Under the pieces are notes generated by a model, which searched no databases, was not told the DNA's origin, and saw only the letters and a list, made by a program, of their open reading frames with translations. From Welwitschia mirabilis (Eukaryota), in the NCBI GenBank assembly GCA_051453625.1, contig JBOZIK010000001.1, forward strand, positions 46,943,482 to 47,007,481: a stretch of 64,000 nt of DNA, in the 5' to 3' direction. Positions 1 through 64,000 of the stretch are shown piece by piece. Position 1 is the first letter of the stretch. Every line of letters starts with the position of its first letter. The translations under genes were made by a program, and so were the position numbers.

Positions 1-330
1 TTAACAAAGCCTTGTATGGGTTAAAACAAGCTCCTAGAGCTTGGTATGAGAAGTTGTCATCATTCTTGCTTCAACATGATTTTCCTAGAGGCTCCATGAA
101 TAGAACATTATTTTGAAAGGTTTTGAATAATGATTTAATTCTAATGCAAATCTATGTTAATGAAATTATTTTTGGATCAAAAAATAAAAGCTTGTCAAAT
201 GATTTTGCAAAACTCATGAGTTCTAAATTTGAAATGAGCATGGTTGGACCTATAAATATGTTTTTGTGTTTATAAATTTAGCAACACAAATATGGAATCT
301 TTATCAATAAAGAGAAATACTCCTTAGATT
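1..330 (+). pseudogene. Ty1/copia reverse transcriptase fragment (diverged second copy of 644-973)
   Basis: Translates as [22 protein letters not shown]...QIYVNEIIFGS, with stops; ends at a 100-N gap. Confidence 0.9.
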
Positions 331-430
331 NNNNNNNNNNNNNNNNNNNNNNNNNNNNNNNNNNNNNNNNNNNNNNNNNNNNNNNNNNNNNNNNNNNNNN
401 NNNNNNNNNNNNNNNNNNNNNNNNNNNNNN

Positions 431-1762
431 AAATAGAAGGAGTAGATTGTGGAGACACATTTGCTCCAGTTGCTAGGTTAAAAACAATCATGATGTTTCT
501 AATTTTTGCCTATTTCAAGAAAATGAAAGTCTTTCAAATGGATGTAAAAAGTGCATTGCGTAATGAAAATATTAAAAAAGAAGTATATGTTAAGCAACCT
601 CAAGGTTTGTCTAATCCTTACTAACCTAAATATATCTATAGACTTAAAAAAGCCTTATATGGGTTAAAAGAAGCTCCCAGAGCATGGTATGATAAGCTTT
701 CATCATTCTTACTTTAACATGGTTTTTCTAGAGGCTCTATTGATAGAACTTTGTTTAGAAAGATTTTAAATAATGATTTAATTTTAGTACAAATCTATGT
801 TGATGATATTATTTTTGGATCAATAAATAAAAACTTGTCAAATGATTTTGCAAAAATCATGAGTTCTAAATTTGAAATGAGCATGGTTGGACCTATTAAT
901 ATGTTTTTAGGTTTATAAATTTAGCAACACAAATAAGGAATCTTTATTAATCAAAAGAAATAATCTTTAGATTTAATTAAAAACTTTAAATTGGAAAATG
1001 CAAAGTGTATGGACTTTCTAATAAACACAAATGTTAAACTTTCTTTAGATGAACATGGTAAGGATGTGCATCAAAAGTTATATCATAGTATTATTAGAAT
1101 TCTATTATATCTAATGGCTAGTTGCCCAGATATAGCCTTTAGTATTGGTTTGTGTGCAAGGTAACAAAGAAAACATAAGGAATCACATCTTACAGCTATA
1201 AAGAGAATACTTTGCTATGTGAAAGATACTCTAGATTTTGGTTTATGGTTTTCAAATGATACTTCTTTAAGCTTAACAGGATATAGCGATGCAGATTGGG
1301 CTAGATGCAAAGATGATCGAAAGAGCACAAATGGTAGATGTTTCTTTTTTGAAAATTGTTTCACAGCCTAGTATAATAAGAAATAATGATCTATATTCTA
1401 CTGCTGAAGCTGAGTACATAGCCGCTGGATCATGTTGCACTTAGACCTTATAGATGAAAGAAACCTTGAAGGACTATGGGTTGAATATCACGGAAGTACC
1501 AATCCTTTGTAACAACTCAAGTGCAATCCAAATAGCTCATAACCCAATCTAATACATTCACATCAAGCACATCGATATCAGGTACCATTTTATTTGTGAA
1601 TTAGTAGAAAAGAAAATAATATCTTTAGAACATGTACGTATAAAAGATCAATTAGCTGATATATTTATTAAACCTTTATCTTCAAATCGATTTTCAACCC
1701 TTTACTATTTTCTAGGTATCAAGTCCGAAAAGGACTTACCCCAACTAACCTTATCTAAATAA
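431..1762 (+). pseudogene. pol: Ty1/copia (Sirevirus-like) pol: RT and RNase H, decayed
   Basis: Motifs [90 protein letters not shown]; many in-frame stops. Confidence 0.95.
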
Positions 1763-2299
1763 TAAAATTTAGTAGGGGTTTCAAATCTTCTCTTTTCCTA
1801 TATATTTGAATCCTACTCGATCTTATTACTAAGTATGGCAATCGTTTTTCTCTCAGATCTCATACTATTACTTTTTTCATTTACTGGGTCGATTATACAT
1901 TAAGTTGGGTCGATCGGAATAGTCCTAGTTTTTCATGAAAAATCCTATAGAAACTAGTTGATAGAATAGTTCATTTCGGTCAATCTCCCTTTGGCGCTTT
2001 TCCTAGTCACATCAAGTTAACCTCTCCTTTTGTTTAGATTTATCAAATTTTAGTAGGATTTTGACTGTAAAATTATCATCTTATAGGGTTGATCACTCAA
2101 TTAGTTGGGTCGACTGCTATCTTACTATTAGGTTTTTAAAATTTTACACAGGTCGACCGACTATTCAATCGATCACACGCGTTTAAGGTAGTGTGTTGTG
2201 GATTTTTAAAATCTACCCATCCTTTCTCTTATCTCATTTATTTTGTGCTTTTTCTATCATTTTTTAAGCTTGTGGGGGACCCTCTTCAATTTTTCTCAC

Positions 2300-3300
2300 A
2301 TGATTTCTCTCAGATCTGGGCATAAAATGACATCTTCTCAGTCAAGAGAGGGATCTAGGAAGAGAAGAAAGGAAGCTGTAGTTAAACCTCCTAGTTATGT
2401 ATTCTTTAGGATGAGTATTGAGCAGCTGAGACATTATGATAAGCATTTTAAGACCAGTCTTATTACGTTAGAGAGAACCTATGAACCAATGAAATTTCTC
2501 AGCCTCAGGGAGGTCAAGACTCTATTAGAAGAAGTGAACTGGGATTGTTTTCTTCACATTTTTGGCACGTGTTACCCATTGGTTACTATGTTATTCTACT
2601 CAAATGCCAAGTATGATGTATCTCAGTCTACTTTCATTATATCATTTTTGGCCAAGAAATACACATTATTGTAGATCTTATAGATTTCTTCACTGGCCTT
2701 CCAAGAGGGAACTGGGGTGAGTACTAGCCGATGGCAGAGTCATTTGAAGAGAAGGATGTAGCCACTTACCATGTGTGTGGCACACATATTACTTAGAAAA
2801 AGACACTCAAAGCTTCCCAATGTCTTCTAAGATTTTTTCTTCTACATCAGATCATGTCATACAACTTCATTCTAGTTGCCAGGCACAGAGATGAGCTCTA
2901 AAACTATCGGGTCTATCTCATGTATGTACTAGACTAGAGAAGAGACATAGATGCCCATGCCATTATGCTTAAACTTATGGTTCACTAGCTTCAGCCGCAT
3001 AAATCGTGTGCCCTACCTTATCCTTTCCTCATAACTCATATTTGTTGTTACTTTAACATTCCTCATCTCACCAGGTAGGAGAGTCAGAAGCCCATGGGGC
3101 CTATAGATCATGGCACGCTATCAAGGATGCATATTTTTAAAGAACCTGCCGCTCCTTCTAGGCCTAAGGTTAAGGCCTCTCAGACCCCAGAAATCCTCCA
3201 TCTTCTGCATTGTATTGATTCGCAAACTCATCACATTAAGGAGGCCCTGATTGCCAGTGGGATCCCAGTTGCTGACACATCTCAGTCTGAGGGTGCTTAG
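2300..3300 (+). pseudogene. env-like extra ORF of the Sirevirus element, decayed
   Basis: ORF-track pieces 2243-2674 and 3094-3300 are in the same region. MISLRSG start, CYPLVTMLFYSN and LPYPFLITHIC motifs resemble the plant retrotransposon env-like/'putative plant transposon protein' family. Lies between pol and the 3' LTR. Confidence 0.75.
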
Positions 3301-3387
3301 TCTTCTGAATCTTCAAAGTCCGACTGAGTCTTTGTGTGGTTTTATTTTGTCCTCTAGTCTTTTTATATCCTCCCTGTCCTTGATTTC

Positions 3388-3620
3388 ATCAAAAAGGAGG
3401 AGTAAAATTTATAACATCTTTGTCACTTCTTTGTATTGCAAATTGGTCAAAATATAACTTTCAAATGTAATGAAATTTTTGAGAAGAAGCTTATTTTTGT
3501 GGAATTTACTTCTTATACAAAACTCATTTAAATTTAATTGTTTTCAAAGTTAAATGAGTTAGGGGGAGAAGCCAGATGTCAAGTTATTATTTTTCCACAA
3601 TCAATGACAAAGGGGAAGTT
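3388..3620 (+). promoter_or_regulatory. Multiple polypurine tracts upstream of the 3' LTR
   Basis: CAAAAAGGAGGAG (~3390), TTAGGGGGAGAAG (~3559) and ATGACAAAGGGGAAGTT (3604-3620) directly before TGTTG. Confidence 0.8.
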
Positions 3621-4892
3621 TGTTGAGAACCCATTGTCATTGATTTATTTAATGAGTTTTTGTAAGTTATTTATTTGTGCAGGTAATTTCCAACACCAGG
3701 CAATCGACTTATAATATTAGGTGACTGAATGATCAAGAACTGCAATACTACTTCAAAAGTAAGTGGCTGCACATGAAATACAGAATGACTAAACTAAGAA
3801 AACATAAAGAAGACTAGTTCAGACATAGGAAACTACCATCCATACACGGACGACCACATTTCACTTAGTCAAATCAAATATAATAGCAGGACGAGTGACC
3901 GAACGTATTCCTATAAGCGACTACATCACACATAGTAAAATTCAACCTGATAGAAAGGCAGGTAACTGATAAGATTCATACGAGCGACCGCATGACATGT
4001 AGTAAGAATTTATCTAATAGCAATACAAGCGACCGACAATTTCTATACGGGCGACCACATGACAATCAGTAGAACATGAATCGGGTGACTTTAAGCTAAC
4101 TACATAAAATGAGATCGAGTAACCACATTCTACCAGGAATCTCCTCTTATAAGGTTGACTGGGTAAAAATGGTCAAAGCAACCTAATTAAGGGTGACTAA
4201 GTATTTTTCACAAGGGTGACCAAATTTGCACCATATCTTGAGAAATCTGTGATAAGCAAGGGTAACCGAACATTAGAATAAGGCAACCACAATTGCGGTC
4301 GACTGAATATAATGAAAGTTTGATTGTGCGATGGAAAAATATAATTGTTATGAACACAATAGTTTATTAGAAAAAGTAAAACAGTTCCTTGAAAAATTAC
4401 AATGGTTTATTTCTTCTTGAGGAAATAGTCACATATTATATCTTAAGTATAAAATCTCTCCTCTAACTAATAGAGGACACTGATACTAACTTGTCAAAAT
4501 CCAAGATTTAATAAGGATTGTTATACTTTCTCTTAGCACATCTGAACATTCTTCAAAGTTCATATTTCTTAAGAAGAAGATTGTTGTACCTTAGAGATCA
4601 CATCTATGCATTAGTGCATCCTTCTCTCTATCATACATTCTTGGCTGAGGATAGGTCATAAAATCCTCATTGGTTGTGAAAGGTTATTTAATGAGCCTAA
4701 AAACCATTCTTCTGAGTAAACATATGCCAGCTAGGACAAGGAATCTATAAAGCTAAAGGGTGGTTTCTATCCACCATTAAATACCTTATTTAGTATCTCT
4801 TTATCGTTATTATTTTTGCTGGTCGTGAACAATAAGAAGATAGAACTTAAAAGACCTATTCACCCCCCTCTAGGGTCAATCCTTCACTTTTA
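3621..4892 (+). repeat. 3' LTR of the Sirevirus element (~1.27 kb)
   Basis: Starts TGTTG after the PPT, carries repeated GCGACC/GGTCGAC motifs, ends after CCTATTCACCCCCCTCTAGG; 3' end uncertain by a few bases. Confidence 0.8.
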
Positions 4893-7632
4893 GTACTTTA
4901 TGAGTTTTTACATATTATCATGCATTTTTCATCAAATGATTTTATGATTTCTCTTATGGAAATTTCTTAGGTTATAATTTAAGCTAATTAAACAATCTTA
5001 TGTATGTTTCTAGTTGTTCATTATTTTACTTTTGTTTTTATTTAGCTATTTTGTTGTGTTTTTTTTTAAAGTCATCTTCATACTTTTTTAACATAATATT
5101 TTAGATCCAATCATTTAGTAGTTTCTTACTAATATTACTCATAGTTTTTATCCATGAGAATTATTTTTTTATGGATGATGATGAAACTTTATCTTTTGAG
5201 TTTTTCTCCTACGTTTACATGCTTATTAAGTTTGAGTACATTTGAGGATTCTTCTAAGCCTTGCTTCTTTCTACTGGTACATTATTATGATTCTATTCTT
5301 TTTTCCTTGAGTCCTTTTCACATAAGCCTCTTTTCATCCTGATCATTATTTTTAAAGATGATTCTTCACTTCTAACCATTCTTCTTATTTTCTACTAATT
5401 TTATAATGCTTGATTGTTATTACTTTATTTTTCAGACTTTTTTTCTCTTTCCTATCTTTCAAAACTCTCATTTTATGAGTGTCGTTCCATGGATTTTGTT
5501 CCCATGGTAGAGAGGATGATAGTATTATTTTTAGTTCTATTGTAATCCAGGACATCTTGATTTACCTGTGGAGGAAGCAAGACATCTTTTTAAGCTACTT
5601 CTGAGATATTGAGTGAGAATTTTAATTTTAAAGAATCATCTTTGAGATTTTATAATACATACTTATGATGAGATTGTTTGGATATGATTTCATATTACTT
5701 GAATAATTTTTCATTACAGACATTATCTAGAAAAATCACAGTAGCACAATTACATAGTTTTCTTACAACTATAATTTAGAACATCTAAAACATCATGGAT
5801 AAGGGAAATAATGTTATTATTATTTTTGTATTTTACCCCGTGTAGAATATATTTAAAACTCACTAATGGATTTGTATACATCATTTTGAGTTATTACTAC
5901 TTAGTTTATACACATTAGTTTTAGTTTCACTATCTCAAATTATGCAAAACATCATCATTTTTCAAAGATATCATTGTTATATCTATTAATTTTTCATGTA
6001 TAATATTCATTTGTTATATTGCAATGTGTTGAGCATTTTAAGTATAATACTAATAAAGATGTCAGTACTTATATTTCTCTAATAGTCATGTTATAGGCAT
6101 CTAACTTTTATTCTAATTTTAGAAGTTCTTTCATCCCCATTGTCATCCACATGATAAGTAAGACGACATATCTATTATACATCCTAGTCAGGTATTATAT
6201 CAGTTAATTAGTTTTTAATGTTTATTCCTATATGGTATATATTCTTGAACTTAATTTACATTTTTTTCCTAGTTGTCGGTTATCTTTATTCAAATTGATT
6301 TTTAATATGGTTGATTACTTACTTTATCAGGAACTAACAAGACTAAGTAGAAGGCTATGTTGCAATTCCAATTTATAGGATTTTGATGGTATATTTTGAG
6401 TACTTTTGAAGGACATTTATAGAGTTTAGATGTAACTTTAATGATTATGGAGAATTGATGGAATGATCACTAAAACATGCAATTCTTGGCATATTTGTAG
6501 AAATCTTAGGCTTATTCTGATATTTTATGCCTTAAAGGAAATATTAATAATGTAGAAGATTGATTTGTCTTAAGCTAAAAAGATAAAGAATCCTGTCATC
6601 CCCTCTGTCATTCACACGATAATTATGATGATACTACTACTAACATGGATTAAATCTATAGATTTTACTATGGGTTTTGATGCTGATGGATTACCTCTTC
6701 TTATGGGTTATCATCCCTAATGTTATCCCCATGACAATTAGGATGATAACTATTTTGTATAAACAAAAAGGATTATCTTTGTAATGAGGTCATGTATCCC
6801 ATATGTGTTACAAGGATTTCTTCTCTGATTTTTAGGGTTTTACTTCTATAACTTCAATGTAAAACTATAAATATTCTTCTAGAACTTTAATGTAAAACTA
6901 TAAATACATCCATTTGCCTTTAGTTCTATTTGCATCTTTTGTACCAGATATTCTTGTGATGGAATATTAAAGGACAAGAGGTCCATTTATTATCTACATA
7001 GAGAAGATTTCCTTGGTATTATTTTGAGTATCCTCCATTGAGGTGCTGCTATTTTCTTATAAGTGGATGTTAAATTAATGTTTTATTTAAGAACTTTTTT
7101 TACTTCTAACATGTGAATGTTCCTTATGGTTTAAGTTAATTATGATTTGGTGATAGCTTCATTGTTTATCTAGATCATAAGAATAACCTTTGTTAAGGTT
7201 AACATTATTAGTTTAAATATTATATTGCATTTCATTTTATTCCATTTTCAGACTTGCATTTATTCATATTCTAGTTGATCTATCTTATAACCTATGTTGG
7301 TTAGAAATAAGTGATAACTCTTCTTGATTGATTTAAGTTATAAGAACTAATATTAATGATAGGAAGATTAATAGTCAAATAAATTCATCATTCATCCATT
7401 TACATTTCATCATTATTCATCTTGCATTACATTTACATTATTATTTATTTACTAAAGGAAAAGATTAAAAATACTTTGTAAAATCAATTCTCCAACTTCT
7501 AGCCTAATGCTTTCAATGGATTATGACATTTGGGTTGAATCCCTTCTATACTAGTATTTGTTTTTCTGCAAGTATTATGATTTATAAGTTTTACCTAAGG
7601 ACTTAAATATTGCAAAAATTCACACTACAATA
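4893..7632 (+). mobile_element. 3' part of a non-autonomous Athila-like element (non-coding 3' region, PPT and LTR)
   Basis: Reverse-complement homologue of ~9314-12180; PPT-like TAAGTAGAAGGCTA precedes TGTTGCA at 6358. Confidence 0.8.
6358..7632 (+). repeat. Athila-like LTR, family A (~1.27 kb)
   Basis: Termini TGTTGCA...TACAATA (decayed TGCAACA); homologous to 9314-10615, 17017-18317, 44152-45356 and 63589-64000. Confidence 0.85.
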
Positions 7633-9313
7633 AGCCCCATTGGACTAATACTTAATGCAGAATCAGCAAAACAAGGCTTTGACTCCATTTATTTTATTAG
7701 GATTGGCTTCAACTCCATCTAGTTCTTCTCTAACTCTAGTGGAATTTAAAAGCTCATATTCTAGAATTTGATTTAGATCCAGTATTTTGGATCCCTCTAT
7801 TTTTGCATTGCATGATTTATTATAAATAAAAAATTAATCTATGTAAAAACATAAATTAAAAAAGAGAAAAGGTAGTAAGGACATGAAAGAAAGGTGTATT
7901 TGTAGATAAAAATAGAGATATAGGTCTGTATTTTATAAAGAACATTTAATAGGCCTATAACATCTTACTACCCTTGAACTTGCAGCAATATAAAGTAACT
8001 TATAATCCTTGAGATAGAGAAGAGAATCAAAGAGTTGCAATCCAATAATAAAAATCAACAGGTTTGCAATAGCTCACTGTTGAGACAACCATTTCTAAAC
8101 CAACATTACTTTATCAAAGAAAGGAATGTGGACATAAGGAAGAGAGTGAAAACTTGCATAGTTTACACTACGTAACTGCATGATGCCTTGAAACAACAAT
8201 CACAAACAAGGAGATATAAATGTATCATATTAGTTCCTATATTTTTCCATTACCCATCCACATCCACCTTTAACATTTTCTATTTCAATTCATTCTATAA
8301 ATGTAGTATGCATTTCAAATTAATAATATTTTTATTGCTTCTTTTATTTAGCTATTTTGGGCATGCTGAATTATTCACAATACAACAATTTCATTAGAAA
8401 ATTGAAGTATCATTTAATCTTTCTTTTCTTCTATTTTTAAACTTGATTTATATGTCTATCATTTAGTCAATTACAAAAAGAAGTTTCCTTAAGATTTCAT
8501 TATCTAAGTTAAAACAATTTGCTCTTAGGTTAAGTTATATATTTATCTTTAAACTATTTTAAATTTTGTGTGTGGGTGATTAGGATTTCATTGTTCATTT
8601 AGGTTTTCTTAAAACCAATAATTGGTATTAAAACCAAGTTATAGAAATCATGTTTTAGGATGTGGATAGGCAATAATAGACGGCAACTAGAAAACATAGG
8701 AAAATTTATCACTTGATCAAGATCAAAATCATAAAACCACAAGGTTAGGAAATCACATCTAAGAAAACAAAATGGGTAGAGGTATGATTTCTGATTTTAA
8801 TCTAGAAAACTATGACATTTAAAAGGTTAGGATAAAATGATATCTCAAATCACAAGATTGTGAAATAAAATGAAAATAGATTTTAATCTAATTCCATATC
8901 TAATCACAAATAAGGATACAAAGGAATATGAAAGAATTAAATTAGATGATAGTAATGAAATGATGATCATCACACAAGCATGCCAAATTTTGAGTTAAAA
9001 AGATTCAACATTACATGAGTGCAAACTTTGGGAATGGTTTAAATATTATCTATAAGGATTAAAAAAAGGCTAAGGAGGTAAAACTACAATATTGAAGGGT
9101 ACAACTCAAAAACATAAAAATGAAAAAAACGAGGAAGCCCAAGAATACATATAATGAATTTAAAACATTATAAAGGAAATTAAGCATTGAGGAAAAATAT
9201 TCTCATAAAAAGATAAGGTGTTAAAAATTTTGAGAACTTTAACTTAAACCTATGATTAAATTATGGTTATAATAAAAAACTTTATAGATTCGAAGATTCT
9301 TATGATTGATGAG
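7633..9313 (+). mobile_element. 5' part of a Ty1/copia element: LTR (ends 8620), PBS and decayed gag
   Basis: LTR end AAAACCAATA at 8620, then a decayed iMet PBS. gag ends KILRTLT*TYD*IMVIIKNFIDSKILMIDE, like copia gag KILRSL...TIDE, and is cut by the insertion at 9314. LTR start not resolved. Confidence 0.7.
8623..8635 (+). promoter_or_regulatory. Primer binding site (tRNA-iMet type, decayed)
   Basis: TGGTATTAAAACC vs canonical TGGTATCAGAGCC, 2 nt after the LTR end. Confidence 0.7.
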
Positions 9314-10615
9314 TGTTGCAGTGCATAATTTTGCAATCCTTTATGTCTTACTGAATCTTATTAATGACAAATAGGTATATTCCAAAATACAACACACTAA
9401 TATAGACGGGAGTGACTCAAATGTTGTAAACTCATTGAAGGCATGTGAGAGAAGAAGGAGAGTTAATTTCTAGAGAAATATTATATTCTATTAAACTTTA
9501 ATGTAATGATATAAGAAAATAAACACATGATGTAATGTAAATGCGACTTTATCTAGATGAACACCTATCCAATTACCAAATGAGCTTATCAAGAAGATTG
9601 ATCTTATATAACCTAAATTAGCTAGGAAGACTATCACTAATTGGGACTAATTTAAGATATCAAGTAAGTCAAATAAAGTATAATGCAAAATGCTCCTAAA
9701 CTAATATTGTCAACCTTAATAAAGCTTGCTCTTATGACTATATCATTAATAAAACTGTCACCAAATCAAGAACAACATAAACCATGAGGGATATTAAAAA
9801 GTATTAATAAACCAAAAAAAAGGGTTTTTATTATAGAACCAGCAACCAAGTTATAAAGCAGCTGCATCTCAATGGAGGATGCATAGTCCAACACTAAGGA
9901 AGACCTCTCTGCAACTACTCAGGATGGATTTCCTGCTCTTTGATCTCTTATCATGATAATTTCTAATGCATCAAAGATAATAGAAGGATTAAAGGAAAGT
10001 TTTATTTATGCAATAAGGAAAGAATAACCATCACTTAAGGTGTAATGATCATGCTAGAAAACACACTCAATCCTAAAAATAAATGGATGAAATAGATAAA
10101 AGTTGGCTAGCCATTTCAGTGTCATCCTAACTATCATGGGGATGACACTAGGGATGACACCTCATAATAATGGATGACTCATTAGGTTATAGCTCCACAT
10201 TTAGCCTTGTAGTTAGCTTCATGTGTGTTATTATCCTGAATGTCTGCAGATGACATTGGGGATGATACCTCTTTAAAAGAAAGAACTCATTAGCTCCTAG
10301 TTCTAGTCCATGTCAGTATTTGAAATAGTTGCTAAAGTGCTATCCTCTTTCCTGTGTGGGGATGACAATGGGGATGATAGTCTTTCTTATCTTTTAAGCT
10401 TAAGAGAAATCAGCTTTTTGCATCATTGATCTTCCTCCAAATCATTGAGTATTAGAATATGCCTAAAATGCCTTCAAATATGCCAATAATTCCGTGTTTC
10501 CATGATCATCCCATCGACTCTCTATAATCATCTGAATTGCATCTAAACCTTTATAAATGACTTGTAAAATAACTCATAATACCCCATTAAATACACATAA
10601 TTTGGTAGTGCATAA
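9314..10615 (-). repeat. 3' LTR, family A
   Basis: TGTTGCAGTGC...GTAGTGCATAA; colinear with 17017-18317. Confidence 0.9.
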
Positions 10616-12719
10616 TAACCTCTTACTTAACCTTGTTAGTCCCTAATAAAACCAGGTGAACAACTACAATTATGAGCCAAATTATCTAGGATAAACAGTA
10701 ATTAGAGAAAATGTAAATTGAGTTCATAAATACTTACTAAACAAGAATAAACATCAAAAACTAATTAAATAATATAATACCTTTTTAGAATGCATAATAG
10801 ATATGTCATATTATTTGTCATCTAGATGACAATGGGGATGATAGGCTTGGAAAATCAAAATGAAAGTCAGATGTCTACAAACATGGTCATGAGAAAAATA
10901 CAAGTGCTTACATCTTCATTAGCCTCCTACTTAAACCATTTAACACATCACAATATGATAATTGAATGTTATACACAATAATCATTATAAGATGTAAAAA
11001 GGATAGCTTTAGAAAATGATGATGTATATGCATAATTAGGAATAGTGATACTCAAAATGATGTATATAAACTAAGTAGTGGTAACTCAAACTGATGTATA
11101 AAAATCCATAATTGAGTTTTAAATACAATATACAAGGGAAAAATTTAAACAATAATCATAATATTACTTTCCTTGTTCATGATTTCTTGATATCCTAGAT
11201 CACACATGCAAGAATGTTTTGTAATTGTGCTATTGTGTCCTACTACATAATATCCATGATGCATATCGCACAATTAATATGAAATTATAAATGAACCATT
11301 GCATCATGTACATGTATCATGAAAGCTCAAAATGATCCTCATAAAAAAATTTTGCTTAAATGTCTTCAATATTTTATTGAAATTGGTCTTGCTTCCCTCC
11401 CCTCCTCCCTAGATAGAAGAATCAATACATCGTGTATTGTAGTAAGTTAAGAGGATCTATGTCATCCACCTAATCATCTAGATGACATACATGGGATAAC
11501 ACTCCAAAAAATAAGGATTTGAAAAAATAGTAAATTCCAAGTAGAATTAAATAATCAAAAATAGTAAAAGTGAAGCCATAGAAAGTCATCATAAATTCTA
11601 AAAGATAGGTAAAATCTAAGAATCATCATCCAAGGAATCATGGTAAAGGAGTAGAAAATAGGAAAAGGTCAAGACAATAGAAAATGATCAAGCCATGACA
11701 AAGCACCAAAGAGATAGAATTAATACTAAATAAAATCCTCAAAGTTTTCTAAACTTGATAAGCATTCAAGATTTTGTAATTAGATGTATGAAAAATTAAA
11801 AGAAAAGAAATGAAAAAAAACATTAGCATAAAATGAAAGGAACACATCAATTAAAGTGAAAGGAATGCATCAATCAAGTTGCTAAAAGGAAAAAAAGAAA
11901 AAAAAACCATATGGATAAAAACTATGAGTAAAAGTAAAAAAGATAACTAGAAAACTACCAAATGATAAAGTCTTAATTATTAAGTGAAAAAAGATACATG
12001 AATGACTTTAAAGATTCCAAACAAAATAACTAAAAAAAACATAATAAAAATGAATAGCTAGGAACATGAAAAAGATTTTTTACCTATACAAAATTCCAAC
12101 CTAGTAAAGTCCCTTAGTAGAAATTATAAAATTACCTAATTAATAATACATTACATAATGTGAAAAACTTCAAAAAGTATCACATGAATGGACAATAATT
12201 ATAACGACGTCAAGTATATCTAATGTTATCAATCAATAATTATAAGATCAAAAGCTAATCAAAAATAAACTCACTTACGCATATTCCAAAACAACACTAG
12301 AATCTAAAAAAGTAAAATGATCATGTAGAAGTACTATATGCAAAAGGAGTCTAGAAAGTCTAGAAAATAAGCAATGCCTCTAATGACACTAGGGACATTA
12401 CTAATATCATAGGCTTTAAGTAAAAGTTATCTTTCCATGATAAGGGGAGTATAACCACTGTCATAGGAGTAAGAACTCACATAGAATGGCCAACGAACCC
12501 CCAGTGGAGTTTCCACAGCTCCATATTATATTACTAAAGGATCTTCTTGAGGAAATTTGCCCTAGGACGCTTATGGTAAGACATCACAATAACCATGTTT
12601 CTAGTTCATATACAAAAGATCATTGTCACTATTTATTTCTTTATTTTCTTTTTTTTTAAAAACACATTTTACATGATCAAATACTCATAATAATAAAGAT
12701 GAAGTAATGAGATGAAAAT

Positions 12720-15500
12720 AAAGAAGAACACCTAGATAACTAAAGCCCACAACATTGAGAGAGAACAAAAAAAACCAAGGTATCTTCCTTCAACATGAAG
12801 TTCATAGATGGATGAATGTCTTGATATTGGATGAATCTAATCTTATAATTCTAAGTAAAATATTTACTAGTCATGATAACTTCATGAAGTAAGACATTAA
12901 TTAAGTTAAAGATGTTCAAGTAATAGGATGTTATTTACTAAAAGAATTAGCTAAGGAAGAATTTAGGTAATGGCAGGAAGAAAATCCAAGACAAGTGCTT
13001 ATATTATGTTTAAGGTTTAATTGATAGATATTTTTAATGATTTTTAGCTTTCTATCCATTAACTTATAAATTTCCCAAGTATTCAAGTCATAAGTTTCAA
13101 CTTAGCCATTTTAAGATGTATTTTTTCTAAAAGATAAGGACCTAACCATTAAAAGGTTTAACTAGTTGTGTAAAAGGTATACTTGAGTATTGTATCTTTT
13201 TGAAAAATAAGGGCCAAATCAAATAGATACTAACTGATAAAACATAAAAGGTATACAATCATTTTGGAGTAAAATCAATTGGAGGAAAATAAAGCAAATG
13301 ATAAAACATTGATAGCACAATTTTTAAAAACCAAATAAGAGATAAAGAAGTGATAAATTTCATTGATAAATAATCTATTATTAAAAAATTATAAAACATG
13401 AGTATCATTATATAATTCATTTAAGGTACAACTCATAGAATGGATCCAAGAAGTTTTTAAGGGATTTTGACAATGTTTACTAAGATTGAAAATATCCTTA
13501 AAATATAACTATAAGTATGGATTATTATCAAGAAGATAAGGTTTAGCCTAATTAAAAATTTTAAGATATTTCATGCCAAACTTTTAAAAAGGATAATCAT
13601 CAAAAGCATAAGGTAAAGTAAACTTGGTAGAAAAAGAAAGAATATTACTTTGAGTATCACATGGATTTTTGAAAGAAATATATTGAGAGATACACGAAAT
13701 AGACTTTCCAAAATTATAATTTTAATTAAAGTCAAGAAGAGAAATATGACTTTGAGAATTATATGAAGGTTTAAATGGAAAAGGTAGAGAAAGGTTATAA
13801 TTATTAAGACCATAAGATAATGTGAAAGTGAAAGGAAAGATGTGATTTAAAGTTATACATGAAGGCATGGGTGAAAAGGATGTAGAAGTATAAGTAGAAT
13901 GAACAAGTTTCTCCTCTATGAAGTTTGAATAAAGTTCTATGAGTCCTTCATAAATTTCTTCATTATTGCCTTTATCATTATTTTGTTNNNNNNNNNNNNN
14001 NNNNNNNNNNNNNNNNNNNNNNNNNNNNNNNNNNNNNNNNNNNNNNNNNNNNNNNNNNNNNNNNNNNNNNNNNNNNNNNNNNNNNNNGGAGAACACCCAA
14101 ACAACTAAAGACTCATACCATTGAGAGAGACTAAAAGAACTAAGGAATCTTCCTTTGAAATAAAGTTCACAGATGTATGAATGTCTTAAGATTAGATGAA
14201 TTCAATCTTATCATTATGAAATGCTCAAGTAAAAGATTTACTAGTTATGATAACTTTATAAAGTAAAACATTAGTCAAGTTAAAGATGATTAAGTGATAG
14301 TATGATGTTTATCAAAAGAGTTGACTAAGGAAGGATTTAAATGATGGTAGGAGTAAAATCCAAGACAAGTGCTTCTATCATATCCAAGATTTAATCTATA
14401 GATATCTTAATGATCTTTAACCTTTGTCCATTAACTTCTAAATTTCCTAAGTGTCTAGGTTGGAGATTTCAACTAAGCCACTCAAGATGTACTTTTTCTA
14501 AAAGATAAAGACCTAACCATTAAGAGGCTTAACCATTTTTGTAAAATGTGCACTTGGGCATTATATTTCTAAAATAAATAAGGGCTAAACCAAATAAAAA
14601 ACAATTGATAAAATATAAAAGGTATAAAATCATTTTTAAATAAAATCAATTGGAGGGGCAGACATTAGAAAAATAAAACTTTGATAGCATAAATTTCAGA
14701 ATTCAAATAAAAGATAAAGAAGTGATAAATGACATTAACAAATAATATCTTCTTAAAACATTATAAATCATGAGTATCATAATATAATTCATTCAAGGCA
14801 TAACTCAAAGAGTGGATTCAAGACATTATTAAGGGCTTTTAATAATGTTTAATAAGATTTAGAAGATTTTTAAGATTCAATTCTAAGAATGGATTATCAT
14901 CAAGAAGATAAGGTTTATCCTAATTTAAAATTTCAAGATATTCTAATTCATACCTTTAAAAAGGATAATCATTAAAAATACAAGGTAAAGTGGACTAGGT
15001 NNNNNNNNNNNNNNNNNNNNNNNNNNNNNNNNNNNNNNNNNNNNNNNNNNNNNNNNNNNNNNNNNNNNNNNNNNNNNNNNNNNNNNNNNNNNNNNNNNNN
15101 TAAGAATAATCATTAAAAACACAAGGTAAAGTGGACTTGGTAGAAAAAGAAAGGATGTTACTTTAAGTATCACATGGATTTTTAAAAGGAAGAGAGTAAG
15201 AGATAGTAGGAATACACTTTTCAAAATTATGAGTTTCATGACATTTAAGGAAATGAAGGTGGATTTGAGAATTACATGAATATTCACATGGAATGGATGG
15301 CAAAATGTTATTCTTATCAAGATCATAAGGTAATATTAAAGTGAAAGTAGAAGTGAAAAGAATGATGTGATTTGAAGTTGTACATGAAGGCACAGGTGGA
15401 AAGGATGTAGAAGTATAGGTAGAATGAACAAGTCTATCCTTTATGAAGTTTAAATGAATCTCTATGGGTTCTTCATTGTGGTAATTTTCTTTATTGTTTT
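12720..15500. repeat. Diverged tandem duplication (~1.3-1.4 kb units: 12720-13987 and 14088-~15500)
   Basis: Colinear similarity; ORF-track peptides 13722-14096 and 15163-15546 share LVHSTYTSTSF.P.PSC.T.NHI. Confidence 0.85.
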
Positions 15501-16560
15501 CTTTATCACTATTTTTTTGGATTGTTTTTTTTACTTTTCTCATCATTGGTTGTGACTATTATCTTCCTTCTCTTATGGAGTATGGCTCTCATTCTTTAAT
15601 TTGTTGGATTCATTAAAAAGATCATCAGGAGTAATATGAACATCATATTAATCATGGATTAAAATATTTTTAAATTTTTCATAAATGGATTTCTCATCTA
15701 GATTGTCTATTAGTAAATGAATGATAGGGATATAATCTAATAGCTCAAGATAATCATCTAATACATGGTCATCCTCATCCTTATTATTGAAAGATTGAGT
15801 TAAGTTATTATTATCTCTTCTTTACTTATCTGCTAATGAGTAGGATGTTGAATTTTGATCTAAAAAATTTCATTCTCTATTTGAAAGTAAGAATCATTGT
15901 TATTTATTTCTAAGTGCTTCTCATTTTTGTTAAGGTAGGATGAAGTAGGATAAGTTTGAGGATGTTGTATTGTAAAAGAACCTTAATTTTGTAATAGTAT
16001 TTATTGAAATATATCAATCAAATTATATAGGTTTTTGTTGATATTTTCTCGTATCTTTTTCATTCAATCAATTATTTCTTTCATTGGATCATTTTTTTCC
16101 TCATATTAGTTCATAAGAGGTGGATAATCTTCATAGTAATTTATGGAAGTGGATCGAATTGATAAAAGTGATTGTTGGGTGTTTCTTCAAATAAGGTAGA
16201 ATCCCTAAAATGTGGAAAATCTTTGTTGTTATTTCTATATAAAGTTTTAAAAGAAGAGGGAAAAGAATAAAAAGGTTGAAACGAGGAATGGCCCCAATCC
16301 CTACTCTCAACATTACTTTGTATTATCCTTCCTCTTTCTACAAAAATTTCTTGAAGTGTTTTCTTACCATCATCATCAAAATTTTTCAATTTCTTCTCCT
16401 TTCAGAAATAATTTCCCTAAGAGTCCTTTTATCATTATTTATTAAAGTAATTGATAAGAATGAAATAAGAGAATCTAATTCAAGATGGTAAGGAATATAA
16501 ATACAAAGTAAAGATCAAGTTCTACTCTTTTTGATGTTTCATCTTTTTATCAAAATTTTT
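15500..16560 (-). pseudogene. Decayed gag-like N-terminal region
   Basis: KTLQEIF...KDFPHFRDSTLFEETPNNHFYQF resembles the start of an Athila gag (P.F.G...E.P..H); position follows the PBS and 5' UTR. Confidence 0.45.
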
Positions 16561-16994
16561 AGGATCTTTATCACCTAAAAGATATGTAATGGTTGTTGTT
16601 TTAATCATCATGGGAATAACTAATGGAATGATCATAGAAAAAAAAATTGCAGAATAAAAAAACAGAAAGAACAAATTATAGAAAGTAAAAGCAGTTATTG
16701 TCATCCTATATGTCATGGGATGACAATGGAGAAAATGTATTATTATGCTATAAAAATCAAAAACATAAAACCCTAAAAAACTTATGGAAAAAAATAAATC
16801 TATAGATTGTCATCCTAAGTATTGTGGAGATGACAGAGGGGACAATAGTACTTATTACAAACTCAAAAATCAAAAACTATGAAAAGAAAACCTATGATTC
16901 TAACTAGAAATACAATATTACTATAGATAAATATTTGAAGTAAAATATGATCTACTCACTTGAGTAATCAAAATCCTCATACTTCTCACTAGAA

Positions 16995-17013
16995 TTCCCC
17001 GACAACAATGCCA
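16995..17013 (-). promoter_or_regulatory. Athila-type PBS (tRNA-Asp-like, decayed)
   Basis: TTCCCCGACAACAATGCCA vs TTCCCCGGCAACGGCGCCA. Confidence 0.8.
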
Positions 17014-17016
17014 ATA

Positions 17017-18317
17017 TATTATGGTATGTAATTTTGCAATCCATTACGTCTTGCTAAATCTTATTAATCACAAATAGATATATTATGCAATAGAACATAC
17101 TAGTATATATGGGAGTAATCCAAATGTCATAAATTCATTGAAGGTATGCAAGAGAAGAAAGAAAATTGATTTATAGAGAAATATTTTATCCTATTAAACT
17201 TTAATGCAATGGTAACAGAAAATAAACACATGATGTAATGCAAATGTAACTTAATCTAGATGAACACCTATCCAATTACCAAATTAACTTATCAAAAAGA
17301 TTGGCCATATGTAACCTAAATTAGTTAGGGAAACTATCACTAACCAAGACTAACTTAAGCTATCAAGTAAGTTGAAGAGAGTGTAATGTTAAATGCTCCT
17401 AAACTACTATCGTAAACCTTAATAAAGGTTGTTCTTATGACCTATATCATTAATGAGATTATCACTAAATCAAAAACAACATAACCATTAGGAATATTAA
17501 AAAGTATTAATGAAAAGAAGAAATAAATTTTGTATTATCAAATCATCATCTAGGTTATAAAGCAGCTACACCTCAATGGAGGATGCACAGCCTAACACCA
17601 AGGAAGACATATCTCTGTAACTACTCAGGATGGATCTTCTGCCCTTCAATCTCCTATCACATAAATTTTTAGTGCATCGAAGATGATAGAAGAATCGAAG
17701 GAGATATTTATCTATACAATAAATAAATCATAACTATTGCTTAAGATGTAACAGTCACACTAGAAAACATGCTCAATCTTAAGAAAGAAATGGATAAAAT
17801 GGATAAAAGTTGGCTAGTCATTTTAGTGTTGTCCTGAGTCTCATGGGAATGATACTAGGGATGATACCCCATAATAATGGATGACTCATCAGATTCTAGC
17901 TTCACAGTTAGCCCTATAGTTAGCTTCATGTATATTGTTGTCCTACATGTCATGGGAATGACATTGGAAATGGCACTTATTTAGAAGAAAAGGACTCATT
18001 GGGTCCTAGCTCTAGTTCACATTAGCAAAAAAAATAGTCATTAAAGTGTGTTATCATGCTCATTGTGGGGATAATAGTGGGGATGATAGTCTTTCTTATC
18101 TTTTCAGCTTGAAAGAAATCAACCTTTTACATCATTGATCTTCCTCCAAAGAACTAAGTATTAGAATATGCCTGAAATGCCTCTAAATATGTCAATAATT
18201 GCATGTTTCTATGATCATCCCATCAACTCTCTATAATCATCAAAATTGCATCTAAACCTATATAAATATCCTACAAAATAACTCATAATACCCCATCAAA
18301 TACATACAATTTGGCAG
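17017..18317 (-). repeat. 5' LTR, family A (end runs into a gap)
   Basis: Colinear with 9314-10607; adjacent to the PBS. Confidence 0.9.
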
Positions 18318-19143
18318 ATCAAAATNNNNNNNNNNNNNNNNNNNNNNNNNNNNNNNNNNNNNNNNNNNNNNNNNNNNNNNNNNNNNNNNNNNNNNNNNNN
18401 NNNNNNNNNNNNNNNNNNNNNNNNNNNNNNNNNNNNNNNNNNNNNNNNNNNNNNNNNNNNNNNNNNNNNNNNNNNNNNNNNNNNNNNNNNNNNNNNNNNN
18501 NNNNNNNNNNNNNNNNNNNNNNNNNNNNNNNNNNNNNNNNNNNNNNNNNNNNNNNNNNNNNNNNNNNNNNNNNNNNNNNNNNNNNNNNNNNNNNNNNNNN
18601 NNNNNNNNNNNNNNNNNNNNNNNNNNNNNNNNNNNNNNNNNNNNNNNNNNNNNNNNNNNNNNNNNNNNNNNNNNNNNNNNNNNNNNNNNNNNNNNNNNNN
18701 NNNNNNNNNNNNNNNNNNNNNNNNNNNNNNNNNNNNNNNNNNNNNNNNNNNNNNNNNNNNNNNNNNNNNNNNNNNNNNNNNNNNNNNNNNNNNNNNNNNN
18801 NNNNNNNNNNNNNNNNNNNNNNNNNNNNNNNNNNNNNNNNNNNNNNNNNNNNNNNNNNNNNNNNNNNNNNNNNNNNNNNNNNNNNNNNNNNNNNNNNNNN
18901 NNNNNNNNNNNNNNNNNNNNNNNNNNNNNNNNNNNNNNNNNNNNNNNNNNNNNNNNNNNNNNNNNNNNNNNNNNNNNNNNNNNNNNNNNNNNNNNNNNNN
19001 NNNNNNNNNNNNNNNNNNNNNNNNNNNNNNNNNNNNNNNNNNNNNNNNNNNNNNNNNNNNNNNNNNNNNNNNNNNNNNNNNNNNNNNNNNNNNNNNNNNN
19101 NNNNNNNNNNNNNNNNNNNNNNNNNNNNNNNNNNNNNNNNNNN

Positions 19144-19752
19144 TAATATAGCAAATAGATATTTTCAAAATACACAAGAAAGAGGAACAAACTTTAGAGA
19201 GAGGAATTTTAGAGAAAGAGGTAGATGGAGAAGCTCATCACATTATCAACCAAATAATCAAGAAAGGGGACATCATCTTACTCTAAATAATTAGTAACAG
19301 TAAAACATTAGAGGTAGAGGATTTAAAAACATAAGAAAAAGGGGAAATTCACAAAATTAAACTCAACGTAAATGGACACAATGAGGTTATAATAAACCAT
19401 TAGTATATCACTATCATCAAAAAATAGGTCATCCTTGGAAAATTTGTAGATCACGAATGAGAGACTATGGAATACCACCTCTATCAATGTAAGGAGCAAG
19501 GAGAAACATTACTTTACTTTTTCATTATAAGAGACCAGATTTCAATTTAAATTTGTAGATCATAAATGAAAGACTATGGAATACCAATGTAAGGATTTAT
19601 AGCATATGATTAATAAGAGAAAAGTAAGGAGCAAAGAAAAACATCACAATATGAACAGAATCATCCATCATTTATAATAATTATTAAGGACAATAGGGAG
19701 GAGTAAAATCATTTATTTTTCTTGCTACAAATGACAATTCATGGTACTTAAA
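19144..19752 (+). pseudogene. Copia gag C-terminus, zinc knuckle and start of protease; probable continuation of the gag cut at 9313
   Basis: RG-rich stretch (ERGRWR..RGRGF), decayed CCHC knuckle (VYHYHQKIGHPWKICRSR), and NSWYLN resembling copia WYLDSG. Confidence 0.65.
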
Positions 19753-21861
19753 TTTAAAGCTGGCCTAAATATTTAGCTTTAGGCTAGTGTTAGTCAACTT
19801 CTTAAACTTGTACGTTGATGGTTTAGCTCGAAATCCAACTCGAAGTTCCAACTTTGGGTCGATGTCAATTAACTAAGTGATATTTTTTTTGCTTATAGGA
19901 TGAAGAAGTAATCAGGTTGATTTGAAATCCAACTCGAAGTTTTAACTTTAAGTTGTCATCAATCCCTCATATGATTTTATTTTATTACAAGCCTTCAAAG
20001 CATAAAAAGACAAATGAGTTGGCATGAGATCTAACTCAAAGTTTTGAATTTTAGTTGGTTTCAACTAAAAATTTTCAGATTTTCATCATAGTGGTTTAAT
20101 CTAAAATATGACTCAAATTTTTAGCTTTGGGTTGGTTTCAATCAACTGGATGAACTTGATTTCAAGGCCTATTTTATGATGATATCTTATTGGAGGAAAA
20201 ACATCAGTAACTTTTATTTCTTATTCTTACCTGAAATCAAATAAATAAAAATAAAATTCTTTTCTATGTTATTAGACATGATCTAAAAAGTCTTCTTTTA
20301 ATTAAAAGTCTTTACAGGGTTTTTCTTAATTACCTGGGAATGCAGATTATGATGACAAAGTTTGATAGGTTTCTATAATGGCATGTAGCTCAAGAAAAAT
20401 TAAAATGATCATAAATTAATCTGAAGTTCTAATTNNNNNNNNNNNNNNNNNNNNNNNNNNNNNNNNNNNNNNNNNNNNNNNNNNNNNNNNNNNNNNNNNN
20501 NNNNNNNNNNNNNNNNNNNNNNNNNNNNNNNNNNNNNNNNNNNNNNNNNNNNNNNNNNNNNNNNNNNNNNNNNNNNNNNNNNNNNNNNNNNNNNNNNNNN
20601 NNNNNNNNNNNNNNNNNNNNNNNNNNNNNNNNNNNNNNNNNNNNNNNNNNNNNNNNNNNNNNNNNNNNNNNNNNNNNNNNNNNNNNNNNNNNNNNNNNNN
20701 NNNNNNNNNNNNNNNNNNNNNNNNNNNNNNNNNNNNNNNNNNNNNNNNNNNNNNNNNNNNNNNNNNNNNNNNNNNNNNNNNNNNNNNNNNNNNNNNNNNN
20801 NNNNNNNNNNNNNNNNNNNNNNNNNNNNNNNNNNNNNNNNNNNNNNNNNNNNNNNNNNNNNNNNNNNNNNNNNNNNNNNNNNNNNNNNNNNNNNNNNNNN
20901 NNNNNNNNNNNNNNNNNNNNNNNNNNNNNNNNNNNNNNNNNNNNNNNNNNNNNNNNNNNNNAATTTTAAACTAAACCTTAGTAAATTTGAAATTCCTCAA
21001 TTCCTATCATGCTCTAAGATTGGTGTTAATACTTGGCATACTTTAGCTATTAGTAAAATAGGTATGCAGCTTTTACATAATCCTTTACTTCAATATTGAA
21101 CACATGTACATGAGGTAACTTAATATAAACCACACTTATCAAATATGATAGTAAGACCTATGCTATAAATCTCATTCTTTTTCACGCTAATCATTCATCA
21201 TTCTTCTACTGAGCTTTAGAATTCCTTTACTTAATCATATTTCAATCCTTCTTATTTTTTCTTGGTTAAGCCTTATGACTTGCACTCCCCCTCACTCTCC
21301 CATTTCTACCTCTGGTATAAAAAATGTGAAATGTTGCTTATTTAATTTTGGTTCCACGTAGATAGATGTGTATTAGTAGTGTAGACCTTCAGTCACCTTA
21401 AATCTCTATAAGGTTATAAAATGAGGTATAATAGTGCTTATATTATGACTATAAATTGACTACTGAGGTCTTAGATACCTTAGGTTTCTTCATCATTAAG
21501 GCTAATAAAAATTGTTTTGAAAATAGTGCCATTCCCCTAACTTTTCATCCTATGATCCATCACTTGGTGGATAAGTATCTGAGGGTGTGAACTAAAGAAC
21601 TTCATTGACAACTCAATCACAAAGACTCAACCTATGACCTTTTTTTGGGATAATTAGTTGAATAGATGCAAGTACTAGAGAAAAGTTTAATCATCTTCAA
21701 GGCACAAACGCTATCCTTAGTATTACTACCTTGAGTTTTAATAAGGATAATATAGAGAAGATAATATGGGATGGTAGGCCTTATCAAAACTTTTAATGAG
21801 TCCACCTAGAAGAGATTAATATGCTATCTAAATCTCTAGGTGAGATGCATCTACTGCCCTT
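19753..21861 (-). mobile_element. LTR and 3' non-coding fragment, second copy of ~23940-25431
   Basis: Colinear similarity, e.g. ATGCTATCT..TCTCTA.GTGAGATGCAT at 21821 and 25391; palindromic repeats in both; possible LTR end AAAACATCA at ~20205. Confidence 0.75.
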
Positions 21862-23387
21862 NNNNNNNNNNNNNNNNNNNNNNNNNNNNNNNNNNNNNNN
21901 NNNNNNNNNNNNNNNNNNNNNNNNNNNNNNNNNNNNNNNNNNNNNNNNNNNNNNNNNNNNNTGTATAATTAATTGTGTATTAGTTGTTTTAGAAACTACT
22001 AATTTTCATGTAATGTTATTATGATAATATTGTTTATGTCGAATAATGAGTCTCTCAAATTTATTATAAGAAGTGTTATGGATATGTGTACAATATATTA
22101 CCCTTTTATTTGTAAGAATTACAAGTGCTTCTCCTCTAATGTAAGATTTTATTTATGTTCTATTTTATATTGGTGCTTAGATTATTTATTTGAAACAAAC
22201 ATGTAACTATGATTATATCTTATTAATTAGAGAAATTATCCTTATAATAACTTAGATGATTAATGAGGAGTTTAAAATTTGTAGAATTTTATTAGAAGTT
22301 TATTTATTACATATATTAAAAATTCAAGATAAAATCCTAAGAGGAAATTTTAAATAGTTTTTTATTTTCTTAAATGGCCTAAGGGGTGTATTAAAAACAT
22401 TTAGGGGTATTAACTATGGAACCTCTTGATAGAAAAAAAAAGGGGCTCATATATGAGGTATTTATAATTAATAGGATCTTAATAACCCCCTGTTCTCAAC
22501 TTCTTATTAATAAATCATTTATTTAAAAATTTAATTATGCATCAATAGGGAATCAAACTGCTTCCCACCTCATTAGTTCTTTCTCTTCTTTGCCATTATG
22601 CTATGGGTCCAAGCTATAGGAAAGAGCCATTTAGAAAGTGATTACTACAAAACTGTTTTAACTTAGTTCTTTCCATAGTATGCATTTCTTATTCTATGCA
22701 TCCCTTTTCCTTCCAGGACGCCTCTTTCAAGTGTCTTACCTTTTGCATTTCCTTCACTGCATGGATCGCTCTCTACCAAAACCTACATCTTTAGCTACTT
22801 ACATTGCTTACCTTCATCCTTGTAGAGCATCCTTCGTCTTTATGACTGCTTGCATTGTATCTATCCTATGCTTAATTGCATTCCCCTCTCTTCTACTTTC
22901 CATCATGGGCTGTGGTTCTCCTACCCATCACACCTTGTCTATAACTAGCCTATGTGTCTGAAAGCCTAGTGCTCTCTTATGTCTATTGAACATGCATATT
23001 CTATCCCTCATGTCTCATCTCACTTGTCCCTCCTTCCTTGCTAGTAGACAATGCCTTTGCCATAATAGCAATCTACCTCCATTCAGTCTTAGTCATCAGA
23101 ATCCTTCTTGAGAACTTTAACAACATGTGATTGTGCTTTCTATGCTGGTGCTGCCTAGTTTCTAGTGCATATTATACTCTGCCTACCTTCTGATATTCAA
23201 AAGTACCTGTCATTTAATGCCTATCTTTTCGTGTCCATCTTCCATTCTTTCACCCATAGACCTCCACTGGAACGTGCTTTCCTCTACCCTATAACCACAT
23301 CCTTCATAGACTACTAGACTAGGTTGTCTTAAATAACCACCCATCATGCTTCTCATATATAGAATTCCACCATGTATCCTTAGCAAC

Positions 23388-23460
23388 GAGCTATTAGTAT
23401 AGTGGTAAATATGCCTTCAAAATGATATAAATGTCATAGGTTTAAATCCAACTTAAGACA
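23388..23460 (+). pseudogene. tRNA-derived sequence (Pol III A/B boxes; tRNA pseudogene or SINE head)
   Basis: A box TAGTATAGTGGTAA (23395-23408) and B box GGTTTAAATCC (23439-23449) at tRNA-like spacing; no intact cloverleaf seen. Confidence 0.55.
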
Positions 23461-23469
23461 CTTAGAAAT

Positions 23470-26400
23470 CCACTAAATTTTAAGTGATCTTTATTTATAA
23501 ATTACACCCATTAAAATGATAAATTTTAGCCTATGATTTTATGCTTCCTAAGACTTGATTAAACATTTAGTCTAGCTTTTGGTGATATAATATAGGACTT
23601 GGATACACTTGAAATCTTGGAAATGATAATCAACAACAAAAAAATTGAGAAACTTAAATCTCTAAATTCAAACCCTTGATCATGGTATCACTCTATCTAT
23701 ACTGTTACCCTTTAAGCCAATACATCTTTCAACTAGTAGTGTTGAATGAATGATGAATACATTTCATGATCTGTTGCATCAAATCCTAACTCAAGATAAT
23801 GGGTAGACTTTTGGATTATTCCATTTGATTTTAGAGCCTCAAGTTTAAAGATTTTCAACTATGGAACTTTTGAAATTTTACATTTGGTATAAAGCATCAA
23901 ATCTTTGAAGTTTACAATTGAAGAAATTTTTGACCTTTACAGTTAGCTCAAAATTTAACTCAAAGTTTTAAATTTAATTTAGTATTAGTCTACTAGGTAA
24001 TATTTATTTCATTGTAGGTTTTTTAAGATAAGAAGATAATCAAGTTTGGAATGAGGGCTAACTTAAAGTTTCGACTTTGCTAGTGTAAGCTAAATTTTTA
24101 GATTCACATCATAGTGGTTTGGTCTAAAATAGAACTTAAAGTTTAGCTTTGGATTAGTCTTGATCAACACAGTGATGTGGTTTCATGTAGGTACAAGAGT
24201 TTAAAGATAGATCTTTATATTTATCAAGTTGGCTTAAAATTTAACTTAAAATTTTAGCTTTAGTCAGTGCTATTCAACTGGATAAACTTAATTTCAAGGT
24301 TCATCTGATACTAATATCTTGTAATTGGTAGCTTTCATTTATTATTATTTCTTTTCAAAAAAAAATCTCTTTTTGCATTATTAAACATGATTTAAAAGTC
24401 TTTTTTTAATTAAAGTATCTTCAAGTTTTTACTAATCACTTAGCAATTAATGAGGATGATAAAGATTAGTGGGTCCCTGTAATGGAATGTAGCTTAGGGA
24501 AAACTAAACTAATCATAAATTAATTTGGAGTACTGACTTTTAATTGTACTTTGATTAGCTTGGAATTTCTTGATTCTTATCTTATTCTAAAATCATTGTT
24601 AACACTTGGCACACTTTAGCTATTGGATAGAATAAGTATGAAGTGTCTACATAATCCTTTACTTCAATACTAACATGTGCACTAGGTAAAGTAAAATGAA
24701 TCATACTTATCAATCATAATAATAATTCTTATGCTATAAATCTAATTCTTTCATGCTAATCATTCATTATTTTCCATATAAGCTTTTGAATTCCTTCAGT
24801 TAATCATTTTCCAATGTTTATTATCTTTTGTTAGTTAATCCTCATGCCTTTCACTCCTCCTCACTCTCACTTTACTATATTGGGTCTTAAAAAGGTAAAA
24901 TTTTGCCTATTCAATTTAGGTTACACATATATAGACATGTGTATTAGTAGTGTAGGACCCTGAGTTATTTCAAATTTTGGTTAGGTTGGAAAAAAGAGTG
25001 CAGTAATTCTTGTACTATGATTACAAGTTAACTACTAAGGTTTTAGATATCTTAGACCTTTTTATTACTGAGGCTAGAAAGGATTGTTTTAAAAATAGTG
25101 CCATCCCATTGAGTTTTAGTCCCATGATCCATCACTTGGTGGGAAAGTTCTTGAGGATGAAAAATAAAGAGCTTCATTAGTAATAAAATCATAAAGACTT
25201 AGCTTACAATGTTTTTTTAGGCTAGTTAGCTAAGCAGATGCAAGTATTAGAAAAGGTTTGATTACTTCAACGCAAAAACCCTATGCTTAGTCTTGCTACA
25301 TTAAGTGTTAATAAGAAGAACATAGAGAAAATAATACAAAACACTAAGCCTTATCAAAGCTTTTAACAAGTCCACCTAAAAGAGTTTAATATGCTATCTG
25401 AGTCTCTAAGTGAGATGCATTTACTAACCTTAATTGAGAATTTTGTGAGATCATCTTCTAAGACTAGGTATTCTAATAGTAAGAATAAATTCTTTGGATA
25501 CTTCAAGAATTAAGTTTATTTACTTGGTTGATTTATTTTCTTAGTAACTTGGGAATTTTTTTTTTCATTTTTGCAACATGATGTAATAAAATTTTTGACT
25601 TAATAAAGTTTTTAATTTTTTATTTCAAATAAAGTTATCTTATAACTATTCTTATTTTATTATGGGCACTTAAACTAAATAACTTATTAAATTATTAAGA
25701 TAATGTAAAATGATTTTAAAACTTTGAAGCTTTCTCTTCACTAAAATAACATTTAATATTTATACATGCCATTTAGTTAAAAATATTTGGATACACATTC
25801 CATCATAGACTAGAATATTTTTCTTCTTGTCTCTTTTTTTCTTTGATATATATGTGTGTGTATATATATATATCTTTTTTTTTTTTTTTGTGATAAGTTG
25901 TAATAGAGTTGTAGTTTTGGTAAGTAGCTATATGTTAGATGACTCTCGAAACACAAATGTTCCTCAACCTTGTATTTTTCATAACTTAATGAGGAGAGTG
26001 CAACCACTATCAAAGGAGTAAGAACCTATAGGATATAAGATTTTTATTTTTTTTTCTAATTGTTTTTTAATATCTAGATTGTAACCAACTAACGCCTTAG
26101 TGGAGTTCTCACAGCTACCATATTGCACTGTCAAAGACCCTTCTTAGGAATATTTGTTTTGGTGTACTTATAATAGAACATGGTGATGTTCTCTCTCTCT
26201 TTATATATATATATATAGCAGAAAGGTATTTTATCCCATGATGAAAAGTATCTCCTTAATATTATTAATAAATATAATGCACAGTCCCCTATTAAAGACT
26301 TACTAAGCCAGCTATTTGCTTTATAATCATTACATTTACCTTAAACAATCTAGTGAATTGGTAGTTTGAATGAGATTTAAAAAAATGAAATTTCCTTTAT

Positions 26401-29400
26401 TATCTAATCTAGAAACTTTTATTTTATAGATAGAGTGAAAGTATTCTTTTCAATCTATTATGGTTTCCTAAATAGTTAAGCATTAATTTATGATCATAGT
26501 ACATTCTTATTCTTTGCTCGTTAAGTTGATAGGTTATTTTTTCATTAGGATCATATACTTTTATGGCTTTATTCCCTCTAATTTTGTTTATGGTGTAGGA
26601 TCCCAACTAATTTTTTTCATATTTCTATTTTAAATGGATTTTATTAGGGTTATAGATTAATATAGAATTTCCTATATTAAAATTTATTTTCCTAATTCTA
26701 TTATCATGATATATTTTAGTTTTTGTTTGTATAAGTTTGTTATGTAAAAGAGCTTCTTTTCTATTTTCATCTAAAATATTCATGCTTTCTATACTTTTTT
26801 TTTATATGTATCTAAGTCACATTTTAATTCTTTATCCAATTTAAATGTTTTTATCTTAAATTCAATTAGAAAAATAGATCTTTTTCCATAGACTAACTCA
26901 TATGGAGTAAATCCTATGGTATGTTTCCAAGTTATTCTATAAGCCCATAGAGCTTCATTTAATTTATTAACCTAATATATTTTCTTATTATTTATAACTC
27001 TTGTTAATATTCTATTCAGTTCTCTATTAGTTACTTTAGCTTGGCAATTAGATTAAGGATGATAGGTAGTAGAGAGTTAATAGTGGATTCTGAATTTGGT
27101 CAAAAGTTTCTTAAAGACTTCACTAGTGAAATGAGTTTTTCTATTAGATATGATACCTCAGTGGGATCCAAACCAATAGATAATATTTTTAAGCAAAACG
27201 TTAACTACAATTTGGGAAGAATAATGAGTTACAGCCTCAGCCTTAGCCCATTTAATAAAGTAATTAATGCAAACAAAAATATGCCTTTTTTCAAAGGATG
27301 AGGAATTGATAGGTCTAATAAAATCTATTCCCCAAACATCAAAAGGTTTGATTGTCTGGATCCATTATTGTAGCATTTCTAACCTTTGGCTAAATGCACC
27401 TTCTCTTTGACACTTATCATAACCTTGGATATAAGAATTTAAATCTTTGAAGATAGTGGGTTAGTTGTATCCCATATAGAAAATTTTCATTCCTATTCTT
27501 CTTACACCATAATGTGCTCCTCCTTCTCCTTTATGAGCTTTCTTTAAGATCTCACTTTGTAGGTCTTCATCTATATATCTTCTAATAACATGATCTTTGC
27601 ATTTTTTAGATAATATCTTATCATGTCAAATACAATCTCTAGATTTCCTTAATAATATTTTTATTTCATAGTAATTTATAAAATATTGTAATCTTTTACT
27701 TATAAGAAAGTTGGCTATATCAGCATATCATGGATTTGTTGTTACCTAAAAATATGTTCATCTAGAAACTCATTCATTTAGAAATTCTAATCTTAAGAGG
27801 TAATCTTCTATTACATTCTCTATTCCTTCTTGTCAATAATTTTTAAGTCAAACTCCTACATTAATAGTTTCCATTTGATAATTCTCCAGTTTTCTTCTTT
27901 CTTATTTATCAAAAATTTAATAGTACTATGGTCAATCTAAACTTTAACTTTATAATCTAAAATATAATTCTTGAATTTTTTTCAATGCCATTACCACTGT
28001 TAATAACTCTTTCTTTATTACTATTTAACTTTATTGAGCTGGCTTGAAGTTCTTACTAATATAGGTAATGACATAAGATTTATTATCTTTATTTTTTATC
28101 CTAAACTACTCTAATAGCATGACTTGATGCATCAGTCATAATGTAAAATGGTCTTGCCCAATTTGGTCCTTACAAAATAGGTGTTGATAGAAGTTTATCC
28201 TTTAAGGTTTGGTAAGAATTTTAACATTCATCAGTCCAGCCATATTCCACATCCTTTTGTAAACGGTTACTTAAAGATTTAGTAATTTTACTAAAGTTGG
28301 ATATAAATCTTCTATAATATCCAACATATCCTAAGAAAGATCATAATTCTTTAGTTTGGTTAAGGGTGGGATAAATTTTATACTTTTAATTTTTTATTCA
28401 TTAATCTCAATCCCTTTTTGAGAGATCTTATGTCCTAGTACTATGCCTTCTTTCACCATAAGATAACTTTTTAATGTGCTAAGTCTAAGGTGTTTTTCTT
28501 CACATCTCTCTAAAATATTTTCTAGTCTATCAAGTGACTCCTCAAAATCATTTTCAAAAGTTGCAAAATCATCCATAAATACTTCAACCAATCTTCCTAT
28601 CATATCTTGAAAAATGCTATTTAGTAATCTTTGAAAAGTAATAGGAGCATTATACAGTTCAAAGATTCATATCTTATAAGCATAAGTAACCCAATGACAA
28701 ATGAATGTTGTTTTGATTTGGTCCTATAAAGTTATGAGGACCTAGTTATATCAATTATATCTATCTAAAAATATGTAGTAGTTATGTCTAGATACTTTTT
28801 TTAAACTTCATCTATAAATAGAAGGGGAAAATAATCCTTGTAAGTTACAATATTCAACATTCAAAGGTTTATACATACTCTTCATTTATTTTCTTTCTTT
28901 GGTACAACTATAATAGGACTAACCCATTCTGAATCAGATATAGAATAAATGAATCCCATGTCTAAGTGTTTGAAAATTTCTTACTTAATTATTTCCTACA
29001 CATGTGAATTACACCTTATTTCTAGTTATCTACTTAGTTTGATAGAGGTATCTATATAAATTCTGTGTTAGCATATTCTTGAATCTATTCCTTTAATATC
29101 TATATGATTTCAATCAAAGTATTCTTTATTTTTAATCAACATCCTTTTAAGTTTTTATTTCTGAGAATGAGTTAAATAACTATTTATGATTAGAGGTTTA
29201 TTAGAAGCTAGTTTTATAGACTCTACCTATTCTTGAAGCAAAGGATTTCCTATCTCTTTAGCTAGCAAATCTTCCTCCTCATATTTTTTCTCATTTTATT
29301 TATTTAACATTAAACTAACTTTCTATATTAGAATTGCATTAGTTCTACCTTCTGTGTTCTGCACCATCTCTTTGATAACTGCTACATCAGAAAGTTTGAT

Positions 29401-32100
29401 CTCTTTTTTAAAATCTTCTAGACTGATCTCTGTTATCCCTCTCTTAGAATAAATAGTAGCTTCTATAGTAGCCATCTAAGCTCTTCTTAAAATTACTACA
29501 TGGGTATCTCCTTAAGTCTTCATCACTAGTAAATCTATTAAGTAGATAAAACCTTACATTTCAATGGGTATATCTCTTAGAATTACTTCTAGTGTTATTG
29601 CTGAGCCATTTGCTAAGTATACTTTTCCTTGGTAAGGTGTTAATTTTAGCTTTCTTAATTATTCATAAGTTTCATAGGCCATAACATTGATACTTACTCC
29701 TAGATCCACAAGCTCTTCTACTTTGAGTTTTCCATTAATTTTTATATCTATTATAGGTGTTCTAGGGCTACAATACTTTTCATATTTTTTCTTTTGAAGA
29801 ATTTTCATGGAAGCCTAAGAAACTTGATCCTTCCTCCCAATTTTAATTTATTTTTCCTTCTTCCTTTTCTTTTTACTCTACTATTTTAAACATATGCTCT
29901 TCATTTGTTTCTAGTACATAGGCACAACTTTAAAAGAGGTAATGATATTTTCATGTCTTTTAAAATTCTCGTTAAGTATTTTATATCTTTTTCAATTTTT
30001 GAATGTTCTAGTTATATGCTTATTCTTGAAAAAGGTAAAGGATCTATTAAGGTATTATTTGCAATTTTTATTTCAATATCTTCCTTTTTATTCTCTACAG
30101 GGTTACTTAAATTAGTTTTCTTTCTTTGTGGTTCATATGTCACCTTCTAGTTCCCAAATCTAGTAGTTATTATTTTTCTAGGGTTTAATTAAGGTTAAAT
30201 AGGAATTTTTCCTTTTTTCCCCCTCTATTTTTGGTTTTTCTTTTATGTCCTTAGAGTCTTTATTTTTTTAATTCCTATAATAATTATATTTTTCTTTCCT
30301 TTTTAAATTAATGTACCTTTACCTTCCCATTTTCTACTTTGATAAGGATATGATTTCTTTCTAGTTTGAGGTTTATTCCTTAAATTTAAATCTAATCTAT
30401 TAATATAAATCCATTGAAAAAATTTTTACATTCAAGGATATTCTATTTCATCATAATTATCTTTCACACAATGTTCACATGTAGGTCCTTTTCCTCCTTA
30501 AAGTCTTGTACAGATAATCAATCAAATTTTTCTACCATGCTATTAGTCACTTTTTTAGCTACTCCTTCGATAAAATTAATATGTTTTAAACTATACTCCT
30601 TCGATAAGACTAATATGTTTTAAACTATAAATACTCCCATCTTTGTCTTGATGTTCCTCTACATAACAAGCCTAATTCCTTCAAAGTTTGACTCTGTAGT
30701 CCTCTAAGTAAAGCTCTAACTCATTCCCTAGAGGTGATTCCATGGTCACGACATTTACCTAACAATATATTATACCTATCCATTAATTTATTAAATATTT
30801 CATTATCTCTTTGTTTAATGTTTAAGATTTATTCCCTTAGATTTTTAACCATCCTCGTGGATTGAAATTTGATTAGGAAATAGTTTTAAGAGTTCCCTAT
30901 GAATTAAAGACATGACTAGGATTTCTATAATACTATATTTGAGCATCTCCTTTTAAGAAAAAATGAAAATATCTTAGAAAGTCATATTCTAGGTCGAGAT
31001 AATTAGCTTTACAAAAGACATCAAATAGGCTTAGATGTAATAAGGGTTATTCTAATTTTTTACCTTAAAAGTGGGTACTGATGTAGTATTTATGTCTCCA
31101 CTTTGTTTGATTGTTGTAAGGCTATAGGATTAATGGGACTTAAATGTTTTAGCCAATGGGTATCATGACTTAAAGGTCTCAAATCTCCATCATCTTCCTA
31201 ATAGCATCTTGTTATAACTTTCTTTTTAGCCTTTTTACCTGAACTGTTTGAGAAGATTCTCCTTGTGAGTGAGATGATGTAAGAATGATATGTAATTGTT
31301 TCTCAAATTTATTCATCAATTTGAGAAATATTTTTTCCTTCACTACCTTTTTAAGGGTAACTTCCTCCTTTGTAAAATATTCTTCTTCCACTTCTATTCT
31401 AACATTATTTCTAGTCTTCTCATGTAGACCATATTTATAAGGGTCTATAACATACTTGCCTCTTTTATCCCATTATTTTGTTTGGCTATCTTATTGAATC
31501 ATAGTTTTCATCATCTCTATTAGTTGACTTTAGAGCGATCCTCCTTCTAAAATCAAAATAATGGCTGCTTATGTGATGAATTAAATGTAAAAAATATTAT
31601 AAAATAATAGAAAACAATACTAGAAAAATGCAGAAACTATGTTACTATTAACTTAAAATAAGCTCACACCATTAAATAAAAATATTAAAGGCTTACTAAA
31701 GAACTAATTGAGATTTAACCATTTACTTCAAAATGCATCATCATGATTATATCATGATGAAGTTACTTAAACTAGTCAAGTCGATTTATTACCACTAAGT
31801 TGTTATGTACATATACTATAATAAGGAAAAATGAAGAAAGTAATAAAACATGCTAGAAATTATATGAGACACTAAATAATACTTATTTCTAAGTATTATT
31901 AGTTATTCTAATTTATGTTCAGCTACACAAATAGGAGCAAGTAGAAATAATATTACTTTTTCAAGTAATAGAACATGCACAAAAAAATACTTAAAATATG
32001 CTTTTCATCTTTATATTGAAATACTAATTATTACATAAAGATGTACTAAGGCTTGTATTTTTATTTTCAGGTAAAACCTTGAAGTATTGGAAATGCTACT
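23470..32100 (-). mobile_element. Athila-like (non-chromovirus) Ty3/gypsy element with truncated or decayed LTRs
   Basis: Order gag-PR-RT-RH-IN on the minus strand, long 3' non-coding region, possible decayed PBS at ~31540-31556; both ends uncertain. Confidence 0.7.
26424..31470 (-). pseudogene. Ty3/gypsy gag-pol (gag, PR, RT, RH, IN), decayed
   Basis: PR LVDLGVSINVM (~29690); RT VEVFMDDFATF and KEGIVLGHKISQKGIEI; RH FYIMTDASSHA; IN PFDVWGIDF and TYHP*SNCQAK. Confidence 0.92.
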
Positions 32101-32474
32101 GCACCCTTTGTATGATAGCTAAAGTTCCCTCTCTTGACCTTCTTGCTTAGTCTATTCTTAGAACTTTTTGCCAAAAAGATCCCTACCTTTGGCGGTAATC
32201 CCTTTCTTATACCTTTGTCTATTTTTTTTTTCCATCCTTTTCTCCTTATAAGTACATAGTTAAGGTTGTTACTACTTTTCTAACAACTTGGCCTTCTCTC
32301 TCATCTTCATGCCAAATGACATTCTGTATCTGAAACACAATAATAAAATATATACATGCTAACCTTCTAACATACTAACTAACCTAGTAATATAGTTGAG
32401 GTTGTTATTTAAAATGCATAATTATTATAATGAAAACATTTCATTAATATAGTTGAGGTTGTTATTTAACATTT

Positions 32475-32758
32475 ATCATCATCACTTCTTTTATTTAGCT
32501 ATTTTGGGAATTCTGAATTATCTGTAATACAATAGTTTCATTACAAAACTGAAGTGGCATTTAGTCTTTCTTTTCTGCTATTTTAAAACTTAATTTATAT
32601 GTCTATCATTGAGTCAATTACAAAAGAAGTTTTTCTAACATTTCATTATTATAATTTTCTCTTAGGTTAAGTTATATATTTATCTATCGAATGGTTTTAA
32701 ATTTTGCATGTGGGTGATTAGGCTTTCATAGTTTATTTAGGTTTTCTTAAAACCAATA
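32475..32758 (+). repeat. Copia LTR 3'-end fragment homologous to ~8330-8620
   Basis: Colinear, ending TTTAGGTTTTCTTAAAACCAATA in both copies; no PBS follows here. Confidence 0.8.
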
Positions 32759-33267
32759 CCTTCATATAAGGATTTATAAATAACTTAAATCAATACTTTT
32801 CAATAATATCCTAACATTTTTATAAAATTCTATAGTTAACCATCTATACGTAGCGCCTTGCCATTAGTCCTATTAAAGAAAACTACTTTTAACTCATCCT
32901 CTATAATATCTTTTTCTAAAATTCAATGATAGGTTTTTAAAAAATATCATTTGAGAAGAAAGAAACTAATAACAAAGGCATATGTCATAAGTTAGTAAAA
33001 ACATTAGATTTGTAAATTATTAGTATACATTTAATAGATAATTTTCTATAATTAATAACTATCTATTGATGTTTAGACTTTTAAAAAGGGATCAATTACT
33101 AAAAATCTATAACTAATTATTCATAGATATGGAATTAAATATGTTAGTTTGTCTTAAAGTAAATTCATAATAGATAAGAATAAATAAATTTATATTTCTA
33201 TAATTATGTATTTTAAGCTAATAAAGTAGAAAAATTATCAAAATGTTTAGACTTTATATGATAATAC

Positions 33268-36200
33268 TGTCATAATCTAAATTTTATACTTAATTTACAT
33301 CTTTGTTAAATAATTAACTAAGTACATAATTAATTAATTAATTAACATAGTGGATAAATTGGATTACAACTGAAGGACATACTCTCAACATAACACAGGA
33401 TACCTTTTAGGAGAACTATATGATATATCTCACTGAACTAACATCACATCCCATCTTAAGAACATTTAGACATCTCAATTTAGGAGCATATAATGTATAT
33501 GTCATAACATGAAACACAATAAAGGTATGTAAATCATGGTCAAGTGGTTAGTTGACCTACAGCAAGCAACCATGCTTACATATCCTCATCCAGAGGAACT
33601 TAGACCACATGTAGTTCTGTCTTAGACCTTATCTTAGTTTCCATCAATACACATAGCTATACAATGGGCTCATATTATCATATAAATGAGTAAATGAGCT
33701 AATGAAAAGCTATATCTAATTAATTAAAATATTCGTATAAAACCATAGAATACATTATATAACATATATCAATACAAAATATAGGAAACAACTAGTTAAG
33801 TATCCCATGGAGATCCTATCCAATCATCCATCGGTCATTACTACAAGGCCATGACCTCTCAAGTTACTATCAATAAGCTAGCTCAATTCATATGGGTTAT
33901 ATGAATTAATCTCATAGCATTACTATCTGAGCATGCCCTCCATTGAGCTATCGCATGACTCCGTCTCATGAAGATCATTCACATATATCATACCATCATT
34001 CTCAAATCGACTATACAATTGCCTCCTTCATGAGAGCCCACTTACCACTGGGAAAAACATGACCTATCAGTCACGGAGTTGATCTTTCACTAATCATCCA
34101 TCCATATTACATATCATAGATTGATCATATACATGATCCTCACTAGAGAGCACCCTCCTCTAGGCAAATTATGACTTACAATCATGAAGGTTGATCTCTA
34201 ATCATATATCACCCATACATATGCCTTCCTAGAAGATCGTCTTCCTTGAAGGCTAGGNNNNNNNNNNGGACATCTACACTGCTTCTGTTATAACCAATCA
34301 TACTAAATATATAAATAATATCTATTAGATAATAAATACCAAATATCTATGCCTGTATGCCCCTAAATCAAGATTAGGATTAATTAGGATCTAGTATAGG
34401 GGATTATTGACCAATGACACAAATAAAAATCTAAAACACAATCAACATATATATCATTTCTATATATAGATGTAATATGTTATATCATAATCAAATTCTA
34501 TTACTTAGAACTATCTTGATCATTATGATTATACCATAGATTATATCACCATCGTAGCTATTATTAAGCCATCACATATGCCATTAGGTCACTTGATCCA
34601 TGTTGTTAATAGTATTCAACTGATATTAGAATTATAGCCTAGTCATCAATATCATTATCATAAGTTAAGCATGTTTCCAATTAGATTACTAGTCAAATAT
34701 AATTTCTGTCTCAACAATTATTTTTGTCACTCCACTGCCTCACTTGGCACATCTATGGGTTATCATTCTCATTGCCACATTTGGTGCACCCGTGGGGTAT
34801 CGTCGTTGTATTGTAGTTATTCATGAATAAGGCTTATTACATTTCATCACTCATGAGGCTGTCATTAGATCTTAATTAAAACTTATTACACTTTCACTGT
34901 AGACTCTGGTTCTTAAATTAATCTGACTATGAATAAACATTTTGTGGATTATGGATCCACATAAGGATAGGCCCTCAGTACTATTATCTATCATCATTCC
35001 CCAGTGTTATTTAACTAATATCGTATTTTATAGGCCATTGAAATCATTATAAATCACTAATCATTGGCTGTCATCAATGTTTAAGTGGCTTATATTTGAT
35101 TTTCCATTCTATGTGGCTCTAAAGAAGATTAATTTAGCAAGTATAATACCATTCCTATTTAATTTGCATACCTTGATTATTATCACAGTTATGCCTTTAA
35201 ACCTATACTAACAATGTTAACTATAACACTATTAGAATATATGAAAGGATGTTATTGTATCATCATCAGTTTAGGTTATCATTTACTAATGTTATTTAGG
35301 CAAAGGTTTATTATTAACTATAATCTTTGCAATACTCATTTCACATGGACAAGACTAGGAGGACTAAGAATACTAATAATTGTTTTTGTATCTCCATACA
35401 TTTTTGTTATAGCTAATGCAATGGTCATTATGTCTAAATTATTTATATAATATCATTATCCTATACTATTATTAATGATCATATGGGGCTCATAATGTAG
35501 AGACTCATGAATTAGGTTTCCTTACATTATTATTATTCCAACTATGTCAATTAAACAAACTTGTCATAGTTAAAGGTTTAGCCCCAATTAAATATAAAGG
35601 TTGGCTATTGAGCCCTAATTAAATATAAAGGTTAGCTATTAAGTCTTAAAGCCCTATTTACCTTTTTATAACCTACCATTGTGTATTGTTACTTTTACCC
35701 TTTAATGCTCAAATTTTATCATCTCTTTTAATCACAACCCCTTGATTATTTTTATTCCATCTATATTATGTATTTTATGCTTTGTACATACCACATTTTT
35801 TAACCTCAAAATATAATTTAAGGAATTTCCTAATCCACATAAATCTTACTTATACATATTTTCTAAATCAATTGTTTGCAAATGACTAATAACATTTAAG
35901 TCATATTATTATTGCATGCTATTCATTCAAGATTATGTTTATATATGTATGTATGTATGTATGTGTGTATGTTTTTGCCTTATAATTCCACTAACTAAAA
36001 TAATTGGGAATGTAATTAATATTCCTCACCTTCATCAACCTAATACTACTTAACCTAATTAATCTAATTACTCTAATAAAGGTAAGCCTATATATGTTTT
36101 TGTAACTTTTTCTATTTATAACTTTTCAAGCTCTTAACCTTCTATCATGTCATGTATATACGTGTATTAGTTCTCCTACTAACTAATCCTTTCAATTCTA

Positions 36201-36300
36201 CTCTTTGTTTAATCCATTTAATATATAATTTTCTCTATGTAAAATCCTTAACATTATAGGGTTAAACCTATCTTATTATATCTTACCCCTTAATAGTCCT
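33268..36300 (-). mobile_element. Possible large chromovirus-type LTR or non-coding remnant
   Basis: TGTCATAATC start preceded by a heavily decayed iMet-PBS-like TATATGATAATA; CATAT/ATCAT-rich texture. Boundaries are guesses. Confidence 0.3.
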
Positions 36301-37949
36301 ATTTTCATCTTCTAACGGGTTTTCTCTTGTTTTGAATAAAGTATATAGATATAGATATATTTATATCTTTGTTTTATTTTATCTTCCTTTTTTAGGGCCA
36401 CCACTTGGCCCAATGAATACAAGCTGAGTGGGCCTTCTTTTTAAGCCCCACATATTATATACATTTTCATATAGATGTATATATTTTAAAAGAAAATTAT
36501 TTTTCCATCTCAACAAAGAAAAAGTAGAGTAAAAGAGACTCAAACCTATAACCTTACATTTCATAGCTTAAGAGCTTTACCACATTATTAAGGCACTAGA
36601 GATGTAAGCTTTTCTTCCACCCATATTTCATACAATTCAAGCTTTAGTTAATGCCCTTTTGTTGTGTACCTATATTTTCTCACAAAATTATAAAATTTTC
36701 ATGCGAGTAATGTTTTTTTTTTTTTTTTTTAAAAAAATTAAACAACAAGGCTGTTTTCCTCGTCTTTGTTTCAAAAATATTTTGTTGCATTCTTTCTCTA
36801 TTAAAAAGGCCCAACCTCCAATGTTTTATAATTTAGTTTCTACCACCATTATTACCCTTTTTTTAATATATATAAAAACTCCTTTTCAAAAATTCATATT
36901 AATCTAAAGTGACCCCTTCCCACATACCAACAATGACTTTCTTTAAAAGATTTATTTTTATATAACTATAGTTTTATGATAATTTATTAACTGAAAGTAA
37001 TTCAGTTTTCAAAGACCCTTTTTCCCACTTACCAGTGTAAGAAAAGCCATAGGCCAATGCATGCATGCCAATTCAACACCACTTGGCTTCACATGCATCA
37101 CCTTAATCCACTTGGTTTTATTTTCATCTTCTATGTATGTGTATTTTTTTTTTCTAGATTTACAAGCCGTTCATTTTTTTTCCCTCTTATTGAACAGACC
37201 CTGGCCTCCTTCTAATATGCCGTCAACCGCCCTCTCTCAGTCAATGTTTAAATTTGCTATAATCTAATGTAGTAGGTTGTCTTAAAATTATAATGTCATT
37301 ATGCATATGCTTAATCTTTGTACCAGAGTTGTTATAAGTCTCTTCCACCTTCTTGTATTTATGTGAACAATTTCTATCTTTATCAAAGGTAACAGAAAAA
37401 AGAATCTACTATAAACATTAACTCTAATGTAAGGGTTTTATATATTTCTCTTATTTCCATTTACCATTCTTGCTTAATGTCTTAGCTTCCAAAGATACAC
37501 ATTAAAATTACAAGTAATTCATCTCCCACCATTCATTTTGCATATCCCAAGTCAATGCCATTTGTTTTATGCCATTTTCTTCATAGACGTTACCTTGCAT
37601 TGACATCCTCCTCTAGCGACAATAGTAGATGAGTTTTATTTTGTTTTATGTTCTATTAAGTCATGGTTTTCTTGTGATTCTTCTTGTTTTAAGATTTCTA
37701 TAGGTGTAAATTTTATATAATTATTATTGTTTACTCACAACAATCTTGCACTATTGTTTTTCCTATTACATTTGCAAAGGTTGTTTCAATTTCCTTCACA
37801 AATAAGTGTGTTTTGGCTATGGGGAGAAAGACTTCTTACCAAGTTCTCATATGATTGTAACCATGTTTTGATCATTCCCTTTTTTTCTTATTTAATTCTT
37901 TGTTTAATCTTAAACACATGTTGCTAATGGGAAAATAACTAGGTGCTTA

Positions 37950-40900
37950 GATAATATTTGGCTATAATAATCAGTCTAATCTAAGTCAAAATGTTTAATA
38001 CAACAAATGGTGTGACTGATATTTTAGCTTAAGAATCCTCTGTTGATCTTAGTTGCTCATGCTTTCTAATAGTATTTCAACTTAAACAGAACATAAAGTT
38101 TTATAATAGTATTCAATATAATGTTCCAACTGTCTAGTTTTAATAACATAACTAACTTCTTGTTACAAAGGGAAAATTCTCTATTTTCGTGGATCAGTAT
38201 TCGAACTATAATAACAAGTTGAAGATCCAAATATAAAAAAATTGATTAACTCTAATTGATAGACTATACTTGAAATTCTAAAATTTCTATTTAACAAAAA
38301 TTTACATTTAATCAACTAATTAAAGTAGTAAGATCATTATTGAAGTTTGTCAAATTAAATATGAATAGAAAAATGGATAGGATTTTCTAATTTTCTCTTT
38401 TAGAACTTTTTTTCTAGAATTAGATTCAAGATTTTCAATTATTTTATATAAATTTAAATCTTTTTTAGCTTGAGAACTAGGTTCTCAACTTGCTTTCCCA
38501 CTTCCTAATCTAATGGCATTCACATTTGTACATTCTTCTACTGGATTAGTTAATTTTAGATTAGCAGTAGATTGAGAAGGTAAACTAGGATAACTCTACT
38601 TTTTATTTTGTTATTGGAACATGAAATTAATAGCTTATTGTAATTGATCCATTTGATTAACTAATAACTTCATTGTTTCTTCTAATTTATTTTCTTATGG
38701 AGGAGAAAGAGGTAAAGATTTACATTTCCATTGAGATTGATTGTTATAAGGATGAATGAAATTATGATCAAAACTATTTGGATGTGGATTGAGATAATTA
38801 TTGAATGGCATAGAATCATGATAAGTATGATTAAAGGCATGATCTTCAAAAAGATGATGATGCTATAAAGCACTTTGAGTTGCCTTAAATCTTTTACAAA
38901 ATTTAATGAAATGACCCTCTACTTAACCTAACTCATAAAAAGATGAACTTGAAGAAGATTGAATTGGAATTTTTTTTAAGCTTTTCTTGTTCTAATTTAA
39001 GATTCTAAGTTAATAGAACTTCCATTTTCTTTACTAATTCATCATCAGATTTATCTTTATGAAAAAGTTCATTCAAGCTAAACTTATTTCTAATGTGGTC
39101 ATTATCAACATTTTTCCACCTTTGAATTACTTTTACTAAATCTTCTACTTCTTTTCAAGCCTCATCACGAGTAGAACTTAATAAATCTATAGTAGTTAAT
39201 GTTGTTACTAACTTTCTAGTTTCCTTATTAAAACCTTCTAGTAAAAATCAAGCTAATCTTCACACTTCAAAATAATAATTAAGATTTTAATTAGAAGTTC
39301 TCTAAAATACTCAAAAACTTAAAAATAAGATTCAATTGAAGATTTATTGGAACTACTAATAAGCTTTCTCATTTGATTAATGTGAGTAGTAGGAAGAAAT
39401 TTCTTAATAAAAGCTTTTGTAAAGTTTTCAAGATTTGAAAGATACTCATTATGATTAACAACCTAATCTAATGTCTAGCTCTATCTTTTAAGAGAAGAGG
39501 AAGAATTGCTAATTTGGCTTCATCAGAATAATCTTGAGGAGTTATCTTGCAAACTAAGTCAAATTCTTCCAAAAACCTCATAAGCATCCTCATGATCTAA
39601 ACCATGAAAAGTAGGAAAATCCTTAAGATTTTTTGATAGAAATTAAAGTATCATGGATAAAAGAGATAGAAGAGTTGGTTTAATGATCTTAAAAAGGCTA
39701 ATCAAAAGTAGGTTGAAGATTAAAAGTATGAGCATTACTATCTTTGATGGCCATTTAAGAAGAAAGAGTATTTGAAGCTTCAGCAAAGGTATTAAATTTA
39801 AGTAGAGGTGGTATCAAAGCTAGATCTGGAATACGAGGTGACAAGGGTTTAGAACAATGCAAACACTTACCACTACGGATGCAATTTCTACTCATAAATG
39901 CATGGTATAGAAAGGAAAAAGAGATGCATAGGAAAATAATGAGAATTAACATGCGTACCTCAATGGATTAAGGGAGTAATGTAGTGCTTATGCGCTCATG
40001 CATGTAATTGTAAAATTAAAAGCAACAAAAAATAGTCAACTTCCATTAGTATATGTAAATTCTCAATATATATATATATATATATAAAATATTTCACATA
40101 AAAATAACAAGTTATGCTCAGCAATGGCGGTAATTTTGAACGAAGGAAAAACTCAATTTTTAAAATGAGGAGGTCATGTTGTAAGTCTTCGCAAAACTAA
40201 ATGTGTGCTTAACAATGATAATTTAACTCAAGAAAACAAAATTAAGTATAAAAAGTTTAAATTAAATCATAATTAAATCTCCAGGGTCGAATTGCATATA
40301 TAGTGGAACCATATGAGTATAGAACTAATGAAACAATTGACATAAATTTATATAAAAATATTAATTTTGCGTTATAAAATTACTACTTCATATGATAATA
40401 CAGCTATTTCTCTTAGGTGACATACAACTAATTAAACACACATGATATAAAATAACCATAAAAATTTACATGGGTAAAAGCATAATTCCATAAGATGTGA
40501 AAAGGAAAATACAATACAATAAAATGAATTAATGTTTTATAAACATTCACAAGATTCTAAAGTTCATTTGCAACTCATACAAATAAGCAAGAGAATTTAA
40601 GTAGTCAAATATACTAAAGTCATTTTTAAGACAAAAATAATTTTCTTTGAAAAACTTACTGCTCGAATTCATATCATTTGGATGTAATTAGGTAATTCAA
40701 ACATCTCATTCCATTCTATGTAAAATTTGTAACAACTTAGAATCAAAAGATTATGCTTAAAAAGCTATATTCCTTAAATCAATATAGCTAACAATTCAAC
40801 TTTAATAAGATTTTCACTAAATTATGATACATTTGACTTGAAAAATAACTCTTTATTTAAGAAAAATGAATTATAAAAGCATTGAAACATCTAATTTAGG

Positions 40901-43654
40901 TTTCAAATCAATAGGTAATTGATAAAAACTAGAATAATAATGTTCATTAAATCAAAGTAAGACCTATTTAATTTCAAGCTATTTTAACTAATAGAAAGAA
41001 AAGAAATGAAGAAGAAAGAGAAAAGGAAGAGAGAAAATTTAGAAGAATGGACTTAGAAAAGTTTAGCACCTTTAAAATACTCAGAATATATCATAAAATA
41101 AGTTTTTAAAACTGAATATTCAATATTAAGTAGAATCAATTACAACTGAAAAAATAGTTTATCTAAAAAAACTCAACAAATTGCAGTCAATCTTACTTTA
41201 ACCAAGAATAATAAGCAAATTTTAAAAGTTGCAAAAGTATGAATTTCATATTTAGCAAGTAGTAAAAGCAAACTACAAGATGAAAGCTTGAATTTCTAAA
41301 AACACATTAAAAATGACTAAGAAATTCACTAAGCAAAATTTAAAAAATAAGATCTAATAGTTTAGAAAGTTTTCTAACTGCAACTAAGACTAAAAAAGGC
41401 CAAAAAATGGGTTTTATAGGTTGAATTTGGGTTCTAACTCCTTCAGGAAAAAAGTTTCAAAATCATAAGAGGAAGCTACTGACAAATTTACAGAGCCATT
41501 GGGGTTGCAGAAAAAAGATATTGCCAAAATAAAAACTAAAATTAACTATTCTACTTTTAGTTTGAGAAAGCAAAAAGAAGAATTCATGCATAAATAAGAA
41601 ATTTGGTTGTTATATAAATATAAAAGAAATATTTACAAATCAATCTATTATTATTAAAAAGAAGAAAATAGAAATTCACCATTTACTGCCTTAGAAAAAA
41701 GGTGGAATCATGAGAAATGTACTAGAAAATGAAAAGAATGGAGGAATGAAGGGAGAACAAGTACNNNNNNNNNNNNNNNNNNNNNNNNNNNNNNNNNNNN
41801 NNNNNNNNNNNNNNNNNNNNNNNNNNNNNNNNNNNNNNNNNNNNNNNNNNNNNNNNNNNNNNNNNNNNNNNNNNNNNNNNNNNNNNNNNNNNNNNNNNNN
41901 NNNNNNNNNNNNNNNNNNNNNNNNNNNNNNNNNNNNNNNNNNNNNNNNNNNNNNNNNNNNNNNNNNNNNNNNNNNNNNNNNNNNNNNNNNNNNNNNNNNN
42001 NNNNNNNNNNNNNNNNNNNNNNNNNNNNNNNNNNNNNNNNNNNNNNNNNNNNNNNNNNNNNNNNNNNNNNNNNNNNNNNNNNNNNNNNNNNNNNNNNNNN
42101 NNNNNNNNNNNNNNNNNNNNNNNNNNNNNNNNNNNNNNNNNNNNNNNNNNNNNNNNNNNNNNNNNNNNNNNNNNNNNNNNNNNNNNNNNNNNNNNNNNNN
42201 NNNNNNNNNNNNNNNNNNNNNNNNNNNNNNNNNNNNNNNNNNNNNNNNNNNNNNNNNNNNNNNNNNNNNNNNNNNNNNNNNNNNNNNNNNNNNNNNNNNN
42301 NNNNNNNNNNNNNNNNNNNNNNNNNNNNNNNNNNNNNNNNNNNNNNNNNNNNNNNNNNNNNNNNNNNNNNNNNNNNNNNNNNNNNNGTGGAATCATGAGA
42401 AATGTACTAGAAAATGAAAAGAATGGAGGAAAGAAGAGAGAAGAAGAACAAAACACATGATTTATTTTGACAAGGAGTGATCAAACATGCAAAATTTCAG
42501 ATTTCTATGATAGATACTAATTGTTTGACAATCTAATTAGCACTAATAATGCTACAGGCCATAAAAAGTCTAACTAAATTGAAAGAAAATCATGATATAC
42601 ATGCATAAGTCAAGTACTTAAAAGCATGAAAAACATAAAGAAAAGAACATTTATTAACTTTAGATGAATGCACAATCCTTTTCATTAGTCTTTCATCCAA
42701 GTTCTTAAAATATTTGATGCCTTCGCCTCCTCCTACACCTCCTGATCACGTACACTTCACCACCCCTGCAATGCCCTCTAATGAATGAAATGGTAGAAAA
42801 TATGATGAAAAATAAAATATAAAAGGGTCTAAGAGGATAAAAATGGATTTAGATGACAGTAAAATATGTGAATGAAAAATGTAAAAGGTTTCCAAAGTTG
42901 ATATAGAGAGAAGATCAACTTGGAAATGAAGAAAAATGAGAGAAAATTCATAGAAAATCTTCTTCCAATGCTTAATAATGGTAAAATTGGCATAAAAATG
43001 GCACAATAATGATATGATATGAGTTTGAACACTAAGAGGAGGCCAATTCACATGTGTTTTATGATACAAAAGGAAAAACTGTTATATGGTACTACAGTGT
43101 ATTTTACTTTTGGAATTGGTACTAGAGTGCCATAGGTAGTTTTACAAATAGCTACCAAAAGTTCCAAAATAAACTTAATATAAATATATGTTTGAAGACT
43201 TACAATACATGACTTCATCACATTAAACTAAAAAATTACTATAAATGTATAAATTATAGCTTCTAGAATGTAACTTCCAAGGTAATACTGTTATGAAAAG
43301 CTCTAATGTCATTTAATGTCATGTATATAGTGTTAAAATAAGTCAGAATCGCCGCATCAGTAAAATGATCATATATGATAATGGAAAAAGGACTAGGAAT
43401 CATCCATCGAGCTTCTACATTAAAGTAGTCTTTCATGATTTACATTTTCATCCTTGATCTCAATCTCTTAATTCCAAGCATTACAAACAACCTCGAATTG
43501 GATCATAATGCATTGTTTTGAGCTCATTAAATGTCTAAGGTCCCTGTCACCTAAAAAGTGTAAAAATACCTCTAAATTTAGTATTAAAGTATAAAACATG
43601 ATGTAAAATATTAACTATTGATACCTTATGTTGTTAAAATTTTAGGCTTCATCA
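37950..43654 (-). mobile_element. 5' half of an Athila element (LTR 40137-43654, PBS, gag); pol not seen
   Basis: PBS TGCTCAGCAATGGCGGTA (40115-40132); LTR TG(AACG)...TTCATCA containing CAGGGTCGAA; gag downstream on the minus strand. Confidence 0.75.
38450..39900 (-). pseudogene. gag: Athila gag, decayed
   Basis: DFPTFHGLDHEDAY, FLEEFDLVCK, LPLLLKDRARH, and C-terminal LPSQSTAN...VNAIRLGSGK (cf. Athila LPSQ..NP..AITLRSG). Confidence 0.85.
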
Positions 43655-44151
43655 TCTATAGATATCATAATGCTTATTTTAGAGTAAATTTTTATCATGT
43701 TTTCGCATTATCATCTTGCTCTTATGATATTGTGCTTGAAGTCTTCATGAAGTTCTTTTAAGTACTAAGATAGATTTTTACTCCTTTGGTGTATAAAACT
43801 CTAAATATAATAATCTTCCTTCATTGTGACATTATTACAGGAATCCGTGATATTCATCTATTGATAAGAAATAATATTTATAGTTATTTTAATCTTTAAT
43901 GATTTCTTTTTTTTTGATGTTTATCCTTATATTTATACATATCATTTATAATATTTTTAATGCATTCCATGCTTGATAAATATTTTTATCTTTTATGTTA
44001 TTTAATCTTAATAAATAAAATAATTTTGTAACTATAATTTGACCCACATAACCATTTGGAAGTTAAGTGAAATCATGGTTTATTATAAAATTCTAGTCTT
44101 TACTTGATTTAATCTAATCTTATATGTTCTTATTAAATGACATACTATGTT

Positions 44152-45356
44152 CATTGTAGTACTATTTTATATATATTACAACATAACACAATAATATAGA
44201 TGGAGTAACTCAAATGTTGTAATTCTATGAAAGGCATAGGTGAGAAGAAAGAGAATTGATTTGAAAAATGAAATACTTATGTAATCTCTAATTAGAATAA
44301 TAATAATGTAAATTAATAATGCAAATAAACATACTATACAAAGGATATGCATGTTCTATTGTAAATGCACTATCTATCTGATTACCAAATCAATCTGTCA
44401 TAGAGATTGAACATATATAACCTAGATCAATCAAGGAAAGTTGTCACTAAATCAAGACCAACTTAAGCTATTAGGTAGATCAAACAAAATATGAAAATAA
44501 TGTAAAGTTAATCTAGAAAATGAAATGTAATGCACCTAAACTAATAATGTCAACCGTAATAAAGGTTACCCTCATGATCTATATCACAGATAAAGCCTTC
44601 ATAGAATCAAAAGCAACATAAACCATAAGGAAGATGCAAATAACAAATGATATGAAAAGGAAAACTGAATTTTGATTAAGTCAAACCAACATCTATGTTA
44701 CAAAGCAATAGCATCTTAATGAAGGATACATAAACCAATACCAAGAAAGATATCTCTCTGTAACAATAAGAAATAGACCTCCTGCCCTTTGATCTCCTAT
44801 CACAAGAATTTTTGGTGTTAAAGAAAATAAAATCGGATTCGAGGATCAACAAGGTATTTATTATAAAATAGACTCTAAAAATAGCAAACACTAATAAATG
44901 TGGTAAACCCTAACAACCATATAAGACAGATGGAAAATGCTTGGTAAAGTTGAAGGAAGTGTTTTTCTAGGTGTCATCCTACTAGTTATCTAGACGTCAT
45001 AGGGGATAATGCCACATCATACATGTTCCACATCAACTGCCAAATTAGTCCAGTAAGTATCTTTATTGGTATGAATACTTTTATCATTAGTATAGTCATC
45101 CGGATGATGAGGTGGGTGATGGGCTTCATAAAGATGTTTTTTGTATCATATTAGCCTCTTTAATTACAGGATTGATGCTTCAGATAGGAAGTATTATAAT
45201 TTGCTTTAAATGCTGTCAAATGTAATGGAGATTGCATGTTTTTATGATACTTATCTTAGCTCTCCATTATCTTTGAAACTAAGCAAAAACCTATCTAATG
45301 TCCTACAAAAATAATTAAAATACCCTATCAAATATGTACAATTTGGTAGTGCAACA
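44152..45356 (-). repeat. 3' LTR, family A
   Basis: Ends GTAGTGCAACA, followed by a PPT-complement region like the one at 10616; homologous to 63589-64000. Start approximate. Confidence 0.8.
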
Positions 45357-45925
45357 TAGTCATCCACTTAGCCTTATCAGTCCTTAACAAAATTAGGTAA
45401 ACAACCATAATTGTGAGCCAAATTAGCTAAAGATAAATCAATTAAGAAACTATGAAATCAACTCAAAAATAATCTTAGGAATCTCAGAATGCACAAAACA
45501 AATGTTAAAAATAGATAATAAACATTGTACCTATGTAGTGTAAGTGGTCGTACTATCATCCTGGTGGTCATTCGGATGATCGAGAGGATGACAGACTTAA
45601 AAATTAATCTTAAAAAGCATAATCTTATGAAAAACTTTTTCAAATAAATAAATATTAAAATGCATTGGTATTAACAACCCCTCCTCAAATGTACAGCATT
45701 TACTAAAAAAATAATCATGTATAACATAAGAAAAATCCTTACTGTAAAGTGCTAAAAGTGATAGGTAAAATATATGCATAATATCCCAGCAATAAGAATG
45801 TACACCATGATGATACTCAGTAAATGATATGTCTATATAAATCATGAGTTTTCATACAATCCACAAAGGAAAGATACATAACATAATATAATAGATCACT
45901 CCCCTCATCATGTTATAATGAACTC

Positions 45926-47148
45926 CTAATGCACAGCAGGCTCAGGTGCAGGTGGAGAAGAAGGAGGGTGCTTAAGATCTGTAGGGAAATGATGGTCAAA
46001 TTATGTCATAATGGAGTGTACTATCTTATCTTCTTGTACTCTAATTACCTCTAAGAAGTTCACTGTCACATTGTGCTTGATACATGATATGTGCTAACAC
46101 ACATGAATCAACAGCTCCTCAGTGTGCTATCCTCTCCTCTTAACCGTGAAGATCCTTTACTCAAGTATGGTGATACATCAATCTATTGTCGCTCTAATGC
46201 TTTATGTCATCTCTAATAGAAGAGCCTAAATCTACTCAAAAATGATGTCAACCACAGATCTCTATACCTAAACTCTCTCTACCTCTCCTAACATCTGAAT
46301 TCTTATGTCCTATAGGTAACGAGTTAAAGTTTAAATATGTGTAAGTCTCTGCTCACCCATAGGCTTAGGTATATTGAAGCATCTAAACATGGATAAGAGG
46401 AGACAAGGACATCCTAGAGTCTATAGCTATCGTGCCTCGATCATACTCCTGAATCTCCTTCAAATAAAGGTCAGTAGATCCATCTGCTCCTCTGCTTGAA
46501 TAATGCTAACATTTGGAGGTGTACTATCATAACATGACTATCATGAAATAATAGACTGATGTTACAAATTAGTTCTCTATGAATAATCCAATAGCCAGAC
46601 AATAACTGTGTCACCAAAACTCCCTGCCTATCAATAGTCAAGTTAGCTGGAATATCTAAAACTGCACTATAACTACAGCTCTCCTTTATAATACTATCTA
46701 AATGGGTATGTGTACTCTTGATACCATTTAGATTAGTAATAGCATTAATATGATTTAGGAGAATCATTATCTCATGGCCAGAAATGATAGCTACAATCAT
46801 ATCAACAACTTGGTTATGAACATCAAAACACCTTTCTATGTATATGGTATTGTAAAACTCTCTAGACTAAGAGATGTAATAAGCCTCCTTTACATCTATG
46901 ATCTACTAGAGTTATAGATCTATCAACCTTTGATACACCTCTGCCTTTAGATGACTCATGAAGTCCTAAAAATGTCTCTCTACATGAATAGTAGCTATCT
47001 GAATCGAGAGAGACCTAGCCTCACGAGGTGAAGGGTGGACTGACTCTATCCACTAAACCTCCAGTGGTGTCAATGGTCTCATTTCTTGCTCTACTACCTT
47101 ATCTTCTACCTTAGCCTAATTTGCTATATGTGTATGTGGCCTAATCAT
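45926..47148 (-). pseudogene. Athila env-like ORF, decayed
   Basis: Same strand as pol, between IN and the 3' LTR; SREFYNT motif (cf. LVREFY.N), ORF-track piece 46471-46800, Pro-rich end HPPSSPPAPEPAVH*. Confidence 0.75.
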
Positions 47149-48029
47149 TTATAAATATGAAATGCATCATGCAAGGTTAAGTGGAGATAGCTAAAATGTG
47201 TCCCATGGAAGCTCGAAATGATCCCATAAATTGGTTTTTAATGTGTAAAAATCATAAAAATATGTCTTCCCCTCTTAAAAGTATCAATACATCCTGTATT
47301 ACCTACTCATGTGAAGAAAAATGCAAAACATGAGAAAAAGTTGAAATGCATAAAAGTGGTGGACCCCACATAACGTCAAAAATGAAAGTTCTTAAATCAA
47401 AAATCTAATTTAGTAGAATTATAGAGATTGTCATATTGATCAATTTACCCTAAAGGACCACTACATTGTGACTTATTATTTTTGAGAAAATAAGATTTAA
47501 AATTAAAAACCTAATTCCACCTTATAAAACATACAATTCAAGATATCTCACAAAATACATAGTGAAAATCAGATTCATAAGTACCAAATTGAAGATTATG
47601 AAAAATTGAATGGTATAGACAAGAACTACATGCTAAAAGCTCAAAAATAGAAGAAAAAAGTCAAAAATAATGAGGGAAAGAAAAATATTCCTCATTTTTC
47701 AAAATTCATTAAAAGTTTGTAATCTGAAATACTAATCTAGTGGGGGAAACTTTCAAGACATTAGTAAGTATAAAAGTAACTATTCTCTCTTAGAGGAAAA
47801 GATGAAAATAATAGAGAAATGAAAAAAATGAAGGAAAAAAATAGCCTATTTTTATCACATTATCATCTAGTTGCATCGTCTAGACAATAGCCCTAGTATG
47901 ACTCTCAGAAAAATCTTAGCTATTGTCCTCCATGTTGTTTAGACAACCATGTGGATGATAAGACTTTGAAAAGTTTTAGAATAATGAAAATATTAGTTGA
48001 ACAAGTTAGGCTCAGATATCAGCGTGACA

Positions 48030-51000
48030 AGATTAAGTTAATGAGAAGTACAATAAGAGTTATAACACACATCAATAAGTAAAACACAAATTTTTCCGTA
48101 CATAATTTTATAAGGTAAAAAACCAAGAGAATTATGCCAAGTAGTATGGTAAGTCTAAAGAACATCGTTAAGCTCAGAAGCACAAGATTTCTTATTAACA
48201 AAAATAAGTTTTTGCAACATTTTCTTAATTTCGCTGTTTGCATTTTCAGCTTATCCATTAGTCTAAGGATGATAAGCATAAGCTACTCTATGTTCTATTC
48301 CAATGGACAAAAGAAGTTTTCTAAAAAGTTGACTAATAAAATAAGTTTTTTTAGTCACTAATAATAATCTTAGGAAAATCAAATATCTAAAAAATATGAG
48401 TTTTAAGAAAATGAGGCATCATTCAAAGAAATAGGAATAGCTTTAGCCCATTTAATAATATAATCTATAGCCACTAAAAATGTAATGTTTATCATGAAAA
48501 GGTGGGTCAACAATGCCTATAAAATTAATACCCTAACAATCAAAAGGTTCACATTTAATAATAGATCTAAGAATCATCTCCTAAGCATGAATAAAGCTAT
48601 CATAACACTGACAATAATAACACCTTCTGACAAAATCAAAAGAATCCTAAAAAAGGGTAGATCAATAATAACCAGAATGAAGAATTTTCATAGCTATTTT
48701 TATCCATTAAAATGACCTCCACAAATACCACCATGATAAAGATGAAAGATTTTAAATTTTTCTCAATCAGGCATACATTTTCGCATAACTTGGTCTTTAC
48801 ATTTACAATATAAATGAGGCTCTATTCACTCATAGTCACCTATTCTATGTAGAAAATATTTGCATTGATTATAATTCTAATGTTATGATGTTTTTGTTAT
48901 AACAAGGTAATTAACAATATCCACATACCAAGGAGGATGATGAGTAGAAGATATAACAAAAAGTTACTCATCCGAAAAAGAATTATTAATGAAAGAATCA
49001 TTAAGAGGAGAAGAAAGACAAGACAAATAATCAGCAACATAATTATGCTTCCTTGCTTTATTGATGATGGTCGAACTAAATTCTTACATGAGGAGGATCA
49101 ATCTAATCAATCTAGAACTAGAATCTTTTTTAGTCATAAGGTAACAAATAGCAACATGATTAGTATAAACATTTGTATGACATTTGTATGAAAGCTTTAA
49201 AGATAATCTCTAAATGTATCAAGGCAAAAGATGATTGCTAACATTTCCTTCTCTGTAGTAGTGTAATTTATTTAAGTTCTAGACAGAGTTTTGCTATGGA
49301 AAGATATAACTTTAAAATCATTTTCATATTTTTGATAAAGTACCTGATCCATGACAAAATTACTAGCATCACATATCAATTCAAAATCTTTCTCTCAATC
49401 AGGTCACATTACAATAGAAGCATAAGAAAGTTTATGTTTAAGTCTATCAAAAGAAAGCTGACAAGATTCATTCTATTTAAATTTAGATTTTTTTTATAGT
49501 AACAAGTGAAGGGGTTTACAAATGTTTGCATAATTATGAATAAATCAATGATAAAAACCATAATAACCAAGAAAAAATCTAACCTATTTTACATTAGTTG
49601 GAGAATTTAGGTTTTGAATAATATCAACCTTTTTAGGGCCCATCCTAATCCCATTTTTGAAATATGATGAACTAAAACAATTTCACTTTCAACTAAAAAT
49701 AATTTTTTTAAACTCAAATGTAGGCCACTAGAAATGCATCTATCAAGGAATTTCTCTAATATTTCTAAGATTTATTCAAAAGTTTCAGCATAAATAGATA
49801 AGTGATCCATAAAAATTTCTATCAAATCCTCTAATATATTAGAAAAAATATCCATCATAGGATGCTGAAAAGTACCAGAAGCATTACAAAGTCCAAAAGA
49901 CATGCATCTAAAAGCAAAACTACCAAAAGGTAAAGTAAAAATAGTTTTAGCTTGGTCTTCACTAGCAATACAAACCTAATTGTAACCACTATATATGTCA
50001 AGAAAACAATAAAATGTATATCCCTAAATCCTATTAAGTATCTGATCAAGAAAAGTCAAGGATAGTGATCTTTTTTGGTTTCTTTATTTAATTTTCTAAA
50101 ATCTATACACACCCTCCATTTCCCACCTCTCTTAGATGCTAATTTCAAAGGAATAACCCACTCACTATTAGCTATGACATAAATGATTTCAACATCCATT
50201 AATTTTATGATTTCATCTTTAACAACTTGCTTAAGCACTAGATTAAGTCTATCTTGGGGTTGCCTAATAGGTTTTGCATTATCCTCAAGGTAGATTTTAT
50301 GTTGAATAATTGAGGTAGGAATGACTGTCAAATCTTTATGGGACTAAGAAAATGCATTTACCTTAGATTGAAAAAGAGAGATTAAGCTCGATTCTTGTTA
50401 AGGGAAAAGATTTTCATTAATGATCAAAGGTTTGTTTAGATCATTGTATAGAAAGATGTATTTCAGTTCACTAAGTAAAGATTTCATATTTAGATTTTTA
50501 TTTTTTGTTAAATTTTTAGGAAAATCCATTATTGTCTCAAGTTGTCGTCTGGATGTTAATAGTGGACGACCACTCTTAAAATAAGAAATCTCAATTTTGC
50601 TTAGATCTCGGACTTCTACATAGTTCACAGACTCAGTTTTTTTACTCTACAGATCAAAATAATCAAATTCTAAATAGTCAAAATCAAGTTGATCTACATT
50701 GAAAATGTTTAAGTTGTCTACTTATAGTTGATCATCAAACAAAGTTGGTTTGTGAAGGATTGACCATCTTTTTTCAAGTGGATGGTGCTGTAAAAATAAA
50801 GTTGGTTTCATTTCTTCTTTCACACTCAAATCATTACCTAAATATTTTTTAGCCGTATCAAACACCCTTATTAAAGACTTCTTATTTCCTAAATAACACT
50901 CCATAAAACCTGTTATTGTATCTATAATACACTAGGTTATTACATTAAAATCTCTACTTATAAGTAAAAGATAACCACCGTTATGTTCAACTACTATCAT

Positions 51001-51212
51001 AACTACATCAATAGGGTAAAATTCTTCCTCAATATGAATGAATAAATCCTTAATTATGCCTTAGGATTTCTTAATAGATGTATCTGCCAATTCTACGACA
51101 ATCCTTGTAGGCTCTATTCTATTTTCCAATCTAAGTAATTGAAAAATGTGCAAGGGCATAATGTTGATACTAGTTCAAATATTAATTAAGGATTTCTTAA
51201 TCTGTCTATCTT
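48030..51212 (-). pseudogene. pol: Athila pol (PR C-terminal part, RT, RH, IN), decayed
   Basis: QHKIYLEDNAKPIRQPQ, WRVCIDFRKLNKETKKDHYP, FGLCNASGTFQ, IEIFMDH, YTTTEKEMLAIIF, PWYVDIVNYL, HGGICGGHF. Confidence 0.92.
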
Positions 51213-51628
51213 TGTAATGTTCCATTTTACTATTTTTCAATTACTTTGTATAAAATAGAAAATTTAAAATAATATGCCAAGATCCATATGAATAACAAGG
51301 AACAATTTAAAGAGAATAAGTATTTAATTATTAATAGCAGCAGATTACATTCTACATCATTAGCAAATAGCCTTGGACTAGTGGTTATGGGTAAAGACAT
51401 GAATTATGATCTTACTCCCCCTCCAGGTATCCTTGGGGATCAGTCAAGATTGTCATTGGTTATATCCACCTAGTATATCCACCCCACCTAATGCTATAGG
51501 CTTAAATTACATAATGAAGGAACACATCTTTTCATATTTAGGTCACATCCATTCACATATGTTGTTAATTATGCTTAATTAGCACTTAACACACTTAATT
51601 ATATAATTAATGATTTTGGAACATTACA
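51213..51628 (-). repeat. 3' LTR (416 bp)
   Basis: TGTAATGTTCCA...TGGAACATTACA inverted termini; PPT complement TTCCCTCTTTTC follows. Confidence 0.95.
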
Positions 51629-51809
51629 TTCCCTCTTTTCTAGAAATCATGTTCATCCTTGAGAACAGTCTCTCCTCAACTTACATCATTTCTGAATCCA
51701 TGCTCCTCAGAGTTATTTTCTGTATCATCTACAAAACATAATAGAAAAGAACATATATCATTTATTTAATAGTTACATTGATAATGCAACAAAAAATGGT
51801 AGATCAGGC

Positions 51810-54800
51810 TTAATTAAAAAGTTTGGAAAAGGTCTCTTACGTGTACTCCCTGTTTTCTTATGTTTTTTAATCATAATGGATCCATTAAATAAGTACTTCT
51901 TTTATACTCTTATTTCTTAGTTGCCTGGATCTGGTACTTAGGATGTTTTCTAGCTAGAGGGCAAAAGTCAAATTGGATTTGAGCATGATATGTTACCAGT
52001 TCAAGATGTAGTCCTAGTTTCTATCTTAATGGTATGGTTTCATTATGCGCACATAAAAAACTGGATGTATTTGGGACATTTGTGGAGGAAGCTCTAGTTT
52101 GTATGCTAGATTCCCAATCTTTTCAATAATCTTAAATGGACTATAGAACTGTGGTACTAATTTCTGTACTTTCCCATTTTCAAGGAGTTTCTTTTTGGCT
52201 TGATTCTTAGTAGTACTTGTTCACCTATTTGGAATATGCAGGACTGGTGCTTCTAATCGTAATATTTCTTATATCTATGTTTTGCTACCTGTAGCTATCT
52301 TTTTATTTTATTTATTACTTCCTCCATCATCTTTAATTCTAAAGGCGCTATATTTTCTGATCTTTGTGAAGGATCTAACCATGTGATAGGGGTAGAATAG
52401 TTTTTACCATACATTGCTTTGAAGGGTAAATAGCAAATGGAAGTCTAAAGCGTTTGGTTATAAGTACAATTTGCCAAATATAGGTAGTTATCCCATTGTT
52501 TGGGCCTTCCTGCCACATGATACCTTAGAGTTTCTTCTAGTATATGATTTATTCTTTCTATTTGATCATTTATTTCTGGGTGATATATAGTACTAAAACT
52601 GAGTTTGGTACCTAAGTGGTGGAAGAAGCTTTACCAAAACTCAGAGAAGAACTTTCGATTTCGATCAAGTACTATAACCTATAGTGCATAATGTAATCTA
52701 AAGACTTCCTGTATAAAATGAAGGGCTAGCTCTTCTACTATATTAGTACTTTAAACTATGATAAAATGAACGATCTTGATTAACATGTCTACATAAATGA
52801 AAATTGCATCATGTTGTTTGTTAGTAAGGGGTAAATCGGTGATGAAGTCCATAGAAATCTCTTTCCATTTCCATTGTGGTATTCCCAATGGCTGAAGGAG
52901 ACCAATGGGTCTTCCTTAATCGATCTTCATCTACTAACATATAGAATAATTACAGATGTATTACTTTAAATCTACTTTCATTCTAGGCAAAAAGTAGGAT
53001 TTCTATAATTGGTGGTAGTCTCTGACAAATTCTGGATGTCTTGCATATGTAACTTGATGTAGTTTAGACATTAGCTTTCTTCTCCATGGACCTAATGGAA
53101 TGTATAGTCATCTTCTTTTTAGAAGGAATCCATTCTATGAGATCAGGTATATCTCTATTTCTTTTTCTTCTTGGACCTATTGATATATGTCTTTGAAGTG
53201 TGGATCATCAATCAAGGATGTTTTGAGAAAGGTGGATAAGTCAGATGTAACTATGATAGCTAACATACATTACATCTTGTTCAAAGCATTTTCTACTTTG
53301 TTTTCTTTACCAAGGTGTGTTATAACTTGAAGTCGTATTCTACTAGTAACTTACTCCATCTTCTCTGCCGCATATTTAAAATGGGTTAATTCTAGAAATC
53401 CTATCTAAGCTTTTATGATCTATTTTAAAAAGGAATTTGCTTCCCACAAGATAGTGCCTCTAAACTTTCAAGGCATGCACTATGACTAACAATTTCAAAT
53501 CATGTACGAGATAGTTTTCTCATGTTAGTTCAATTTCTGTCATTCATATGCAATCACCTAATCATCTTAGCTAAGTATGACCCCTATTCCTCAAGTGGAA
53601 GCATCTATGGTGACTGTAAATGATTTGTTTATATCTATAATATTAAGGTCCTGTGATGTTATAAGTAGCAACTTTAATCTAAGAAATGCCTCCTTGCATT
53701 TGTCATCTAATTGAAATATATTTGTTGCTTTGGTTAAGTTTTTTAATAGTGCTGCAAGTTGAGAAAATCCTAAAACAAATTTTTAATAGAAGCTAGTCAA
53801 TCCTAAGAAAATTTGTACTTGAGTGACATCCTTTAATTTTAGCCATTTCCTTATGACTTCTACTTTAGTCAGATCTATTGTTATTCCTCTACTAGAGATG
53901 ATATGTCCTAAATAAGTGATTTCTATTTAAAAGAATTCACATTTGCTTAATTTTAGTTTAAATTTATACCTGGACAAGACCTGTAGAACTTTCTTCAAAT
54001 GTGTCACATGATCATCATGGTTTTTAGAATATATTAGAATATCATCTAAAAATACAACCACAAATTTATCCAAGTAAGGTCGAAAAACAGCATTCATTAA
54101 AATCATAAAAATGGCTGTAGTATTTGTTAAACGAAAAGGCATTACTATAAACTTGTAATGTCCATATCTTGTTTTGAAAGCAGTCTTATAGACATATTCA
54201 TCCTTGATGTGATTTGATGGTAGCTAGATTTTAAATTGATCTTTGAAAAGTACTTGGATCCTTGTAGTTGATCCAATAGATCATCGATTCATGGTAGTGA
54301 GTATCTATTCTTGATGTTTACTTTGTTGAGTTATCTGTAGTTAATTTAAAGCTACAAGGTATCATCCTTCTTTTTAATAAAAAATATTTGTGCCCCCATG
54401 ATAATACACTAGGGTACATCTTTCCTTCCAACAATAGCTATTCGATTTATAACTTTAGTTCTCTTAGTTCTACTACTGAGAAATGATAGGATGCTCTGGC
54501 TATTGACTGTGCTCTAGGGATTAAATCAATTGCATGCTATACTTTTTTCTTGGGCGGTGGTATTTTTGAATCTTCAAATACATCTGAGAATTCTTTTAGT
54601 TCTTCTAGTATAGAGTAATCTTCCTTATGATCTTCTGTCAGTACTAGAGCAATAAACACTTGTTTATTTTTGACAATTTTTGTGATTTGTTTAGGTGATG
54701 TTAAATATATCTTCTTACTCTTTCCCTCCCCTTTAAAGATTCATTTTCTGAATGAAGGAGATAGTTTCAAGGTTCTTTAGTGAAAGTTAATCTAAACATT

Positions 54801-56260
54801 ATATTTAATTAAGAAAGGGATTCCTAAAATGACATGGTATTCTCTAATTTGAAAGACATAAAACTTATCTCTAAGGTGTAAATCATGAATGGTAAAGTGA
54901 TAAGGGCAGCAATCCCGTCTTATGTAAGAATACTATCCCCCTACAACTCCTATGGTAAACTCTTGTTCTTGAAACAGGTGATATTTAATTTGTAAAATAA
55001 AGATGTTGAAATGAAATTCTGTGATGCACTACTATTAACGAGGAATAAAATAGAAAAATATAAAATATAACTACATAATTCTAAGATGGAGTGTTGATTA
55101 TGAATTGTACCTATTTGAATGATAGCATAGACTCTTTTGAATGGCATGGACTGACTTTAAAGAGCTTGAGGCTGATTGTGCTGAGGAACATTTGGTGGTT
55201 GTGCTTTGGATGGACAGTTCCTGGTAATTGGACCTCTCATGTGGCACTCATGGCAAGTAAGATTAGTTCTATATGGCTTTCTTGCTGGTGGTGTGATTGA
55301 AGGAGGGTGCCTATCTCCTTAGTATAGTTGATCTATCCATCTATTTTCTTATCCTTGGAGATAGTGCCTTATTTTTTAATATGCATCTTCTATGGACTTG
55401 ATTTCCAAAGTGCATAGAATGCTTTAAAGTTTGAGTGACAATGTTTCAATAAAACTGTTAATAAGCTACTTCTCTATAAAATTCTTTTGGTACTCCATGA
55501 GGCACTGGAATTTATATCAATGTTCATCTAATGGGTGTTTACCCCAGCGTGGGCACTAAAACTCCACCATTTAATCTTCAATAAAATCTTCTAAAATGAA
55601 CTTCTTTTAAATTCTTCAGTGAAGGTATCCCATGATATCCTACATGAGTGTTTCTATTGATATCTGAACCACCATTCCTGTGTGTTTATGATACCATATA
55701 CATCTATCTTTTTAGAGGTATATTTTGAAGTTCGAAATAATTCTCCAATTTTTGGATCTAAGATATGGCTTCCTCACTTATTCTAGCCTTGCCTTCAAAG
55801 GTCTTTAAGTGTATCATCTTTGCAATTTCCTCTCTTTCACATTGTTTAATATTGGGATGGTTAGATCTATTTGTCAGGAAAACTTAAAGGTTGGCCTATG
55901 TATTTAATAATCTTATTTGAATGTTTTGGATGTCAATATCAGCTGTAAGAATATGCTATCCTGATGTAGATGATGGTTCTTGAGATGCCCTCGGATTGTG
56001 TTCTATAGGTCTTTTTTCTAGGCGAGAAAGAAGGCTATTAGTCCTACTAGTTAGATGTTCATTTTGAGAGTGGATATGATTAATTTGGCCTTCTAGTGAC
56101 TCAATTTGCTCATTGACCCTATGTTTCATGATGTGCTAGTGGGTTCAATGTCCTCTTGAACTCATACACCTCTGCCTTATTCTATAAGTATTCTCTCTCT
56201 GCCTTTTCTCCTTTAGTGGTAATGTGTTTTTTTAGTATTGTTGGTGGTAGTTAGGGACTT
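51810..56260 (-). pseudogene. Chromovirus gag-pol with C-terminal chromodomain, decayed
   Basis: [52 protein letters not shown] and FYSPFKIIEKIGNLAYKLELP; chromodomain RQLRNKSIKEVLI*W...T*E. gag start approximate. Confidence 0.92.
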
Positions 56261-56397
56261 GTAACCACCTAGTAGTTAAGAAAATAGTTAGAGAAAACAA
56301 TTTCTAGCAGTTATCATAAGAACCTTGCTAACATGAATAACAACTACCAAAGAGAATCTATGCGTTGCTAGGCATCCAAGGATGGCATCATAAATCC

Positions 56398-57045
56398 AAG
56401 TGTGACATTGGACACCTGTGTGTACTAAGTGCGACATCAGACATCCAAGTGCAACGTCAGAGGTTTTAGAAGGATTTTGGGTCTTATGGAGTAACACTGA
56501 GGAGTGACAATGCATCTAGGATATGAGTGTGACATTGGACATCCAAGTACAATGTTGGGCTCCTAAGTGTGATGTTAGGCCATCAAGTGTGATGTCAAAG
56601 CCTATTGTACCGATGAACGAACAAAAGAGATGATGGTAGATTTTAGGTCTACGAGTGGTAAGTGCAATCTCATGCATCCAAGTACAATGTGGAACACCCA
56701 AGTGAGACATCGGGGTTCTTTAAGTAGGTGAGTAGAATAGGTGATGTTTGTGAAAAAATGGTAAAATCTAGGCCTATGAAGAATAAGTGCGATGTCTGTC
56801 ACCCAAGTGCGACATCAAGCTTTAAAGGGCTTCGAAATATGATGTTGAATTTGGCAAGACCAAGTATGACATTGGCCTTCAAAGTGTGACATTGACCATT
56901 AAAGTGCGACATCGATATTCTAGGAGTACGACATCGGCATTCTAAAAGTACAATGTTGGCTCTGAAGTATGACATTAACCATCTGAGAATGTGACATCAA
57001 CCTCTAAAGTGAGACATTGACCATCTAGAAGTATGATGTTGGGTT
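56398..57045. repeat. Array of ~20-bp degenerate repeats (consensus ~AAGTGCGACRTCGG.CATCC, roughly 20 copies)
   Basis: E.g. AAGTGTGACATTGGACACC, AAGTGCGACATCAGACATCC, AAGTACAATGTTGG, AAGTGTGATGTTAGG. Confidence 0.9.
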
Positions 57046-57624
57046 TCAGTCCACTATAATTCAGGGCCTTAATCTATTCATGGTTAACTAGAGTTTTTTG
57101 CATTTAACTAAGATTTAGTTAACTATAGTTAACTCTTATTTTAGGTTAGGTTAAACCTTGGTCCACCACTATAAATAGCTCCATGATCCCCTTATTTTTT
57201 ACTTCTTTTATTACATGCCTCTATAATCAAATTGGTAGCTCTTTCATTTATTATTTCAATTATCTATTTCTTTGATACTTTTATTTTCTTCTTTTCTTTT
57301 ATTTTAATATTTTCCTTTTTCTTGTTTCTTATATAGGCCCTTCCACAACCTTCTTTTGCCTATAAATACGAGTTCCCTCTAGCATTTGTAGATGTACTTC
57401 TTCCTCTGGATTCTAGACTTTGCCTTACCATTTCTTAAAATTATACTAGTGTCAGATCTACAGAGTTAGAAATACAGCAATGCACTTAGGAACAAGGATT
57501 CTCTTGGATCTTTTCCTCTAATATATTAGATCTATATGGCTTTCCATCTTTCTATCTTTGTCATCATACTATTCTTTTCATCCTGGATTTCTTTTACTCT
57601 TCTTTTAATCTACACACTACTACC

Positions 57625-60536
57625 ATGATCCATTCTCATCATCATCTAATTCAGATTTTGGAAGAGAGCATTCAACTAGTCTTTGAGATGAGTAAAGGTA
57701 ATCATGTTCCTCCTAAAGTTTTTCATTGTGATGAGGACTTTTATTATTTCTTAGTTAATCACTTGGATGATTTTGTATGTGTGTAGGAGATGAATACCCA
57801 CTGCCATGAGATCTCTATTGCTAATTTTACCACTCCATATTTTGCAGCTTCTGGGGAGCTAATTGCTGGTAGAGCCTTTCTTCATGATCAGGTGAATGAG
57901 ATTCCTACTTATATAATTTACTTATTCCCCTTTATAACTAGTGGAGTTTTTTGAGATTGGGCCTCCGTTGTCTATTCTTCCAGCCTTTCCAAGTTAACCC
58001 ACTTGAAGAGGAATGGAGATAGGAAGAAGTGTTTATATGGCCATGTCTTAATAGGTTTATATTTTACTTCTATGGATCGAAGGGATCTACAGCAATTTAG
58101 GGCTATTTATAAAGATTCCTCCTTTGTTTTGTCTCTTCATAAGATCCTTGCTTGATCTTTATTACATTCTCGTTCTTTCTTATCTATGTAGGTAAAGGTT
58201 CTGGGAGTTATGAATTTGGAGAAACATCTCAGGGTACTTTTCCTATTCTATCTGAGATATGAGTTTTACTGAGGAATCTTGCTATTAAGTATATTTATGA
58301 TAACTCTGACTTTTTCATTATTTGATATTTGTAGATAAGGAAGAATTCAAGATCTGGTGCCTCTTCCTGCCAGAAACATGATAAAGCTCCAATAAATTAC
58401 CTTATGCCTATGGAACTAGAAAAGGAAGAGGATGCACCCCTTAGCTTTTCTCGGTGACACTGGCCCTGTGGGGTATTACCTATTACCATCTCTTCTTTTT
58501 NNNNNNNNNNNNNNNNNNNNNNNNNNNNNNNNNNNNNNNNNNNNNNNNNNNNNNNNNNNNNNNNNNNNNNNNNNNNNNNNNNNNNNNNNNNNNNNNNNNN
58601 NNNNNNNNNNNNNNNNNNNNNNNNNNNNNNNNNNNNNNNNNNNNNNNNNNNNNNNNNNNNNNNNNNNNNNNNNNNNNNNNNNNNNNNNNNNNNNNNNNNN
58701 NNNNNNNNNNNNNNNNNNNNNNNNNNNNNNNNNNNNNNNNNNNNNNNNNNNNNNNNNNNNNNNNNNNNNNNNNNNNNNNNNNNNNNNNNNNNNNNNNNNN
58801 NNNNNNNNNNNNNNNNNNNNNNNNNNNNNNNNNNNNNNNNNNNNNNNNNNNNNNNNNNNNNNNNNNNNNNNNNNNNNNNNNNNNNNNNNNNNNNNNNNNN
58901 NNNNNNNNNNNNNNNNNNNNNNNNNNNNNNNNNNNNNNNNNNNNNNNNNNNNNNNNNNNNNNNNNNNNNNNNNNNNNNNNNNNNNNNNNNNNNNNNNNNN
59001 NNNNNNNNNNNNNNNNNNNNNNNNNNNNNNNNNNNNNNNNNNNNNNNNNNNNNNNNNNNNNNNNNNNNNNNNNNNNNNNNNNNNNNNNNNNNNNNNNNNN
59101 NNNNNNNNNNNNNNNNNNNNNNNNNNNNNNNNNNNNNNNNNNNNNNNNNNNNNNNNNNNNNNNNNNNNNNNNNNNNNNNNNNNNNNNNNNNNNNNNNNNN
59201 NNNNNNNNNNNNNNNNNNNNNNNNNNNNNNNNNNNNNNNNNNNNNNNNNNNNNNNNNNNNNNNNNNNNNNNNNNNNNNNNNNNNNNNTCGGTGACACTGG
59301 CCCTGTGGGGTATTACCTATTACCATCTCTTCTTTTCCTTTATTTTCTCCTCTTTTTTTTTGACATAGGTTTTTTCTTGTTTTATTATAGGTTCTTCGCA
59401 TAGAGACTTTGGTCAAGGAGGATATGGACTTTACTACCTCTGGAGAAGACTTTCCTTTGACAGCTAAGGAAGGAGTGCATTACTGTAAGTGAAACTTTTC
59501 CTTCTGTTCCTTCGACTAGCCTCTTCATGGATTTATTATTCCCTTTTAATTCTCAAGTGGAAGAGGTACTTAATAATTTTAATACCTTAATGTATTAGGA
59601 GGATATTTCCTATTCCACCTCCTATTTTCAGCCTCCAGGTCAAAGTCCTCTTGTTGCTTACCCTTCTCTAGAGCCTTTTCGCCACTTGCCTGTAGCTCCA
59701 CAATCCATTGTAAATGAATAGGACCAAGTATCTTATTGCACCAATCAACTTCTGTCAGTGGTGGAGATCTTGTACCCTAAGGTTAAGGAGTTGATGGATC
59801 CGTTAGAGGATTATCAGTCCTTTTTCAGCCTTTTTCATACATAAGTCCTGCATCCTTCACACCTAGATGATGTCTACATCCATCATTGATCCAAGCCAGC
59901 AAATGTATCATAGCACTTTAAGTACAACCATTTTACTCATTTCACTTCCCATTATTCTTTATAGCATAAATGAACTACTTCATCTAAGATTTCTACAACA
60001 TGGTTTATATGATGGAGTCATTTTACTGCATGGCTCATCATAGAATTGAAGCGCGGAAGTCCATGAGTAGTTAGCTCCAGATGTTGAAGAATGAGGTGGA
60101 AAACATTCGTTTATCAGAGAAGAGATCATGGGTAGATGCTTTACATATAGCTACTATAGAAGAAATTTAGGCTACCTTATCTACTCAGCTGATAGAGAGT
60201 GAAAGGATAATTCAAGCTTATGAGGATTGTTTGGCCATTACTATTGACGACATCAATGTGTTATATCATGGCAAAGAGCTCTTGAAGGAACATCTGTTAG
60301 GGACTTTAGTTAATTATAGTAAGCTTTATATGAAGCTCTATAAGTGGTCATATTCCATTACTAGGGTAGATTCTATACCGACTTCTTCTTCAGTTGAAAT
60401 CAATACTACAGCAGTTCCTACATAGCCTACTGAGATGAAAGTAGTTTCAGGAGACATGAAGCCTCTTATCCCAGGCGTGAAGGGTCACAACCCTGTTACC
60501 TTCTCTATGGAGGATCTCCTTCCTCCTCAGCAGTGA
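57625..60536 (+). pseudogene. Decayed antisense extra ORF of the chromovirus, possibly spliced; unknown product
   Basis: Long single-frame stretches with few stops: 57625-~58156 (2 internal stops) and 60012-60536 (3 internal stops, all TAG). TATAAATA at ~57170 and 57361. Confidence 0.65.
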
Positions 60537-60705
60537 TGATTGGTTTTTCTTGTCAAGGTATCATGCACCTTATTTTCACTAACACCTTATTTTCTTTAAT
60601 CATCATGTTATTATTCTTTGATGCATTGTTTGGACTTTGGCTATTTAATTTATAAACTGAGTTCTTTCCTTGTTTTTCTCAAGTAGTGGATTACTACTTG
60701 TTATT

Positions 60706-60718
60706 GGCTTTGATACCA
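60706..60718 (-). promoter_or_regulatory. PBS (tRNA-iMet)
   Basis: GGCTTTGATACCA, i.e. TGGTATCAAAGCC on the minus strand, 2 nt from the 5' LTR. Confidence 0.9.
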
Positions 60719-60720
60719 AA

Positions 60721-61139
60721 TGTAATGTTCCATTTTACTAATTTTAGATTACTTTACATAAAAAGGAACATTTAAAATAATATAATAAGATTCATAGGAA
60801 TAACAAGGAATAATTTAAAGAAAATAAGGCTTTTACTATTTATAGCAGTAGATTACATTCCACATCATTAGCAAGCAGCTTTGGACCAGTAGTTATAGGT
60901 AAATATGTGGACTACGACTTTAGTCCCTCTCCTAGGCTCTTTTGAAGATTAACCAAGGTTATCATCGATTACATCCACCTAGTCTATCCAAATCCACCTA
61001 ATACCGTAGGCTTATATTATATAATGAAGAGACACATCTTTCCATATTTGGGTCACACCCATTTATATCTCTTGTTAACCATGCTCAGTTAGCGCTTAAC
61101 ACACTTGATTATACAATTATAAAATTTTGGAATATTATA
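60721..61139 (-). repeat. 5' LTR (419 bp)
   Basis: Colinear with 51213-51628, roughly 80% identical by eye. Confidence 0.95.
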
Positions 61140-63070
61140 ATTTCCTTCTAAATTGACACTAACAATTATTGCCCCCGGATCTTTAAACTTTAGACATTTC
61201 TGTAAAACTAAGTTATTAATGGATTGAACTACGAACACTTTATTAGGGATGGTTCATTTTTGTTTCCTCCTAATCAAGTCTTTCCACAACTTAGAATACT
61301 TAGAGTTCTCTTGTAAAAGTTTCTAAAATTATAAATAGATACTCACATTTTACATTAAGGTTTTTAAATGTTCATCAAAGGTAGGATTTGTGTTTAATTT
61401 ATTAAGCCAAGGGGTAGCAGATTTCTTATAAGAAGAACTTTTCTTTTTTTTGCTTAAAGGATAAGGAAAAGAATGATTTTTCAAAATTTCTATATCCTCT
61501 TATTCATTATTTTTATCACTTTGAGATGTTGAAGCCTTTAGGTTGGGTAAAGATTGAGTGGTAAGTGACCCTTATGGTATTTGATTAGTAAGCATGGGTT
61601 GTTACAAAATACTCACAATATTTTCAATGTTGAATTTTGTTCTTTCTTGTGTTTTTTTCAATTCATCAATGGAACTTCTAAGTGGATCAACTTGGTTTTG
61701 TGAGTTGGATGCTTACTTGATTATTTAAGTTGTTTGATTGAAAATTTATGTTTTAAAATCTCTTTTTAAATGGTTGAAAATTAGGATGATTTATTTGAAA
61801 ATTTTTGAAGTTGGATTATCTATTCATCCTAAGTTGAAAATTATTGTAATTTTAAATTTGATTTTGGTTTTGGTTTTCATTAAAGTTTGAAGATCTTTGA
61901 TTGAAAGAACACACTTCTTCATAAATTATTTCTTTATATTTTGACAATAAAGGACACTCTTTCATAACATGATAGGTGTCTTAATGTAAATCACAAGTTA
62001 GAGCTACAACTACACTCTTCTCTATTGTTACCTTTGCATCTAAAATCATCTAAGTGTATTTTTATAAAGTTGAGGTGAGATTCTTAATGACATTTTTTGT
62101 TTCATTTACAGTTATTATTTCTTTATTTTTGGCTTAACCTCTTTAAGATCTTTAATGATTTAACCTATAGTTTAATCTTCTCTAAATGAGGTAACTCACT
62201 TTCAGTAACTCTTTCAACACTTTTTAAGCATTTTATAAAGTAAGATTCAATAAATTTCCTTTACACGAAAAATCAACTAGCTGCTTAGTTTGATTGTTGA
62301 GTCCACTATAAAAGTAGTCTACCAATTCTTTTTGAGAAAAATCATCTACAAGGTTCAAATGTAAAGCAACAAAAAATCTCTCATAGATAAAGGCATAATC
62401 TTCATTAATCTATTGTTGGAAGTTGGTTATTTCTTTCTTACATTTTCTAATGTTAGTTTCACTTATGAATATCTTAATAAAATCTTTTTAAACTAACTCC
62501 ATGATTTTAAACTCTTATAAGGAACCATTCTTAACCAAATTTTATCTTTACATTTTAAAGTGATGGGAAAAATAACTATGTAAGTTAGATCACTTATGCT
62601 TTTCTTACCATTTTTTAGAGTAAGCACTAACTGTTTGATGCCGACAATTGTTGTAAAGGGTCTTTATCATGTTCACCACTATAAATGGAATAAACATTTA
62701 GGTTTATAAGTTCGATACCATTAACAGGAGGTAAATCAAAAGGAGTTTGAATTTCACATTTTTTTTATTAGCAACTAGTTCTCTAAGAGTGATATTTGCG
62801 TTAGGGTTTATAGGTGTAGTCATAGGAGTTCCAATAACAATGAAGGGATTAGGCAAAGTGACTTGATTTTACTTTTGCAATGAGCTAGACGTATTTAAAA
62901 ATTGAAAAATATCATTGAAATAATCTTCTAAAAAGTTTTCTTTCACAAAATTAGATTTTAAAGATATAAATGTAGAAACTTCTGGAATTTTTAAAACTTA
63001 CATATATTTGGTGTGCATTCCTTAGTTAAATTTGAAGTTAATTAAACCTTCTTAGATGTTTTCCTCTATG
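61140..63070 (-). pseudogene. gag: Athila gag and N-terminal protease, decayed
   Basis: KFKDPGAIIVSVNLEG adjoins the insertion; LYSKYSKLWK (cf. PSYAKFLK); gag core with FPITLKCKDKIW and IPFIVVNMIKTL. Confidence 0.8.
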
Positions 63071-63564
63071 AACAGCTACTCTCTAATATTTTTCTTTCTT
63101 ACTATATTTTATCATGTCCCAGCATACTCAGTTTTGATGCTTAATGTATCATCCCTATAGTTATTTGAATGATAGTCTGGATGATAGAAACATAGAAAAT
63201 ACCAAAAACAAATTTTAAAAAACATAGAAAACAGAAATGTAAAATGATAGATATAAGAAATACAGAAAGTAGAAGATCGTCCATCTGTTTCATCTAAATG
63301 AAAGAGGAGATGATAAAAAAACCCTAAAAATTTTAAGAAAGTGATAAACTAAAAAAACTCAAGGCATAAAGCCCATCAACATTGCACGTCATCTAGATGA
63401 TGAAGCAGATGATAAAGTATTTATTTTGAAATGTAAAGACAGAAACTATGAAAAGAAAAACCTATGCCATTGTAACTAAAAATATAGCATTGCTACAAGT
63501 AAATATCTAAACTGGAATCCAAACACTTACCTGAATAATAACAACTCTCAAGCTTCAAGCAGCA

Positions 63565-63583
63565 TTCCCCAATAACGATGTCA
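63565..63583 (-). promoter_or_regulatory. Athila-type PBS (decayed)
   Basis: TTCCCCAATAACGATGTCA vs TTCCCCGGCAACGGCGCCA, just before TGATG at 63589. Confidence 0.8.
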
Positions 63584-63588
63584 AGATA

Positions 63589-64000
63589 TGATGTATATTT
63601 GTGCAAATAATTATGCTTGAGAAGATCCTGTCATTCACAAATAAAATAGATATTCTACACAACATAATACACTAATATAGATGGGAGTGAACTTGAATGT
63701 TGTAATCCATTGAAGGCCGAGGCTAGAAGAAAGAGAATTAATTTTAACAAGAAACACTTACATATTCTAGCAATAAAAATAAATTGCAATATATAAAATC
63801 ATAATGCAATACAATTATGCAAAGTTAATCTAGGAAAGAAAAGAAATAATGCACCTAAACTAAAAATGCTCAACCTTAATAAAAGTTGCCCTCATAACCT
63901 ATATCTCTTAAGAAACTGTCAGTAAATTGGAAGCAATATAAACTATGACAGATAAGTAACAAAAAGCAAAAAAAATGAAAAAGAGTTCATTGTATTGATC
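63589..64000 (-). repeat. 5' LTR, family A (partial)
   Basis: Homologous to 9314-9800, 17017-17500 and 44180-44640. Confidence 0.88.

Follow-up and report, generated by a model that had tools for sequence, protein, structure and literature searches.

Coding-type signal antisense to gag-pol in the family-wide leader of a chromovirus-type retrotransposon from Welwitschia mirabilis

Results

A 64,000-nucleotide stretch of the Welwitschia mirabilis genome (GenBank assembly GCA_051453625.1, contig JBOZIK010000001.1, positions 46,943,482 to 47,007,481), here called the window, was found to hold on its minus strand a Ty3/gypsy retrotransposon of chromovirus type; the copy is old and dead, and its family is abundant. 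In window coordinates, the parts of this copy are as follows.

60721-61139, minus strand: 5' LTR of 419 bp, beginning with TG.
60706-60718, minus strand: PBS-like site, an exact match to TGGTATCAAAGCC, 2 bases downstream of the 5' LTR.
51629-56129, minus strand: decayed gag-pol with numerous stops and frameshifts; first Met of gag at 56129.
51629-51641: PPT-like purine-rich tract adjoining the 3' LTR.
51213-51628, minus strand: 3' LTR, placed from the LTR-LTR alignment and its ends.

The two LTRs are ~80% identical over 418 bp (60721-61139 against 51213-51626), and the PBS from which the initial annotation had measured the leader was recovered, with a sequence that would fit the 3' end of initiator tRNA-Met. 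The target-site duplication of the whole element matches at three of five positions (ATCTT and ATTTC) and is thus uninformative. The window is crowded with nested retroelements.

Pfam matches to RVT_1 (E = 8.7e-20), RT_RNaseH_2 (5.6e-10), Integrase_H2C2 (3.4e-5) and SH3_Tf2-1 (9.3e-17) follow one another on the minus strand between the LTRs in the order expected for a Ty3/gypsy chromovirus, together with a weak match to RVP_2 (E = 0.07). Neither gag nor the chromodomain of this copy was recognised in the Pfam scan. The C-terminus of gag-pol aligned with protein P0061 (BLASTP, 39% over 97 aa, E = 1e-22) as far as residue 1504, which falls within the Chromo domain of that protein (1481-1528); the alignment takes in the first half of the domain only, the remainder being broken by stops. 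Assignment to the chromoviruses is in part supported by these sequence comparisons. The closest relatives of the reverse transcriptase in the protein database are 38-54% identical, come from many plant groups and carry no clade labels.

The interval between the PBS and gag, here referred to as the leader, contains the following features.

56383-57040, no strand assigned: degenerate tandem repeats with a ~20-nt unit (AAGTGYGACATYG...), separating gag from the TATA boxes; repeat families D2-D6.
57169-57177 and 57360-57368, plus strand: two CTATAAATA boxes flanking a T-rich low-complexity tract.
57625-58155, plus strand: block A, with an ATG start and 2 internal stops in 177 codons, within a low-stop region at 57187-58188.
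58451-59336, no strand assigned: assembly artefact, a run of 787 N (58501-59287) flanked by an identical 49-bp sequence on each side (58451-58499 and 59288-59336; repeat family D7).
59337-59403, plus strand: long pyrimidine tract ending in AG, T-rich repeat family D1.
59599-59898, plus strand: block B, a Pro/Ser-rich middle part with 3 stops in 100 codons.
59988-60536, plus strand: block C, with 3 internal TAG stops and a terminal TGA at 60534-60536.

The initial annotation gave the leader a length of about 4.4 kb and made no mention of the scaffold gap with its duplicated flanks. A long interval is indeed present, but its length was overstated: contigs from other copies of the family join position 58491, 58499 or 58500 directly to 59354-59405, with 7-39 letters in between, so that the distance from PBS to gag is ~3.7 kb and not 4.4-4.6 kb. 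In practical terms, the scaffold gap and its duplicated flanks make this leader look longer than it is.

The leader is a trait of the family. DNA contigs were placed at a likeness of at least 80%, 46,206 of them from data set X1 and 41,080 from X4, and the summed word depth in X1 was 242-1838 in all leader bins outside the N run, compared with 827-4148 over gag-pol. Diverged contigs span the junction of the leader with the LTR and PBS (60414-60783 and 60544-60924) as well as that with gag (55921-56319, 55964-56326 and 56024-56343). As contigs of other copies thus cover the leader outside the N run and bridge both of its ends, the segment is no private insertion. A separate element nested between the PBS and gag of this one copy might have been suspected from the unusual length of the interval and from the abundance of nested retroelements around it, but the shared junctions already contradict it, and neither LTRs nor terminal repeats nor a target duplication mark the interval itself; we regard such an insertion as highly improbable. 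Two of the observations that the initial annotation had named as fatal to its proposal, absence of the segment from other copies and termini or a target duplication of its own, were looked for here, and the opposite was seen in each case.

The tandem array noted earlier was recovered at about 56383-57040 as ~20-nt repeats, with TRF rows at 56862-57030. Over the array, depth drops below that seen elsewhere in the leader (X1, 242-349; X4, 359-433), and joints of length variants fall here as well. Both plus-strand TATA boxes proposed near the array were likewise found, as CTATAAATA at 57169 and 57360. The window contains nine matches to CTATAAATA against 3.7 expected, a number reached in one of 100 shuffles, and one further sense-strand CTATAAATA lies within the 5' LTR at 60845-60837. 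T-rich repeats at 57177-57334 occupy the space between the two boxes, and this tract displays no codon-position periodicity (p = 0.21). We propose the segment 57169-57368 as a putative internal promoter of the plus-strand gene. Pyrimidine tracts ending in AG, from which introns had been suggested, are present near 58190, 58335 and 59390; judged from its letters, the one at 59337-59403 looks like a putative plus-strand 3' splice site. A join of GT at 57892 to AG at 59598 would preserve the reading phase.

All three plus-strand frames described initially (57625-58155, about 59600-59900 and 60012-60536) exist and contain few stops; in the last, the frame 60012-60533 has three stops in 174 codons, and, as had been stated, every one is TAG. 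Throughout the 64 kb, 556 of 111,580 segments of 175 codons hold at most three stops, and these merge into 11 regions. Two are plus-strand frames of the leader, three of the remaining nine are pieces of pol confirmed by Pfam, and one more adjoins the reverse transcriptase of a neighbouring element.

Frames with few stops may also arise in a leader that codes for nothing. T makes up 36% of the leader's plus strand, frames with few stops also occur in T-rich stretches elsewhere (7999-8559, 29659-30189 and 42500-43174), and the first 300 nt of the low-stop region 57187-58188 are plainly low-complexity. On this account the plus-strand frames would reflect composition and chance, and the region would work as RNA, in packaging, in regulation or through its repeat array. 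Codon-position periodicity bears on the point, and its values for the three blocks were as follows.

Block A: chi2 = 29.3, p = 5.3e-5, G1-G2 = +0.119.
Block B: chi2 = 26.5, p = 1.8e-4, G1-G2 = +0.18.
Block C: chi2 = 33.4, p = 8.7e-6, G1-G2 = +0.155.

The signal of block A is strongest at 57480-57930, with a sliding peak of chi2 = 36 at 57630-57929 (1 stop), and fades past CAG|GTGAAT at 57891/57892, while that of block B is strongest at about 59490-59790. The null set consisted of 321 low-stop segments from a 3 Mb Markov-simulated leader. None of them reached the observed chi2, at most 0.3% reached the observed G1-G2, and for block C neither value was reached by any. Three T-rich low-stop stretches used as non-coding controls, in which Pfam recognised no family, show no periodicity (p = 0.32-0.53). 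Pieces of pol gave p = 4e-8 to 0.017 with G1 > G2, the same direction as in the blocks. In a sliding scan, fewest stops and highest G1-G2 coincided in a single frame in each block. Minus-strand frames in the blocks contain 5-15 stops per 100 codons and lack a corresponding G1 > G2 signal. No tandem repeats were found within blocks A, B and C. The statistic is imperfect, since the integrase SH3 domain, which is truly coding, shows no periodicity (p = 0.41). Few stops combined with strong periodicity in three plus-strand blocks point to a once-coding antisense gene, and a non-coding leader, for which the homologue searches and RNA runs described below could also speak, was judged unlikely in view of the controls and of the coincidence of both properties in one frame of every block.

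Homology searches were negative. Six-frame Pfam scans of the leader recognised no family and gave only sub-threshold coiled-coil noise (ERM_C, E = 0.016). PF04195 (Transposase_28) was not matched by the plus-strand frames at E up to 1 nor by shorter pieces at E up to 10. The fragments near 57940-58110 that had been said to recall Transposase_28-type proteins stand in three different frames where no periodicity is seen, and this resemblance was dropped. Block C had no relative in the protein database at near and longer lengths, and against the PDB sequences block A retrieved nothing and block C one chance match (E = 0.37). Scans of metagenome and viral contigs brought up no relative. For an uninterrupted 84-codon ORF, the best score in the ESM Atlas was 0.76 (recognition 1484), under the meaningful level. 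When block A was compared with 1.84 billion representatives, the sole match was P0001, a bacterial FN3-type repeat protein aligned in seven weak stretches (E = 1.4e-4), which was discarded as spurious. An inverted copy of gag or of other sequence from the window was also considered and rejected, as five pieces of the leader, compared with the window by tblastn, matched only themselves. These negative results weigh little, because Pfam likewise missed this copy's gag and chromodomain, and because the best relatives of the reverse transcriptase are so distant that the database contains no proteins of the element's family.

Structure prediction gave no confident fold for block A (mean pLDDT 35.9). 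For block C, helices were predicted at residues 2-116, that is, in the N-terminal two thirds, and in one of five models the pLDDT was 81-91 for residues 1-70.

About one quarter of each of two RNA-seq runs yielded 106 and 64 reads and no splice joints. Of these reads, 96 of 106 and 60 of 64 were less than 90% alike, and 96 of 106 and 59 of 64 lay only partly on the stretch; no RNA reads were found at the 15 joints listed of 2,339. The antisense gene of the initial annotation is upheld as regards its coding-type signal, which is confined to the plus strand and to three blocks, while homologue, Pfam domain and RNA support for it did not appear in these searches.

Coding periodicity would also be accounted for, with no function implied, by a passenger: exons of a host gene, or the remnant of a poorly conserved ORF from another mobile element, inserted in reverse in an ancestor and copied passively since. 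The layout of blocks and spacers with pyrimidine tracts ending in AG resembles genomic exons, and transduction and nested insertion are discussed among the origins of additional ORFs (PMC7264820). However, none of the searches of Pfam, the protein database and the PDB disclosed a host-gene or transposon relative, the segment is not bounded by termini or by inverted or direct repeats, and transduced sequences are usually sense-oriented and present in few copies (PMC7264820), whereas the leader segment is abundant. Captured foreign sequence was thus considered an improbable source of the blocks.

Discussion

The working model is that the ~3.7 kb leader carries the remains of an antisense protein-coding gene in at least three blocks, and that this is a divergent accessory gene of the family; we put its probability at a little over one half (about 0.55). 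To judge from the sequence, the blocks are probably those of a retrotransposon accessory gene. The coding blocks would span about 57625-57930, 59490-59790 and 59990-60536 on the plus strand, and the gene would sit downstream of the T-rich region with its two TATA boxes and of the ~650-bp array of ~20-nt repeats. It may have been transcribed divergently from an internal promoter, and its antisense orientation would allow introns and a poly(A) signal of its own to survive unspliced in the RNA intermediate of the element. The predicted product would have a Pro/Ser-rich middle between an N-terminal part and a C-terminal part that is helical, and might act in trans on replication or silencing of the family, a role modelled on the one proposed for the Retand and Grande antisense genes. 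In the present copy the gene would be as dead as gag-pol. Promoter, introns, translation and function are all put forward here as inferences.

Antisense ORFs are known from Retand (ORF4), maize Grande (gene23) and rice RIRE2, where they lie between pol and the 3' LTR of elements that are not chromoviruses (PMC7264820; PMC11963269). As in the present case, these ORFs are antisense to gag-pol, occupy an internal region with a tandem-repeat array nearby and encode proteins with few or no database relatives (PMC7264820; PMC11963269). The Grande antisense gene is credited with its own promoter (PMC7264820; PMC11963269), and a Transposase_28 domain is stated to be encoded in 97% of Retand clusters (PMC11963269). 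Unlike the Retand type, the host element here has chromovirus features, the blocks lie 5' of gag (between the PBS at 60706 and gag at 56129), and PF04195 is not matched.

Additional ORFs at the 5' end are reported for Tekay chromoviruses, namely sunflower Tekay group 2, maize Tekay, sorghum Sb7 and rice Retrosat-2 (PMC11728184). They are conserved within the family and lie, like the putative coding blocks described here, between gag and the 5' LTR; in the present case it is the leader segment that is family-wide. Their products are similarly proline-rich or disordered with a few helices and no Pfam domain (PMC11728184). The sunflower Tekay ORF, the one whose orientation is stated in that source, is labelled ORF(+), which we read as the sense strand, whereas the blocks here are on the opposite strand and in several pieces. 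Full-text literature searches recovered no report of an antisense ORF at the 5' end of a chromovirus, within a scope that excludes the survey of Steinbauerova et al. 2011 and the supplementary tables of PMC11728184 and PMC11963269; such cases could be listed in those tables.

The HBZ protein of HTLV-1 and the APH-2 protein of HTLV-2 are, like the putative product of the blocks, accessory proteins encoded on the strand opposite gag-pol. Their genes sit at the 3' end, where the 3' LTR drives transcription. The blocks here are at the 5' end, and a sequence relationship is not to be expected. In PMC11963269 and PMC7264820, the proposal is made that retroviral antisense genes are analogues of those in plant elements. 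A more tentative extension of the working model, which we hold to be somewhat doubtful, is that a chromovirus lineage gained an intron-bearing gene in its 5' leader, head-to-head with gag and with its own promoter, the ~20-nt array being a regulatory region shared by both; this gene would parallel, by convergence and from the opposite end of the element, the Retand/Grande and HBZ-type genes.

Plant LTR retrotransposons are known to carry extra genes, but these are poorly understood. As the present family is abundant in the X1 and X4 DNA, selection on the antisense frames and their expression could be quickly tested. Should the blocks prove to be a captured host fragment, they would be a case of an LTR element capturing a gene in reverse orientation, an event treated as unusual in PMC7264820. 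If instead the accessory-gene reading is true, an accessory gene on the opposite strand, a placement in which introns and signals would survive passage through the RNA intermediate, has originated repeatedly, at the 5' end of an element as well as at the 3' end.

The host element and its leader

The leader blocks are enclosed by an LTR retrotransposon on the minus strand, the LTRs of which (about 417 bp each) are about 80% identical, indicating an old insertion; a purine-rich tract directly adjoins the left-hand LTR. A Pfam scan of the minus strand (51627-56600, stops read as X) disclosed RVT_1 (8.7e-20), RT_RNaseH_2 (5.6e-10), Integrase_H2C2 (3.4e-5) and SH3_Tf2-1 (9.3e-17) scattered over different frames, and gag-pol is thus broken by stops and frameshifts. 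The integrase C-terminus aligned with P0061, a full-length protein relative, over 97 aa (39%, E = 1e-22) and into the first half of its Chromo domain, by which assignment of the element to the chromoviruses is partly supported.

Table. Features of the studied element and its leader, with codon-position p values.
51213-51628, minus: 3' LTR (left-hand)
56129, minus: first Met of the gag frame
about 56383-57040: degenerate array of ~20-nt repeats
57169 and 57360, plus: CTATAAATA boxes (9 in the window, 3.7 expected)
57187-57489: T-rich head of the leader region, p = 0.21
57625-58155, plus: block A, p = 5e-5
59599-59898, plus: block B, p = 2e-4
60012-60533, plus: block C, p = 9e-6
60706-60718, minus: PBS-like site TGGTATCAAAGCC, two bases inside the 5' LTR
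60721-61139, minus: 5' LTR (right-hand)

A second decayed Ty3/gypsy pol (47000-51212, minus; RT_RNaseH_2 2.4e-24, RVT_1 1e-12) adjoins the 3' LTR, and no Pfam match was found beyond the 5' LTR in the minus-strand frames of 61140-64000. The studied element may be nested within this older neighbour; the 5-mers flanking it agree at only three of five positions. Elsewhere in the window, an integrase remnant of a further retroelement occurs at 27080-27727 (minus; Integrase_H2C2 2.1e-5, rve 4.1e-5), and a second PBS-like site, TGGTATCAAAGCT (39809-39821, plus, one mismatch), suggests an additional, plus-oriented LTR element.

In assembly coordinates PBS and gag lie about 4.6 kb apart, an interval that includes 787 N (58501-59287) between exact 49-bp duplicates at 58451-58499 and 59288-59336. 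Other copies, represented by DNA contigs from two runs, link 58491-58500 straight to 59354-59405 with 7-39 letters between, which marks the gap as an artefact of scaffolding and sets the true leader at about 3.7 kb. The long leader of the initial annotation is thus present, but its length of ~4.4 kb was inflated by this gap, which had been missed. The window holds nine N runs totalling 3164 N, the others being 331-430, 13988-14087, 15001-15100, 18326-19143, 20435-20961, 21862-21961, 34258-34267 and 41765-42386. The last (within 41702-42449) is also flanked by direct duplicates, of 63 nt at 94% as against 49 nt at 100% around the leader gap; in both places it looks as if overlapping ends of contigs had not been merged during scaffolding, which makes distances across such gaps unreliable.

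Coding signal of the plus-strand blocks

At this AT-richness, lone stop-to-stop ORFs of 84-98 codons are nothing unusual. When 175-codon windows were taken in six frames, 556 of 111,580 had three or fewer stops and merged into 11 regions, among them the two leader frames 57187-58188 and 59988-60533. The remaining nine comprise three Pfam-confirmed pol pieces (27080-27727, 49412-49975 and 53570-54280), one region adjoining the RT of the neighbouring element, three T-rich low-complexity regions and two others; given this mixture, stop density alone is not decisive. Two protein-like translations, from low-stop frames 2105-2827 (plus) and 46327-46866 (minus), matched no Pfam family at E <= 0.01, and the latter has mild codon periodicity (p = 0.025).

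Codon-position composition discriminated pol pieces (p = 4e-8 to 0.017, G1 about twice G2), T-rich junk (p = 0.32-0.53) and the leader blocks, all three of which have G1 > G2. As selection of stop-poor frames could by itself produce periodicity, 3 Mb were simulated at the dinucleotide content of the leader and the 321 windows with at most three stops were kept. The median chi2 of these windows was 6.0 and the highest 23.3, compared with 29.3, 26.5 and 33.4 observed for A, B and C, and the observed G1-G2 was attained by 0.3%, 0% and 0% of them, respectively. A sliding scan placed the signal at ~57480-57930, 59490-59790 and 59940-60540; every block has its largest G1-G2 in the same frame that holds the fewest stops (1-4 per 100 codons), and minus-strand frames across the blocks have 5-15. 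The scan gave no signal in the repeat array, the T-rich tract or the spacers 57930-58380, 59337-59490 and 59790-59940, and repeat analysis found no tandem repeats in the blocks. Only the presence of periodicity is informative, since the truly coding integrase SH3 gave p = 0.41. The coding signal is strand- and frame-specific and points to a plus strand formerly coding in three blocks; a non-coding leader with chance frames is an unlikely explanation.

The leader in other copies

At 80% likeness, 46,206 and 41,080 contigs from two DNA sets (X1 and X4) were aligned. Summed word depth in X1, which does not equal copy number, was 242-1838 in all bins of the leader except the N run, lowest in the repeat array (242-349), versus 827-4148 over gag-pol. 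Among the 16 of 90,481 records listed, diverged contigs span the junctions of the leader with the LTR (60414-60783, with 63 other letters, and 60544-60924) and with gag (55921-56319, 55964-56326 and 56024-56343), and others lie wholly within the leader (57819-58184 and 59654-59958). Repeat analysis found no termini belonging to the interval itself. The leader therefore belongs to the element family, and depth and bridging contigs exclude, but for a very slight residual probability, a nested insertion confined to this copy; loss of the segment from other copies, or termini of its own, had been named initially as contrary evidence.

A contig from a run labelled organism B matches the array at 56568-56872 with no differences, so that the two species labels probably stand for very closely related organisms or for one and the same material.

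Identity of the possible encoded protein and RNA reads

No Pfam family, Transposase_28 included, matched the leader blocks. Block C had no relative of near or longer length in a 5.8-billion-protein set; among 1.84 billion representatives, block A had one match, a spurious repeat match. No relative of the blocks was found in PDB sequences, metagenome or viral contigs, the Atlas, or elsewhere in the window. These negatives carry limited weight, because gag and the chromodomain of the same copy likewise escaped Pfam, and the best 120 of the 1009 relatives of the RT piece are 38-54% identical: the protein database lacks proteins of this family and its near kin, and at such a distance a fast-evolving accessory protein could not be recognised. 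That the family passively carries a captured fragment seems rather improbable. Single-sequence structure prediction gave long helices for block C residues 2-116 (pLDDT 81-91 over the first 70, one of five models) and no usable model of block A.

For two RNA-seq runs carrying the same species label, roughly one quarter per run was compared with the element. They gave 106 and 64 matching reads, most of them (96 and 60) less than 90% alike and most (96 and 59) overlapping the stretch only in part; none occurred at the joints listed (15 of 2,339). Such a result from an old dead copy says little on younger family members. In both runs, 12-21 reads match only ~35 nt at 51644-51679, beside the 3' LTR, with unrelated sequence to either side of the match; a transcript expressed from another place in the genome shares the segment.

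Discussion

The best-supported reading, with a probability of roughly 0.55, is a once-coding accessory gene carried by the family in the leader, on the strand opposite gag-pol. The initial observation is partly confirmed: the repeat array, both CTATAAATA boxes, AG-ended pyrimidine tracts and plus-strand frames are all present, with TAG as all three internal stops of 60012-60533. The Transposase_28 likeness is unsupported, the cited fragments lying in three frames of a stretch that lacks periodicity. The initial interpretation is partly supported.

From the layout, transcription would start in the TATA region 57169-57368, with the repeat array upstream of it and beside gag, and introns would separate the blocks. 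One splice reading joins CAG|GTGAAT at 57891/57892, where periodicity fades, to the AG at 59598 before block B, and would be phase-compatible because both blocks start at 1 modulo 3. Where introns and poly(A) signals lie on the opposite strand, genomic RNA undergoes no processing at them and they survive reverse transcription, which makes an antisense orientation sensible.

Retand/Tat-type non-chromoviruses typically have antisense additional ORFs with tandem repeats beside them, but these ORFs lie 3' of pol, usually with PF04195 (PMC11963269); here orientation and repeats are shared, whereas the position is 5' of gag, the host a probable chromovirus and Transposase_28 unmatched. Tekay-clade chromoviruses of Poaceae and sunflower have 5' additional ORFs, that of sunflower being labelled ORF(+), proline-rich and disordered (PMC11728184); a 5' extra coding region is indicated here too, but its signal is antisense and multi-block. 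No 5' antisense multi-block ORF in a chromovirus came up in full-text literature searches, and the combination would probably be new if the gene is real.

By analogy with Grande gene23, which is nuclear and has its own promoter (PMC7264820), and with the TRP28 proteins of Retand, which carry Transposase_28, the leading guess is that the product may have regulated the cycle of its own element; the antisense transcript might in addition work as an RNA directed at the sense leader (PMC7264820).
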